Positions 1-64,000 of a stretch of 64,000 nucleotides of DNA are shown here, one piece after another (the first letter of the stretch is position 1; every line of letters starts with the position of its first letter). A program made the translations under genes and the position numbers. The DNA is from Cyanidioschyzon merolae (lineage: Eukaryota), in assembly GCA_000091205.1 (NCBI GenBank), contig AP006499.2. One strand, given 5' to 3'. The notes beneath the pieces are model-generated. The model ran no database searches and had not been told where the DNA came from. It worked only from the letters and a program-made list of their open reading frames with translations.

Positions 1-1018
1 CGCAAGGCGGTTTCGCATAATCCACTGGAAGCGATCTCCACGATGACTAAAGACCGAGTCCGAGGCACTTTTCTATGCGAAGAGAAGAGACAGGAGCTCC
101 TGGGGGCATACCCCGTGTAACATATCTCGCTGATGTCGCATGCCGTTCCGTTGATGGCCACCAAAATAGGAGGTTTTTTTCTCGACCGGAATTGCTTATC
201 TTACGAGACATGTTGCGTGAGCTTCCGTCATGAGCTTGTGCACAAGCCTCCGATAGACGACGTTGGGTCTCCCTTCATCTTCTGTTGGCTGGCGAGAATT
301 GCTGCACCATCGAATCGCTTTGTAAGAGAAAATCGATAAGTTGGAGGATGTGTGATTTGAGCGTGCTTCATGTCAGTAAAGCAGAAGCATGCGGACGTGT
401 GCATACGCATTGGATGAACCATTCGGCTCTTTTAAGGATCTTTTTTTTGAGGGTGTCGCCGAATCCGGTTCATCCCAGGCACGGTACGCGTTCCAGCGCC
501 ACTGCGTCGGGCGGAGCCACACTGGGGATACGATCGAGCATACGAAAACGACGTATGCGTCCGCAATCCCTTACTGCTTCACTGCGCACGCCACTGCTGT
601 AGACTAAAAATACGTATGGAGAAAAGTCGAAATGCAGCCCGAGAGCCAGCAGTTCCGTTTTCCATGATGATCCTCTGCTCCCGTTCGTGAAAGCGCAGTC
701 TGCTTCGCCGCAGCCTGTGCCGCACGACACACCGATGGCGCTGTCGCGATCCTTTCATGAGGCTGTGCCGATGCCGCTCCAAAAAGCGCAACGCACTACC
801 CATGCCTTCGTTCTACCACGATTGCAGGGGCGTTGATAAGGCACTCTTGTGGCGACCGGCACTGGGTGCAATACAAACGCACGAGCGCTGCCACTCGGCG
901 CCTTGTCTTCTGGTGCAGCAACCCGCCCGATCCTTGTTCGGCAGCGGCACAGCGCCGGTGGTGCAAACGAGGCGCTCATCGCATCCTATTCGGACTGGTG
1001 TGCGTGCTTCGATCCGTC

Positions 1019-2254
1019 ATGAGTCAGGAAGCGTTGTTTCGTGACTTGCAGCTCATCCAGCGTCTCAATCATATGACGCCACTGTGGATTTTAGAAGACC
1101 CCAGCACCTTCACGTACGCGGGGTTTGTGCCTATCAAGACTGCGTCGCGGGAGAATCGCGCTTGCTTCTTGCGCGTACAGTGTCCAAAAGGACCCGCCGA
1201 CCTGTGTGACGCCTCATATGCGCTTGAAAGTTGGGCAGAAAACCTCATTTCATATTATGGCCTCGATGGCGCCCTGCGAAAGCGGTTAGAGCGAGCGCAC
1301 GACCTAGCAGAGTTCGTTGCTGAGGTCCAGGACCTGCTCGAGCGCTGCGCAGATGGGCGTGCAGCGGTTCCACGAACGCCGGTACCACCACCGGCACCTA
1401 CAGTGGCAGGTAGCACGTTGTTGGCGACGCTACCGGACCCTTTTTTCTACCGGAGACTGTGTACGGATCTGAAGCATATCGGATGGTCTTGCCTGCGGCA
1501 TCTGGCGATGGATTTTGAGTCTGTCACATTGCAGGCTATAGACACGGGCGGGCGCCTCCACGAGCTCCAGATCCTCGACCTCATGCGCGAGCAACCAACT
1601 TGCATAGCAGCGCTGCCATGGCGTCCAACGGCAATTTGCAGACCTGCATCCGAAGACGGACGCTTATTTATCTCGATCTATGAGACCTATCGTCGATTCC
1701 GCAGTATGCTCGATGAACTTGAGCCTTACTTCCGCGTACTGGATGACTTTGATGCGCACACCTGGGTTCTCGAGCCGGAGCATCCAACGTATGCGGTGTC
1801 GTCAAGGCGTCTGAACCTGGCGCCACAATGCTCACTAGTCGTGGAAATCGACCCAGCAGATCCATGCCGCCTCCCGAATGTTCGTTTCTTTGGTAGCGAA
1901 CAGCGGATCGAGGCCATGCGGAATCGTTTCTTTGAGCGCCGAGCACTCTGGGACTCGTCCGCGCGGACTCCGCGAGAGAACCTACAAGTCGTGCTCATGA
2001 TGGCCTTGCCGCCGCGTCCAGCGGATATGATGCAGAACGCAAAAGACAACGAGTGCGGTATTTGCTATACGTATGAGCTGGAGGGTGAGGGCATCCCCGA
2101 TTGGGCGTGCGATGCGGCATCATGCGGGCGACCGTATCACCGCAGCTGCCTGCGCACCTGGCTTGCAAGTATTCCGGAGACACGGCAGCTGTTCCAAATG
2201 TATCATGGCTCTTGTCCGTACTGTGGCGAACCGATTCAGGTGAGCAAGATCTGA
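1019..2254 (+). CDS. FANCL: FANCL-like E3 ubiquitin ligase (C-terminal PHD/RING finger of the Fanconi anaemia core-complex ligase)
   Basis: ORF 833..2254. The track start is TTG. The first in-frame ATG is at 1019 (MSQEALFRDLQ). The last 65 aa, CGICYTYELEGEGIPDWACDAASCGRPYHRSCLRTWLASIPETRQLFQMYHGSCPYCGEPIQVSKI, match the FANCL C-terminal zinc finger pattern CGICY..(D)..C.N..CG.PFH..CL.EWL........F....G.CPYC..PI almost position for position. TGA stop. Confidence 0.65.
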   Translation: MSQEALFRDLQLIQRLNHMTPLWILEDPSTFTYAGFVPIKTASRENRACFLRVQCPKGPADLCDASYALESWAENLISYYGLDGALRKRLERAHDLAEFVAEVQDLLERCADGRAAVPRTPVPPPAPTVAGSTLLATLPDPFFYRRLCTDLKHIGWSCLRHLAMDFESVTLQAIDTGGRLHELQILDLMREQPTCIAALPWRPTAICRPASEDGRLFISIYETYRRFRSMLDELEPYFRVLDDFDAHTWVLEPEHPTYAVSSRRLNLAPQCSLVVEIDPADPCRLPNVRFFGSEQRIEAMRNRFFERRALWDSSARTPRENLQVVLMMALPPRPADMMQNAKDNECGICYTYELEGEGIPDWACDAASCGRPYHRSCLRTWLASIPETRQLFQMYHGSCPYCGEPIQVSKI

Positions 2255-3784
2255 ACGTATCGCTCAAGGACTGGGCGTAGACGTTAAAGCTGACGCATCG
2301 CCCTCGCCGATAGGCACCGATTTCTTCCACGAATCTGATCACAAGTTACGCTGATCATGCTGCATATGCGTTGCAAAGTGGATAAAGATGCGCATTCGAA
2401 CTGTGGCTTTGAAACGCTCTCAGCGACAAGCACGGGAGCGTCGTCAAGATCCCGCCATTCCAGACGCATTGCTGAACGAGCACTGAACATGCTGCATCGC
2501 GCCATACACGAATGCAATTCGTTCAGAGCACATGGCACGAATCACGAAGCGATTTTTCTCCGGATCAATCTAGCTGGGTAGCGAGATAAGGTGAGCACCT
2601 GATGAGACGCGACACACACGCTTGGAATAGGTGCGCTCGAAACTACACCGGTGTTGGGTGCCAACCGCGTCTGCAGGTCGCATCACAGTCGCTCGTCTGC
2701 CACGGACGTCCACGAAACCCCGACAAGTCTGGAACCTTCAAGCAAGTCTATGATCCGGTTCGGGTCCAGGATCCGTTCAACAAACTGCTGCTTGTAGCGG
2801 GGCGCCTATGATCCAGCATTCGAACCCGGATCCGATGAGGGCGGGCGCTTTCCACGCAGCCCGAAGACGCGGTTCATCACGGCATGCTCTTGGTAGCCGA
2901 GTTCGTGCATCCGTCGGCGAGCTGCTCGATAAATTGACGATCGTGCTGTATCCACATATCATGGTGGCTAGTGTGCTGCCAAGTAACGTGTTCAAGCGAT
3001 CACGCAGACTGTTCAGCTGTGATCATCGTCGAACGACGCTATTCCACGACAGACGGGATGCCTACCGGACGCATGTCATCCGCTGTGATGAACGTGGACG
3101 CAAACCGCGCGCGTTTGACAGCGTGTCTCTGAAGTGAACGGTGCTGTCCGGTTATCACAAAAAGTTCGACGTCTCGATCATCGTATTCAGGTCTCTGCAG
3201 AGAAGTCCGGGATTTGTGGATCCGTTGCACCACGAGGAGCTCGCTCATCATTGCGAGCGCCACGCGCCCGCGATGCTTTGTCCAACGCAAGATCGCTGGC
3301 GAGGAAACACTGCCGAAGAATCACAGCGTACTCGCTGCACGAGGGCCGTTACGGTCAGGTGCTGAGGACCCAGAAGCGCCCATGCGGAACGCAATAGAGC
3401 AAGGCAACTCCGCCAGGCTGCGCCTGGAAAGCGATGCGCTATCACCGACAATCGGGCGAAGTTTGCAGCTCGGTCCCCGAAACGTCTGAATGCGTCAACT
3501 GGCTAGACCAGCAGCTTGACCACGGAGCAAACGGAGCACCGCGGTTTGCTCGCGTTCGGATACCCCGTGACAAGCTCGTACATTCCAGACGCCAGAGCAC
3601 GACAGCAGGCAACAGGGCGTGCGGCGCAAGCGATGCGCTCAGCTTCACCGCGCTGTTCTCGATCGCTCGACTTGTGATCGACAGCCGACTACTTCCACAG
3701 GGAATGCCCATCATGACAGTGCCGCTGGTACGCTTCGTACACATGCGCAGGTTTCTCGTTCACAACGAATACCATAAACCGCGC

Positions 3785-4768
3785 TCACAACGCACTGCGC
3801 TCTGTCTCGAGTCTGAGCAGAACGCGCACCGGACGATGATCCGACAGATCATAGCGCTCAATATCCGGCCACTGATCCGCTTCCAATTCAGGCGGCAATA
3901 ACTGAGCACTTTGAAAGATCTTCTCCGAGGCCCAGTCCAAAAAAACATGATCGCAACAGATCTGCTTACCGTCGTGCGTCAGGTGCGTCACAGAGCGCTG
4001 AGGTAAGCGGCAGCGGACGTACATATTGGACTCCAGGTAGCGAAGAACGGGATCCTCAGCACCGAGGGTATTCCAGTCGCCACAGAGCACAACGACTCGA
4101 TGGCAAGGAGGAATCTCCTCACGAGCCTGTGCCGTCATATGATGCACAGTTCGAACCTGGTGCTTCCGCAGAGCGTTGTCCCAGATATGATGTGGATACG
4201 TCAGATGTACATTCAGGACAAGAAGATGCATATGCGGGGCCCACGTGGGTCGAAGGTGCACCAGCAGGCCGATACGGTCACCGAGTGGGGTCAAAGTGAA
4301 GCATCGCCACTTTTCTACATGAAAGTCTGTGCGCCGAAAAAATACCGCCAGACCGTCTCGTTTGCTACCAGGACGCTTCGCTTTGATCCAGCGAAAGGTC
4401 TCCGCGGGAAACCGCGTTTGAAAGATCTCCTCATACGCAGGTTCGAACAGGTACTCTTGGAGACAAATGATGTCTCCTATGAGTTTTGGTTGCTCACGAA
4501 TGCCATCCTCGCGCTGTTGGACTGTGCAAGTGCCGTCCGCGAGGAACGTGCACGTTCTTTCTGCTCTCTGCTGCCAGCGTTGCGGCTGCGACCACTCCGG
4601 GCTCCCTCCACTGCACCCGCTGTTCTGAGAACGCTCACAGAGCGCTGGCGGACGCACAGCGTAACACGGAGCCAGTAGATTGAAAGTAACGATACTGAAC
4701 TGTAGAGGTTTTGGGTGACCTCTCAGTGTAAAGGCGGCGTCATGCGCGTGCTGCTGTTGGCTCGCCAT
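3785..4768 (-). CDS. endonuclease/exonuclease/phosphatase (EEP) family protein, CCR4/nocturnin/angel-like
   Basis: 327-aa ORF with an ATG start (MASQQQ). Motifs FSIVTFNLLAPCY near the N-terminus, VLCGDWN, and the C-terminal YDLSDHRPVRVLL (the SDH catalytic His of EEP enzymes). Convergent with FANCL. Confidence 0.6.
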   Translation of the reverse strand: MASQQQHAHDAAFTLRGHPKPLQFSIVTFNLLAPCYAVRPPALCERSQNSGCSGGSPEWSQPQRWQQRAERTCTFLADGTCTVQQREDGIREQPKLIGDIICLQEYLFEPAYEEIFQTRFPAETFRWIKAKRPGSKRDGLAVFFRRTDFHVEKWRCFTLTPLGDRIGLLVHLRPTWAPHMHLLVLNVHLTYPHHIWDNALRKHQVRTVHHMTAQAREEIPPCHRVVVLCGDWNTLGAEDPVLRYLESNMYVRCRLPQRSVTHLTHDGKQICCDHVFLDWASEKIFQSAQLLPPELEADQWPDIERYDLSDHRPVRVLLRLETERSAL

Positions 4769-4821
4769 TTCACTGGTTTGACGCGCCTTTCCAAAAAGCG
4801 TTTTTCAGGGCCAACACCTCA

Positions 4822-4845
4822 GCTGCTGCTGCTGCTGCTGCTGCA
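4822..4845. repeat. (CTG)7 trinucleotide repeat. A (GCC)6 tract follows at about 5253-5273
   Basis: cagctgctgctgctgctgctgctgcagag, then gtcgccgccgccgccgccgcctct. Both are intergenic, between the EEP gene and R1. Confidence 0.8.
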
Positions 4846-6242
4846 GAGATACTCGGTCAGCGCCAGCAGCGCCAGTATGTACTGTGGCTCGCACGTGCAG
4901 CAAAGGAAAAGTTTTGGCTTCACTGTAACCAGACAATACAACGACGCACATGGAATGGGAGATTCTAGCTGGGACCCTGTATGCCCCGGGCGCACGCTCG
5001 ACTTGAGCATTTGTCTCCAAGCAATGCTCGTAAGCGGGCAGTTGAACTCTATCGGAAACAGTAGAAAGCAGCAGTTTATAAAGTTCTCTATGCAGCGTCG
5101 GCAACGCGTCGAGACTATTCATGACACGAGAACTCCGCTGGAATCAACAGAAACCAGCTATTTCAAAAGTCCTCCGTACACACCCAAGATGCTGGTAGGC
5201 ATGCCCTCGTGCTTATCTTCCTCAGGAAAAGCGGTCCAGTGAATCGGACGGAGTCGCCGCCGCCGCCGCCGCCGCCTCTACTCAGGCTAGACCATGAACG
5301 AAACCGAACAGCGATCGACCGCGGCATTATCCGCACACAGCGTCCACTACTGTATCACAAATAAAAATAGCAAAGGTCGACGACGAGCTTCGCGGTTCAC
5401 TGTATACTGTCGCTTTTCGAAGCGTCGCTTACATAGGCTCGTCTGCTCATGCGGAGGAGCGTCATTGCATGCGTGCTCGTGCTTGCACACAAGGCTGTGC
5501 CTGAGGCGTCGCTCGGCATGGATATCAAGTTCCATCCTTCGTCTCGATTAGTGTCCAGTCGAGCTGCATACTCTTTGTGACAACCAGTCTCCAGGTCGTT
5601 GTAGACGCCACATCGAACGGAGCGTCTATGATGAGGTGCTCGAGCAATCGAAGCAGCAACATCCGGTAGAAACGTAAAGCCTGCAGTTTTCCCACAATAT
5701 CGACGATAAACCTTCGCATTAGCGCTCTCCGACCGCACTCAGTGTCGCTCACGAAACTCGAGGATATCGTGCTGCTGAGAAACGAACGCTGTTCGCCTTG
5801 CTTGCCACCCTATCGCACTCAGAGAAAAACAGCACTGCACGAACACACAGTTGCAGCAGAGGAAAGGCTGGCGCCCTCGTCGAACTGTCCCTTTCGGAAA
5901 CGCTCACTTGTGCGCCTGCTCTTGGCGCATGTTACGCTCAAACCGGAGAACAGCCCTTCGGGTTTCCTCCAGCCAGAACTTGACGTTCGGTACTCGGTAC
6001 TGCTGAGCAACGTACATACCTGTACAGGTACCCATTAGGAATACAAAAGTTACCGTGGCAATTGACATTGCGCACAGTGGACGATTTGTACTGCAAAACG
6101 TGTGTCCAGGTGCGAAACGAAACACGAAACTGCGAACGAAAAAACGGACGGGAGTGTTCTGCGCCAGCGCCGCGCCGATCGTGAAGCCCTCCGTACACTC
6201 GCCGCGAATCGCAGGCTATGCTCCTGCCTGATGGGAATGAAT

Positions 6243-7598
6243 CACGGAACTGCTCGATCTAATCATGTCTTGCGAATTTTTCCAAACTTGTATCGGTATG
6301 CAGCCTCGACTTTCCAAGTGCAGCGATACTAGTTTACGGGTTCATTTGTCGATTTTAGGATGATCGGTCGTGGTTTCGGTGTGGTGCATGCGACTATCTG
6401 GCGCTGGATCTCGCTAGGTGACTGGAATCAAGATCATTGGCGGCATTCGCGACTAAGGGCTCGTAACATAACCGACATGATCACAGCGTTCAGACGTGCA
6501 AGCCTCCAGGATTCTCCTTTTATTACGTGTTGTATACGCGAATCATAATCTTCATTCACGTTTCCGATCTTTCTGTTTCAAGGCAAGTTGGTTGTGCAGC
6601 AATGCGCTCCGCTGGATTGGCGATGAAGGGATCTCGACGTCGTCTCATTACGACTTGCAGAATATGTTATTTCAATCGCTCACTGGACTTGCAAACTCAA
6701 ATAAGCGATCCCTGGTCGAAAGACAAACACCCTAATCTTCGCGCCCGTCGACGAGACGGTATGCGGCACCAGCACCCTGATACCTCGCACGGGACAGGCT
6801 GCCAGAGGCTCCCGAGTCGCCTGTTCGCAAGCGCAGAAAAGCGCCCTGGACGCTGGGTTCAGTCGTCGCAGCGACCGCTGCCGGTGTAGCGCTCGTCACC
6901 GCTTTGCATGGAGTGAGCGTGCATCGCTCAATATACTTCGACTTGTCCTTCGAGCGGCGCTTTCCTTCGGGTAGTTGCTTCATCGTGGACAACATCGCGC
7001 TCCACGTACCGTCTACCGAGAGGAACAGCGTACGCTTCCATGTAAAACAGGCGGCGTGCTCCCCGAGAGGATCGCCCAGCACAAGCCCGTGATCGCTGCG
7101 TGCGACACTGGGCTCGGAAATGGAGCACGGCATCCAAGGCAGCCTTCTTCATTCGTCAAGGGCATGTACTGAGCGACGAGGCAAGCGTGCGCACGCCACT
7201 GGGTGCTTCTCCAGTGAGAACGTACGGCGTACGTGTGAGAGCACCTGATCACAGTTTCGTGTTACCGCTGCGAAGGACGCCACGAGTCTCTATGAAGACA
7301 AAATGAAAATCGCGAGCGAAGCAACGTTTCCAATTCCAGTCTGTGCATGGAATGCGTTGTCAACAGCGCGCAGCGACGGCTTCGGGGCCTGAACGCTGCC
7401 ATCACCATCGGTCGACTGCTGGCATCGAAGCAGGCGGGACACCAGAGACCAGCGTATATCAACATCTGATGCAAGAACTAGGAACAAGGACCCGTCGCAG
7501 AGGAGGCCCGCAAAGGCCGGTGTTGATGACGGGCGGAAGCGACGCTGACGTTCGATAGTACGTCCGAGTTGGAGGACCCGTTCCATGTTATTTTGCTA
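6243..7598. repeat. R-family dispersed repeat, copy R1 (1356 bp). It is about 99% identical to 23336..24691 and in the same orientation
   Basis: Identity is visible by eye from cacggaactgctcgatctaatcatgtcttgcgaattttt... through ...cgttcgatagtacgtccgagttggaggacccgttccat, with only scattered SNPs (gtatcggtatgc vs gtatcgatatgc, actagttt vs actggttt). The ORF track gives the same peptides at both loci. Confidence 0.9.
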
Positions 7599-7745
7599 TC
7601 GGTTGAGTATCTCCGAATCGGTTCCCTATGAAGCAACGACGTGCCCGGCATTGGCGGGATCTGGAGCACCAGATGCGCGCACGACTTCACTGCGTCATCG
7701 TATCCTACATATGGCGCGCTGCGGTGACGTCGAGGGTTCGCTGCA

Positions 7746-8492
7746 ATGAACTCGCAGAAAACGATAGATGAAGAGGAACTGCGTATCCCCCGGGATGATC
7801 CAAGTGAGTGGATCAGTTCAGGGTCTGTAGAAAGGTCGACAGTGCTTTTTATCTGGAGTTCGGCGCCCGCGGAAACGCTGGCGGCTAGTCGCAGTGTTTA
7901 TCGTGCGCTTCAGGCGCAGAGGCAACTGCAGCCGGAGCTACGACTGCTCTGTTTCGATTTGCATGAACAAAGATCAAAGCTCTCTAAGGTTCTTGAGACA
8001 TACAAGGTTGGTGCGGTGCCAACTGTGCTCGCGTTCCCGGCGCACGCGCATCAACCCAGCGACCGTGTCGAGGGTGTCTACCCGGCACGCGTTGGCGCGC
8101 TGGTAGAACAGCTGGTTCACAACTCGGCTGCGGCGGATACGAAGACGGTGCGGCAGCGGGTTGAGAAGATGATTAGCGAGCACCCGATACTGCTTTTTAT
8201 GAAAGGAACGCCTGAGCGGCCTCGGTGTGGGTTTAGTCAACAGATCGTGCAGCTTCTTGTGGGGGATCTCAAACTGCCACGTGCCAGTCTTGCCACATTT
8301 GACGTACTAACTGACGAGCAGGTCCGTCAAGAGGTGAAAGCATACAGTCAGTGGCCGACATTTCCCCAACTTTACGTACGAGGTGAGCTCATTGGCGGCC
8401 TTGATGTCTGCCGCGAAATGGCACAATCTGGCGAACTCGCGGCATTACTGGCATCCGCGACGCGCGATGAACACGGAACAACTGGTCCTTGA
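7746..8492 (+). CDS. monothiol (CGFS) glutaredoxin with an N-terminal thioredoxin-like domain (Grx3/PICOT architecture)
   Basis: ATG at 7746. The C-terminal domain LLFMKGTPERPRCGFSQQIVQLL...WPTFPQLYVRGELIGGLDVCREM carries the CGFS active site and the Grx fold motifs (TFPQLYV, GGLD). The first ~120 aa are thioredoxin-like with no CxxC. Confidence 0.75.
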   Translation: MNSQKTIDEEELRIPRDDPSEWISSGSVERSTVLFIWSSAPAETLAASRSVYRALQAQRQLQPELRLLCFDLHEQRSKLSKVLETYKVGAVPTVLAFPAHAHQPSDRVEGVYPARVGALVEQLVHNSAAADTKTVRQRVEKMISEHPILLFMKGTPERPRCGFSQQIVQLLVGDLKLPRASLATFDVLTDEQVRQEVKAYSQWPTFPQLYVRGELIGGLDVCREMAQSGELAALLASATRDEHGTTGP

Positions 8493-9524
8493 GGTTAGCG
8501 CTGCAGACAACGATTGTTTCAGCTATGGTTAGTATGGGCAGGGTTGCGCGTATGGTGACTCTGCGGACGAGTGCAGAGAAAGCGGACCTGAGTCCAAGAT
8601 TCCCGGACTCTGTGCACGAACGAAGCCAAAACCTTCGCGGAGCGGCCTCACTGGTGGACACTCGTGAACCGCATATTTTCTGAATCTTTTGACGGTATTG
8701 ACCACCTGGAAGATGACCGGCATCGCGTGAATCGATGCGCAGGATTCCATAGTATTTTTCCAGATAGAATACTGGGGCACGCAGATTCATACAGCTGGCA
8801 TCTCATGCAGCGTGCCTTAGGGTGATGTCGTGCAGTGCTACAAATTCCGAGTGCGTGCTGCGGAGATCTTCGTAAGCTGAAAGAGGCAACGCGATTTTGC
8901 TGGAACAGGGGTTCCATGGAAAATCGAGATATCGAGCACCTGCCCTGCCGATGATGGCACTGGCCCGCCTTGACGTGTTCTTGGAACACTGCGACGCCAT
9001 TTGATCAGGATTGCGTAAAGAACACGCTGGAGCTCTGAACCGCACTGATCGCTGCTGAAATATCGCCCTGGATTCTGGGTCTGTGGTTTCGGCCAGAACG
9101 ATCGTCGATGGAAAATTTTCCTCGTGATACTACCCCAGAAGCAGTCTTAAATGCAGAACCCTGATGCCTGGGCTAACTGTACAAGCGCGCCTTTCATTTT
9201 TGTTCCTTCGTCCCGCTCGTATTCAACGAATGGAGTCTATTCCGTGGACCGAAGAGAGATGGTGGGAAATTTTATACTATCATAACGTACTTGCGAAGAA
9301 TGGCATTCACTCTACAAGTCACTCATTCCGCGATCATCAGTGGGTTATTGAGCAAAGCTGCTCGTCGTCCTTGTTCTCGTCGTCGTGCTCTTATCACGGA
9401 TTCTGTTCTACTCTGTGCCCATCGTCACCTACTCGTCAATCTTTTTAACTCGATATGTTTTCTTAAAAATAGCATAACAGAATCCATGGGATGTGAAGTG
9501 TCCACACCGTTGATATGAACCGCG

Positions 9525-11453
9525 ATGAACGTACATGAATGGACAAAGAAGTACGCACACTGTCATAGGAGACCGTCACGCAGTGAACTACTCAATATCC
9601 ATCTAGTATTAGAACGCGAATGCGTATCCCAGGAGGCAGGCGGCATCGTTTCGCTCGAGGAGACCTCGTTCAGGGGAAACGGTAGCGCCGCACAGTGGTA
9701 CGCAAAGAGGGGCAAACCGCTGTTTGTAAAACAGGTACTCTCGAGCACTCCAACAACATTAGCCCTTGCGGATTTTCAATCGTAGAGTTACGACGAAATC
9801 GCCAAATGAGCAAGATCGTTCAGCACCACTCCATTAACTGAAGCACGCTTCATGGTGCCTGCTTCTCAAAGTCTTCTCGCTGCCCGTATGACACTGCCGC
9901 TTTCCAACACTCGAAAGCAGCCAGGGAGTGCGTGGCTCAGATCGACATTGACAAGCACTTCGTGCCAGCGTATTCTGCCTGGTTCAATACAAACCAATGT
10001 ATCTTCTCTGTTGTCATACGCCATTTTGATGTTCTAAGACGCATGGACGAATCGTTTGCAACCGTGGCGTCGCTCGTCATCAAGTCGTTGTGTACCTTTG
10101 CCAGCCGTGAACTACGGTGCTGCCCCTGTGCTCTTGCGGGGCAGCAATCGAAAAGATTTGCCTCGGTCAGTGGATATATGCTGGTGACGGCGACGGTGAC
10201 GAGCTTGTAGTTAAGGCGTAGTGGATATACAAAGACGAACGGAGAGCTTCGGTGATGCTGCCAAACTAGTACTTCTGAATTCCGCGAAGAAATCAGGTAT
10301 AGAGCATGTCGATTACATGCGTGTCGCCCCGGCACGTAGAGGAAGCAGGTTACTATTGCACTAGTCTCCGCGAGCAACAAGGAAGCGTTCTCACGACCTC
10401 GCGCAGAGCGCTGGCAGAGCTTGATGAAGATTTCTCGCTTAGAGGGAGGAAGTGGGAAGGGTTTTTAAAGAATGATAGAGGGCAACAGAGTATCGAGCTG
10501 CAAAGCCTTTGTCAAAAATTGGCATGTGTCGCGCGACGAGACTCATGTTCAGGTGTTCAGGATAGATGAAGAGCAAGACTTTATGATCAGTGTGGATCCC
10601 GGATTCAACAACTTAATCGCTGTAGCTGTCCCTCTACATCCAGAGGACAGAGCTGAAAATCTGAACGGCGTGAAGTTGTACCAGATCAACTTTTCCAGGC
10701 CTGGGTACCAACAAGAGTCGGGTATGGCAGACTCAAGGCGGCATACCAACAACTTGAATGATTGTGTCAGGACTGGTCTCGACGCTGTGTGCACCGTGTC
10801 GTGCAGCGTGCGCTGCTTTGCACGCTTCATTTAGAGAGTACATCAGCGTAAAAGTGGCTCGTGCGGACGATCTTTGGCTGGAGTATGCGACTTCGTGCTA
10901 TGACCGCCAATGGATTGGGGTTTACTGAGGCAGGGAACGTGCGTCCGCCAACGTCTTCAATGAGTTGGACAAAGAAATGACCGATACGTATTATCGTTTG
11001 GCGTCAGCCTATCACGCAAGACGTGCTGAGGCGCGAAAGGAGTGCATCTCTGATCCTTTGATGAGCGCGTTCAACGAGTGCACGAATCGATGCTGCACGA
11101 CTCGCGTCGATGAGTTCAGGACTGCATTCATGCATCAGGGGCGCGGCCGCACATTGGAGTAGGCAGAGAAGGGGCGCGTGAAGAAGAGACGGACGCACGA
11201 GGTGGTATGCGGTAAGCTGATCGAACGTCAGGTGACGAGGGAATCAAAATTGAGAGGCTTCCCATGTCGTACTTCCACCGGCAAGCATGCGCGCAGGCAC
11301 TCTCTGCACCAAAGCTTGAAAGCCTCGATCAACCTGCGAAATTGTTCCGTGCTTCCGGAGCGCCCAGCGCCTTTGTGTCGAGCAGATAATCGAGGGAATC
11401 GTTTATTGGTGAGGTCGGGGATTTTGCTGACACACACGGAATACTTTCGATAA
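9525..11453 (+). mobile_element. degenerate Fanzor/TnpB-like (IS200/IS605 OrfB, RuvC-fold) element, copy D. It is pseudogenised and split over 5 or more frames
   Basis: ORF 10472..10834 contains VQVFRIDEEQDFMISVDPGFNNLIAVAVP, the RuvC-I G-I-D-P-G block with Asp intact. ORF 11178..11453 contains KHARRHSLHQSLKASINLRNCSVLPERPAPLCRADNRGNRLL. That is a degenerate RuvC-III DFNAAINIRRCAxL...ANF block in which the Asp is replaced by Ser. ORFs 9525.., 9932.., 10306.. and 10965.. cover the N-terminal and linker regions in other frames. Confidence 0.6.
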
Positions 11454-11931
11454 AAACAGTCAATGGCTACGAGACGTGTCATTGGATTCCCGCCTGTGGC
11501 AAAGCACAAATGCAGCACAGTACGGTACGGTCAGCGGTCCATCAGGCTTGGAGTGCCGTCTAAATGCATGAGTATGGACCGGAAACGCTTTTCCTGGGCT
11601 ATCGGAGAACGTGAACGGTGTTCCATTATTCGATATTACAGAGTAAAGCACCATGCCAATCCACAGGCTATCTAATGAGTGAATTCATTATGCGACGCTG
11701 GTCAACTGGAAAGCAGCCCGCAAAGTCCGCCTCTGGTGCGAGGAGCCGTCAATTCAGACACAGAGCACTCGATTCAAAAATCTGGCAAAACTTTTTTCGG
11801 AACGATCCATCCACGAAAGATTGCTCGGAGCATGCAGCTTGTTGGCAATCGTCCTTCGCAGGAATCGGGGAAGCAGCGGCTGCATCCGGCAAATGCATTG
11901 CTACTGATTCGTTCCGAATCGCGCTTGACCT

Positions 11932-12852
11932 CTATCGATTCGCTTGGTACGTATGCCGCATTTGCTTCGTCTCCGGCGCTTGGAGATCTTGTGCGGAGGG
12001 AGAGCGTTTCAATCCTCTGGCAAAAGCACTTCGGATATCAAGGCCGGGTTTTTTTCCGGGCTCATCGCGTCGAGGCTCTATCAATGACGGACCTTCGTTC
12101 TTGACGGAAGACACTGTATTCGATACAGGGTGCCAAACGATTTGCTCAGTCGGCTGCAGACAACGATGCACCGCCACACGAGCAGGCACCTGCTCAACGT
12201 CGAGCCATGCCTGGAGCTGATCCTCGGTTTCCAAAAGTGCCGGCATGCGGTTATGCATCCACTGAATTTTGTCGCTGGCTGCGACAGTAAAAATCGCAAA
12301 TCGATTCATCTCTGTCTCCTCAACGAACAAGGCGGCCATAAACAACGGTCGGTCGATCATGTCGTGCGCGTTCCGAGGCGCCAAGTGGTCCTTGCTCTCT
12401 CTCTTTGTAACACCGTGATAGATAAAATAGGGTATTCGGGATGCTTTCGTCATTGTTTTGATTTTACCCACGTCCTGTTGCTCACCAGGGGCATCTGCAG
12501 CGCTCCACTCGTAAAACCCGTTCGCAATAACCACAGCGCGCTGACCTGCATCTAACGCTGACCGGAAGCTCGCCTTTTCAAGAGCAGTCTCCGCCCGCAC
12601 GTTGATGACGATTGGAGGGCTCTCACCCTTACCAAAAGTTCGCCCACGAATCGGAAACGCCCAGCGCATTGGTTGCAGAACACGCTCGCCTGAAACAGTG
12701 CGCAGCAGTGGTACCGTTTGCTGCGGAGCTACATTGTAGCGCGGCTGGTAGTGGTAGCGCTTTTCCTGGTCCTTCGCGTCAGCCCAGCGAGTTGTTCCAG
12801 CAACTCGTTCAAGCTGTTCTCGAGAGTAGTACAGCGCGAAGCGTCCGCACAT
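11932..12852 (-). CDS. SRAP-domain protein (HMCES / YedK family abasic-site DNA-protein crosslinking peptidase)
   Basis: 306-aa ORF with ATG start. It begins MCGRFALYY (catalytic Cys2 directly after the initiator Met), followed by the SRAP hallmarks YNVAPQQTVPLL and a conserved His in the C-terminal half. Confidence 0.75.
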   Translation of the reverse strand: MCGRFALYYSREQLERVAGTTRWADAKDQEKRYHYQPRYNVAPQQTVPLLRTVSGERVLQPMRWAFPIRGRTFGKGESPPIVINVRAETALEKASFRSALDAGQRAVVIANGFYEWSAADAPGEQQDVGKIKTMTKASRIPYFIYHGVTKRESKDHLAPRNAHDMIDRPLFMAALFVEETEMNRFAIFTVAASDKIQWMHNRMPALLETEDQLQAWLDVEQVPARVAVHRCLQPTEQIVWHPVSNTVSSVKNEGPSLIEPRRDEPGKKPGLDIRSAFARGLKRSPSAQDLQAPETKQMRHTYQANR

Positions 12853-12957
12853 GCACGCGAGCAGCGCTTTTTAAAAGCACTGCGAAGCAAGGCGCCTCCA
12901 GCACACGCCTAGGCACGAACGGAGACAGCGTCGCGGAGATACGCGCATCACACGGCT

Positions 12958-12995
12958 GTGCGTGCGTGCGTGCGTGCATGCGTGCGTGCACGCCA
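12958..12995. repeat. (GCGT)n / GCATGCGT alternating purine-pyrimidine microsatellite in the SRAP/ArgD intergenic region
   Basis: gcgtgcgtgcgtgcgtgcatgcgtgcgtgcacgcc. Related tracts occur at about 15046-15090 and, as the reverse complement (ACGC)8, at about 42186-42217. Confidence 0.85.
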
Positions 12996-13165
12996 GAACC
13001 CTGCCAGATCTCCAAATGGCGCAAGGCGCACGCTGCGCGGCCACCGCCGCCATAGCACTCAACGGATCGTATGGAATCGGGCAATACGCGGCAATACGCT
13101 TTCGCCATACACATCGCGCATTCACTCGCAAAGATCTTTGCAGTAACTGGCAATCCCTTGCAGCC

Positions 13166-14638
13166 ATGAGGACGATTCACGAGCGTAAGGATGGAACGTT
13201 TATGACACCTGCTTTCATCAGCAGCTCTCATGTATTCCTGTCGGATCCTTGCTTTTGGTCGAGTGGAAGGGTTTCAGGGAGACGGCACCGCAACGCAGTC
13301 TACTCGAAGCCCCAAAGTGGCACGGTCCGCCTGCCAACCCGCCTCGTGCTCGAAGACGCGCCGAGTCGGGAGAAGACTACCCAGTTTGATCGCGCTGAGT
13401 TTGATCGCTATGTTCAAAATACGTATGCGCGGTATCCGCTGACCCTGGTGAGTGGCCGCGGCTCAAAAGTCGTCGACGACAACGGGCGAACGTACATCGA
13501 CTGTGTGGCGGGAATCGCGACTTGCTCCCTAGGCCACGCAGATCCGAGGCTTGTTTCTGCAGTGTCGGACCAAATTCGTCGCCTACATCATGTGTCGAAC
13601 TTGTATTATACAGTAGAGCAGGCAAGTTTAGCCAAGTGGCTTGTTGAGCACTCCTGCGGCGACCGCGTGTTCTTCTGTAACTCGGGCGCTGAGGCCAACG
13701 AGGCAGCGCTCAAGCTGGTACGGAAGTACGCGCACACCCAACTCGGTTTGGATGTGCCGGTGGTGGTCACGGCGATGAACAGCTTCCACGGTCGAACGCT
13801 GGCGACCATCACTGCAACAGGTCAGCCGAAGTACCAGCGCGGCTTCGAACCGTTGATGCCGGGATTTCGATACGTTCCCTACAACGACGTAGCTGCACTG
13901 GAACGCGTTGTCAACGAGCTAGAGCAGATGCGGAACTCTTGGTGGCGACGGATCCAAGGTGCACCTCGAACTGGCTTGGCAGCGATTATGCTGGAGGCGT
14001 TGCAAGGCGAAGGGGGCGTCATGCCAGGAGACCGAGCCTTTTTCGCTGCTGCTCAGCGCATTTGTGAACGAACTGGTGCATTGCTGGTGCTCGATGAGGT
14101 ACAGGTTGGCATGGGGCGGACAGGTAAGCTCTTTGGCTTCGAGAATCTCTCCATACAGCCGGACATCTTCACGCTCGCCAAGGGACTTGGCGGCGGAATA
14201 CCTATCGGGGCCATGATCTGCAATGCCCGCTTGCGCGATATCCTGCAACCTGGCGAGCACGCCTCGACCTTTGGCGGGAATCCGCTGGCCTGTCGTGCGG
14301 GTCTCGTGGTCACTAGGGCGCTGGTCGAGGACAATGTGCTGGAGAATGTACGCGCTCGCGGCGCTCAGCTTCGTAACACGCTCGAGTCCCTGGCTCGTGC
14401 GTACCCTTCGGTGGTGCGCGAGACTCGTGGCTGGGGCCTCATTCAAGGACTAGAGTTTCACGAGCCGTGCTCACCACAATTTGTCCAAGCTGCGATGCGT
14501 GAGGGCGTCCTGCTAGTGCCAGCAGGCCCGCGTGTTGTTCGCTTCGTACCACCCCTGACGATAACGGAAAGCGAGCTCGAAGAAGCCATTCAGGCGACGC
14601 GGCGAGCTTTTCGAAATCTATTCGGATCCGAGTCCTGA
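13166..14638 (+). CDS. acetylornithine aminotransferase (class III PLP aminotransferase, ArgD/Arg8) with an N-terminal extension
   Basis: ORF 12962..14638. The conserved domain starts near FDRYVQNTYARYPLTLVSGRGSKVVDDNGRTYIDCVAGIATCSLGH and continues with CNSGAEANEAALKLVRKY, the LVLDEVQVGMGRTGKLF PLP-lysine region and STFGGNPLAC. The start is uncertain. The track start lies inside the (GCGT)n tract. In-frame ATGs are at 13016 and 13166. I chose 13166 (MRTIHERKDG). About 60-75 aa precede the conserved domain, which fits an organellar transit peptide. Confidence 0.75.
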   Translation: MRTIHERKDGTFMTPAFISSSHVFLSDPCFWSSGRVSGRRHRNAVYSKPQSGTVRLPTRLVLEDAPSREKTTQFDRAEFDRYVQNTYARYPLTLVSGRGSKVVDDNGRTYIDCVAGIATCSLGHADPRLVSAVSDQIRRLHHVSNLYYTVEQASLAKWLVEHSCGDRVFFCNSGAEANEAALKLVRKYAHTQLGLDVPVVVTAMNSFHGRTLATITATGQPKYQRGFEPLMPGFRYVPYNDVAALERVVNELEQMRNSWWRRIQGAPRTGLAAIMLEALQGEGGVMPGDRAFFAAAQRICERTGALLVLDEVQVGMGRTGKLFGFENLSIQPDIFTLAKGLGGGIPIGAMICNARLRDILQPGEHASTFGGNPLACRAGLVVTRALVEDNVLENVRARGAQLRNTLESLARAYPSVVRETRGWGLIQGLEFHEPCSPQFVQAAMREGVLLVPAGPRVVRFVPPLTITESELEEAIQATRRAFRNLFGSES

Positions 14639-16732
14639 ACTCCGGAATGGTTCGATTCAGTAGACGGGATATACCATTGTTCGCCGTCAGAGCTGCAGCG
14701 CGCTTCGTGGTGTACCAACGCCGACACCGGTGCGTCCCATGCGCGCGCGCAACGCAGCGCGCAGACTGCTATGCAAACGAGCAAACTCCCGATTCTGGGC
14801 CCGCAGCGTTTCGATCTCCCGGCAGAGCTGAGGGAGGATCCAGCGTTCGATGAACAGACACTCTGTACGATATCTCTGAGCGACCGCGCGCCAGTAGAAC
14901 AGCTCTGTAGAATTTGTTTGGCATCTCGAACAAGACAGCTCCATGGCGGATCCGTGTAAACCACCAGTTGCACTTTGGTCAAACGCCGTCGTCGAAACGC
15001 GTGTTGCTGCAACTGCGGCCTGCCGTCTGTGATGACACGGATCTGGATCCGTGAAGCATGCGTGCATGCGTGCACGCACGTATACGTACATAAATGTATA
15101 GATTCTGACGTGCGTGGCAGTCATCCATTCACAGATGCACCTGCACGCATACGTGCATACACGTACTCACTCATGCGTTCAAGCATGCCCGCCGCGCAAC
15201 ATTCCCCCAGTGCCTGTGCTCAAAACGAACCCATGTTGGTAAAGACAACATTCTTTGTCATTCGCTCTGTTTCGCCGGGGATCCTCGCACGTCACCTTTG
15301 CAAGAAACCGTCGATGTTTGACAGTGCCCACGAGACCATGTCTCTGGATGCTGCACCAGTAACCGCAGTGATGTTAACGTTGGCCAGTCGCCCGACAAAC
15401 CGCAGATGCGCTTCTCGGTTCGTCCGTACCGTACATTTCCGTTTCATGCGTGCAGCCTATCCCTTGCGTTATTGCCGGAGACGATCCTTTTTATCAGGAG
15501 AGCCGTTCGCATCCATTCACAAGCGCATGCCCAACGCAATCTGCGTTCGCGTTCTGTTCATGATGAACACGCGCTTCGGGCTGGGACCGCGCGGCGCCTG
15601 GGGGTTGCGCTTAACGTTCACGTTCTGCTAATCGCCGCTAATCGCAGGATTCGGACGGATGCGGGCACCACCATGGCAATGGAACATCGCTCGCTCGTCG
15701 TATACGGTAGCAAAACATCACCACTGAATTGCTTGCTTCGGAGCGAAAGAATTTGTTTTGACGTCCGAATTCGCCAGAAGGTGCCATTTAGAACATGTAA
15801 GCGACTATGTCACTGTAAACACCACGATACCACAAACCCTGTGAGATCCGAGCAAGTTCGCTGCCTCCTATACGTGTCTTTGGGTGCGCTCATGGCTCAT
15901 TGTCGGCCTCCGCGTGCAGGGCGGTCACAGAGCAAGATTCGAAGCAGCACCAGTGGCATTCGACTGAGCGTAACAAACCACGATATGCTTCCGTCCGTCC
16001 GGGAATGGTGAGGCTCTGGCCCCACTTCGCAATGCAAGGTGCAGGAAACCAACGGAGGAACGGAGCTCGCGCGCCAGCAAGAATTAGTTCTCCACATGAG
16101 CCTCCAGGCGTTCGCTGTGTTTTTTGTCGAGTCCATGGGACTTCGGCCACCGGTTGAAAGTATCGGGTGAAGGCAACGCTTAACGTGCACCATGATCGGA
16201 GATATCGTACATAATTTGGAGGTTTGCATCGTTTTCAAGCGGGTGCCTTTGAAGCGAGCGCTATCAACAGCCAGTAACGTGGCCAGCGGCAGCTCAGATA
16301 ATCTCCCGGGTGCCTGGTGCTGTTCGGGGAACCCACAGCACCGGGTTTCATCAGCACATTGTGGCCGTCGTCGAGAGACCAAGCAGCGGCACCAGTCCAG
16401 ACACGGCCGCAAGTAGCCGAGTCCGCGCTGCGCACACGCAACCGCACTCGTTCGGGCATTGACGGGCGACTCGGGATGCGTATGGCAACCAGCGAGCTCC
16501 TCCTCGGGCTGCGTACTTGCTTGCACTGTCAAAGAGTTCCCTCAGAGCGCCATGACATTTTGAAGACTGTGTGTATGTGAATGTGTGTGTGTGCTGAATG
16601 AGAGGCACGCATCGGTGGCCTCTCGGCGCACAAAGCAACCAAACGATGCATCCATGTTCTCGCCGCGAAGAGACGCGTCACCCAATGCAGCGCTATGATT
16701 GGGCATGTTTCAAAGACAACGCACTGACTGCT

Positions 16733-17476
16733 TCACCTCTGCTCTCTCGATAACTCCATGAGACGCTGAGTCGTTTGTGGAAAGGTTGGGCGCTCATCGT
16801 CAACTGCGATCCGAGTCGCCTCACCAGGCGATGCGCAGAAGAATGTCTGCCAAGGTTCTGGAAAGACTCGGAAAAGCAAACCATTTGGTAAGGGCTTCAA
16901 GTAGTATATGGGCTCAAATTGCTCAAGATAACGCTTGCGCAGGGCAGTTAGCCGTGGATAAAACAGAGGTGGATAGTAGTTGCTTCGGAGGCGGTCCATG
17001 TTTCCATTTAGGACGACGATGCTTGCGTCGGGATACAACAACGCTGGTCGCTCCAGTTGTAGCCATTCGTCTATGTTAAACCCGGGCTGGACGACGAACA
17101 CAAGTGCTGGCGCCTCGACCTGTTGCAGGAACGCCGGCCTCTCGTACAGCGGCAGTGCTGAGAGCGTGAACGTATGCTCACTGCTTCCATAGACTTTTTC
17201 CGCTATTTTGGCCTCGGCCACGTCCGGAAACACCAAGTGCAGGCGCTTGCGAAATGAAGCTGCGAAAGGTTTGATGATTTCCCGCGCGTGCGAAGTATTG
17301 GCGTCTAGGATCCTCGACAAGGCAGCTGTGGTGTCCCGAACTGCTGGAAAAGAAACTTCATAAAGCGCCGGCGAGCGCGTTTTGGTTTCAGTAGCCTTCG
17401 ACAGCGCATTCTGAACCTGCCTATGCAATGATGCAGTGTCCTTCGGTAAACTTGTGTATTGACAAACCAGAAACAT
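16733..17476 (-). CDS. conserved hypothetical protein (unrecognised family)
   Basis: 378-aa ORF 16733..17869 whose track start is GTG. The first ATG gives a 247-aa product, MFLVCQYTS...NIDEWLQLERPALLYPDASIVVLNGNMDRLRSNYYPPLFYPRLTALRKRYLEQFEPIYYLKP. The long clean frame and non-repetitive composition support a real gene. No family assigned. Confidence 0.35.
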   Translation of the reverse strand: MFLVCQYTSLPKDTASLHRQVQNALSKATETKTRSPALYEVSFPAVRDTTAALSRILDANTSHAREIIKPFAASFRKRLHLVFPDVAEAKIAEKVYGSSEHTFTLSALPLYERPAFLQQVEAPALVFVVQPGFNIDEWLQLERPALLYPDASIVVLNGNMDRLRSNYYPPLFYPRLTALRKRYLEQFEPIYYLKPLPNGLLFRVFPEPWQTFFCASPGEATRIAVDDERPTFPQTTQRLMELSREQR

Positions 17477-17979
17477 CAAGCGGCGGGAAACGCGTCCGCC
17501 ATGAAGCGCTCGAGGTTTGCGCGCTGCAGGCGCAGATCCAGCGCGTCGGGGCCAGGTGCGCTGCGGCCACGACACGTAGGTGTCCTTAAAATCTAATTTA
17601 ATACAATTGTATCCAATATCCCTTTCCACTGCGAATCGCCATGCGCCGCACCGTACACAACGGATGCAGGCCAATGACTGCGTATCGGTTACGCAGGGTA
17701 TCTCGAGCAGCGCGTGCTTCAACGCAAAGTGTGTTTCCCAGTACTTGGTGCCGTCTGAGGCACTCGAGCGTATAGTAGGTGCCCGCGAGACGCTGTATGC
17801 GCTGTGTTTCGTGGTGAAGGGCTGGTTAACGGCCTTGATAGACGTTCTCACTGTCTGCTGGTTTCGCACGAGCGCATCGAGTCGGCAGGTGGCCAGGAGC
17901 GCGGCAGCCGGAGCTTCACTCGCGAAGATGCAGCGCGGTTACCTGTTCTGGAGATAGGGGGACGTCCAGGAACAACAGA

Positions 17980-19536
17980 ATGTCGCGTATGGACCGGGCA
18001 GCGCCGCAGCTCGTCGGAGCACCAACGGAACAGTCACAAGGGGGCGACGGAGATTGGAAGAAGAATCTATCCGGCAAACTGCAAGAGGCGGGTCCTTGCT
18101 ATGCTCGACTTTTGGGCAGCTCTGAGCGATGCCTGTGGCACTATGAACTGCTGGGAACACCGGGCGCAGCTGCAACGGTCGTACTCCTCCCAGACCACCT
18201 GAACGGGGCAGCGGGGCTCCGTGCACTCGCCTCGGTCGTTGCTCGCTGCGGATATAGAGTTTTGCTTTTAGACTGGCCTGAGCATGTGCATACGGTGGAG
18301 GCTTTTATTAAGAGTCTCGAGAAGCTGCTGGAAGTCCTGGCTGCGGCGGATGCGGTATGTAGAAGCGCGCACTTTCTTGGTGTCGGCCTGGGGGCTCTTC
18401 TTGCGCTATCTTTCGCTCAGCATTGCCCAGACCTTGTTGCGTCTCTCATGCTTGCTGGGGTACTTTGGCGACGCCAGACTCTATCGAGACTGCTTTCGCC
18501 GTGGTCCTTGGCTGGTCGAGTTTGCGCAGCCAACAGCTTGCTACCTCGCTGCATTTTCGAGGAGCCTCTCCTCGAGTCTGGGCTGCTAACCTTTGCCAGT
18601 ACAACGGAGCGTCTCCAAATGCAGCTGCTCATAAGGGAACGCATACGGCAGTCGACCAGAGGAAGCCTCTGTACGCGCTTGTGCCTGATGCGCTCAGGCA
18701 AGGACCCAGGGACGATTCGCTTGCCCGAGTCACGAATATCGCTGATCACGTGTCTGCCGCGCAGTTGGGATGCGGTTTATTTTGCCTCTTCATCAGGTCT
18801 GGGTCGGTCACAGAACCTGCGTTGGCCCTTCACCGATACGAAACTCCAGCACAGGGTACTGCAGTCGCCGTGGGTGCAAAGCTACGAGGAGACAACCCCA
18901 GTCGACGGAACCCACGCTGGTGGCCTCCTGAGACGTGCTTTTTGTGCTTACTGGAGATCCTGGCGACTCGGCAGCGGCGACCGAGATTCTGCAGCGCATC
19001 CAGGACATGGACCTGACACAGCAGCGTTCTTGCTCCTGTTTCCCCGAGCCCGCCGTGCGTATCTGAAAGGCGCTTTTACGAACTATCCTTTCCTGTGGTC
19101 CGCAGATGCCTTTATTCTGCATGTGCTGGTGCATCTACGTCGCCAACTGGATCCACCGCAGCAGTTGCTTCTGCTGCAGCGGTACCGATCTCTCCCTTTG
19201 GGGCATCTTAATACGATACCAGAAAAAACGGATGCAGCTCCCATGAGACCACTGATGCACCAACAGACGAGCGTTTCAAACGCGAACGCGGAACCTAACC
19301 ACGACACGAGATCATCGGACTGGAACCACGAAGACTTTATCAGGATCGTCAGCCCCGCGTCAGCCACAACCTCCTGGGCGACCGTTTACGCTTCAGCTGG
19401 CTCGACGACGCTCACGGATGTCACCCAAGATATTTGGTCTGAGGATGCCAACGAGACAGAGGTTTCATCGAGCTGTGAGTCCACCTGCTCCACCACCAGT
19501 CGCGATGTACGCATCATGCGAGACGCTCTAGCGTAG
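17980..19536 (+). CDS. maspardin (SPG21/ACP33)-like alpha/beta-hydrolase-fold protein
   Basis: ATG at 17980. ATVVLLPDHLNGAAGLRALASVVARCGYRVLLLDWPEH...FIKSLEKLLEVL...AHFLGVGLGALLALSFAQHCPDLVASLMLAGVLW parallels maspardin IFLPPVSGTADVFF..GYRVIALQYPVYW..F..LLDHL...HLFGASLGGFLAQKFA...V.SLIL. RRAYLKGAFTNYPFLWSADAFILHVLVHL parallels [28 protein letters not shown]. The GxSxG serine is replaced (GVGLG). A low-complexity C-terminal extension brings it to 518 aa. Confidence 0.6.
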   Translation: MSRMDRAAPQLVGAPTEQSQGGDGDWKKNLSGKLQEAGPCYARLLGSSERCLWHYELLGTPGAAATVVLLPDHLNGAAGLRALASVVARCGYRVLLLDWPEHVHTVEAFIKSLEKLLEVLAAADAVCRSAHFLGVGLGALLALSFAQHCPDLVASLMLAGVLWRRQTLSRLLSPWSLAGRVCAANSLLPRCIFEEPLLESGLLTFASTTERLQMQLLIRERIRQSTRGSLCTRLCLMRSGKDPGTIRLPESRISLITCLPRSWDAVYFASSSGLGRSQNLRWPFTDTKLQHRVLQSPWVQSYEETTPVDGTHAGGLLRRAFCAYWRSWRLGSGDRDSAAHPGHGPDTAAFLLLFPRARRAYLKGAFTNYPFLWSADAFILHVLVHLRRQLDPPQQLLLLQRYRSLPLGHLNTIPEKTDAAPMRPLMHQQTSVSNANAEPNHDTRSSDWNHEDFIRIVSPASATTSWATVYASAGSTTLTDVTQDIWSEDANETEVSSSCESTCSTTSRDVRIMRDALA

Positions 19537-20973
19537 ATGTCTGGAAAGGACTCTGCTTTCACGTGCTTCTGTTTAGATGGCGACAACGATCCAAGCGGTC
19601 CCGCATAGCAAAATCCAGCTAAAGACGCTTCGCCCCTGTTTCATCGTCTAGATGGTGCATCTTGTGCTCGAATCCGAGCTGCTAGAGGTTTCGTCTTGAA
19701 GAAACGGAATCTGCTTCGGGGTTTAGCGCAGGATCCGAGAGCGCCCTTTGAAAGGGTGCGCGGTGCCCGTGATGGGCCTCATCGCTCATCTGTTCTCGGC
19801 AGACGATGCCGCGAAAGCAGCTTGAACCGGGAAGGTTCCCCGGGTAAGCACGCCATCCTCCAGAGCTCTTACGAAATACTCGAACAATTCCCGATACCTT
19901 TTCTCAAAGACATGTGATTTCGCTTGAATTGGTTATACCTGGAATGCCCTCAGTGTTTAAAGCGTACGCGTGTCGAGTCCTGTCGCAAGTACCAGCCCGG
20001 CCCCTGATATCGCAATCTGTTCCAGATGAATTGGGTCTGCATCCTGATGATGCACAGTCTTTCTGTGCTGGAGTGTATCCCTGGCGTCATGCCTGGATCA
20101 TAAGCGCATTCTAGTCCTGCAGAACAGTTCCATGGGCGGCAGTTTCTCTGGCACTGAGGCATTTCAGGTAGCCTGCGAGATGCCCCAACTGCTATTCCTT
20201 TTGCTGGAATCGAAACGCCGTGGAACAGTCTTTTTCGATTCATTCTGCAGGGAAGCTTGCTCGTAGTCGCTTCAGGGTGCACCAATACTGACGTCATGCG
20301 TAACCTGGCAGCGAATCACCCGAAAACATTTGAGTCACCAAAGCGTCTTTCTGTGTTCGAGCTCCAGTACGAACGGTGCGCTCTGGTAGCTCCAAACGTG
20401 ACACGAGTCCCTGGTGCTTCGCAGCGCCTCCGATAACTCGTTGACCGCAATAAACTATGTAACAGCGAGGAACGCGCCTCGCTTCGGAGGTATTCACAGA
20501 AGCAGCTCGAGGAGCCCCGGGTCCGGGTCCGGCTTTGCGATATCACGGCAACTGCATCGTGATCCTTGCCTCTACTCGAACACAACCCTTTTCCCAGGTA
20601 CGATTCAATGTAACTATCAAGACCTCGGTTGCGACCCAGACTTGAGTATGAAAGTGCCTGCGGGTGCAAGTATATGCGCCTGGTTGACGTTGTTCCCAGC
20701 GCACCGTACTGCCTCCTCGACAAAAGCGTGCTTCAAGGGTCTCGAGCCAAGTGCCGGTGGCGTCTCAGACTGGAGATAGCCATCGCGCTGTTAGGGATCC
20801 CGACTCAGACGCACCCAACCCAAAGCCTACAGACACCGAACTAGTGGCGCCCGAACGCAACAACGAGGATCTTTGGTACCTCGGGTCGACGCGCTTGCAC
20901 CGCCCAAGAGAGGGCCGCAAGCCTGGCAACTGCGTTTCTTCCCGTCTGTGCGCGATCAGGTTTCGAGCTGTGC

Positions 20974-23211
20974 ATGAGTACACTGCTGATACCAGCGTTT
21001 GCAATAGCAGTCGCAGGACTTGCTGCGCTTCGTTGGAATACAGCGAAACAGGTGCCGCATCAAGTCGGAAGGCGCCCGAACGGAGCGCTCCGTCTACCAT
21101 TAGGGGAAACGAACAACGGCGAAGCGAACGACAGGTCTGGTTCCCCGGTCTTATCTCGCCAGGACGCTCTTCAACAAGCGAGAGCCGAAGCAAGCGCCTA
21201 TGCAGCTCAAGAACCGGTTCAAGCGTTTGCACGAAAGGTTCGCAGTTTGCGACCGGAGGACCTTCTCGACCGCTTTGGCCCCAGTGCATCGCTGCACTTT
21301 GGCACAGCGGGTTTACGTGAACCCATGGGCCCTGGATACAACCTTTTGAATACAGTGGTTGTTGTTCGAGCGACTCGTGCGGTACTGGGGCACCTTGCCG
21401 ACACCCTGGGCTGGGAAGCGCTGCGAACGCGTGGCATCCTTATCGGCTATGATGCGAGGCAGCACTCGGAAACCTTTGCGCAAGCTGCTGCCGTGGTTTG
21501 TGCATCGCACCAGGTTGCCTTTGCTCTACTCGATCGTGTCGTGCCGACACCACTGGTTGCCTTCGGGGTGGTTCAACAACAACGCTGTGCTGGAATCATG
21601 ATCACGGCGAGTCACAATCCGAAGGAATACAACGGTTACAAACTCTATATGGAAAATGGCTTGCAGATCAGTGCAGCCGTTGCCAAACAGATTGAGGCTC
21701 GGATGCGGTCCGAGGCGTCCTCGCCCCGAGAACGACAGGCCGAGCTTCTTTTCGCGACCAAGGAGCTGGCCTCGTTACCTCGTCAGTCCGTGGAGACACT
21801 CTGGCAGGCCTACGAACAGCGCATTCGCCATGAACTTTATGCGCCGATGAGGTTCGATAGCGCTCGTCTTCAGATCGTCCATACTGCATTGCATGGTGTG
21901 GCCGACGATTACCTCAGGCGACTTTTTGCGGCCTTTGCATTACCGACCTATACGCCGACGGCGGCACAACAGAGCCCCGACGGTGATTTTCCAACGGTCC
22001 CGGTTCCGAACCCGGAAGAGGGTGCTGCAGTTCTGCGTCTGGCTATGCAGACTGCAGAGCAACTTTTGCGATCGAACAAGACGAATGCTGTGGTGGTTTT
22101 AGCGAATGACCCAGATGCAGATCGGTTGGCAGTGGCAGAACTAGCACCGCAAACAAATCCTCGGTGGCACATTTTCCACGGTGATGAAGTTGGTATCCTA
22201 TTTGCCTGGTGGATGCTGCAGCAGGTCGAGAAGCTTGGTAAGCAACGTGCTTCCACGGAAATGGTCTTCATCAACAGCGTTGTTTCCTCTCAGATGCTCG
22301 GAGCATTGGCTGAACACCAGCACAAGCTGCGCTGCCGCTGGATACAGCATTATCCCGGTTTCAAATGGCTTATGGAAGTGGCGGTAGCGCAAACGCGACC
22401 GCAACAGCAAGTGCTCCTTGTCTACGAGGAGGCGCTCGGCTATGCGCTCGGCGGCCTGCGTTCGGGTACGTTGCCGGTAAATGACAAGGACGGCATCGCC
22501 GCAGCGATCGTCGCAGCCCAGCTGGCTTACTTTTGCCACCAAAACAGGACTTACGGCTCGCTGCAGGGACTTCTCGAGAGCCTCTACCGCCAGTACGGTC
22601 TCTACCTCCAGCACTCTGGATATTTACGCTGTCGAGACTTTCGCACATTGACGCCTTTGTTTGAGCGCATTCGTCAACGCCTCGCGTCGGGCGAGCTGGT
22701 GCTCTTCACCGCCGACGATGGATGCGGAGGCGGCAAACCGTTACCGCCGCGACGGTACCAGATCCAAAGCGTCTATGACTGGACTCGCGGCTACTATTGC
22801 GCGTATGGCTGCGAGCCGGTGCCGCTGTCGCTACCGCCTCAACCCAAAACGCACTTTATGACGTTCTGCATCAGAGAGAGTGATGAACATAGGCTGAGCC
22901 TTCAGAGACAGCGGCGACAGCAGCCGAGGCAAACGCCTTCCGGAGACCGCTCGAGAACGCCATCGTCTCCGTCGACACCGATGAAGCCTGCGAGTCCTTC
23001 GCTCCCCGCAGACGCGGACCTACGAATAACTCTGCGGAACAGCGGCACAGAACGGAAACTTAAGTTCTACTCAGAGCTCCATGTAACTAGATACAGTCGC
23101 TTAGAAGACCGCGATGAACTGCGAAAGGCTCTTGATCGCGCAGTTCGCGCGTTCATCGAGGCGTTCCTGCAGCCAGGCCTACACGGCCTGGAGTATGGAA
23201 CAGATCGTTAA
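20974..23211 (+). CDS. phosphoglucomutase-2 / phosphopentomutase-like (alpha-D-phosphohexomutase family) with N-terminal extension and a low-complexity insertion near the C-terminus
   Basis: ATG at 20974. It carries FGTAGLREPMGPGYNLLN, the active-site loop ITASHNPKEYNGYKLYMENG (phosphoserine), and the C-terminal RNSGTERKLKFYSE (compare SGTEP-K-Y in PGM2). An S/P/R-rich insert (QRQRRQQPRQTPSGDRSRTPSSPSTP) sits inside domain 4. Confidence 0.75.
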   Translation: MSTLLIPAFAIAVAGLAALRWNTAKQVPHQVGRRPNGALRLPLGETNNGEANDRSGSPVLSRQDALQQARAEASAYAAQEPVQAFARKVRSLRPEDLLDRFGPSASLHFGTAGLREPMGPGYNLLNTVVVVRATRAVLGHLADTLGWEALRTRGILIGYDARQHSETFAQAAAVVCASHQVAFALLDRVVPTPLVAFGVVQQQRCAGIMITASHNPKEYNGYKLYMENGLQISAAVAKQIEARMRSEASSPRERQAELLFATKELASLPRQSVETLWQAYEQRIRHELYAPMRFDSARLQIVHTALHGVADDYLRRLFAAFALPTYTPTAAQQSPDGDFPTVPVPNPEEGAAVLRLAMQTAEQLLRSNKTNAVVVLANDPDADRLAVAELAPQTNPRWHIFHGDEVGILFAWWMLQQVEKLGKQRASTEMVFINSVVSSQMLGALAEHQHKLRCRWIQHYPGFKWLMEVAVAQTRPQQQVLLVYEEALGYALGGLRSGTLPVNDKDGIAAAIVAAQLAYFCHQNRTYGSLQGLLESLYRQYGLYLQHSGYLRCRDFRTLTPLFERIRQRLASGELVLFTADDGCGGGKPLPPRRYQIQSVYDWTRGYYCAYGCEPVPLSLPPQPKTHFMTFCIRESDEHRLSLQRQRRQQPRQTPSGDRSRTPSSPSTPMKPASPSLPADADLRITLRNSGTERKLKFYSELHVTRYSRLEDRDELRKALDRAVRAFIEAFLQPGLHGLEYGTDR

Positions 23212-23335
23212 AGCAGGAAAGTGCTCGAAACGTTCATAATTCATCTGGATATGTTTTTAGTCGCTTTAGTAGGTTTCCGCTGGGATCCGAGAAACGCACA
23301 CGCATACCCTACACTTGTGTCGGATTGAAATGGAG

Positions 23336-24691
23336 CACGGAACTGCTCGATCTAATCATGTCTTGCGAATTTTTCCAAACTTGTATCGATATGCAGCCTC
23401 GACTTTCCAAGTGCAGCGATACTGGTTTACGGGTTCATTTGTCGTTTTTAGGATGATCGGTCGTGGTTTCGGTGTGGTGCATGCGACTATCTGGCGCTGG
23501 ATCTCGCTAGGTGACTGGAATCAAGATCATTGGCGGCATTCGCGACTAAGGGCTCGTAACATAACCGACATGATCACAGCGTTCAGACGTGCAAGCCTCC
23601 AGGATTCTCCTTTTATTACGTGTTGTATACGCGAATCATAATTTTCATTCATGTTTCCGATCTTTCTGTTTCAAGGCAAGTTGGTTGTGCAGCAATGCGC
23701 TCCGCTGGATTGGCGATGAAGGGATCTCGACGTCGTCTCATTACGACTTGTAGAATATGTTATTTCAATCGCTCACTGGACTTGCAAACTCAAATAAGCG
23801 ATCCCTGGTTGAAAGACAAACACCCTAATCTTCGCGCCCGTCGACGAGACGGTATGCGGCACCAGCACCCTGATACCTCGCACGGGACAGGCTGCCAGAG
23901 GCTCCCGAGTCGCCTGTTCGCAAGCGCAGAAAAGCGCCCTGGACGCTGGGTTCAGTCGTCGCAGCGACCGCTGCCGGTGTAGCGCTCGTCACCGCTTTGC
24001 ATGGAGTGAGCGTGCATCGCTCAATATACTTCGACTTGTCCTTCGAGCTGCGCTTTCCTTCGGGTAGTTGCTTCATCGTGGACAACATCGCGCTCCACGT
24101 ACCGTCTACCGAAAGGAACAGCGTACGCTTCCATGTAAAACAGGCGGCGTGCTCCCCGAGAGGATCGCCCAGCACAAGCCCGTGATCGCTGCGTGCGACA
24201 CTGGGCTCGGAAATGGAGCACGGCATCCAAGGCAGCCTTCTTCATTCGTCAAGGGCATGTACTGAGCGACGAGGCAAGCGTGCGCACGCCACTGGGTGCT
24301 TCTCCAGTGAGAACGTACGGCGTACGTGTGAGAGCACCTGATCACAGTTTCGTGTTACCGCTGCGAAGGACGCCACGAGTCTCTATGAAGACAAAATGAA
24401 AATCGCGAGCGAAGCAACGTTTCCAATTCCAGTCTGTGCATGGAATGCGTTGTCAACAGCGCGCAGCGACGGCTTCGGGGCCTGAACGCTGCCATCACCA
24501 TCGGTCGACTGCTGGCATCGAAGCAGGCGGGACACCAGAGACCAGCGTATATCAACATCTGATGCAAGAACTAGGAACAAGGACCCGTCGCAGAGGAGGC
24601 CCGCAAAGGCCGGTGTTGATGACGGGCGGAAGCGACGCTGACGTTCGATAGTACGTCCGAGTTGGAGGACCCGTTCCATTTTATTTTGCAA
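23336..24691. repeat. R-family dispersed repeat, copy R2 (1356 bp). It is about 99% identical to 6243..7598 and in the same orientation
   Basis: See R1. The boundaries are where identity with the R1 flanks is lost (gaaatggag|cacggaactgctcg on the left and ccgttccattttattttgc|aaggggtacagc on the right). Confidence 0.9.
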
Positions 24692-25374
24692 GGGGTACAG
24701 CGCCGTCTGCTGAATACCATTGAAGACTTGAGCGAGCGTCACGCGATACTGTCGTGTGCAGTGGAAGACACTGAAAGCGCGCGGCATTGGACGAGCACCA
24801 CTTGCCTCCCACGGAACGCGTACGATTATTGCCGGCGATCGATGCTCCCTTCCATGTGTCTCGCTGGAGAAGCCAGAAGCGCGCAGAATCTACAGACCGT
24901 GGCAGTGCTGCATGCGGAGTACCCGTGGATAGCCACCTGCGTCACACGGTATCTTTGTACGACTGGAGCAGCGCGTTTTCTGGAGAACAGATCCGGTGCA
25001 ATGGTCTGGATGGTAAGCGATCTCGCAAGACCGAATCGTTACCGTATTGCAGACTCGGCCACAGGTATACGACGCTGCAAAGAACAACCTTTTTTCCGAG
25101 TTATCTGAATGCACATTGCACCAAGTTCGTACTCAAACAACGAGTCCTCTACACAAGATACTCGAAAGCAGCTCGCACATTAAACGTGAATGCTGAACCT
25201 CCGCGACTCGACATACTTGCAGTGCCTCCGAAACTACGGATACGCTCTCTGCATCATGTGCGAACTACCTCGGGAACGTTACGCACAGCAAACGTGTGCG
25301 CTGATTGACCAGCATTCGACATGCTTGCCGTGCTTCCAACACAAACTGTCGCGACACACGACGCTGCCCGGATA

Positions 25375-26823
25375 TCATAACCATGGTTCACCTGTGGCAA
25401 TGCGCACGACTGAGGATCGAAGCGGTGCCACCCTTTCAATGAACTGCATTCCTAGACCGCGAAAACTGCTTGCTAAAGTGGATCCGAGTCCTCGTGTTCG
25501 GGTCGGAAAGGCAAAAACGCGACGCAACGCAGAAAGCGTCACTAACATCGCCGTGTTCAGAGGCAACCTCTCTCGAGTATAGACAGCCAAGACGCTTGGA
25601 TCGCCGATATCCCGTCCCGTTTGCCATGCTTGTTTCAAAACACGAGCAAGCGTCTGCGCATCCGCAAGCCCCAGGTTTACGCCCTGTCCAGCGAGCGGAT
25701 GAACGACATGGGCGGCGTCACCCACTAAGACGACTCGATTGGCGTCGTATCCAGTAGCGCTCCCAAAGTGGAGTGGAAACGACCAACGATCTCTGCCATC
25801 CGTTCGACTCGGGATCAGTCGTTGAAAACTGGGCACTACGGGGAAGCTTCGCCTATCGATCGGGTACGAGCTCTGGCTCAAAAAGCGACGATACGGAGCG
25901 TGCTGGCCTCCATCGACATTCACTCGATGTAGCGCTGCATGCGTTGCATCGAGAAACTGCGAGGCGGAGGCCTCAGTCTCCAGCCAATCCGCTTCGGATT
26001 CATTCGTGGACCAGACGATATTGCTGTACATGCCATGCTGTCCCATGGGGAGAATTGCCAGCGGGCCTCTCGGGAGAAAACGTTGAATCGCCACCAGGTT
26101 GGGTTCGCGATTCTCTACAATAGCGACCACTGCCCGCTGATGGTATGAACGCCCTATCCAGGTTAGTTCGGTCTGGTGGCGGACTCTGGAGCGAGCGCCA
26201 TCAGCTGCAATCACCAGGGAAGCGGCCACAGCGAATGGTGGATGTTCCGCTTCAGAGAGATGCAACTGTGCCCAGGGATGGGATGCTGGCCAGGTCAGGG
26301 TATCGAAGCAGGCTCTGGACCAGCATATGGAACCGGAGACTGAACTGGTTCCATCTCGACCGCTGGCGTTGCCGGTGGGCTCCTTCTCGCCAGCGACTCG
26401 CTCTAGACACCGGTGAAGCGTCTCGAGCAGTGCGGTTTCTTCGACGATATATCCCAGCGCTGGTGGCTCGGTGGAGAGGCGCCCGACGCAATCCGCGGCA
26501 TCAAAAGTGATTTTCTCCTGCGCTGAGCGCCCATACGCGAACAGTGTTGGAAACGCGGTGATGGCCCCCTGCGGTAGGCGTTCCCATACGCCAAGCGACG
26601 CGAGAAACTTCTGCGAAGCCGGTGTGATCGCCACAGTGCGTAGTCCAGCTGCTGTGTCATTGATAGGTTGCCAAGCCGGTGCACGTCGCGGATCAACGAG
26701 AAGAATGCGCGCTCCTGGCTCGATGAGGTGCCGGTGCAACGCGAGTGCTAGCGTTGAGCCAACGACACCGGCCCCTACAATCGCCACGTCAGCCGAAGCG
26801 GTCGGTGAACCTGTTTCGGGCAT
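25375..26823 (-). CDS. FAD-dependent monooxygenase of the UbiH/UbiF/Coq6 family (ubiquinone biosynthesis hydroxylase-like)
   Basis: 500-aa ORF whose track start is TTG. The first ATG gives MPETGSPTASADVAIVGAGVVGSTLALAL (GxGxxG FAD-binding fingerprint 12 residues in). It also has ARILLVDP, a DG..S..R region, and the C-terminal VVLVGDAAHVVHPLAGQGVNLGLADAQTLA (GD...HP..GQG motif). Confidence 0.75.
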   Translation of the reverse strand: MPETGSPTASADVAIVGAGVVGSTLALALHRHLIEPGARILLVDPRRAPAWQPINDTAAGLRTVAITPASQKFLASLGVWERLPQGAITAFPTLFAYGRSAQEKITFDAADCVGRLSTEPPALGYIVEETALLETLHRCLERVAGEKEPTGNASGRDGTSSVSGSICWSRACFDTLTWPASHPWAQLHLSEAEHPPFAVAASLVIAADGARSRVRHQTELTWIGRSYHQRAVVAIVENREPNLVAIQRFLPRGPLAILPMGQHGMYSNIVWSTNESEADWLETEASASQFLDATHAALHRVNVDGGQHAPYRRFLSQSSYPIDRRSFPVVPSFQRLIPSRTDGRDRWSFPLHFGSATGYDANRVVLVGDAAHVVHPLAGQGVNLGLADAQTLARVLKQAWQTGRDIGDPSVLAVYTRERLPLNTAMLVTLSALRRVFAFPTRTRGLGSTLASSFRGLGMQFIERVAPLRSSVVRIATGEPWL

Positions 26824-27177
26824 GACCGCTTCTCGGAACGTAACCGGCGACACACGGCGAAACCAGGAGGCTTTCAAACTGGCCTAGAGAAGAACGCCTT
26901 CATACGCAGGTGCCCGATGAAAAAAGATTCGCACGCCCACACCCCTGGAAACAAACGTCTTTTAAAAGAAAAAAGTTGCTGCCAGTGGTACAGCAGTGGC
27001 AAACACGCCCTATACAAGAAGTCACCAACTGACTTGCAGACGCCTCCCAGTTTTTTTTCGACCGGCCGCCTACTACTGGTTTCAACTTTTTCTCATATAA
27101 TGCCACTTTGAGAGGTTGTCCAATAAAGTTCCCTCTTGTCGACTCTGAAGGTTTTTTCTCCATCGCCGCACATCTCC

Positions 27178-29287
27178 TTATACATTGATCGCGGCATGAA
27201 AGCCACGGTTCACAAACTCCATACGTTTCCTGCCATCTTTGGTTGTACTTGTCAATGCAAGTAGTCCACGAACTTTCGCCATCCTTTCCATATGCTCTTC
27301 CGTCAGCGGACCGTATTTTGCTATTTCCTCAGGGCTCCGCTGACACTTTTCCATCTCCACTCCCTGAAGTGTACAACCCAGCTAATGGTGTGTATAGGAC
27401 GTTCGGAACTCATCCATCGGTATTGTAACAAAACGCCGTGCACACTCTTTGAATGTTCTTGTCGTTGGAGCTGGCGTAGTCCCTTTTTGGGTCATCTAGC
27501 GCCCTGCTCCGTACGCCACTACCAGCCTCTGATTTTCATCCTCCTTCAAGGCGCTCAACGCATTGAAAAAATTCGCGAACGCCCGCTGCTTCCCGCATTA
27601 CATATTCATACGCAAACGAACCCACCGAGGCTTTGTATACTCCTCCCACAGCGCATCCCAATGGGCAACACGAACTTCCATGAATTTCCGAAAAGCTTCA
27701 AAGTCCGCTCTTCGGCTCGCTCAAAGCTTCCAGGTGATCCTTCATTCCTGCATTCCGTGTCTCGATTCTCTTCCTCGCATTCATGATTCCCGATTCTCGA
27801 TAGTATCTCGCTCACGAGAACCTCAAAAGACGCATATCTTTCTGACGTAAGTTGCCGTTGTTAGCAACTTCTGCACGCTTGGGTGCAGCGATGGTTACGA
27901 TATTCGTATTCCCAGGGTTCGTGCCAATGACAAAATCGTTATCCTCTACATCCTGCGTGGCAAGATACGCCTCCTTCTCATCTCCACGCTTCGTCACGGC
28001 CGCAGCCGAGGGCGGAACTCGACGATCTGCCTCCAAACGCCGATAGTGAACACACTTGGATACTTCACCGGTTTCGATCATCCTAGTGAATACCTTTTGT
28101 TTGCTCGTATTGAGAAGTTTGAAATTGAGGATATTCTTCCAGTACGTCTCACGGTTTTCGCCGGAGAATTCCCGCCTGCTGGCATTGACCTCCGGACTGG
28201 TCTCCCTCATGATGCCGTGAAGGATTCTGGAGTCGATAGTCACGAAATGTGGCTTGATGTTCCACAATGGAACTACGTTGAAACGCTTCCCCATTAGGGC
28301 AGCCTTCCGTCTCTTCCATTCTCCATTTCTCTCCTCTCTCAGCTTCATCTCTGCCTTGCGTTCGAGTTCTCGGTCCAAAAACACGAAATAGCGTAACATG
28401 AGGCGATAGTATCTTTCCTTATCTTTTTTCAACGCTGATATCTTTTCTGCTGGATTTGCCAGCCCCAGTACCGCACGATGCTCTTTAATAGCCGCACGGA
28501 TGACGGAATCTTTATTCTTTCTCCTGTGTGACGCCATCTCTCCGACGAATTCGGTCTCATCTTTATGTTGGCAATCGTTCGTGATGCCATCGATACTGGC
28601 CCATATCCCCTGGCAAGAGAGACCCCGGTGCAGCGCAAAGATGGAGCGTATCAGAAAGCATTCGAGGTTCAAGGTCATAGGGTCCCTCAGGTTCGTGAGG
28701 TACTTCATCGCCCCATGGCAGTAAATATTCCCGTCACCGCTGTATCGAGTACCCTCGCAGCGGCATTCCGCGAAGTTTTCCTGGAGGACATGCACTCGCT
28801 CATTTCTCCAAGACGTTTCCGCTGTGCCAACCATCAGGTGGCGAATAACGGTCTTGTCGAAAAATTCCACCCGCACCTCGACCGTTTTGATGTCCGTCAC
28901 GTCTTCGTTCATCTTCCTCACCAAATGCATTATTCTTGCAAAAGCCTTGCAATCGCTCATGCAGTAGTGCGCGATACGGTCTCTGAGATCCTCCCGCAAA
29001 TTTTGCTTCTACGGATTCATGATATGCTTGAGACGACAGGCTTTCGGTACTATTTCGACGTAGTGTCGTCTTTCCTCGAGCCATTGGCGTCGGGCCGCCT
29101 GCCTTAGCTTCTTCGTCTCATCCTGTTCCTCTCTGCTCTGCACTGTTTTTTCTTTGTTTCCGCCTGCCGGCGGTAATAGCCCTCTAGGATCCTCCACTTC
29201 CATGTCCAAACTTCCCTTTTTCATTTTTGAAAACGAATGCACTTTGAACTCCCCTGCTATAAACCCCGAAAACTCACTTGAATACAC
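27178..29287 (-). mobile_element. degenerate Fanzor/TnpB-like element, copy A. It has the longest surviving ORF (395 aa) but mutated catalytic sites
   Basis: ORF 27812..28999 ends ...[42 protein letters not shown]. That is the RuvC-I block with Asp replaced by Asn (GTNPG instead of G-I-D-P-G). ORF 27178..27360, MAKVRGLLALTSTTKDGRKRMEFVNRGFHAAINV, is the RuvC-III block with Asp replaced by Gly and an immediate stop. Frame breaks occur at about 29009/28999, 27812 and 27606-27360. The N-terminal ~350 aa aligns with the N-terminal fragments of copies B and C. Confidence 0.65.
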
Positions 29288-29699
29288 TCACTTGAGGGTT
29301 GAAACAAAACTGAAATAAAAGACTGTATTTTTCGACGACTTCAACATCGTCGCAGCTTGTACTTTAGAACGAGAAGTCAACGAATATTCAGGATCGCGTT
29401 TCGCTTCAACGGCGAGATGCGCGTCGTGTCCCATGTATACCAGGTATGGAGGTGCGTCTATCGACCGCGCTACATAGAACAAATAACAGAGACTAACGAT
29501 CAAGTATCAACGATATAGAGATTTATTCCCCCTCGATGATAAATGTGAAGAGAGGAAAAAGCTTTCAGTATTGTCGAAGGCCTACCCTCGAGGCGGAAGG
29601 TCCCGCGAGCCGGACAAGTCTGCCAAGCTTGCGCTCTGTGCGACTCTGCAGTTGCGGGTACTTTAGCGAGACCTAAGCTGAAACTCGTACGCAACGCAA

Positions 29700-29930
29700 T
29701 TCTTTCTGGTGCGAGGGGCAGCTAAGCTCCGTCTGGGCGTCGCCCTGGTCGCAGTGGTCTCCAAGTATATCGCTTCGCGCTGCCATAGGCAGCACGTCTA
29801 TCTGCGCAGCTTGCTTGCCCCCAGAATCATGATGCATCCCGATTAGGTATTGCGTGAACCACACCTCGAGCAGACGCCCTCCGTAGTACGGCAAAGCCGT
29901 TGTATCCCCATGTTGCATCTGCTCCAATGG
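29700..29930. repeat. ~230-bp segment related to 48190..48400 (about 75% identity, same orientation)
   Basis: ccgtctgggcgtcgccctggtcg...gtgaaccacacctcgagcagacgccctccgtagtacggcaaagccgt here, versus ggcgtctgggcatcgccctgacc...catgaaccacacctcgagctggcgccttccgtagtatggcgaaaccgc at 48.2-48.4 kb. Minus-strand ORFs 29673..29927 and 48032..48424 share PYYGGRLLEVWF / PYYGRRQLEVWF and QAAQIDV / QAAQIDL. It lies about 400 bp beyond the 5' end of Fanzor-like copy A. Confidence 0.7.
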
Positions 29931-30743
29931 TTTCGTCGTTATTGTGGGTGCTTAAAGCAGACACTCGGCGTTCCTTAGAACTCAAGGAACTACCAGCATA
30001 TCCAAAATGAAATATAAGTTATGGAACTTGAAGGTACGTTGCATCATGCTGGAAGCTTTCCCCACAGCCATGATCCATCCCGCAATCTGGGCCCCATGCG
30101 CAATGAAAGCGTTTTGCCATCAAAAAACGCGACCCGTACCGAACGTTCACGACATTTTTAAACGAATGCACAACTAGCTGCGAAGGCGCAATTCTTGTAT
30201 GCACTTGCTGTCCAGCGCAGCGACAGTTTGGAGCTACCAAGCGCTTGGACCTGGAAGCGTCTTCCGCATCTTTGCGATTTCGAGTGCACGGCAGAGCGGT
30301 GAAGGAAAAGCGTCTAGAACGAAGCTGCGTGTGAAACGCAAGCGTCCCAGCGTACGATGGTACCAGCGAGCGGCTCAGGAGGTCACTTTCAGGCCAAGGC
30401 GGTGTGATAGCTATCGACTCGAAAACGCTCGCAACTGTTCGAGACCCAGCGCCCTTTAAACTCGTGGTCGAAGCACTGGTGCTTTCTGCGTTTTCTGCTG
30501 TGCTGCCACTTGGCTGCTGTTCTCGTCAGTTAACTGGACCAGTTCGCCAAAGTACCAGGTTGTGGCACTGTGCTTGCAGCTGGGAGCGCGGATCGAATCG
30601 TCTGAACCACGTCACCAGCGGCACGCTCTTGTCCGTCTTGTTTATCTCGCGCGTCGTTGCGAGAGCTCGCGGAGTTGCATGGCACACGCTTTGATAGAGG
30701 TCTGGACTGGGGCGAGCGCATCCCCGCCGAGCATCTTCAACTA

Positions 30744-32345
30744 ATGGAGTCGCTGGAAGAAAACGACTCCGATTTCGAGAATGACGGGCGGGATCGGATG
30801 CCGTCTCGGCCAGAGCTGGCGAGCTGGCAGCCTCCAGCCCTTGAAACGGTCGCTGTTCTGGCTCGCCAGTTTGACACGGCGTTCCAGAGCGCGAATGCGT
30901 CAGCGCTCGAAGCTTGCGAACGAGCGCTGGTGGAGCGGGTCCCTCTGCAGTTGCTGCAACAGACCTGGTTGGAAAAGATATTTGATCGGCGAGCGGATGC
31001 CAGTCATGAGTGGACGTACGCGGACATACGCTTCGCGTTGCATTTAGCGTCCGCTGCAGGGCACCTGGAGCAGCGCATGCTGCGCACGCTTTTCGTAAGC
31101 GTGTTGGCAGAGACCGCCTCGGGAGAGGCGCCAGCGTCCGTGGGTCGCACAAGCGTCACAACCAACATCCCCAGACGGGTAGAAACACGAGCATTTGCGG
31201 CACTGTACCGGCATGTTGCGGAGGCGCTTTCAAAACCCAGTATGGACACAGAGGGAAGCTGGCTGACGCTGGTGCAACTGATTCCACATATCGATGGAGT
31301 GTCCGGGTCCGTGACATCTATGCATGTGGATGCGCTGGCGCTCTGCGTCGCACACGATGCCTGGAATCAGGCACTCGAGGTAGTCCTCGCGAGGATTACC
31401 CCTTTCTGGTACAAACCGCCATCTCCATTCATGGTATCCCTGAGCGACCTGGAGCGCTTTCTCTTCAGCGCGGCAACGACTCACTTCAAAACTGGCAACT
31501 ATCGAGCATCTTGGCGGTTACTGCATGAATTCTTGGCACTGCAGTGCACGCGACCAATGTCGAGGCGCAACGAGGCGGCAGACCCGGATACCAAACATCC
31601 ATCTCAACGGATCGCCCCTCTGGATACCGCAGTGACACTCTGCCGATGGCATGAACCGGTGATGCTAGACTCGAGTCACATTTGCGAAACCACGGCAGCA
31701 ATGCGTATTCGAGCTGCACAGCGGTACGTATGTTTGGAGCTTATTGTCTACGGCACCACGGAAGAGGCACTGCAATCGAGCCTGCCTATGGGCTCTGTGG
31801 AACGTTCGCCATCAACGACAGGGCGCTTTCTAGCACGATATCGGGCGCTTGCGCAGACCTTCGACGCGTGTAGTGCGGCCGGGTGCATCGCTCCCTTCGA
31901 TGCGTTCGTGCACCTGCATTTGGACTCTTTTCGAGCTGACACTCACGAGGAATGGATTCTGCAGACTCGCCGTGCCCTTGCACGTGTTCTCATGCTCAGC
32001 ACTGCGAGCGTCTACAAAACACTACCACTGCGAACGCTCAGTGAGCGCACCGGCTTGTCGCGTTCGGAGATCGCGCAAGTCATTCAGGATCTGCGTTCAG
32101 GGCGGTGCTGGAGCCAGAGCGCAGGTGCTTTATGGACTCGCTGGTTCACAACGCTCGTTACACTGGACGCGAATGGCGAGCGGGTTTCGTTCAGGCGGCA
32201 CGCTGATACAAGGACCGAGTCTGCTGGAGCTGTAGCGGTACCAGGGTCTTGCGGCATCTACCTGTCCCGTGCGATGTTGGTGGATGCTGGAGTGCATGCA
32301 GCGTGTGCAGCAGATTTCTCCCGCAAATGCGCTTGGTTTCCCTGA
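30744..32345 (+). CDS. hypothetical protein with a C-terminal PCI/winged-helix-like segment
   Basis: 562-aa ORF whose track start is TTG. First ATG at 30744. Largely helical-looking and non-repetitive. Near the C-terminus, ASVYKTLPLRTLSERTGLSRSEIAQVIQDLRSGRC resembles the winged-helix part of PCI domains (CSN/eIF3/lid subunits). Assignment is tentative. Confidence 0.35.
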   Translation: MESLEENDSDFENDGRDRMPSRPELASWQPPALETVAVLARQFDTAFQSANASALEACERALVERVPLQLLQQTWLEKIFDRRADASHEWTYADIRFALHLASAAGHLEQRMLRTLFVSVLAETASGEAPASVGRTSVTTNIPRRVETRAFAALYRHVAEALSKPSMDTEGSWLTLVQLIPHIDGVSGSVTSMHVDALALCVAHDAWNQALEVVLARITPFWYKPPSPFMVSLSDLERFLFSAATTHFKTGNYRASWRLLHEFLALQCTRPMSRRNEAADPDTKHPSQRIAPLDTAVTLCRWHEPVMLDSSHICETTAAMRIRAAQRYVCLELIVYGTTEEALQSSLPMGSVERSPSTTGRFLARYRALAQTFDACSAAGCIAPFDAFVHLHLDSFRADTHEEWILQTRRALARVLMLSTASVYKTLPLRTLSERTGLSRSEIAQVIQDLRSGRCWSQSAGALWTRWFTTLVTLDANGERVSFRRHADTRTESAGAVAVPGSCGIYLSRAMLVDAGVHAACAADFSRKCAWFP

Positions 32346-32652
32346 GTATCATCGTCGTCGTCATCCTCATGATGACAATCGGAGGCTGGAATGCCTCGGT
32401 CTATACCAAAACCTAATTCTATGACGTTCACCGTTTTCGAACGCCGTCGTCCACTGTTACGACACGACGAGAGTAGCTGCTCAGAAGCTCTCTGAAAAGC
32501 GGATCGATGCACAGGAAGTTGCAACGCACACGAATCCTGCACTGTGCGTTGCAGCGCATCGCGGAGACCCTTCATGACCTAAAAAGGATGATGAGCCCCG
32601 CGTCCAAGCGAATGTTCAGCTCGTGTACCGGTATTGCGCTATCTAGGGTCCG

Positions 32653-33687
32653 CTATCCGAACAATCGCCGTCGCTTGCGCGCACTGCGGGTATACGGCGC
32701 AAGCCTCCACTCATCATCAGCATCTTGTTGCTCGAGCGTTCCGAGACGTATGCGGAACAGTCCTAAATCGAAACGGGGACCCAGTTCGATGAGTGCTTGG
32801 TGCTGCTGGTGACCCTGGATTCGACCCGCACTCGATGAAGCGGTCGCAGTTCCCGCTTCTTCGTCGTCTGATGAATCATCCGCAGCGGCGGTGCGCCTCC
32901 TCTCAACAATGTAATGTCGGAAAGATAGAATACCATCATATCCCTTATCAATGAATGCTACAATACGCTTCGAGTCTGGCTTGGGAACGGGAAACAGAAA
33001 TCGAAGCATGTTCTTCACCCGCATGCCCAGTCTACTCTGAAAGCTGCCCTCGAAGATCACATGGGGATACGCTTCGCTGAGTGGCGGCAGCGCAGCGTCC
33101 GGGCTGTTTTGGTGTTCGTGTCGAAGCATCTCCGCTACATCGTGTCGCATGACGACATTGGAGAGTGCGAAGTACGCCGTCGGACCCAGCGGCAAATGAC
33201 ATACGATGAGCGCATCGGGTTCGCCGCGCGTCTCGTGCAGCAACACCAAGTCCGTGAGCTGTTGCGCTCTGCCGAGCTCGATCAGGTCCTTTAGGATGAG
33301 ATTGCCGCGGTTCAGCCGCTGAGCGTTCGGAAAGAGGAACCGGACCTCTTTCGCAAACTGGCATAAGCGACTCGAGGGGTTCCTCGAGGTCGTGATCACG
33401 ATCTTCGGATCCGCAACGCCCGCTGTGGCGTACTCGTCATCCAGCATCAACCGTGTTGTTGCTAGCATTCGTATCGGATGACGAAGTGCCTCCTCGGTTA
33501 TCTGGACTTTCTCGTCTGCGTCGCTCGTGTCTCGCCGAGCGGACGGCGTCGAGCTCGCACCACCAGGGCGAGCAAGTCCTGGGGGTCCGCGCTGGCGGCT
33601 CGTCTCCGCCCCTGCTGCCGCTATTTCGAGCGCTCTTCTGTAAAGGTACTCTCGACGCAAACGAGCTTGCCTCTTTAGTGATATCAT
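32653..33687 (-). CDS. IMP4: U3 snoRNP protein IMP4 (Brix-domain ribosome biogenesis factor)
   Basis: The track start is GTG. The first ATG gives MISLKRQARLRREYLYRRALE (IMP4 N-terminal signature). The Brix domain follows: DPKIVITTSRNPSSRLCQFAKEVRFLFPNAQRLNRG, LVLLHETRGEPDALIVCHLPLGPTAYFALSNVVMRHD, RLGMRVKNMLRFLFPVPKPDSKRIVAF, FRHY, GPRFDLGLFRIRLGTLEQ, and the C-terminal WRLAPYTRSARKRRRLFG. This is colinear with human IMP4. Confidence 0.85.
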   Translation of the reverse strand: MISLKRQARLRREYLYRRALEIAAAGAETSRQRGPPGLARPGGASSTPSARRDTSDADEKVQITEEALRHPIRMLATTRLMLDDEYATAGVADPKIVITTSRNPSSRLCQFAKEVRFLFPNAQRLNRGNLILKDLIELGRAQQLTDLVLLHETRGEPDALIVCHLPLGPTAYFALSNVVMRHDVAEMLRHEHQNSPDAALPPLSEAYPHVIFEGSFQSRLGMRVKNMLRFLFPVPKPDSKRIVAFIDKGYDGILSFRHYIVERRRTAAADDSSDDEEAGTATASSSAGRIQGHQQHQALIELGPRFDLGLFRIRLGTLEQQDADDEWRLAPYTRSARKRRRLFG

Positions 33688-34150
33688 TGAAGTGTTCGGT
33701 TCGTAGTTGACTGAGGTAAGATGCAGCACGCAGTGTGTTAGCGCGATGCGCTGCACAAACGCCCGTGACGCGCCCTAATACCACGCCGCTGGACTCAGAA
33801 GCGGCTGCAACGGTTCTTTTCCGTGCAGATCTCGAGTGTCTCTTTGCGGGTGGATTGTTTTTCGCTGCCTGTACAAGCGCTGGTGACAAGCGTTCCTTCA
33901 AGCGTCCTTATCGAGTTAAAGAAGCGGTTCGCAGGAGAGAAGTTGTGCAGCGACAGCGCAACGCAGTTGGAGCGCTTTACATGAGACATGATTGTATCTA
34001 AATGGAACAACAGAAACAAAAAATCCCTTGCCCCCAAGGCGTTGCCGTTCCTCCGCACTCTGTTCCTGCACGAGCGTAAGGTACCGCGTCCCAGCAGCAC
34101 GAAAACAACTGCAGCAGCTACTGGTGCCGCCACAACTTGTTGTTGCGTCC

Positions 34151-36103
34151 ATGGCAAACAGCCTCGGCCTACCAGCAGTACCGCTGGAGCCGCGTCTGGT
34201 GCCGGATGCTGCGACTTGGCTCTCGGAGCGCTTCTCCAATGACGATGAAGAGGAGGTGACGCGGCTCGAGGAAGCGGTGTGTCTGCAGCTGGCGGCGCTG
34301 CGAGCGTTGCGGGCACCCCTGCCCCAGGGCATTGCTGTGTACCGGTGTCGAGCGCCCGGTTCACCGTCACGAAGTGCTGACGCTTCCTCAAGTCGTGGAA
34401 CTCGCAGCGTGCGTAGAACTGTGCAGCTTCGCCAGCGGACGCGAAGCGCTTACCGGCAGGCCAGCGGCACTACAGCAGCGAACACTGGCTTGCGCACCAA
34501 CCTCGACACGAGTATTGGTGCCGTTGATGAACACATCAACGACGAGTTGATCGATAGTCAAGAACTCGAAGAAGCAAGCACCGGTGAAACAGAGCCGCGG
34601 CCGGCGCACCGAGCGACGACAGTTGCGCATCGAGTGTTTATTCCACCGCGTTACGTCCTCCCGCATCATGCGCTGATATACGAACACACGGACTGGTATC
34701 GAGAACGAGTGCGTCTGGCCATGGAAACAAACAGTGGCCAGTACGCCTCCGCTGAGGCAAGCTCGGGTCGCGCGCCTGCTCCGCGGGCGCTCACGGTGTT
34801 CCCGGCACCTGCTGGTCGCGACCGCGAAACAGACTCATCGCCCAGGAGACCACGCGAGCGTCGGTTTCGTACACGCTTTTCCGGCCAACGTGAGGGTATC
34901 CTCGAAGATGCACTTGCAACCATACTTTTCCGCGATGAACGCACGGGCGCGGGAACCCCTCCCGCTGCAGAGATGCCTCTGGATCGGCAGCTAGATCGAG
35001 GACCTGGCCTGCCTGACAGTGCCGAGAGACTGCCGGCTCCTTTGCTTGGCTATCGCGAAGAGGTTCGTTCTCATCAGCGACGCGCATATGCGCAGCGTGA
35101 AGCGTTCGGCAGCCCGCCAACGTCCATGGTCCTCAGTGACTGGCTAGAGAGCCGTCGTCGCGACGTCGCGGACCCAGGCAGTGTATCACCAGCCGACGCA
35201 ATGTCGCTGTGGAGCGCACCCCGCGCACCTCAGAGGCACATACCAGGCCGTGGCGACGCAGCGCTCGGCGTCTATCGAGAGCCACGCACGGGGCAGCGGA
35301 GCCTCCAGAGACGCTCGACAGAGGTGTTGTCCACGTCTGTGGATACGGGTCGCATTCGAGGCCCGATAACAGCGAACGAGTCGGCGCCAGAGCTTTTACA
35401 TTCACCGCCTTTCCGAGCTGGATCGATCGGTGACGATTCCTTTGATGCCGGGAGCCTGCGGCTGACTGCCCGAGGACCGAGTCGAGCGCGCCTCTCGGGG
35501 CATGTGGCATCACGCACTCGTGGACTCCCCGTAGATCACATTTCGCCAGCAGATGCGTCTCTGCCCTTAGACGAATCGTTACAGACAGATGAAACGAGCG
35601 GGCGCGTTCATGGACGCGCTGCGCTTCATCGCATGAGGCGTAGCGGTCGAGAGCTCGACGTATCCTCAGTCGCGGATACGTTCCATAGCACATCGGCAGG
35701 CAGCGCGAGCCACCACGCTTGGACGAGGGCGCCCATGGACACTGCACGTTCGACAAGCACAGCTTTTGCATCGCCGTTAACCCTGGAGCACAGAGATTCC
35801 GCAGGTAGCTCGCCGGGTGACTTTGTTGTGAACGATTGGATGTCTGCAGGGGATCGTTCCTCGCGCACCGACCAGAGCCGAGGCGGTTTCCGGACGGGAA
35901 CCGGGTCAGCCGGGGATACCACCACGATAGAAGCGCTTGGTGGTCGACGGCATCGCGGACCCAGGGATCTGGTTGTGCGCATAGAAGAAACGCTGCGCAC
36001 GCGAGCCTGGGAACGATCCACCTCTGCGGATGCATCAGCGCGAGCTTCGGGTACTGCCCGCGCTCAGGTTCGCAATGAACGGCGGCATCTGGATTCATCG
36101 TAA
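34151..36103 (+). CDS. possible low-complexity (S/R/A/P-rich) protein. It may be a spurious GC-rich ORF
   Basis: 703-aa ORF whose track start is TTG (first ATG at 34151). It is divergent from IMP4. A 400-aa ORF on the opposite strand (35133..36335) overlaps it and is equally low-complexity. Neither has a recognisable domain. Confidence 0.25.
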   Translation: MANSLGLPAVPLEPRLVPDAATWLSERFSNDDEEEVTRLEEAVCLQLAALRALRAPLPQGIAVYRCRAPGSPSRSADASSSRGTRSVRRTVQLRQRTRSAYRQASGTTAANTGLRTNLDTSIGAVDEHINDELIDSQELEEASTGETEPRPAHRATTVAHRVFIPPRYVLPHHALIYEHTDWYRERVRLAMETNSGQYASAEASSGRAPAPRALTVFPAPAGRDRETDSSPRRPRERRFRTRFSGQREGILEDALATILFRDERTGAGTPPAAEMPLDRQLDRGPGLPDSAERLPAPLLGYREEVRSHQRRAYAQREAFGSPPTSMVLSDWLESRRRDVADPGSVSPADAMSLWSAPRAPQRHIPGRGDAALGVYREPRTGQRSLQRRSTEVLSTSVDTGRIRGPITANESAPELLHSPPFRAGSIGDDSFDAGSLRLTARGPSRARLSGHVASRTRGLPVDHISPADASLPLDESLQTDETSGRVHGRAALHRMRRSGRELDVSSVADTFHSTSAGSASHHAWTRAPMDTARSTSTAFASPLTLEHRDSAGSSPGDFVVNDWMSAGDRSSRTDQSRGGFRTGTGSAGDTTTIEALGGRRHRGPRDLVVRIEETLRTRAWERSTSADASARASGTARAQVRNERRHLDSS

Positions 36104-36399
36104 AATGAATGATGCATCGTGGTAGTCGACGAGCTGACGCGTGAGAAAGACACTGGGAAGCTGTTTTGTAGGCGCAGGGCGACCCCGGTGGCGGCGCTCC
36201 GAGCGTCCGCGGCAGGCACGATGAATACGATGCACCGGTGCCCTTCAATCGATGTTGCCTGTAGATTTTAAAGAATGGCAATTTTAGGATTGGTAATGCG
36301 TAGCAGCATCTCGAAGGGAATGGTGGTGCTTTCATGGTTCACCGACGGCAACCGGGAATCCCTTGGATTCTCGTTACACCGGTGTCAGAATAAAATGCA

Positions 36400-37300
36400 A
36401 CGGATCGTTCAAATTGGGCGTACACTGTACGCCCTGGGTATCGTTCTAGTGTCATCGACACAGGCCTGTGGAGACTTTTTCATTTCTGAGACCGCTTCCT
36501 TCATCGCCCTCTTGTCTACGGCTCGAAATGAGGCGGGCTCTCCGGTCCTTCCTGCTCGGTTGTCGGCAATGGAAAGATGTTGAAGGCAGCGTTTCAAGTC
36601 CAGATTTCGCAGATTCGGACTGCTGCCAACGCAGTTCATGCAGAGGCGGAAGTTGCGCTCTACGCTTCGCTTGCCATTTTCACCTGATTGGTAGGGAGCC
36701 ATGGTATGCGCTTCGCAACGGTGACAGTAAAATGTACTCTTGTGTTCTGGTATGCCCATTATACGTTCTGCGTCGAGGAGCCTCCTGTGGTGCGTGAAGA
36801 CTTGCTCCATAGCTCGGTACATGACAGGTACCGAGGACTCGCATCGATGCCAGCTTCCGTTTCCGTACCGAGTCCTAGACGCTTTGATGACGGTAATCGT
36901 CTGGATGATCTCTTCGACAAGCTCTCCGTCTGCTGCACACGCAAGCGGATGCTGTACAATTGGATAGAGGATTTGTTCAACGCGACATTGCCCATTAGAG
37001 AACAAGTACCCGGAAGAAAATCCAGGCTGGAGAAACATTCGAGAAAATTTGAACCGTGTACACTCACCTCATGCAAAGCGGTGATGCGCTCTGCACAGGA
37101 AGCGATCGCTGTGATGCCTGCATTCCTAGTCCAAGGCCCTTTTCCATGGAAAAGGAGGCAATGGGTGCTTCTGAAAGCATTTCCCGTTGGATATTTCATG
37201 CTGCTGTTGCGCTCAGCTTCGTCGATAGCGATAAATAGAAAAAGGAGGGATTGGTCTTTCGGATAGAATCGACGTTGATTGGACGTGACAAGTTTCGTCA
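36400..37300. repeat. R-family repeat, diverged copy R3 (about 75% identity to the central part of R1, inverted orientation)
   Basis: Plus-strand ORF 36688..37266 (...REQVPGRKSRLEKHSRKFEPCTLTSCKAVMRSA...) aligns with minus-strand R1 ORF 6732..7133 (...MKQLPEGKRRSKDKSKYIERCTLTPCKAVTSAT...). The reverse complement of 37090-37140 aligns with R1 7038-7100 (ccatg.aaaa ... gatcgct). The boundaries are approximate. Confidence 0.6.
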
Positions 37301-37489
37301 ACTTCCGGCATGAGCTTGTGAGCAAGCCGATAAAGAACGACGTGGCATAATAATCTATGTAAATGCATTGTTCATGAAACAAAGAAAATGTCTCACGACC
37401 ATGAAGGTATATATACATACTGACGAGCAGACGCCTCCGAATCTTCTTTGATCGGCGGCTTGCCTTAGGTATCAGTTTCTCCCCATACA

Positions 37490-38771
37490 CTTCGAGACTG
37501 AGAAGCTGCCCTACAAAGTTTGCTCGCGTCAGCTCATCGGGTCTTGTCTCCAGAACCGCACATCGTATGATATTGATGGCGGCGTTGAAGTCTTTGTTCG
37601 CGAACTCCATGCGTTTGTTGCCGCTGTTTGAACTCATCAATGCAAGGGTTGCTAGAACCCGCGTCCTGTGTGCCACCTGCTGCTCTTTCAGCAATCCGTG
37701 CTTTTCCATCGCCGAAGCCCTCCGCTGTGTTCTCCCTATCTCGACCATCTGGTGTGTATAACCCAGCTCATGCCTTAGATTTTTCATTTCTCAAAATGAA
37801 TGGGCTTCTTTATGCCCGTAGCTAAGGACCTTCCCCGAGGAAGAAGGACATGTTCAAGAAAAACGACATATGCCTCGGCGTGCCATCGTGTGCTGAAAGC
37901 TTCGGCAATTCGCCCCGTGGAGCGATCATTGCGTTTCAGGACAGAATACACTCCTTCAATGGGGCTGAATCACGGAGCGTATGGAGGAATGGAAGGCAGC
38001 TCTACTCCCAGATAGTATCGGCAAAATCTGGAACTCAAGGGGAATGGTAAAATACTACGTTGTTCAATAGAAGGACGTTGCCGGACTTGAGGAAAAAATG
38101 TTCAACAATTCGACAAAGTGTTCGCTGCTATTGAATGAGCCTTCTCAACGAGCGAATATGAGGACGCCAAATGAATCCACTCCAGCTAGAACAGATGATG
38201 ATGTCCTCGTTCTCCTCGAGCTCGATCTTGTATACAATGAGCTCTATCTCCGAGAAAATAAACATATACGATTGGACCGTTTCGTCTGAAGCAGTTCTCA
38301 TCGGCTGAAAAACAAACCGACGTGCCTGTGCTTCACACGAATCGAGAGGTCCCATGCATGTTGTCGCTGCGATCTCGGTGGAAGATAGCCGTTTTCGTGA
38401 ACCAGGACTGGTTTTGTATGAATGTATCCCGAGTTTCCAGGATCACACGAGCAAGCTGGTGAGAAACAGAGACACCCGCAATAACTACTATTATCGCGTC
38501 GCTTTCCTTAAAGCAATCAAGTGGTCGTTTTTCTAACATGGCCGACAACAAAGTTTTTACCAGTACCTGTTTTTGGAGCAGAGCGCGCATACCTGTTTCT
38601 TTCAGTGTTCTCGACCATCCTAGTATAGTAGTATGACTGACCTGAAGAAGGAATGCAGCCCTCGTTACCATGATCAGTAAATAATATGTATCGTGCATGC
38701 ATTTCGTCTACGATCGAATCGATACAAAGCATAGAAATGTCGATCTCGTACGATACACTGCGAAGAGGCAT
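37490..38771 (-). mobile_element. degenerate Fanzor/TnpB-like element, copy B
   Basis: ORF 36759..37787 begins MKNLRHELGYTHQMVEIGRTQRRASAMEKHGLLKEQQVAHRTRVLATLALMSSNSGNKRMEFANKDFNAAINIIRCAVLETRPDELTRANFVGQLLSLEVYGEKLIPKASRRSKK. That is an intact RuvC-III D-x-N-A-A-x-N-I block plus the family C-terminal tail. The rest of that ORF is read-through into the inverted R3 repeat. Upstream fragments are ORF 38128..38355 (...IELIVYKIELEENEDIIICSSWSGF, the RuvC-I position with the Asp lost), 38333..38698 and 38517..38771 (N-terminal region). There is a stop two codons upstream of the 37787 ATG. Confidence 0.6.
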
Positions 38772-39018
38772 TTGATGACACGCAGCAGGCGCGAAACAAA
38801 ACTGACGTGAAAGACTATAACAATATGCATATAATTGCTACAATCTGCCTTTTTTGAGACAATCGCTCCTGAACGTCCCTGTGCGCTTACCAGCGAGCGT
38901 CAGCAGGCGCGCGCCTTGTACCCAGATCCGCCGTGGGGCGCCTGTCGGAGGTCGCCGCTACGCGACCGTATCTGCGAGCCACCACGCTGACCTGCACACT
39001 GCTGCATGCGTAGACGGT

Positions 39019-40806
39019 ATGAACAGTGGAAACGAGTACGCCAGAGTGAGTCCTGGCGCTACGAGTGCCCCAGACGCACAAAGTGGACTTGGCGTGACGA
39101 CTGCTGGTAGCGAGGTAACCATAAAGGCGTGGAAGCAGACGGCAGGCGAGCGCTGCGCCGTGGGAAACGCGCTCGTGGCTGCCCACGAGCCGCACTGCCC
39201 GGTCTGCCCCGAGCCGACGAACAAAATTGTGCCTCGTCGGAAGATGGTACCCAGCTCGATGGCTGTGCAGCCGCAGCCTTTTCCGCACCAAGTCGGGGGT
39301 CACGGTGCGCTGGCACTCCACGGCGCTGGGCTGGTCAAAAAACCCCTGGTAGAGCGAGAGCTGGCCTTTTACGAGTACGTTTGGGGTGATCTAGTCGACA
39401 TATTTGAGAGACTGGATGACACGAGTGAAGACGGGCTGAATTTGCGCAGGAAGCTGGTGGCCCCACACAGCCCACGAAAACTCGAACGACTGCTATCGTC
39501 AGAGACGCGGGGGCGTGCGCTCGCAAACTTGCGCGACAGGCTTCAGTACCGCCGAATGAAAGCGGAGCGTCGCTGCGCTTTATGTCGACAAAACGCACCG
39601 GTTGGTTGTGGCTCGAGCGCTGGCACCAACAAGCTCTGTACGATGCAGTTCTCTGACCTGGTGGTTCAGACGCTGCGCGAGTTCACCGCCCGCTACTATG
39701 GTATCGTTTCCCTCTACCGAGTACGCGGCGAATGGAGGTACACCCGCGAGCTCCCATCATCTAGTGCTATCGAACTCGAAGCCAATGACTCGAGTGACTC
39801 GGCGATAACAGGCCTGCCTGATGCCGCGGAGCGACGTTCTCCAGCCTCCTCCGAAGACACCAGTTCGGGACTCGTAGAGCTGTGGCATGCGGAAAACGGC
39901 AAGGCCCTGGACGTGAACCCGTGGGCGCGAGTCTGCTTCGAGCGCTCGTTTGCGTCCTATGCCTCGCACCGTGGGACACGGAGTCCTCGCGTCGGCACGA
40001 CCCCCGGGGCTGACGCGAACCACATGGACCCTGACCGAGGCGTCGTAGTGGAAACCGGCGTCACGAGCTCGGACCCAGACGATGCCGTGCAACATGATTT
40101 TTTAGTGCTCGAGGATCTGACGTTTCCTTTTCGTTACCCGTCAGTTCTGGACGTTAAGGTTGGTACGCGGGACTATGACGACGAGGCAACCGAGGAGAAA
40201 CGCCGTCGGCACATCGAAAAATGCCGGATGACGACGAGCGCTCGCTATGGCGTGCGGTTAACCGGTATGCAAGTATTCCAGCCAGAGCGACGCACCTACC
40301 TTTGCCATGATAAGTACCATGGCCGTCGCTTAAAGGATGAAGAGCAGCTGCAGGAGGAGCTGCAGCAGTACCTCGACAACGGCCAACGGAGTCGCGTTGC
40401 TGCCCTGCGCGCCGTTCAGGTTGCGAACGCCTTTCGACAACGCCTGGAAATACTGCGTGATTTCGTCGCCAGACAGGAAGAATGGCGGTTCTACAGCTCG
40501 AGCCTTTTATTTATCTACGAAGGAGACAGCGTTGAGGCACAAGACGCTCCTGTGCAGCCTGCAAGCGACGCGAACGCTGCGACTGCCTCCGAAGTGGCGT
40601 CCGCGTGCGCTGCCCGGAACGGCAGCAAAAGCGGAAACGCTACCTCCGTTTGCCTGAAAATGATTGACTTTGCCCATACCCAGCGGAGCAACTGCGATGA
40701 TGGCCCAAACGATGACGGCTATTTGCTCGGTATCGAAACCATGATTCGTTTATTTTTCAACGCGGCGCAACGATTCGCCGAGCGCGGAAACCAGTGGCAT
40801 CCGTAA
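39019..40806 (+). CDS. inositol polyphosphate kinase (IPK family, IPMK/IP6K-like)
   Basis: ORF 38854..40806, whose track start is TTG. In-frame ATGs are at 39019 and near 39295 (MVPSSMAVQP). IPK hallmarks are PFPHQVGGHGALALHGAGLVKKP (substrate/ATP region), PSVLDVKVGTR (PxxxDxKxG), SSLLFIYEGD (SSLL motif) and CLKMIDFAHT (IDF-A catalytic motif). Confidence 0.65.
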   Translation: MNSGNEYARVSPGATSAPDAQSGLGVTTAGSEVTIKAWKQTAGERCAVGNALVAAHEPHCPVCPEPTNKIVPRRKMVPSSMAVQPQPFPHQVGGHGALALHGAGLVKKPLVERELAFYEYVWGDLVDIFERLDDTSEDGLNLRRKLVAPHSPRKLERLLSSETRGRALANLRDRLQYRRMKAERRCALCRQNAPVGCGSSAGTNKLCTMQFSDLVVQTLREFTARYYGIVSLYRVRGEWRYTRELPSSSAIELEANDSSDSAITGLPDAAERRSPASSEDTSSGLVELWHAENGKALDVNPWARVCFERSFASYASHRGTRSPRVGTTPGADANHMDPDRGVVVETGVTSSDPDDAVQHDFLVLEDLTFPFRYPSVLDVKVGTRDYDDEATEEKRRRHIEKCRMTTSARYGVRLTGMQVFQPERRTYLCHDKYHGRRLKDEEQLQEELQQYLDNGQRSRVAALRAVQVANAFRQRLEILRDFVARQEEWRFYSSSLLFIYEGDSVEAQDAPVQPASDANAATASEVASACAARNGSKSGNATSVCLKMIDFAHTQRSNCDDGPNDDGYLLGIETMIRLFFNAAQRFAERGNQWHP

Positions 40807-41362
40807 CCGGGCAGCAGAATCACCGACCGTGATATTGTAGAGCGCTTTACTTTTTCGACATTGATGAGCAGCAACTGCTGCTCGACGCGCAGGTCTGCTT
40901 GCGAATACGGATGCACCTGACGACAACCGACAGCGGATGCCCGCAAAACCTCGTGCAAGCACGGCGGCGCCAACCCGCCGGGAAATGAGGCTCACAGCGT
41001 CAACAGTCGTTGCGCTGCTCGGTGCCCGCATCTTCGCTCTTGTCGAACTGGTGTGCACTGCACGGGGATACGAGGACAACCCGATGACAATGAGTACGTA
41101 GATGTTGGTCGATTCTGCACAGATAAACCTACCCGATCTCCTGGACGTATCACGCGCTCGATTCCCTGTCAGTGTCGTTGTTGCGCATCGCCACCGCATC
41201 GACCGAGGCCGACTCGCAAAGACGGCAGCGGCGGCGGCGGCGGTCGGGAACCCAGCAAGTCACGCTTCAGCATCGTGGTGACTGCGGCGTGCACATCGTT
41301 GCGCCTGGCCCACCGTTGGTACTACGACCTGCGTAGAAAACTCCGCTCTCCGCACTTTTTAC

Positions 41363-41914
<552 letters not shown>

Positions 41915-42185
41915 CTAGTCTGCGTGATATAAAACACTCGCTGTGAACTGAACAGCACGACCGCAGGCCTGCTCCCTCGGACGGCACTCGTTTAAGCAAG
42001 GCGCGCTCTGGGACCCGTCACAAACGTTCTGTTTGGCTACCGGTTACAGCGCTCGTTCGGCAGTAGCTTCCACGTGTGCGATTGGTCGGTTTACGCTGTC
42101 GTACAAGAAGCGCCTCTCGCTTGTCTTTGCAGGGGCTGCAGGCACTGTCGACGCAGAGCCGACAAACTGTGCACGGATCGAGAAG

Positions 42186-42216
<31 letters not shown>

Positions 42217-42217
42217 C
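42186..42217. repeat. (ACGC)8 microsatellite, the reverse complement of the (GCGT)n tract at 12958
   Basis: ggcacgcacgcacgcacgcacgcacgcacgcacc. It is followed at 42281-42300 by (GAC)6 and at 42350-42366 by a (GC)n tract. Confidence 0.85.
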
Positions 42218-42899
42218 CCAACGTGACAGCAAGGCAGCAGCGCTGCGCGCCCGCATCGTTGCCCGTCCGCAGTGACTCGGGCGTCGACGACGACGACGAC
42301 GGCGAAGAAACGGAACTCGAGTGCTGCGGGCGCGTGACGGCGGGAGCGCTGGGCGCGCGCGCGCGCTGAGATCATCTTGCCGGACTCGTCGTTTTCGACG
42401 TGCAGCAGTGAGGGTCTATCGATATATGTAGGTGGATTTGGGATTTTTGGGTCATCTTTTGGGGTGGTTCGCTTGACGCTTTGCGGTTGGAATGAAGTTA
42501 GGTTACCGTAAACGAGCTGATTCGCAGTGCCATGGAACAGGGTTCGAAAACGATCTGGTATTATGATGCAGTACACAAGGTGCACAGCGCCACGCTTCGC
42601 GTTGTTTTCCCGTGAATCATGCATTACACGAGCATTCTTCGAGATTTTTACGGCTGTGTTTCATGGAAACCCGTAGGCACAGTGATTCGGGCCGATGGAT
42701 TTACAAGAAAAACGTTCGGCCTCGTTTCTTGACGACTTGTTCACAAGCTCTTGTCGAATGTTCACTGAAATACGAAGGTAAAATAATCGACTCCGTTCGA
42801 GAGAAAAATCCAAGGCTCTATGTGGCCATGGATGAAGCGGCGTTCGATAGCAGCATGATGCCTCTTAGGGGCTATGCTGCCGGAGGCCCTGGTGTCTTC

Positions 42900-43520
42900 A
42901 GTTTTCATGGAACGGGGTCTTGGACCTCGACTTGAGTCATCGAAGCGATCGTTACCAGGGGAGCGCGCGTCACCGCTTCGCAAAAAAGGAGCATGAACGG
43001 ATCGAAATTACTCGATTTTTCCTCCAAACTGGATTTCTGTTTTCGCACTTGTTCCATCGCAGAAAACATTGCGCTCCATAAACCCTCAGTAGAATGGAAC
43101 AACGTGCGCCGGATTGTGCGATCGATAGAGAACTTGTCGGGGAATCGTCCAGAAAAAGCCCGTGATCGCTGGTACAGCGTCGAGGGCGTTATCGAAGGAG
43201 GGTATCGACCATCATCCGCTGTGCTCGTCAAGGGCATGTACCGAGTGATAAAGCGTGCCTTTATGCGCCATAGGCCGGTGCCCAGAGAAGTACATACGGT
43301 GGACATGTCGGAACGCATTCAAGTTTCGCGGCTGCGACAGATTCTATACAAAGAAGATAAAAACGAGAATCGAATCGTAGATTGCAACTTTTGCATCTGC
43401 ATGAAATGCGTAAACAACATACGGAAGCCGATTAGGTATGCCGGTAGCACTCGTATGAATATCCTTCGACTGCTGACAAAAGAGCAGGAGCAACGAGAGA
43501 ATCCGGCGGATTGAAAGCCC
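42900..43520. repeat. R-family repeat, diverged copy R4 (same orientation as R1/R2)
   Basis: Minus ORF 42905..43318 (...TRYMPLTSTADDG...RTLFHSTEGLWSAMFSAMEQV...FDPFMLLFCEAVTRAP) aligns with R1 ORFs 7013..7252 and 6732..7133 (AQYMPLTNEEG...RTLFLSVDGTWSAMLSTMKQL...IERCTLTPCKAVTSAT). Plus ORF 42993..43514 (NIALHKPSVEWNNVRR...PSSAVLVKGMY) aligns with R1 plus ORFs 6904.. and 6975.. (NIALHVPSTERNSVRF...PSSFVKGMY). The shared 16-mer aagcccgtgatcgctg is present. In R4 the two R1 frames are in one frame. Confidence 0.6.
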
Positions 43521-44470
43521 GGCATAAGAGAGAGGGGATGAAAACAGTCGTAGAAAAAGCCGGCAAACGCTGGTTCGATGACAATGTGAAGAGACCAATA
43601 CCCTTGCGCGTACACCCGAGTTAGCAAAGTGGACCGGTTCCATTCCATTCTGGAATGGGTGTATCTCAGTGCTCGCGTGTTGATGGCACTGGGAAGCGAC
43701 CCAACGTTCAATGTGTACGTCCGAGCTGGAACACCTCTTCCACGCTAGTCTGGCAAGAGAGTATCTCAGATTTCGCGTATTGCCAGAGTCGGAGCGGGCG
43801 TCCCGCGCACTACCGACGGCCCAGGGAATGCGCCTGATCACCGCATCGCAGCTACAGCTGGAGCCTGCAGCCTGATGCACAGAAGCGTGGCGCATCTGGA
43901 TCGCTACCCTGCGGCTACCGCTGCCATCGTTCTGCACCTGTGGTCCTATTGTCCATGCAGGGTACACCATTTACCACGCGACGACGGCTACTGGATACCG
44001 CGCCTACGGATGTGGCTGGCCCCCAGCCGACCACGCGTTGCATGTTGGCAGCCCGCTGTGGCATCGAAACCGCGGGTTCCGCGGCAAACGGCCGTGCCAA
44101 TGTCGCGCCCTGATCGGGCCTCGCACAGCCTGCACCAGTGTGCACGCTCCAGCACGGCGCCAGCACGGCACTTGACGTGTTCACCGGTAACCCGCCATTC
44201 AATGTTAAATGCAAATTTAGCTTATCTCGTCGTTCCATTTAGTATTTCAGCAGCACAAAACATACGAAACGCCCAGCGTCAACGCAAACGATCCCACGAC
44301 GCGATCCATGGAATGTTGTGTGCAGTGATGTGTACGCGTGAACACATGTCACGACCTAGCCAGCATCCGTCAACTGCGTACCAGGATTGAAGCTCGTCCG
44401 CGATTCGACGGACGTATTGGCATCCATAGAAACCCCGTGCGCGTTGCCGCTACTCACAGTGTCGCGAGGA

Positions 44471-47400
44471 TCACAATACAGTCGTCAACGTCGACGATGG
44501 CGCCACGGACACTGCGACGCCAGCCTCGCGCACACGCATCGTTCCGGGTGACGTAACCGCACGTGCGGTGCTTGCGTCCTTTCCGGTACTTGGGTCCAGG
44601 CGCAGCGCACGATACCGACCCTGACAACGAATGAGAAGACGCCTCCCATTCGAGGATGCATCCATCCAGGCCGCGCACGCACGCATCACCACGAGCTCGT
44701 GATCGCCCGCATCGACGAGTGCGTGCACCTCCGCGGCGAGCACCGCCGCCGCATCGCCGATTGCCGCACGAACGCTCTGCGTTACCGCTGGAGGCACCGC
44801 AGTCGCGGCGGACGCGGTACCCGTACGGAGCTCCGTGTCGAAGCGCACCTCGGCGACATATGTGCCGTCGTCGAAGCGTGACGTCAAGGCAGGTATGCCG
44901 CCGCCCTGTCGTGCATTCAGAATCTGGATACCAATGGTGACAGGCGCAGCAGGCGGCGTGCTTGTCGAGTAGGCCTCGCGGAGGCACCGCGCGAACGCTG
45001 CATCGCGTTGTATGTTGCACGACAGGAATGCAGCCGTGCGAGACGATGCGCTGCAGCGGAGCGATGTGACGCAGAGCCACTGCACGCTGCAGTCGGGGCG
45101 CTGCAGCGTCAGCACCGCAACCGCTTTGGGTAGGGCGCTTGCAAAGCGCCTGAGCTCCTCGGCTCGTTCAGCGGGTTCGCTTGCAGGTGCTCGGGGTACA
45201 CAACGCAGCTCGATCGTTCCGAGCTGATTCTGGAAATAGAGCAGCAGCCGCATCGGGTCTGGTGTGCCGAACGTCAGCTGCTGAACCTCGGCTACCACGA
45301 GATATTCGCCGAATTCTGGTGTCAGTGGATGCGTACGACGGACGTTGACCTGTAGCGCTGGTGCGCTAGGCAGCGCATCGCGTTCCAAGTTCAGGTCCGT
45401 GAGGTGCACCAACGAGCCGCAGGCCTGGGAAGCGCCGCGCATTCGGGCGAGCGCGAAGATTCGCTCGACCAGTGGCTGATGCGCATTCGTTAGAAGGTAC
45501 AGGGACAGCGCATCGGGTAAACCAATGTGACCGTGAGCGCTCAGCGCGACGTCTTCATGGATAGGCTTCTCGTCGCCACTGCAGGTATCTGCGGGTTGCG
45601 TGCACGACCTCACGTCATCGACAACCATGTGAAAAGAAACGCACGGCGGTGAAAGCGAACAGACTGCAACCGTGTCGACGAGTGCAATTCCGAGCGTATT
45701 CGTTGATGGCAGCGCTGCGACGACAAGAAATAGGACACGCGGTAGGAGCGCTGCTGCCGCTGAGCAGGCCATGAAACCGGTCTTCAACTCGGGTAGGATG
45801 CGCGGGCTTGCCGCACGCGGTGTGCTCTCTATGCGCGGCCCCTTTTCGAATTCAGACCGCATCAGAACGGCAACCGAGGGTAATGGCTGAAACGGAGGCA
45901 CATAAAAGACGCTTCGCTCGCTTTTCGCCGCGTTCTTGGAGTATATCTGCCTCGTGACCAGACAGTATGCAAGAACTTGTGGGTGCCCTTGCAACCATTC
46001 AGCCGCGTCCGATGCCTTCTGAAACGTCATTGCTGCGGTGGCCAGAGCGTCCGCTGTGGCTGCATCCTTTGCAAGCACCGTCGCCGACGCTATCGAATCC
46101 TTGGTGGCCCGCTGGACGCGTCTCGTGAGCGGGCACAATATATGATAGAAGCCGAAACGCTCCATCTGGTAGTAATCTCCAGACGTAGCGAGTCCGAAGC
46201 CTTCATCACTGTCTTCGAATGCCAGCGAAAAGGCTGCATCCTTGAGGCACGGTATCCACGTCCGCGCTCCGTGTTTCCATCCGGAAAACAGTTGCTCTAG
46301 CGGTGGCGGGCGAATCACCAGCGTTCGCCACGGGCGACCACTGGGATGTCGTCCCCAGGCCCTAATTTCGCTACCCCAGTCCAGAAATGCTCCAACAAGT
46401 TGATAAGCGCCCTCCGGCGAATCAGCGGATACTGCTGCGCTCTCCGCACCAGAGACACTCGATTCAAGGCCGCCAGCCGCCGGCGATATCCTATTCTCTA
46501 GCGATTTTCCATTATTATCTGTTGCTGGTGCTGCTGCAGGAGCAACAAGTTCGCTAGATTGTAGCTTTGATTGATCGTCCAGCCGCAGACGCTCTGCTCC
46601 AAAGCGCTCTCGCAAAGTCCTGTCAATCTGATCAATGATCCAGCCTTTCAGCATCCCATCCAGATCGATACACACACCGCTGCGCGTCAGCACAAGCGCA
46701 CCGGGGTGTCCCGGGCGCGGTGCTTGCAACCGCACGAGCTCAGACCATCCGACCTTTTCCCAATCAAGTTGAAAACGCTCTTCCTTGGGGGGGGCGCTGC
46801 AGAGCACTGCTGCGCAGCGTCGCCCTGAAACCACGCCACAGCGCACCGCATGTCGGATCGAAACGCCCACCAGTGACCCGATGCAAACGATGCGCCTCTG
46901 CCAACAATGCGTACAAAATTGTACCAACTTCGACAGCCTTTTTCGGATGCGCGCTGCTGCACGCTGCGCTCAGCTCCGAGTCGGGATTCCACCGATTCGC
47001 GATGCGTTCGCAAGCGTGCATGTGGGCGCGCAAGCACGCGTGCACTGCGCGTAAGAGCGACTCGGGAACGCAAGCGTCCATCACGCATTCGGGTGCAGCG
47101 GACGATGCACCCAAAGCCGCCCAGTGCATCTGAAGTTGCAATGCGATTCCGAACGCCTTGCCTGAAAACACGACAAGCACGCGATCTTGGTAAGCTTGCT
47201 GGACAACGGAATCGAGCGATAGATCGAGCGGCGACGGGGGCGCGCCGATGCCGCCCGCCGCCGCTCCCTCGTTCGTGGCATCTGATGTAGCATCGAACCG
47301 ACACCAGGCGTCATCGTGGGCGTTAAGCACCTCCTGGTGCACCGCTGCGCCATCTTCCGCAACGAGGTCCGCTGAGGAATCCTCCATACTATACGCTGCC

Positions 47401-47528
47401 TTGGGCTGACGCTCATCGTGCAAGTCATCAATGCCAGACGCGGTGGACAACGAATCATAGGCGCCGGCAGAGCGCTCTTCGTTAACTTCGAGATATCCGC
47501 CTTCCGGTACTGAGAAGAGACAACCCAT
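44471..47528 (-). CDS. ApbE-like FAD:protein FMN transferase domain fused to a ~490-aa C-terminal region of unknown function. There is a frame break near 46764-46927
   Basis: ORF 46764..47543 (track start TTG; first ATG at 47528 gives MGCLFSVPEG) carries the ApbE N-terminal motifs (RIANRWNPDSELSAAC ~ S-x-[FY]-x-P-x-S-E-[LI]-S-x-[LI]-N, and GGRFDPTCGALWRGF ~ G-x-F-D-P-T-[VI]-G-x-L-x-x-L-W). ORF 44471..46927 continues in another frame with IDLDGMLKGWIIDQI (~D-L-G-G-I-A-K-G) and SGDYYQMERFGFYHILCPLTRR (~S-G-x-Y-E-R...H-H-I-x-D-P-x-T-G). The two overlap over 46764-46927, which implies a +1/-1 shift, a short intron or a sequencing error. Confidence 0.5.
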
Positions 47529-48189
47529 GACCGCCAAGCTCAAGCCCTAAAACGAAACTCTTGTTCAAGAGTCTCTCGCAAAGCGAGCACTAATCACGCT
47601 GCAAACCACCAACACACATGCACGATCTATGTCTTTGTCAACTGAACGAAGCTCCATGCCAGGGCGAGCCACGTGTACGAGGACTGCGAGCGCGACGCCG
47701 CACGTCCGTCCGCCGCTCGAACACGACATGCGGCACGCGTGCGAAACGACGCCTGGCACCGGCTGCAAACACGCGATCGCCACGCGCGGCACACGCTGGG
47801 AATCGCTTCCGAGAGCAGTGCATGGTGATTATGGGCGTTTGTTACCATGAAGTTCAGAAAGGTGGAGATTCGTGATTCTAGCTCTGCGATTCGTCGAACA
47901 GTGCCCAGTGCGCAGCGCGCACGATGGGGCAACGCCGGCTGTCATCAGCGCCTCGAAGCAATTGAACAGCAGCTCGAAGGCACGACGAGTAGAAACTGAC
48001 CATTTACTAGGAACGAAGGGAGAGTGCTTCGTTATCCATGCGCGGCAAGGGATGAGAGGTGGTAGATTTTTGCGTGAATAGGAAACTTTACTTGGTGGGC
48101 GTAAGCTCCCGCGATCCGGGCTCGTACGCGGTGCGTACCCGCAGTGGCGAGTGCGTTGGCGACGCCCGAGCAGTTCGTCCGCAACCCAG

Positions 48190-48400
48190 TGTTTTCTGGG
48201 ACGAGGAGAAAGGTGCCTGGCGTCTGGGCATCGCCCTGACCTCTATCGTCCTGTAGCGTGTCGTTTCGTGCTATCTCGAGCACTAGGTCTATTTGAGCGG
48301 CCTGCGGGATCCCGGGATAACGAAGCAATTCGAACACGAGTCTCATGAACCACACCTCGAGCTGGCGCCTTCCGTAGTATGGCGAAACCGCTCCGTATTC
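48190..48400. repeat. ~210-bp segment related to 29700..29930
   Basis: See 29700..29930. Minus ORF 48032..48424 carries PYYGRRQLEVWF...QAAQIDLVLEIARNDTLQDDRGQGDAQT, parallel to PYYGGRLLEVWF...QAAQIDVLPMAARSDILGDHCDQGDAQT. Confidence 0.65.
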
Positions 48401-49266
48401 TTGCTGTGTCCGTAGCGGTGCCACAGGTGCTACTGGGAGCGCTCAAGCCAAGCTCGGCGCACGATAAAACGTACGAAAAGAAGTATCTCCGAGAGGAAGT
48501 ATGCGAAATCGAACTGGGAGGTCTGGGGCCGTATAATGGTCGCTTTCCAGAATACGAATATCCATCGCGCAATCGAGGATCTCTGGTCGGTGGAAACGTT
48601 ACGCTTATCGAGAACATCAACGGCCGCACGTCGCTCAGGCGAGCAGTGTTTCCCAGTGTGCTGCTCATCCTGCGCTGGCAGCGTCACCGGTGCACGCAAC
48701 GCGCACGTGCAGTTGCTGGACGCCAAGAACGCCCAGAGCGTGCCCTGAAGCGGACAAGGTATCTAACAGGCCTCACACTGTCCAGAACAGTTGTAAAAAG
48801 CCGTTGGCCATGCCCACGCGTACCAATCCCCTGCTCCTGATACGAGCAGACGCGGACCGAGCGACACACAGTCGGCACAGCGCGCTGCGCTGTAGCCTGG
48901 TCCGAAACTTGAACCCTGGTGTCGGTCGGCGGCCAAACTGGCTAAGCTGCAGCGTTCGAGTCGGGTACCACGGCAACGATCTGCAACGAGCTCGACGGAC
49001 CGCAGAGGCTCCTGCATCATCTCTAGAGCCGGCGCGAGCGGGCAGGCAAGCGAGCTCGTGCGTGCACTCGACAGACGGTGCTCGCTGAAACGGCGTGACA
49101 CCTCGAAGGCACCTAGCGCACGCGCCGTACGAACTCGTTCACCATCGTGCGGCAGTGACGTCATGCATTGGATGTAGACCAGATCGCAGACCTCGACATA
49201 CGCTGCGCTCAATGTGATCCTTCAATCTCTCAAGCTCGAGCATGCGCGTGCGAACAAGCACCAGAC

Positions 49267-51921
49267 TCACAGAATCATGTACTGTGAATAGACCAGATCG
49301 CGAACGTCAAAGTACTCTGCGCTGAGTGATCCTTCAATCACCAAATCGTGCTGACGCTTCCGAACGAGCACAATACTCGGAGGCCGATCGTTCTCGACGC
49401 AAAGCGCCCCACCGGCAAACTCCGCCGGCATCAACGATTTGGTCATGATTTCCTTCAAATCGGAAAGTCGCAAATCTCCGACGAAAACATTAAGGTGTCC
49501 GACCTGCGTCCTTTCTGTTACGAGCGCGAACGTCGTCGTGTTAGCCGTGCGATCGCCATCGACTAGCGCTGTCGCTGCAGAGGCTGCGTCTGTTGTCTTC
49601 GCTGCCAACCAGGCTGCATCGACTCCGGACTCCGTGCCTTCGGGGAGCTGCTGCTCCTGCTCCGTCTGTCGCTCGACGGATACCAGGCGTAGCTGGCCGT
49701 CGGGATCGGTCTGGATATAGCCATCAAACCAGGCCAGTTCGTAATCCTGCATCCGCCGCCAGAAGCAACGTCGCAGCAGTGAATCATCGAGTTTGATCCG
49801 GTATACCGACGTGTCCGACGAGACATCGACCATCTCGCGCGCACGTGGCGCGTATAAACGCGTAAAGTTCTTCTTGCCCAGGTACTCGGTGAGCGCAGCC
49901 GTTTCGCGCTCGCTTCCGTGAATGATAATCACTCGCTGAGGTGCCATACTGACGATAAGTTGACGCAAGGAACGGCCATCAGCAAGCCCGGCCATATCAA
50001 AGTTGCGAACCGCGCACCGAATCGTTAGGTCATTGACGACATAGCGAACGAGTTTCGTGGGCAACGTTTCCAGCGCTCGACTCGTTGTCGAATCCGCAAC
50101 AGCCGCATCGTTGTCGTGGGCGGAGCTCCGGAAACGATCGCGACGGTGATAACTCCCCGGAGCATCAGCCGATGTTCTCTCTGGTCGCACAGACGGGGAC
50201 ACAGATGGCGACGGAGCTGTCGCCATGCGCTCGTCGTGGAACCCGTCGATGTTGTCAGTTTTGTGCGGCTCGAGGTCCATCGGCTCACCTTGGTCAGGCG
50301 CATGACGACTGAATGCGTTGTCCGCGCTCTTCGCGAGGCCCTCAAACGCGTCACCGTCGATGGTGCGGTCACCGGGGTCCTCTCCGATCATGTACCTAGC
50401 AGGATCGATGACCTCCCCGTACGCATCGTGGGGCGGTGGCTCGGGCTCCACATGCGGTAGCAGCAGACCAGCCTGAACGAGAGCTTGGTACCGCTGATTC
50501 ACATCATCCTCTTCCTCATCTTCGGCGACTCCGGGAAAATCCGGACCAAGCGCCTCATGGAGCTGGGCTGCATCACCAGCAACAAGCGCCTCGCCGAGCG
50601 GGCCCGAGCTAACGACCCGACCGCCACGCAACTTCTCGGCGACGGCCGTCGGAGCTACCATCGGCATCTCAGCGCTTTCCAGAGCAACTTCTGCTCCGAC
50701 AAAACGGGCTTTCTCTTGCTCCCGTTGCCATCGCTCAAGCTCCTCGCCCTGGAGTGGAACCCGCTCAGCATACGTGAGCGGTTCACGCACACGCAGTTTC
50801 TCCTTCTCCACTGCCAAGCGAAAGGCAAACGTGCCCGACTCGAGGCGATCGCTCATCAGCACCATAGCGCGTGGATCCGCTGCAATCCGTTGTAAGAATA
50901 GAACACGCGAGAATCCATAGTCAAGCGACGGCAACGGTGCCATGACGACTTTGGGACTCGGCAAGGCATCGGCCTGATCCAGCCCGTGAACAACCTGCAC
51001 GTGTCGCAAGCGGAAAGGATTCTCGCGCCTGCTATCAAAGGCACTCACCACCGCGTCGCTCATCCATTCAATCAGTGATTTGGCAAATTCAATGGTGTGG
51101 ATACCAACGTGTTGTGCAAACACCACCGGATAGAGCGCAGCAACATCCGGGTGTGCAGTCCAGAATTCATCAGCGGCTACCAAGAGCTCCAGACAACGAC
51201 CAGCAGAGTCCACAGGCATGAGCACGTCCCCGCCTCCGCGTAGCGTTTCGACAACTGCCTCCCACAGGTCTGTTTCTTTCTTCTGGGATGGAGCAGTGAG
51301 TACGCCGCTTGCGCCCACAATGAGGTGGCTCGGTTTGGTGATCAACTGCGGCGTGGAGGCGCAGCCGTTCAGCAGGCGCTCCCTCCGATGGTTGACATCC
51401 ACACAGTAAACGATCTCTTCGGACTCTTTCTGGAATTTCCATATCGCACCACCGAGTAGGTGTCCCGCGGGATACGCCGTAGCGAAAACGTTCTGAGCGA
51501 GCTCAATGACTTGCTGGTACTTAACAGGGCGCATCCGTTCGAAGGCTTCATCGACGTCATCGAGGGTGAAGGTTTCAAAGTCTTCACCGTAGTACCGGTG
51601 CTGGTGTGCGTCGTAAAGAAACATCTGCCCTAGGATCTGCACTGGTGTTGTTGCATAGATGGGTACGCTCGCTGGGAGGCCGAGCTTCCCCACGAGGTAC
51701 GGCAGCGCACCCAAGTGAGCCAAGTCGGGATGCGTCAGGAAAACCGCATCAATACCACGAGTAATGACCGGCCGAAGTGGTTCCAGAAGAGCAACATCAA
51801 AGCGATCGTTCCACCCGCAGTCCAGGAGAAAAACCCCGTCGTCGATCTCGAGCACTGTGCAGAGCGGCGGTGCGGACGTGTGCGCTCCGTACAAAGGCGT
51901 TACGCGTATCGATGAAGCCAT
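49267..51921 (-). CDS. CPSF2: cleavage and polyadenylation specificity factor subunit 2 (CPSF-100)
   Basis: 884 aa, ATG start. The N-terminal metallo-beta-lactamase fold has a degenerate zinc motif (LLDCGWNDRFDVALLEPL...IDAVFLTHPDLAHLGALPYLVGKLGL...IYATTPVQILGQMFLYDAHQ versus human LLDCGWDEHF...[26 protein letters not shown]...IYATIPVYKMGQMFMYD). HPDLAH stands in place of the HxHxDH of CPSF-73. There are beta-CASP and acidic/low-complexity insertions, and the conserved C-terminus VRDLVYSQYMIL matches IRDLLYEQYAIV. Confidence 0.9.
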   Translation of the reverse strand: MASSIRVTPLYGAHTSAPPLCTVLEIDDGVFLLDCGWNDRFDVALLEPLRPVITRGIDAVFLTHPDLAHLGALPYLVGKLGLPASVPIYATTPVQILGQMFLYDAHQHRYYGEDFETFTLDDVDEAFERMRPVKYQQVIELAQNVFATAYPAGHLLGGAIWKFQKESEEIVYCVDVNHRRERLLNGCASTPQLITKPSHLIVGASGVLTAPSQKKETDLWEAVVETLRGGGDVLMPVDSAGRCLELLVAADEFWTAHPDVAALYPVVFAQHVGIHTIEFAKSLIEWMSDAVVSAFDSRRENPFRLRHVQVVHGLDQADALPSPKVVMAPLPSLDYGFSRVLFLQRIAADPRAMVLMSDRLESGTFAFRLAVEKEKLRVREPLTYAERVPLQGEELERWQREQEKARFVGAEVALESAEMPMVAPTAVAEKLRGGRVVSSGPLGEALVAGDAAQLHEALGPDFPGVAEDEEEDDVNQRYQALVQAGLLLPHVEPEPPPHDAYGEVIDPARYMIGEDPGDRTIDGDAFEGLAKSADNAFSRHAPDQGEPMDLEPHKTDNIDGFHDERMATAPSPSVSPSVRPERTSADAPGSYHRRDRFRSSAHDNDAAVADSTTSRALETLPTKLVRYVVNDLTIRCAVRNFDMAGLADGRSLRQLIVSMAPQRVIIIHGSERETAALTEYLGKKNFTRLYAPRAREMVDVSSDTSVYRIKLDDSLLRRCFWRRMQDYELAWFDGYIQTDPDGQLRLVSVERQTEQEQQLPEGTESGVDAAWLAAKTTDAASAATALVDGDRTANTTTFALVTERTQVGHLNVFVGDLRLSDLKEIMTKSLMPAEFAGGALCVENDRPPSIVLVRKRQHDLVIEGSLSAEYFDVRDLVYSQYMIL

Positions 51922-53665
51922 GAGTTTTAACAGTTAGACTAGCGCATGAGAACGTTTCCGCGTTGACTCTGCAGACAAACGCCCAGGTATCACCGTCAAC
52001 AGGCACCTCCGGGGCGCTAAGACGCAGGTTCGCTCCCAGGTTCTGCTCTCTCAGAAGGGCTAGCGTAACGCCGCTTCGTTTGCTGGCTCGTGACGGCTCC
52101 AGCGCGCCGCACCTGCAGGTACACGAAACCGTTCACAGTGCTGAAGATTACGCTTTTCCAGGTGCAACGCTCTTTGAGGTTGAACAGTCTTGTGATCCGC
52201 TCGTTTAGACGAATACACGCGAGCACGCGTCGAGATGTTCGAAGTTGTCCAACAGTGGATTGTTCTCGCGATGGGCAACGGCCTTGATACGAGACGCTGC
52301 AGAGGATACGACATTGGGTGCATGGGGTTCCCGAAGGAACGCATATTCGTTGTTGATGGAACCTGAGTGGTTTAGAGCTGACTGGTGGTTCTTTAGCCGG
52401 ACACCGATAACATTCGCATTGTTGGGGAACCCTGGTCAGTGCGACCCGATCTCCGACTTCAAAATACGTACGTTGCAGATTTCCGAGGTCAATGAAGCAA
52501 TGTCTGACGCAAGTAAACGGGTCATCTACATAGTCTACAGCAGTGTGTAGCGTTGCGGCGCACGCGGCTGGCCCTACGGAGTCAACGAAGGTGTTTGGAG
52601 CGGCAAGGCCACTGCGCGCGGTTGCTTGTGGTCGACCTACTGTTCTGAGAGCGTGCACTAGACATCGAAACCAGTACGATGAACGCAAGTCCGGCGATGC
52701 CAGGTTCCCGCAAAGTATTCGTAAGTTTCGAATCGATCCGTGCGTACACGAAACAGGTGCGTAGCGGGCATGTACGCTGTCCTGGGGTTGCTGAAACTCG
52801 CTTGTGTTTTCCGAGCGTATTGTCGACCCCGGTCAGCCACCGGTCGAAGTTTATTGTTCGAGAATGGACTGTGAGGTCCTGGCAGGACTCGGACGTGTCT
52901 GGTGAAGCGCATCACGTTTCGCGAAAGCAAGTCATATCAAGGGGTCTACGCTATATACGTCCTGGCAACAAGGCTACGGAATATCTGTAAGAGACTCGTG
53001 CATGCGTTCCGCCTAGACCTTTCCGCTGCCCGATGAGGAGCCGCCTCATGCTGAATTCTTCTGTTCCTAAAACAAGACTGAGTCGTAGTGGGTTTACCAC
53101 CCGTGATTTGCCCTAGAACATGCTACGAGAGCGCACGTCTCCGCGAGAGCCAAACCATGAGCATATATGCATCTTGCAGACGCTTTCAGGTCGCAGCTGG
53201 TGATTTCAAATCATAGCTCTGGTTATGGGGCATCTCATATCAACCAGTACCTCCCGGGGCCGGGTCCTCTGATCACGCGATGCACAAACACGTCGGATCC
53301 GTTCGATAGGAACCAAGGGGAGATGCTGATGGTCAGCACAGATGCTCCTCCATTCGAGCGCACAATCGCTGTTATCTTCGCAGCCAGCACCTGCCCATAC
53401 GTAAGGCCTGCTAAGAAACATGGTGCCCGAACACGCGTCGCTTCGTTTCCTAGGCATAAACGCTTGCCGTAAACCGGATCAACATGCACCTCCAGAATCA
53501 ACGAGCCGCCAGTACCTATTCGATGCACTCGCGTCCCGAGTCGGGCCAGCAGCGCGCTCCGTGCAGGTGTTTCCGTGACAACGCCATGAGAGACTAACCG
53601 CCGAGACCGTGGCCTCAGAACGCGACTGCCATTGCCGGGGCATGTGGATGCTCGAACGTCGGTAT

Positions 53666-54361
53666 TCAAAAGGTCATGCGATGCGGATATTGGCCCTTGG
53701 TCAGCGTGAACCGGCTCGAAAGGTATTCGCGGAGCAAAGGAATTCCTTCAACAGCTTTCATCACCTGTCCGTCGATCTGCTTCTGTAGGTTCTTCTTTTC
53801 CTCCGGGAGGCACTGTTTTACAGTCGATTCGCCACCGGAACCGTCCGCGCCGCGCAAGCGGGCTTTCTTTCGCTCCTCGCGAGCCTTGCGAGCACCCTTT
53901 GTGAACCACGTATCGTCAACGGAGCTCGTATCGATACCACTTATATCCACCCGCGTTTTCGTCGCAATCACATAAACCTGATTAACTCGTCGAAGCGGTA
54001 CGCCGTTCAGTGCAAACGGTCCCGTAACCAGCAGGAGGCCAGAGTGCTCCAACTGCCGCAGAAACACCACCCGTTTCCCTCGAAACCGCCCAGCCAACAT
54101 GATAAGAACCGTTCCAGGCTGTATCGAGTTGCGCAACCGCGTGCGCTGCTTCTGGGAACGCTTCTTTGCGCTGGTATGCAGCCGACGCACCCGCGCATCA
54201 ACTGGATAAAAGCTTGGTTTCCGCTTCGGTGCGCGCTCAGAAGGCTTCAGCTCGATGACATTCCCTGTGCCGGAAATGATGGCCGCCTGTTCTTTGATCG
54301 CAGCCTGCAGTGCTGCATCACGTTCGGCACGTTCGGAGGAACCTTTTGTGAAGACGCTCAT
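53666..54361 (-). CDS. RPL6: 60S ribosomal protein L6 (eL6)
   Basis: The ORF runs to 54403, but the product starts at the internal ATG giving MSVFTKGSSERAERDAALQAAIKEQ. It is lysine/arginine-rich and has the KOW-like core PGTVLIMLAGRFRGKRVVFLRQLEHSGLLLVTGPFALNGVPLRRVNQVYVIATKTRVDISG and the eL6 C-terminus SSRFTLTKGQYPHRMTF. Confidence 0.85.
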   Translation of the reverse strand: MSVFTKGSSERAERDAALQAAIKEQAAIISGTGNVIELKPSERAPKRKPSFYPVDARVRRLHTSAKKRSQKQRTRLRNSIQPGTVLIMLAGRFRGKRVVFLRQLEHSGLLLVTGPFALNGVPLRRVNQVYVIATKTRVDISGIDTSSVDDTWFTKGARKAREERKKARLRGADGSGGESTVKQCLPEEKKNLQKQIDGQVMKAVEGIPLLREYLSSRFTLTKGQYPHRMTF

Positions 54362-56030
54362 GCCGAAGTGTAGACTCCTTTTCGGACTCTGCTCGAGGCA
54401 CAATACTCCTAAACGAGGAGGTCACAGATAATCCGCGTGCGAACATTCCCGGCCTCGGCGGCTGCGTCCGATCGGCGAAGAGGAAATCCCTTAAATAGGC
54501 GAAGGTAAATTCCATATTACATGGCGCGTCCAACTTTAGCCCATTTTCCGCCGTAGAAAGACGCAGGATCGAGCCAGGCTCATTCGAATACGCAAATGCA
54601 GCCGGGAACCACAGAAGAGGCCTCGAATGCTCTCCAGATGCTTCAAAGCTCCATGAGCCGAAGCGCAGACTTCCCGTTGGTCGTCCTGGTTCGATCAGTC
54701 TTACGATGCTTGTCCTCTGGGAGACGCACCAACCGTCAATGGTTGTTTCGGCGCTTGAAGCCGCAATGCCATACTCGTCGTGTGGAAACAGAGCGCTTTT
54801 CGTCTTCCTGACGGAAGCCTGCCTGAGACTTGCACCCATCTGTGAAGTCAACGAAGCGACTTCGAGCCGCACCAGTTGAAGTTGCCCGCAGGAGGAAGCG
54901 GAGGATACCACACGCCCAAACGTTTAGCGTTCAGAGGTCCGTAACGAGGCATGAACTCTGGATACACCTTGAGCATATCGCAGCTGCCGGGCACAGTTGC
55001 TGGTGCTGGTTCGGACAAAACGAGCGATGACGCTGGACGCGTGGCTCGCCGTTTACGAGGATCAAAACTGAACATGTGTTGGCGAGGGGCGTTAACCATG
55101 TGCGAACCCGCGTACCCTGATCTTCCGAGACTCGCGATGCCCCAGCTTAGCCAGGCGCACTCCGTCGCCCATGTTCCCGAAATAGTGTCGCATGCGGGCG
55201 TCTCTTTGGTCTCTGAGATCGGAGGAGTCTAATTGCGTGCGAGGATAATCGACAGGGATGTGGCTTCAGATCAAGTGCCAACGAGCGGCAAGCTCCAGTT
55301 AAGAGACGAATCTTCATGAGCGCCGAGCCGACTGCCACGGACATGTAGCACCGCTTTGCAAACAGAGGGATAATCGGGAATGATGCTCTTGTGCACAGAA
55401 TTCTCTATCGTGCAACGATACCGCTAATGGTGTTGCGAATACGACCATGGTCAGTCGCTTCTGCTCTGGAGACCGAAGCTCAGGCCCGCGCTTCGTGCGG
55501 CAAACCCTCGTCTGCCGAACGATACACTGTCCTGAGCTCATTGGAAGTATCGGTGGCGTCGCAGCAGAGCTGGGTAGAATCTCGTGCATGTCGGGCGGGG
55601 AGCGGGCCTCATCAAACGGATCCAGGAAACACCAACAATGGACATGATTGTCCCTATACTCAATCTAGATGGACGCGGATGCATGCGATGACGCGTGATT
55701 CGCAGACATAAACTGGAATGTCATAAGACATAAATATACAAAACTACCAAGAGTCCGAGAGCGCGCTTCTGCGCCCCGTAGCGCTAGACGCAACGTGCGG
55801 CACATATTCGAACGCGGTTGCGCTTTCGGACACGTATCCACCAGGTGTGCCCGAGAGATCCTGCGTACTTCTTTTGTCGCAAACAGAGCGAAGAAGCGTC
55901 TACTGTCACCGAAGGCACGCAGTTGGCGGAACCTGGTGTGCAAGCGTCAGCGTGCTGTCACTCTTGGACCAGAGAAGCAGTGCTGTTGACGAGCGCTGGT
56001 GTTTCGGGGTCACCTGCTCCGGGAGCCGCC

Positions 56031-59000
56031 ATGTCGGCGGCTGTGCACTACAAGTTCCGCTCTGCGAAACACTTTGGTCGGGTGCAGTTTGAGGGGGACT
56101 TTATTCAGCTCGCAGAGCTAAAAGTAGCCATTGTGGAGCAAGAAAAACTGCAGTTTGGCGAGGACTTTGACTTACAAGTAGTTGACGCACAAACCCAGGA
56201 AGAGTACTACGACGAAGAAACCTTGATACCGAAGAACACTTCGGTTATCGTGAAACGAGTGCCTGCTGGCCAGAAGCAGGGCATATTGAGTCAGATCGCA
56301 CTCGCAAGGAAAAATGAGCGCTTCGCTGAGATTCTCGACCGCTCAACCGGCGGCACGGGTGCCACAGCGGGCGCTATTGCTGCAGCTGCACGGCAGGTGC
56401 TTGCTGGCAACCTGGGACCCAGCACAACCGCGAACACAGGCATGACGGGCAGTGAACCTGTCCGGCTCCGTCGAGGTGACGAAGACACGCGCCTTGCCTC
56501 CGTGGCCCTCGCAGCTGGCGCAGGAGACTCGGGCCCGAATCCACGAAACATCCAGCGTCCAGGCGGCCGCGTAACGGCCTCGGGAGCGATGGATGGGCCA
56601 CCGCCGGGTGCGCAGCCACCGCCAGGTTATATCTGTCACCGCTGCGGAGAGCCAGGCCATTATATCCAACACTGCACGGCAAACCTGGAAGGCGATGTGA
56701 ATATCATTCGTGTGAAGCGACCAACTGGCATTCCGCGGAGCATGCTAAAAACGATTGATGCACCTGTAGATGGAGGGACCGAGCTTCAGCTTCCAGGTGG
56801 TAAATTCGTGACCCTAGCCACAGACGATCGTGAGTTCAGCAAAGAACCCCTGGCGGTGCGAATGGCGCGCCTTGCGGAAGCACGAGCGGGGGCACGCGAG
56901 GACAATACCATCGCTTCCGACGTTACGACGATACAAGGATCCGAGACGAAGCAACCAGTGCCCATGGATAAAAAGGAATCGGAAACAACTCGTCGCCAAG
57001 TTGCTGCTTCCGATGCGCCATCGGAGAGCGCGGCGTCATCGCCGCGAGGCTCCACGCCAACAGACTCGGTGGAAAACGCTCAGCTGTTACCAGCAGATAT
57101 ACGCCCCGATTTACCCTACTTCCCGTTACCAGGAATGGATCAGAAGGAACATTTCTTTGGGACAGGCGAACTGCCCACCGCGCGTGAGTTCCAGGAAGTA
57201 ATCTGGGGTATTATTTTGATGAATAGGGATCAGCATCCAGAACTTGGGCATGACATGGAGACGGGAACTCAACGCGATGTGACGCGGGATTCGGCGGCAG
57301 CGCTCCAGCCTGAGCCCAGATCCATGGAAAGCGCTGAAGCGCCGAGCACGACAAATGAGCGTGCTGTATCAGCACAGCCGCGGCCGCGGATGACTGCTTC
57401 TGCAGAAGGAGAAAGCTACCAGGAGCGCCGGCCGCAGGCGCACGAACGAAAGACACCCACGCATGTGCAGGATGTATCCAAGCGTTCTCCAACATCTGAA
57501 GCACAAAACGTACCCGAACGAGGCGACAGAGATCCCGACAAATCAGCGCCTCGAAGTGGAAGCGTCGCCAATGCGCGTCCGATACCCTCCAGCTTCAAAT
57601 CCACAGAGACCGCGAATCATCATCTAGACGCAGAAAGGCCAAGACCAGGGCGTCGATCGTCGGCGCTCCAGGTGACGTCGATGGAACCCTCAGGTGCACC
57701 ATTTGGCGAAATCGAGTACTCGCGTGTGTCGACCAAGAATCAGCGCTTGCTACCGCCGGATCGGAAGGCTACTGAAAGCGCTCAAGCAACAGCCCCGAAC
57801 TACGGAAATTCATTGCCGAGGAAACAAGCTGCCTTTGCCCGCAGTGGAAAGATGACTGGGAATACCACGAGACCGGGGCTGCCTCTTGCGCCGCTCCAAA
57901 CGCAGCAGCAGCAGCAGCACCAGCAGCAGCAGCAGCACCAGCAGCGACAGACGCATGTGCAACGCTTTCAGGCTGCAAACCAACACGGCAACGAGGCAGC
58001 GAGCGTGGATAAACAGCACCCCTTGGACAGAGGTCAGCATGCCATGCAGAGAACGGAGCCTGCGCGAGAACGTCGACAACCTACTGTTGCAGCCGCCGAC
58101 AGGAATGCGGTATCGCGAGGCGTTCCGACTTCGAGGGCGACCTCTTCTGGTGTCACAGCAACGGGCTCTACCGCGCCCGTTCGTACCAAAATGCCGCCAC
58201 GAATGCCGCATCAGAGACCAGATGAGGATACGCTGGGTCACAGGCATCATGCAGCGTCGGACACGGAGCAAAAACCTGCCCAGTTGAACGCAAACCTCTC
58301 TCAGCCGCAACCGCTGAGCGTGTCGCGTGCTCGAGAGCGATCAGGTCTGGGAAAAAGCGCTCGGCACTCGCCGGCACCCGTGGCACCTGCTCTGCATGGA
58401 ACAACCCGAAAGCACCCGCGGGCTAGCGACTCGTCACCAGGAACCGAGACGCGCGACTCAAGACCGATTCCAGTTTTTGCTCGTCTGGGCACGAGAGCAG
58501 AAGCTGCAGCGTCTACGCGCGCCCCAGCCTCTGTGCCCCAGCGGAGCACTACCGGGAGCATCGGGTCCGCGGAACGGAGGACGGTGCCGCCAGCGCATCC
58601 GCCTCCTGCAGACGCGTCGCAGCTCAAAGGCAAAAACTCCTCCCCGATGAATCAACAAGGCGAATATCTACACCGAGCGAGTGTACGCGCACCACCAAAG
58701 GTTCCGGAAAAGCGTCCGGCAGCGACAGCAGCTGTTGGCGACGACAAGCGCTCCCGGAACACGCCGAGCTCAGCCGAGCGGGCCGCCGCTAACGTCTTTG
58801 AACGATTAGGACCAGCGATACCGGTGCCTCCTCGTCTTGCTGGGCGTATTTCGAGCGGAAAAGTCAGCGACGGTGAACGCGGAGCGAACGCCTCTACCGG
58901 TGCATCTGGTGTGGTCGCCAACGACGCCTCGAAAACGAAAACGAACCTACGGGCAGTGCACGCGAAGCAGAGCGTCCCTATGACACAGCAAAAAACACCC

Positions 59001-59072
59001 GTGCCGACATATTCCTCGAGTGAAACAGGTTCAAGTCGTGCCCGGAACAGGGCTGCAAACTTGCCGTGGTAA
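56031..59072 (+). CDS. RBBP6/Mpe1-like protein. It has an N-terminal DWNN ubiquitin-like domain, a CCHC zinc knuckle, and a ~850-aa disordered tail with poly-Gln. No RING recognised
   Basis: The ORF opens at 55818, but the product starts at ATG 56031. MSAAVHYKFRSAKHFGRVQFEGDFIQLAELKVAIVEQEKLQFGEDFDLQVVDAQTQEEYYDEETLIPKNTSVIVKRVPA is colinear with the RBBP6 DWNN domain (MSCVHYKFSSKLNYDTVTFDGLHISLCDLKKQIMGREKL...DLQITNAQTKEEYTDDNALIPKNSSVIVRRIP). The zinc knuckle is CHRCGEPGHYIQHC. The remainder is S/P/R/A/Q-rich with QTQQQQQHQQQQQHQQRQ from the (CAG)n tract at 57897-57950. Confidence 0.7.
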   Translation: MSAAVHYKFRSAKHFGRVQFEGDFIQLAELKVAIVEQEKLQFGEDFDLQVVDAQTQEEYYDEETLIPKNTSVIVKRVPAGQKQGILSQIALARKNERFAEILDRSTGGTGATAGAIAAAARQVLAGNLGPSTTANTGMTGSEPVRLRRGDEDTRLASVALAAGAGDSGPNPRNIQRPGGRVTASGAMDGPPPGAQPPPGYICHRCGEPGHYIQHCTANLEGDVNIIRVKRPTGIPRSMLKTIDAPVDGGTELQLPGGKFVTLATDDREFSKEPLAVRMARLAEARAGAREDNTIASDVTTIQGSETKQPVPMDKKESETTRRQVAASDAPSESAASSPRGSTPTDSVENAQLLPADIRPDLPYFPLPGMDQKEHFFGTGELPTAREFQEVIWGIILMNRDQHPELGHDMETGTQRDVTRDSAAALQPEPRSMESAEAPSTTNERAVSAQPRPRMTASAEGESYQERRPQAHERKTPTHVQDVSKRSPTSEAQNVPERGDRDPDKSAPRSGSVANARPIPSSFKSTETANHHLDAERPRPGRRSSALQVTSMEPSGAPFGEIEYSRVSTKNQRLLPPDRKATESAQATAPNYGNSLPRKQAAFARSGKMTGNTTRPGLPLAPLQTQQQQQHQQQQQHQQRQTHVQRFQAANQHGNEAASVDKQHPLDRGQHAMQRTEPARERRQPTVAAADRNAVSRGVPTSRATSSGVTATGSTAPVRTKMPPRMPHQRPDEDTLGHRHHAASDTEQKPAQLNANLSQPQPLSVSRARERSGLGKSARHSPAPVAPALHGTTRKHPRASDSSPGTETRDSRPIPVFARLGTRAEAAASTRAPASVPQRSTTGSIGSAERRTVPPAHPPPADASQLKGKNSSPMNQQGEYLHRASVRAPPKVPEKRPAATAAVGDDKRSRNTPSSAERAAANVFERLGPAIPVPPRLAGRISSGKVSDGERGANASTGASGVVANDASKTKTNLRAVHAKQSVPMTQQKTPVPTYSSSETGSSRARNRAANLPW

Positions 59073-59149
59073 ACACAGCAACTGAATATGTTGGCGATGG
59101 TGTACCAGGAAGCGAAAACGTATCGCGAACATGGGGTAAATGAATATCC

Positions 59150-60070
59150 ACCCGGAGACATGTGCCTGCCTTTTTCGACCGGGCTCCTGCTGTCGGCTTT
59201 CGTTTTCTCCTTGCACACTTCGAACATCAGAGGCGGTGCGACGAAGTTAGGTTTCGTCAGCTCTGCGTGTCTCGTCTTGAGCGCTGCACATCTCCTGATA
59301 TTGATAGCAGCGTTGAAGTCTCGGTTCGCAGACTCCATGCGTGCAGTGCCTCTGGAGCTACTCACTCATGCAAGGAATGGTACAACTCGCGCCCTGTGTG
59401 CCACTACAGTCTCGTGATCGTCTCGTCGATGAAACACCTTTGCTCTCCGATTTCCCCTCATCTTCATCGTCAGTTGCTCTTCTTCGCTCGACGGTCGCAC
59501 AGAAGAGGATGTTTTCCGGTTTTATCGGATAGCCAGCGATGTCGGTCCTTCAGAATCCCCGAATTCCATGCTCATACCTTTCCCTTCTATTTTTATTTCT
59601 TCAAAAAAACACAGTTGTTTATGCCCTCAGATGAGGACCCTCCCGGAAGGAGACGGTCTTGCAGAAGAACGACGAAATGTGCCCTGGTATCACCGTGTGG
59701 TGAACGCTTCAGCGCTTGGCGCAGTGGCGCAATCACTAGGTTTCGTCATAGAAACGCCTGCTCTTCATAGGACTGAACCACCGAATGTACGGAGGAATAA
59801 AAAGCCGCTCTACCCTGACAGAATCAGCGATAGATCGAACGCAAGTGGAATGGAGAAATACCACAATATCCAACGGAAAGACGTCGTCAGACCTCAGGGA
59901 AAAGTCTTCAATTGTTCGATAAAATGGTTCGTGCTGTTGTATGAGCCTTCTCTACGAGCGAAACTGAGGTCGCCGAATGGTTCCACTCCCGCACGAACAG
60001 GTGGTGTCCTTGTTATCTACGAATTCGTTCGTTGAGAATATCAGTTTTTGGCGCTGATCGCATACGCTTC
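59150..60070 (-). mobile_element. degenerate Fanzor/TnpB-like element, copy C. It has an internal deletion and an in-frame stop, and abuts or overlaps the 3' end of the RBBP6-like gene
   Basis: Reverse-strand translation of 59520->59300 in one frame gives ...MKMRGNRRAKVFHRRDDHETVVAHRARVVPFLA*VSSSRGTARMESANRDFNAAINIRRCAALKTRHAELTKPNFVAPPLMFEVCKEKTKADSRS. A TGA interrupts the conserved block (the ORF-track 'M' at 59365 is the GTG that follows it). Upstream fragments in other frames (59880-60070) align with the N-terminal region of copy A (FVREWNHSATSVSLVEKAHTTARTILS ~ FVGEMASHRRKNKDSVIRAAIKEHRAVLG; VFPLDIVVFLHSTCVRSIA ~ [19 protein letters not shown]). The RuvC-I/II region is missing, a deletion of about 500 nt relative to copy A. 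Confidence 0.6.
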
Positions 60071-60761
60071 TTTCTTTCAGTATTCCTCAACTACCTGAGT
60101 TCGTATGGTATGGCTGACGTAAATGATGCATGCAGTCCTCCTTGCACTATTCAGTAAAAATATATCTCTGATAGACGATTCAATTACGATCCACACAGTA
60201 CATTGCATCGTGAGTCCGATCTCCTGCTCTGCACTGCGAAAAAAGCATTCGTTGACACGCAGGAACGTCGGAACGGAATTGACTTGAACAAATTCGCAGC
60301 TGAACATCAGCACCGATGCGCTGAGGTGAAGTGCCGCACAATGCAAAGTCGAGTGTCAGCGCTTGGCAGACGCAGTACTAGCTGCCGCAACGACCACAGG
60401 TTCTCGAGTTCGTGTCTGTGTGTCTGTGTGTGTGTGTCGGTAACCGTGACGTTCGAAACCTTCCGGAACACGCTCGCCGCAACGTGTTTCGAGTTCGTCG
60501 TCCCGTACTGACGTTTTCTGACGACAGAGTAGCGAGCTGGCGTTGACGTTTTGTTCGTGCCGTTTGGAAAGCGGCACCGGAAGCCGAGCCTTCCCCACGA
60601 CGCCCAGTTCCGCTGCGTGTTGTTGCGGTTCCGCGTAGCAGCTCGTTGAACGAGAAAACTGGGGTAGGGGCGCGTCAACGAGCACAGAGGTGGGTCAGGT
60701 TTCGCTTGTGAATAGCCGCACGCAGCCTGCACAACGTCTGCAGGTCGAGTGAACCGTCATT

Positions 60762-61646
60762 ATGGCTCATGAACCGTTAGAACCTACTGTAATCCAAGAG
60801 GATCATACAGTGAGCGTTCCTGTCGCGGAACAAGTGACACTGCGAGTTTTACCAGAGTGGGAGCAGATCTTTCCACCACCGACACTACGCTCTGCGAAAG
60901 AGAGCGACGCGCTCTCCGCCCTGGCTTCGATTCGTCTCTGTGTCTCCTTGGATAGCACTATCTCCGACCTTGAGGAGCAAGTCAGGCGCGCATATCTCCC
61001 CCGCTGCTGTGCGTGCCTGTCGCTTCCTGAAGAGCGCATCCATGAGGCCCTCGAGAGCGCACACATCCGCTATACCGCATCTGTATTAGATCCGCAGTGT
61101 ACACTCCGAGCGCTCCGTTTGGCATCTGGGACCACGCTACGGTGGTTACGAATCCATGACCCGGAATCGCCAGAGGCATCCGCGGCAGCGGTGCAGTTGC
61201 AGACAAGCGCTCCGCAGCAGCGGCGACGAAGAACAACCGTTCAGCGCTTGGAGCCGAATACTGGCTTGACCAGCGGCGGCGCTCGTGTTCTCGTATTTGG
61301 AGAGCACTTTCCCCCGGTAGCCAGAGTTCGTTTTGGACGGGTGGTGGTGAGCGCAAACCGCATCTCTGCGCAGTGCCTATCGTGTATAGCCCCAGCACAT
61401 GAGCCGGGTGTAGTTTGCGTCGAGGTAAGTACCAGGGCGACGACTGCTTCGGAGCAGGATGCGTGGACGCATGATCGCGTCACCTATACTTATGTGGGAT
61501 ACGAACGTCTGTCCATGATCCTTGCGGTGCATGCCGCGGAACGAAGAGCCGCTACCGCCCTCACTGAGACCCAGTCGCCGTGCAGAAGCTCGAGCGAACC
61601 CCTCTCCTGGCTGCGTCGCGACCCCGACGATGAAGACCGTCGTTGA
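60762..61646 (+). CDS. hypothetical protein with a C-terminal IPT/TIG-like beta-sandwich segment
   Basis: 294 aa, ATG start. VQRLEPNTGLTSGGARVLVFGEHFPPVARVRFGRVVVSANRISAQCLSCIAPAHEPGVVCVEVS matches the IPT/TIG pattern (I..i.P..G...GGT.i.I.G.nF......V.FG..........l.C..P....G.V.v.V). Assignment is tentative. Confidence 0.35.
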   Translation: MAHEPLEPTVIQEDHTVSVPVAEQVTLRVLPEWEQIFPPPTLRSAKESDALSALASIRLCVSLDSTISDLEEQVRRAYLPRCCACLSLPEERIHEALESAHIRYTASVLDPQCTLRALRLASGTTLRWLRIHDPESPEASAAAVQLQTSAPQQRRRRTTVQRLEPNTGLTSGGARVLVFGEHFPPVARVRFGRVVVSANRISAQCLSCIAPAHEPGVVCVEVSTRATTASEQDAWTHDRVTYTYVGYERLSMILAVHAAERRAATALTETQSPCRSSSEPLSWLRRDPDDEDRR

Positions 61647-63497
61647 GCTACCCGGAACTGTGCATTTTCTCTCCACATGAGTCTCGGATGTGTACACGTC
61701 TCACCGGTAATGAGATCTAGATCTCCAGGTCCGAGCGCAAATACTAGCCGCATCCAAGCGAAGTAGTCGACGCGTAATGTTTACGAAAGGCGCATGCATT
61801 CATTCGTTCGCTAACGCATGGGCCGGTCGAGTCGCTATAGATCTGGGAGGCTTGCGTTTTCTCTGCAAATATCCAGAAATTCCATGATACCTGTGTTACC
61901 CGCGCGGGCATCTCCTGTGGTAGCGGTACGTGCTTGGCCGTATCGCGCCGCAGACAAGTTGCACAATCGAAAGCAGACTCAGGCAAACTGATCCAAACGA
62001 CACGAGGATCATCGACAGGGTAGTGCCGGGCGTTGGCCGCATCCCTGTTACGGAAATCGGTACCTGGTTCTGCCCAGTATCGAGTGCTGGACAGGTGCGT
62101 CTGGTAGACACGGACGTTTCTCTCGACAAAGCGCTGCAATCATACATCGGCAGTGATGTCGAAAGCGTAAACCACGCACACCACCGTCTGGCGCGGTGGT
62201 ATGGCGAAATCACGTTCAATGACAGAGACGTTACTGCGGGTGCTTCGTGCGTTGAACGCTCTCCGGGCATGTTTCTCGAGACAGCAAACAAGTCGATGTC
62301 GTATGCACGGGGCGCAGTGCTGGAGCTGCTGGTGCCAGCACCTGAACGGAACACACAAACGATTCGTTTCCATTTTGCACTGGGCAGACGCTGGGCTGCA
62401 GGTGCCATAAAAGTGACTGTGCAGTAATGGCAAGCACGCGTCCCGACTGCAGGGTGTGTGCTGTGCATGGGACACGGCCTTGTTCCATGTTCCCGGATGA
62501 ACAATTTAAAACCAGTTCCGATTCGTGTCTCTTGTGGTGTCCCGAAGCCGGAGATGCGACTCCGCCGAACATACGTCACCCACGGAAATTTTGCAGTGAG
62601 AATGCTCCTATGCTACGCAGTCGCTGCACTGTGGCCGCTGCAACGCTTCAACCAAGTGATGCCGCATACCGGCACCCTGAACACTTCCAGAAGCTTGAAC
62701 CTGATGCATATCTGTCCAGGTGGATGCGGATGTACGTTGCCTGGTCCATTACCTGGCACCCTCGACAACGTGTTCGCCCTGAGCCGCTCCATTTCGCATC
62801 CATAGTAGCTGGTAGTGCGCTTAGGCACCCATGAATATGTTCCCTGAAGACAGCGCGGTGCGGGAAAGCACACGTGCCTACCATACGGGCGTCTGTTTTG
62901 ATCAGCCATACCTTAGAGGTAAACAGGAAGCCACTTGGTGTTCAGTGCTGGTGCTCACGGTGAGCGGCACCCGTGCTCTTTTTTCATCATGCATGCCCCA
63001 GGGATTCTAGTTGTACGAGGCCACCTCACACGTGGGGTGTCTGTTTCGTGGCGAAATGGTGTTTACCTTGACCGTGTATATGGTAGCGTATGGTTCTGCG
63101 GTTGCCGCCGGCGATGCCCAACGTCAAAAACGCTTGCAGCAGCAGAGAACGGTTTTTTCGCGACTTGCTCCCAGGACCAAAGGCACTCGAAGACGTACCG
63201 TAGACGGCAGCGATGATCACGCGAAACCACGGCATCAGGAAGCGTAGGTGTAGGGTTGCCAGTGTCCGGGCGAGCGCTTTGGACTTGAAACCTGCATCTG
63301 CTCATGAACGTAACCGTTCGCTATGAAACAATGCAACAGGATTCCTCGGCAAATTCCAAGTCGGACTGGTGGCATAGCACACGTTCTTGGAGCGAGAAGC
63401 GTGTCCTCGGAACAATGCTGCTGTTGTTGTTGATGATGATACGCTTGCAAACCTCGTTGCAGACCTGGACGATTTGCTTGCGCTACTAACGAGCTCT

Positions 63498-64000
63498 TTA
63501 CGAATCCTTTTGTAGACGCTGCTTGGCGGCGCTGGCATGCGCGTCCAACCGCTCTGCAGCGGCAATTTTCTCAGCAGCTGCGGCGACTTCCCGCGCTGTC
63601 GACTTGTCCAAAGCAATAACGCTGGTGATTTTCACAAAATCCCATACGTTGATGGGGCTCGCATAACGGGCACTACCACCGGTCGGCATCACATGACTCG
63701 GGCCGGCCACATAGTCGCCGAGAACCTCACCAGAACTCTCTCCGACAAAAATGCCACCGGCGTGATGGATCCGAGAGACCAGGTCCCACGGCTGGTTGAC
63801 ACTCAAGGAGACGTGTTCTGCAGCAAAGTCGCTGCAGAGCTTCGCACATGCTTCGAGATCATCGCACACGACGAGTCCGCCCTGGCGTTGAATCGCGTGC
63901 TGGGCACGCTGCCTTGCAGCAGCCGTCGGTAACGAAGCAAGTTGTCGATGGAGCGCTTCGCGAACCTTTTCAGCAAACGTCCGCGTTGGCGTCAAGAGGA
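63498..64000 (-). CDS. histidinol dehydrogenase (HisD), C-terminal portion. The 5' part lies beyond the window end
   Basis: Minus-strand ORF open to the window edge. ...VVCDDLEACAKLCSDFAAEHVSLSVNQPWDLVSRIHHAGGIFVGESSGEVLGDYVAGPSHVMPTGGSARYASPINVWDFVKITSVIALDKS...ERLDAHASAAKQRL matches the HisD C-terminal zinc/substrate-binding region (IAPEHL...NAGAIFLG..SPE..GDY.AGPNHVLPT.G.ARF.S.L.V.DF.K...). Confidence 0.7.
   Translation of the reverse strand, partial: LLTPTRTFAEKVREALHRQLASLPTAAARQRAQHAIQRQGGLVVCDDLEACAKLCSDFAAEHVSLSVNQPWDLVSRIHHAGGIFVGESSGEVLGDYVAGPSHVMPTGGSARYASPINVWDFVKITSVIALDKSTAREVAAAAEKIAAAERLDAHASAAKQRLQKDS

Follow-up and report, generated by a model that had tools for sequence, protein, structure and literature searches.

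Between two host genes of the red alga Cyanidioschyzon merolae lies a degenerate stretch that resembles the end of a TnpB/Fanzor-like nuclease gene, and the locus raises the question of how this relic came to be there and whether it still matters for the gene whose 3′ end it faces. The window (the whole stretch of 64,000 nt analysed here) is part of nuclear chromosome 17 of C. merolae strain 10D, and seven of its ORFs are residue-for-residue matches of annotated C. merolae 10D proteins, from CMQ066C to CMQ081C. The relic, referred to here as copy C, lies in the 1,689-nt spacer that separates an RBBP6/Mpe1-like gene from its downstream neighbour:

55818-59072, plus strand: RBBP6/Mpe1-like ORF with DWNN and zf-CCHC_2 (zinc-knuckle) domains, ending in a TAA stop
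60762-61646, same strand as the RBBP6-like gene: CMQ081C, the downstream neighbour of that gene

The part of the spacer upstream of CMQ081C also holds an imperfect short (GT)n microsatellite (60416-60437). Besides copy C, tblastn and profile searches of the window detected three related stretches:

29155-27104, minus strand: copy A, a nearly full-length protein match
37778-37497, minus strand: copy B, a protein-level match
10358-11405, plus strand: a divergent fourth copy

The family to which copy C belongs is the Fanzor1 (TnpB-like) element family CMe-1A of C. merolae (Bao and Jurka, 2013, Mob DNA 4:12, PMC3627910). The available portion of that description gives ~150 copies that are ~80% identical to a ~3-kb consensus, without terminal inverted repeats (TIRs) and with target site duplications (TSDs) not determined; it treats the 5′ 635 bp as a separate repeat, TE-N2_CMe, and lists a single Fanzor1 family for C. 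merolae. The conceptual translation of copy A retrieved 65 homologous protein clusters, almost all from hot-spring metagenomes, and these proteins have long open ORFs, the longest of 752 aa. In metagenome contigs, >500 relatives were detected, and the scan returned 80 loci. The family alignment contains the conserved blocks DPG..., DEFRTS and RDFNAAINI, and the D..E..D positions of a RuvC domain (RuvC-I Asp, RuvC-II Glu, RuvC-III Asp) are conserved across it. A Pfam scan with a local copy of the database found no significant family for the conceptual translations of copies A, B and C or for the homologues, for which the database's precomputed label is PF26935 (DUF8286), a weak match only. Sequence and profile searches of the PDB with the family gave no match either, so that the family is tied to Fanzor by fold comparison only: with an AlphaFold model of the homologue P0053 (mean pLDDT 69), the top seven Foldseek matches were all Fanzor structures (E 1.5e-13 to 1.1e-11), from Spizellomyces, Parasitella and Guillardia, followed by Cas12f at E 1e-3. 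The precomputed label is thus no more than a weak DUF8286 match for a family that structure prediction identifies as Fanzor1.

The members of this family differ in preservation. As an element, copy A spans 26931-30130 on the minus strand and is a full-length CMe-1A copy of ~3.2 kb with several in-frame stops, two frameshifts and an Asp-to-Gly change in RuvC-III (NRGFHAAINV); its orthologue in a metagenome strain (L001) is ~97-99% identical. The fourth copy, a Fanzor1-like relic with one frameshift, matches positions 319-673 of the protein profile and resembles the distant homologue P0053 more than it does CMe-1A-type proteins, an indication of a second Fanzor1 lineage in C. merolae. Full-length metagenome members (L062 2611-2913, L018/L054 2762-2914) carry extra tandem copies of a ~75-nt in-frame repeat (profile 2149-2226; up to four copies seen), which encodes ...QKVQDNDLVVDA.KHEE.KEA... 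just upstream of RuvC-I and amounts to a variable-number repeat within the Fanzor ORF. Solo 3′-terminal fragments of the family occur as well (L018/L054 31-502, L033 321-474, L029 623-732). They begin at profile ~2767, ~2961 or ~3103, and each is followed, 20-900 nt downstream on its own strand, by a full-length copy; 5′-truncated 3′ ends thus seem to be common in the CMe-1A-type family.

The anatomy of copy C was resolved with a DNA profile of 3,231 positions built from 35 full-length elements, in which the ATG lies at 929, the stop codon at ~3139 and the end of conservation at ~3206-3215. Copy A matches this profile from 17 to 3221, which means that full-length copies in the window are detectable. 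Copy C matches two pieces only, 894-1028 (59612-59461, E 2.6e-10) and 2889-3111 (59377-59157, E 2.1e-28). The intervening ~1,860 profile positions (1029-2888), or 84% of the ORF, are absent. The RuvC-II Glu is located near profile position 2741, i.e., inside the gap, and RuvC-I and RuvC-II are therefore both gone; instead of a split RuvC domain, copy C holds RuvC-III (NRDFNAAINI) alone. The original prediction had put the loss at about 500 nt of the RuvC-I/II region, a figure that has to be raised to ~1.86 kb, and the stretch 59613-60070, which it had included in the degenerate gene, holds no Fanzor coding sequence, whether N-terminal or from RuvC-I/II. The element covers ~59110-60297 on the minus strand (~1.19 kb; the 5′ end is supported through copy B), with no TIR found at 59110/60297 and no flanking direct repeat (TSD). 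From its 5′ to its 3′ end, it consists of the following parts:

60223-60297, minus strand: 5′ terminal segment of the short-type element, profile ~806-879, inferred through copy B
59613-60222, minus strand: subfamily-specific internal segment of non-Fanzor sequence, common only to copy B and metagenome locus L097
59461-59612, minus strand: end of the 5′ UTR, ATG (59575-59573) and ~30 codons, by nhmmer
59414-59460, minus strand: deletion junction zone, the gap between profile positions 1028 and 2889
59183-59413, minus strand: C-terminal coding relic with RuvC-III (NRDFNAAINIRRC), protein profile 613-673, DNA profile 2889-3111
59110-59182, minus strand: degenerate ORF tail and short-type 3′ end, by five-copy alignment

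The outermost 5′ segment was assigned through its counterpart in copy B. Copy C 60044-60288 matches copy B 38569-38811 in blastn, and the copy B equivalent of 60223-60297 matches profile positions 807-879 (E 6e-4), although 60223-60297 of copy C itself gave no significant DNA profile match. In five-way alignments of short-type copies, the flanks upstream of ~60297 are unrelated, and similarity starts within this segment. For the internal segment, a blastn search with 59620-60300 against the first 83 fetched loci returned the copy B orthologue in L001 as its sole match, and L097 matches at 72-73% (4001-4405 and 4731-4918). Compared to B and L097, copy C is without ~330 nt at the junction 60030/60044, within the non-Fanzor internal segment. 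Three other readings of this region were discarded: a degenerate N-terminal or RuvC-I/II region is ruled out by a protein-profile search in all six frames, which found no Fanzor coding signal in 59414-60300; a segmental duplication behind copies B and C was dropped after the third copy, L097, turned up in a different context; and an opposite-strand ORF of 155 aa (59568-60035) was rejected as a gene, since copy B has no such ORF and the only paralogue, in L097, is 52% identical in amino acids at 73% DNA identity, as expected from neutral drift.

The start region was also recovered by a separate 5′ profile (59461-59612 matching 897-993, E 2.2e-9, nhmmer) and translates as MSMEFGDSEGPTSLAIR*NRKTSSSVRPSSEEE, compared to MKKQVDDPGGPVSPAARKKRKTVPSPEEKEE in the family. 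In the junction zone, these N-terminal codons are joined in frame to the C-terminal part across the missing portion of the ORF, with the exact breakpoint blurred by GA-rich low complexity. The C-terminal relic retains the last 75-95 codons of the family ORF. Protein-level homology ends near 59156, in agreement with the earlier placement of the family tail at about 59155; the nhmmer alignment reaches 59156-59157 (envelope to 59129-59143), and the alignment of the five short-type copies extends further, to ...ACGTTTTC at ~59110.

The interrupted reading frame that first drew attention to copy C is real. The minus strand reads ...ETVVAHRARVVPFLA*VSSSRGTARMESANRDFNAAINIRRCAALKTRHAELTKPNFVAPPLMFEVCKEKTKADSRS, with the TGA at 59368-59366, just upstream of the RuvC-III motif RDFNAAINI, and this codon aligns with a Leu that is conserved in copy A (LLALTS), in copy B (TLALMS) and in the rest of the family, as the comparison of the three copies had originally indicated. 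TGA ends seven of the 12 window host ORFs checked, and it is therefore a genuine stop in copy C. An assembly error, the proposed way in which the stop might be explained away, fails as well, since the TGA (TCA on the plus strand) is found in all seven orthologous contigs (99.2-99.5% identical), which come from independent assemblies of JGI and ENA metagenomes. With a second in-frame stop (TAA, 59524-59522), copy C has no uninterrupted ORF of the kind expected of a functional Fanzor1. At the same time, its C-terminal match is far above chance (protein profile E 2.6e-13, DNA profile E 2.1e-28), and copy C can indeed be described as the dead remnant of a TnpB/Fanzor-like family with a RuvC domain. 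The TGA nevertheless carries little weight in itself, because without RuvC-I and RuvC-II the reading frame was already non-functional.

The two-piece architecture of copy C (profile ~806-1090 joined to ~2766/2870-3120) recurs at the unrelated loci L062/L075, L067, copy B and L097. L062, for example, consists of profile 808-1093 plus 2871-3115; L062 and L075 are probably one locus in two samples. These short-type loci lie in different genomic contexts, with ~70-73% identity among B, C and L097 across 0.4-1.3 kb. The junction peptides of B, L075 and L067 resemble that of copy C (KVF.RRDD.ETVVA..ARV) in a continuous frame; the peptide is diverged among the short-type copies and absent from full-length copies. 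All short-type copies seen carry stop codons. The junction differs slightly between copies, in that copy B keeps ~10 more codons on the C-terminal side and lacks ~30 N-terminal codons, presumably by secondary small deletions, the alternative being independent breakpoints. With only ~5 independent loci, all with stops, the short-type consensus and the true termini are loosely defined: judged from few copies, the 5′ end falls at profile ~806 and the 3′ end ~60-100 nt short of the full-length terminus. In L097 (3614-5655), the B/C-type copy abuts an inverted TE-N2-like module (profile 21-736, opposite strand), which hints that the B/C-type element and the TE-N2-like repeat associate in more than one arrangement.

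The same architecture at four other loci makes it most likely that copy C belongs to a short non-autonomous subfamily and was already deleted on arrival, rather than decaying in place from a full-length copy. The original prediction favoured the latter course, a full-length Fanzor-like copy at this site that lost ~500 nt of its RuvC-I/II region and acquired a nonsense mutation. Copy C does have private lesions, namely its stop codons and the deletion of ~330 nt that are present in B and L097, as decay in place would produce. However, this deletion falls in non-Fanzor sequence, the loss from the ORF is of a different size, and the 5′-plus-3′ architecture is found at at least four other loci, which leaves decay in place very improbable. 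There is thus a high probability that copy C goes back to CMe-1A by way of a short non-autonomous subfamily, of which it is an old and inactive member.

A history in keeping with this reading would begin with a subfamily ancestor in which an in-frame internal deletion of ~1.86 kb removed the REC/WED regions, RuvC-I and RuvC-II but spared a 5′ segment that includes the start codon as well as ~300 nt at the 3′ end, which encode the RuvC-III region. The branch of B, C and L097 would then have gained an unrelated internal segment of 0.6-0.95 kb. After the split from Cyanidiococcus, a member of this branch, already carrying the deletion, presumably integrated ~37 nt behind the host stop, in the spacer that separates the RBBP6/Mpe1-like gene from CMQ081C. 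The TGA, the TAA and the ~330-nt deletion would represent later decay. The TGA would accordingly be one of these late changes to a frame from which no nuclease could ever have been made here. Today, copy C would encode nothing functional and be neutral, with a passive effect at most, as sequence for the 3′ flank or distal 3′ UTR of the host gene.

The relation of copy C to that gene was examined at the level of the 3′ end. Copy C lies immediately 3′ of the convergent RBBP6-like gene, as originally noted. The overlap of the two 3′ ends that had also been claimed does not extend to the coding sequence: the CDS ends at 59072, as predicted, with the stop TAA at 59070-59072, and between this stop and the end of the element lie ~37 nt by the multi-copy alignment or 85 nt by the profile, so that the CDS is untouched. 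Cyanidiococcus yangmingshanensis and a related genome have the same gene order as C. merolae, but their orthologous spacer measures 450-474 nt and contains no match to the Fanzor family. The difference in spacer length approximates the length of the element, and Cyanidiococcus therefore represents an empty site. Its spacer proved too diverged for an alignment aimed at the exact insertion site. A TE-derived host C-terminus was rejected, since the RBBP6-like protein ends in a conserved ...LPW* in Cyanidiococcus as well, where the element is absent.

An overlap with the 3′ UTR of the host gene is plausible from position. In C. merolae, 93% of primary poly(A) sites use UAAA as their signal, and the transcript is cleaved 3-35 nt behind it (Front Genet 2022, PMC8831791); two candidates lie near the host stop:

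59070-59073, plus strand: candidate poly(A) signal UAAA, formed by the host stop TAA
59137-59140, plus strand: UAAA, candidate for a distal poly(A) signal, 65 nt downstream of the host stop codon, inside the relic and antisense to its 3′ tail

With UAAA at both positions, the host mRNA may end shortly ahead of the relic or a short way into it, and a contribution of terminator or antisense sequence to the host gene, as originally proposed, is plausible on the grounds of location. Despite the reported 93%, most of the 12 host genes checked lack a UAAA in the first 300 nt behind the stop; in the RBBP6-like gene, two fall inside the first 70 nt.

A stronger version of this idea is that the relic has been co-opted, its antisense 3′ tail serving the RBBP6/Mpe1-like gene as distal poly(A) signal or cleavage region, as terminator or as antisense regulator. 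The short distance of ~37 nt between host stop and element end and a UAAA of the C. merolae type inside the relic (PMC8831791) are in line with co-option, as are the invariance of both UAAA motifs in the seven orthologous assemblies and the low polymorphism of the tail. Across the seven strains, the density of variable sites in the relic is comparable to that in neighbouring sequence. The Fanzor-tail part has two variable sites in 285 nt compared to ~6 expected from the surroundings (roughly P~0.06, Poisson estimate), a count too small to interpret and at most a weak hint of some constraint. However, the compared strains are >99% identical, so that invariance is of little weight; the UAAA that overlaps the stop could yield cleavage before the relic; and the Cyanidiococcus orthologues have the same C-terminus without the insertion. 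The relic is absent from that locus. Nothing points to selection on copy C for a role at the host 3′ end, and co-option is improbable.

Copy C might also have been retained for an RNA. In TnpB and Fanzor systems, the omega RNA arises from the 3′ region of the element. The 3′ UTR of the CMe-1A family (e.g., L005 3900-3984; copy A, window 26935-27020) has a covarying stem directly after the stop codon, in which one pair is CG in 16 sequences and GC in 12, and, ahead of the element end, a terminal hairpin of 15 bp, CGTCGTTCGA-CTT-TCGAACGGCG. In the full-length consensus, the 3′ end forms three stems, the terminal hairpin among them, and one of the stems covaries. The covarying stem and the terminal hairpin are candidate omega-RNA or transposition signals. 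Copy C could accordingly be a solo guide RNA element, whose retained 3′ segment encodes an omega-RNA-like scaffold used in trans by Fanzor1 proteins from intact copies; the consistent retention of the 3′ ~300 nt by short-type copies would suit such a role, as would the structured 3′ UTR of the family. However, the terminal hairpin is missing from both C and B, and the folding of their 3′ regions is matched by that of shuffled sequence (z -0.12 for copy C against shuffles; z -3.06 for the family consensus). The two copies are only ~70% identical to each other, the consensus fold of the whole region is weak across the family, with a covariation term of -0.6 kcal/mol, and an Rfam search of the copy C region returned no match. 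A guide function of copy C is extremely unlikely.

Elements of these alternatives might be combined. The short-type elements (C, B, L097, L062/L075 and L067) would constitute a Fanzor1-derived, MITE-like subfamily, for which no description was found in the available portions of the literature; in those of Bao and Jurka (2013, PMC3627910), TE-N2_CMe is the only related short element mentioned, and a short-type subfamily is not. Such an undescribed subfamily could have spread by means of its cis sequences and possibly an omega-RNA segment, and the antisense tail of copy C could in addition now provide the RBBP6/Mpe1-like gene, which encodes a factor of cleavage and polyadenylation, with a distal UAAA. 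It is unlikely that both hold together. If they did, the cis sequences or the omega-RNA-coding 3′ segment of short-type elements would be recognised by full-length CMe-1 elements.

Copy C as an old short-type copy is real but ordinary, a dead fragment of a Fanzor1 repeat family that was already catalogued in 2013. Its biological weight is small, and the analysis corrects the anatomy first proposed for it. The short deletion-derivative subfamily could help to define the parts of the element that are needed in cis, and the >500 hot-spring metagenome relatives, many with long open ORFs, are a resource for work on red-algal Fanzor nucleases. The window contains further repeats. At 47983-48603 (minus strand) lies a solo ~640-bp 5′ module that is TE-N2_CMe-like (E 3e-52), and the 5′ module of copy A (29459-30127) also matches the profile in inverted orientation and is thus partly palindromic. 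Another dispersed repeat family is represented at 36546-37211, 23859-24533, 6766-7440, 42902-43036 and 23-248; its copies are 63-71% identical, and it occurs immediately 3′ of copy B.

Compared to known systems, the family resembles the solved Fanzor1 proteins (SpuFz, 8GKH/9CEU; PpFz, 9CF0/9CF1; GtFz, 9CER) in the predicted fold of P0053, which aligns over ~650-800 columns with a probability of 1.0. It differs from them in a sequence identity of only 12-16% and in lacking the CxxC zinc-finger motif after the RuvC-II Glu (EFRTSYTHHELGC), and copy C keeps the RuvC-III part only. CMe-1A, as far as the available text of its description goes, shares with copy C the genome and the protein family (RuvC-III block RDFNAAINI and, for homologues, a Fanzor fold); it is likewise old, diverged and without TIRs or TSDs, and its described ~3-kb structure, including the 5′ TE-N2_CMe module of ~640 bp, is present in copy A. 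In contrast, copy C keeps only ~150 nt of the 5′ UTR/start region and ~300 nt of the 3′ end, lacks the TE-N2 module (no match to profile 15-656) as well as the terminal hairpin, and has an unrelated internal segment of ~610 nt; it is ~70% identical to other short-type copies, compared to the ~80% identity to the consensus stated for CMe-1A. Internally deleted non-autonomous DNA transposons, such as MITE-like elements and the PATEs derived from bacterial IS200/IS605, provide the third comparison. Unlike these derivatives, copy C is without TIRs or TSDs, and the termini of the short-type elements differ from those of full-length copies, beginning at profile ~806 instead of ~15 and ending before the terminal hairpin. 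Nevertheless, the dispersed short-type copies, in the same way as such derivatives, share one large internal deletion and keep a 5′ and a 3′ part of the parental sequence.
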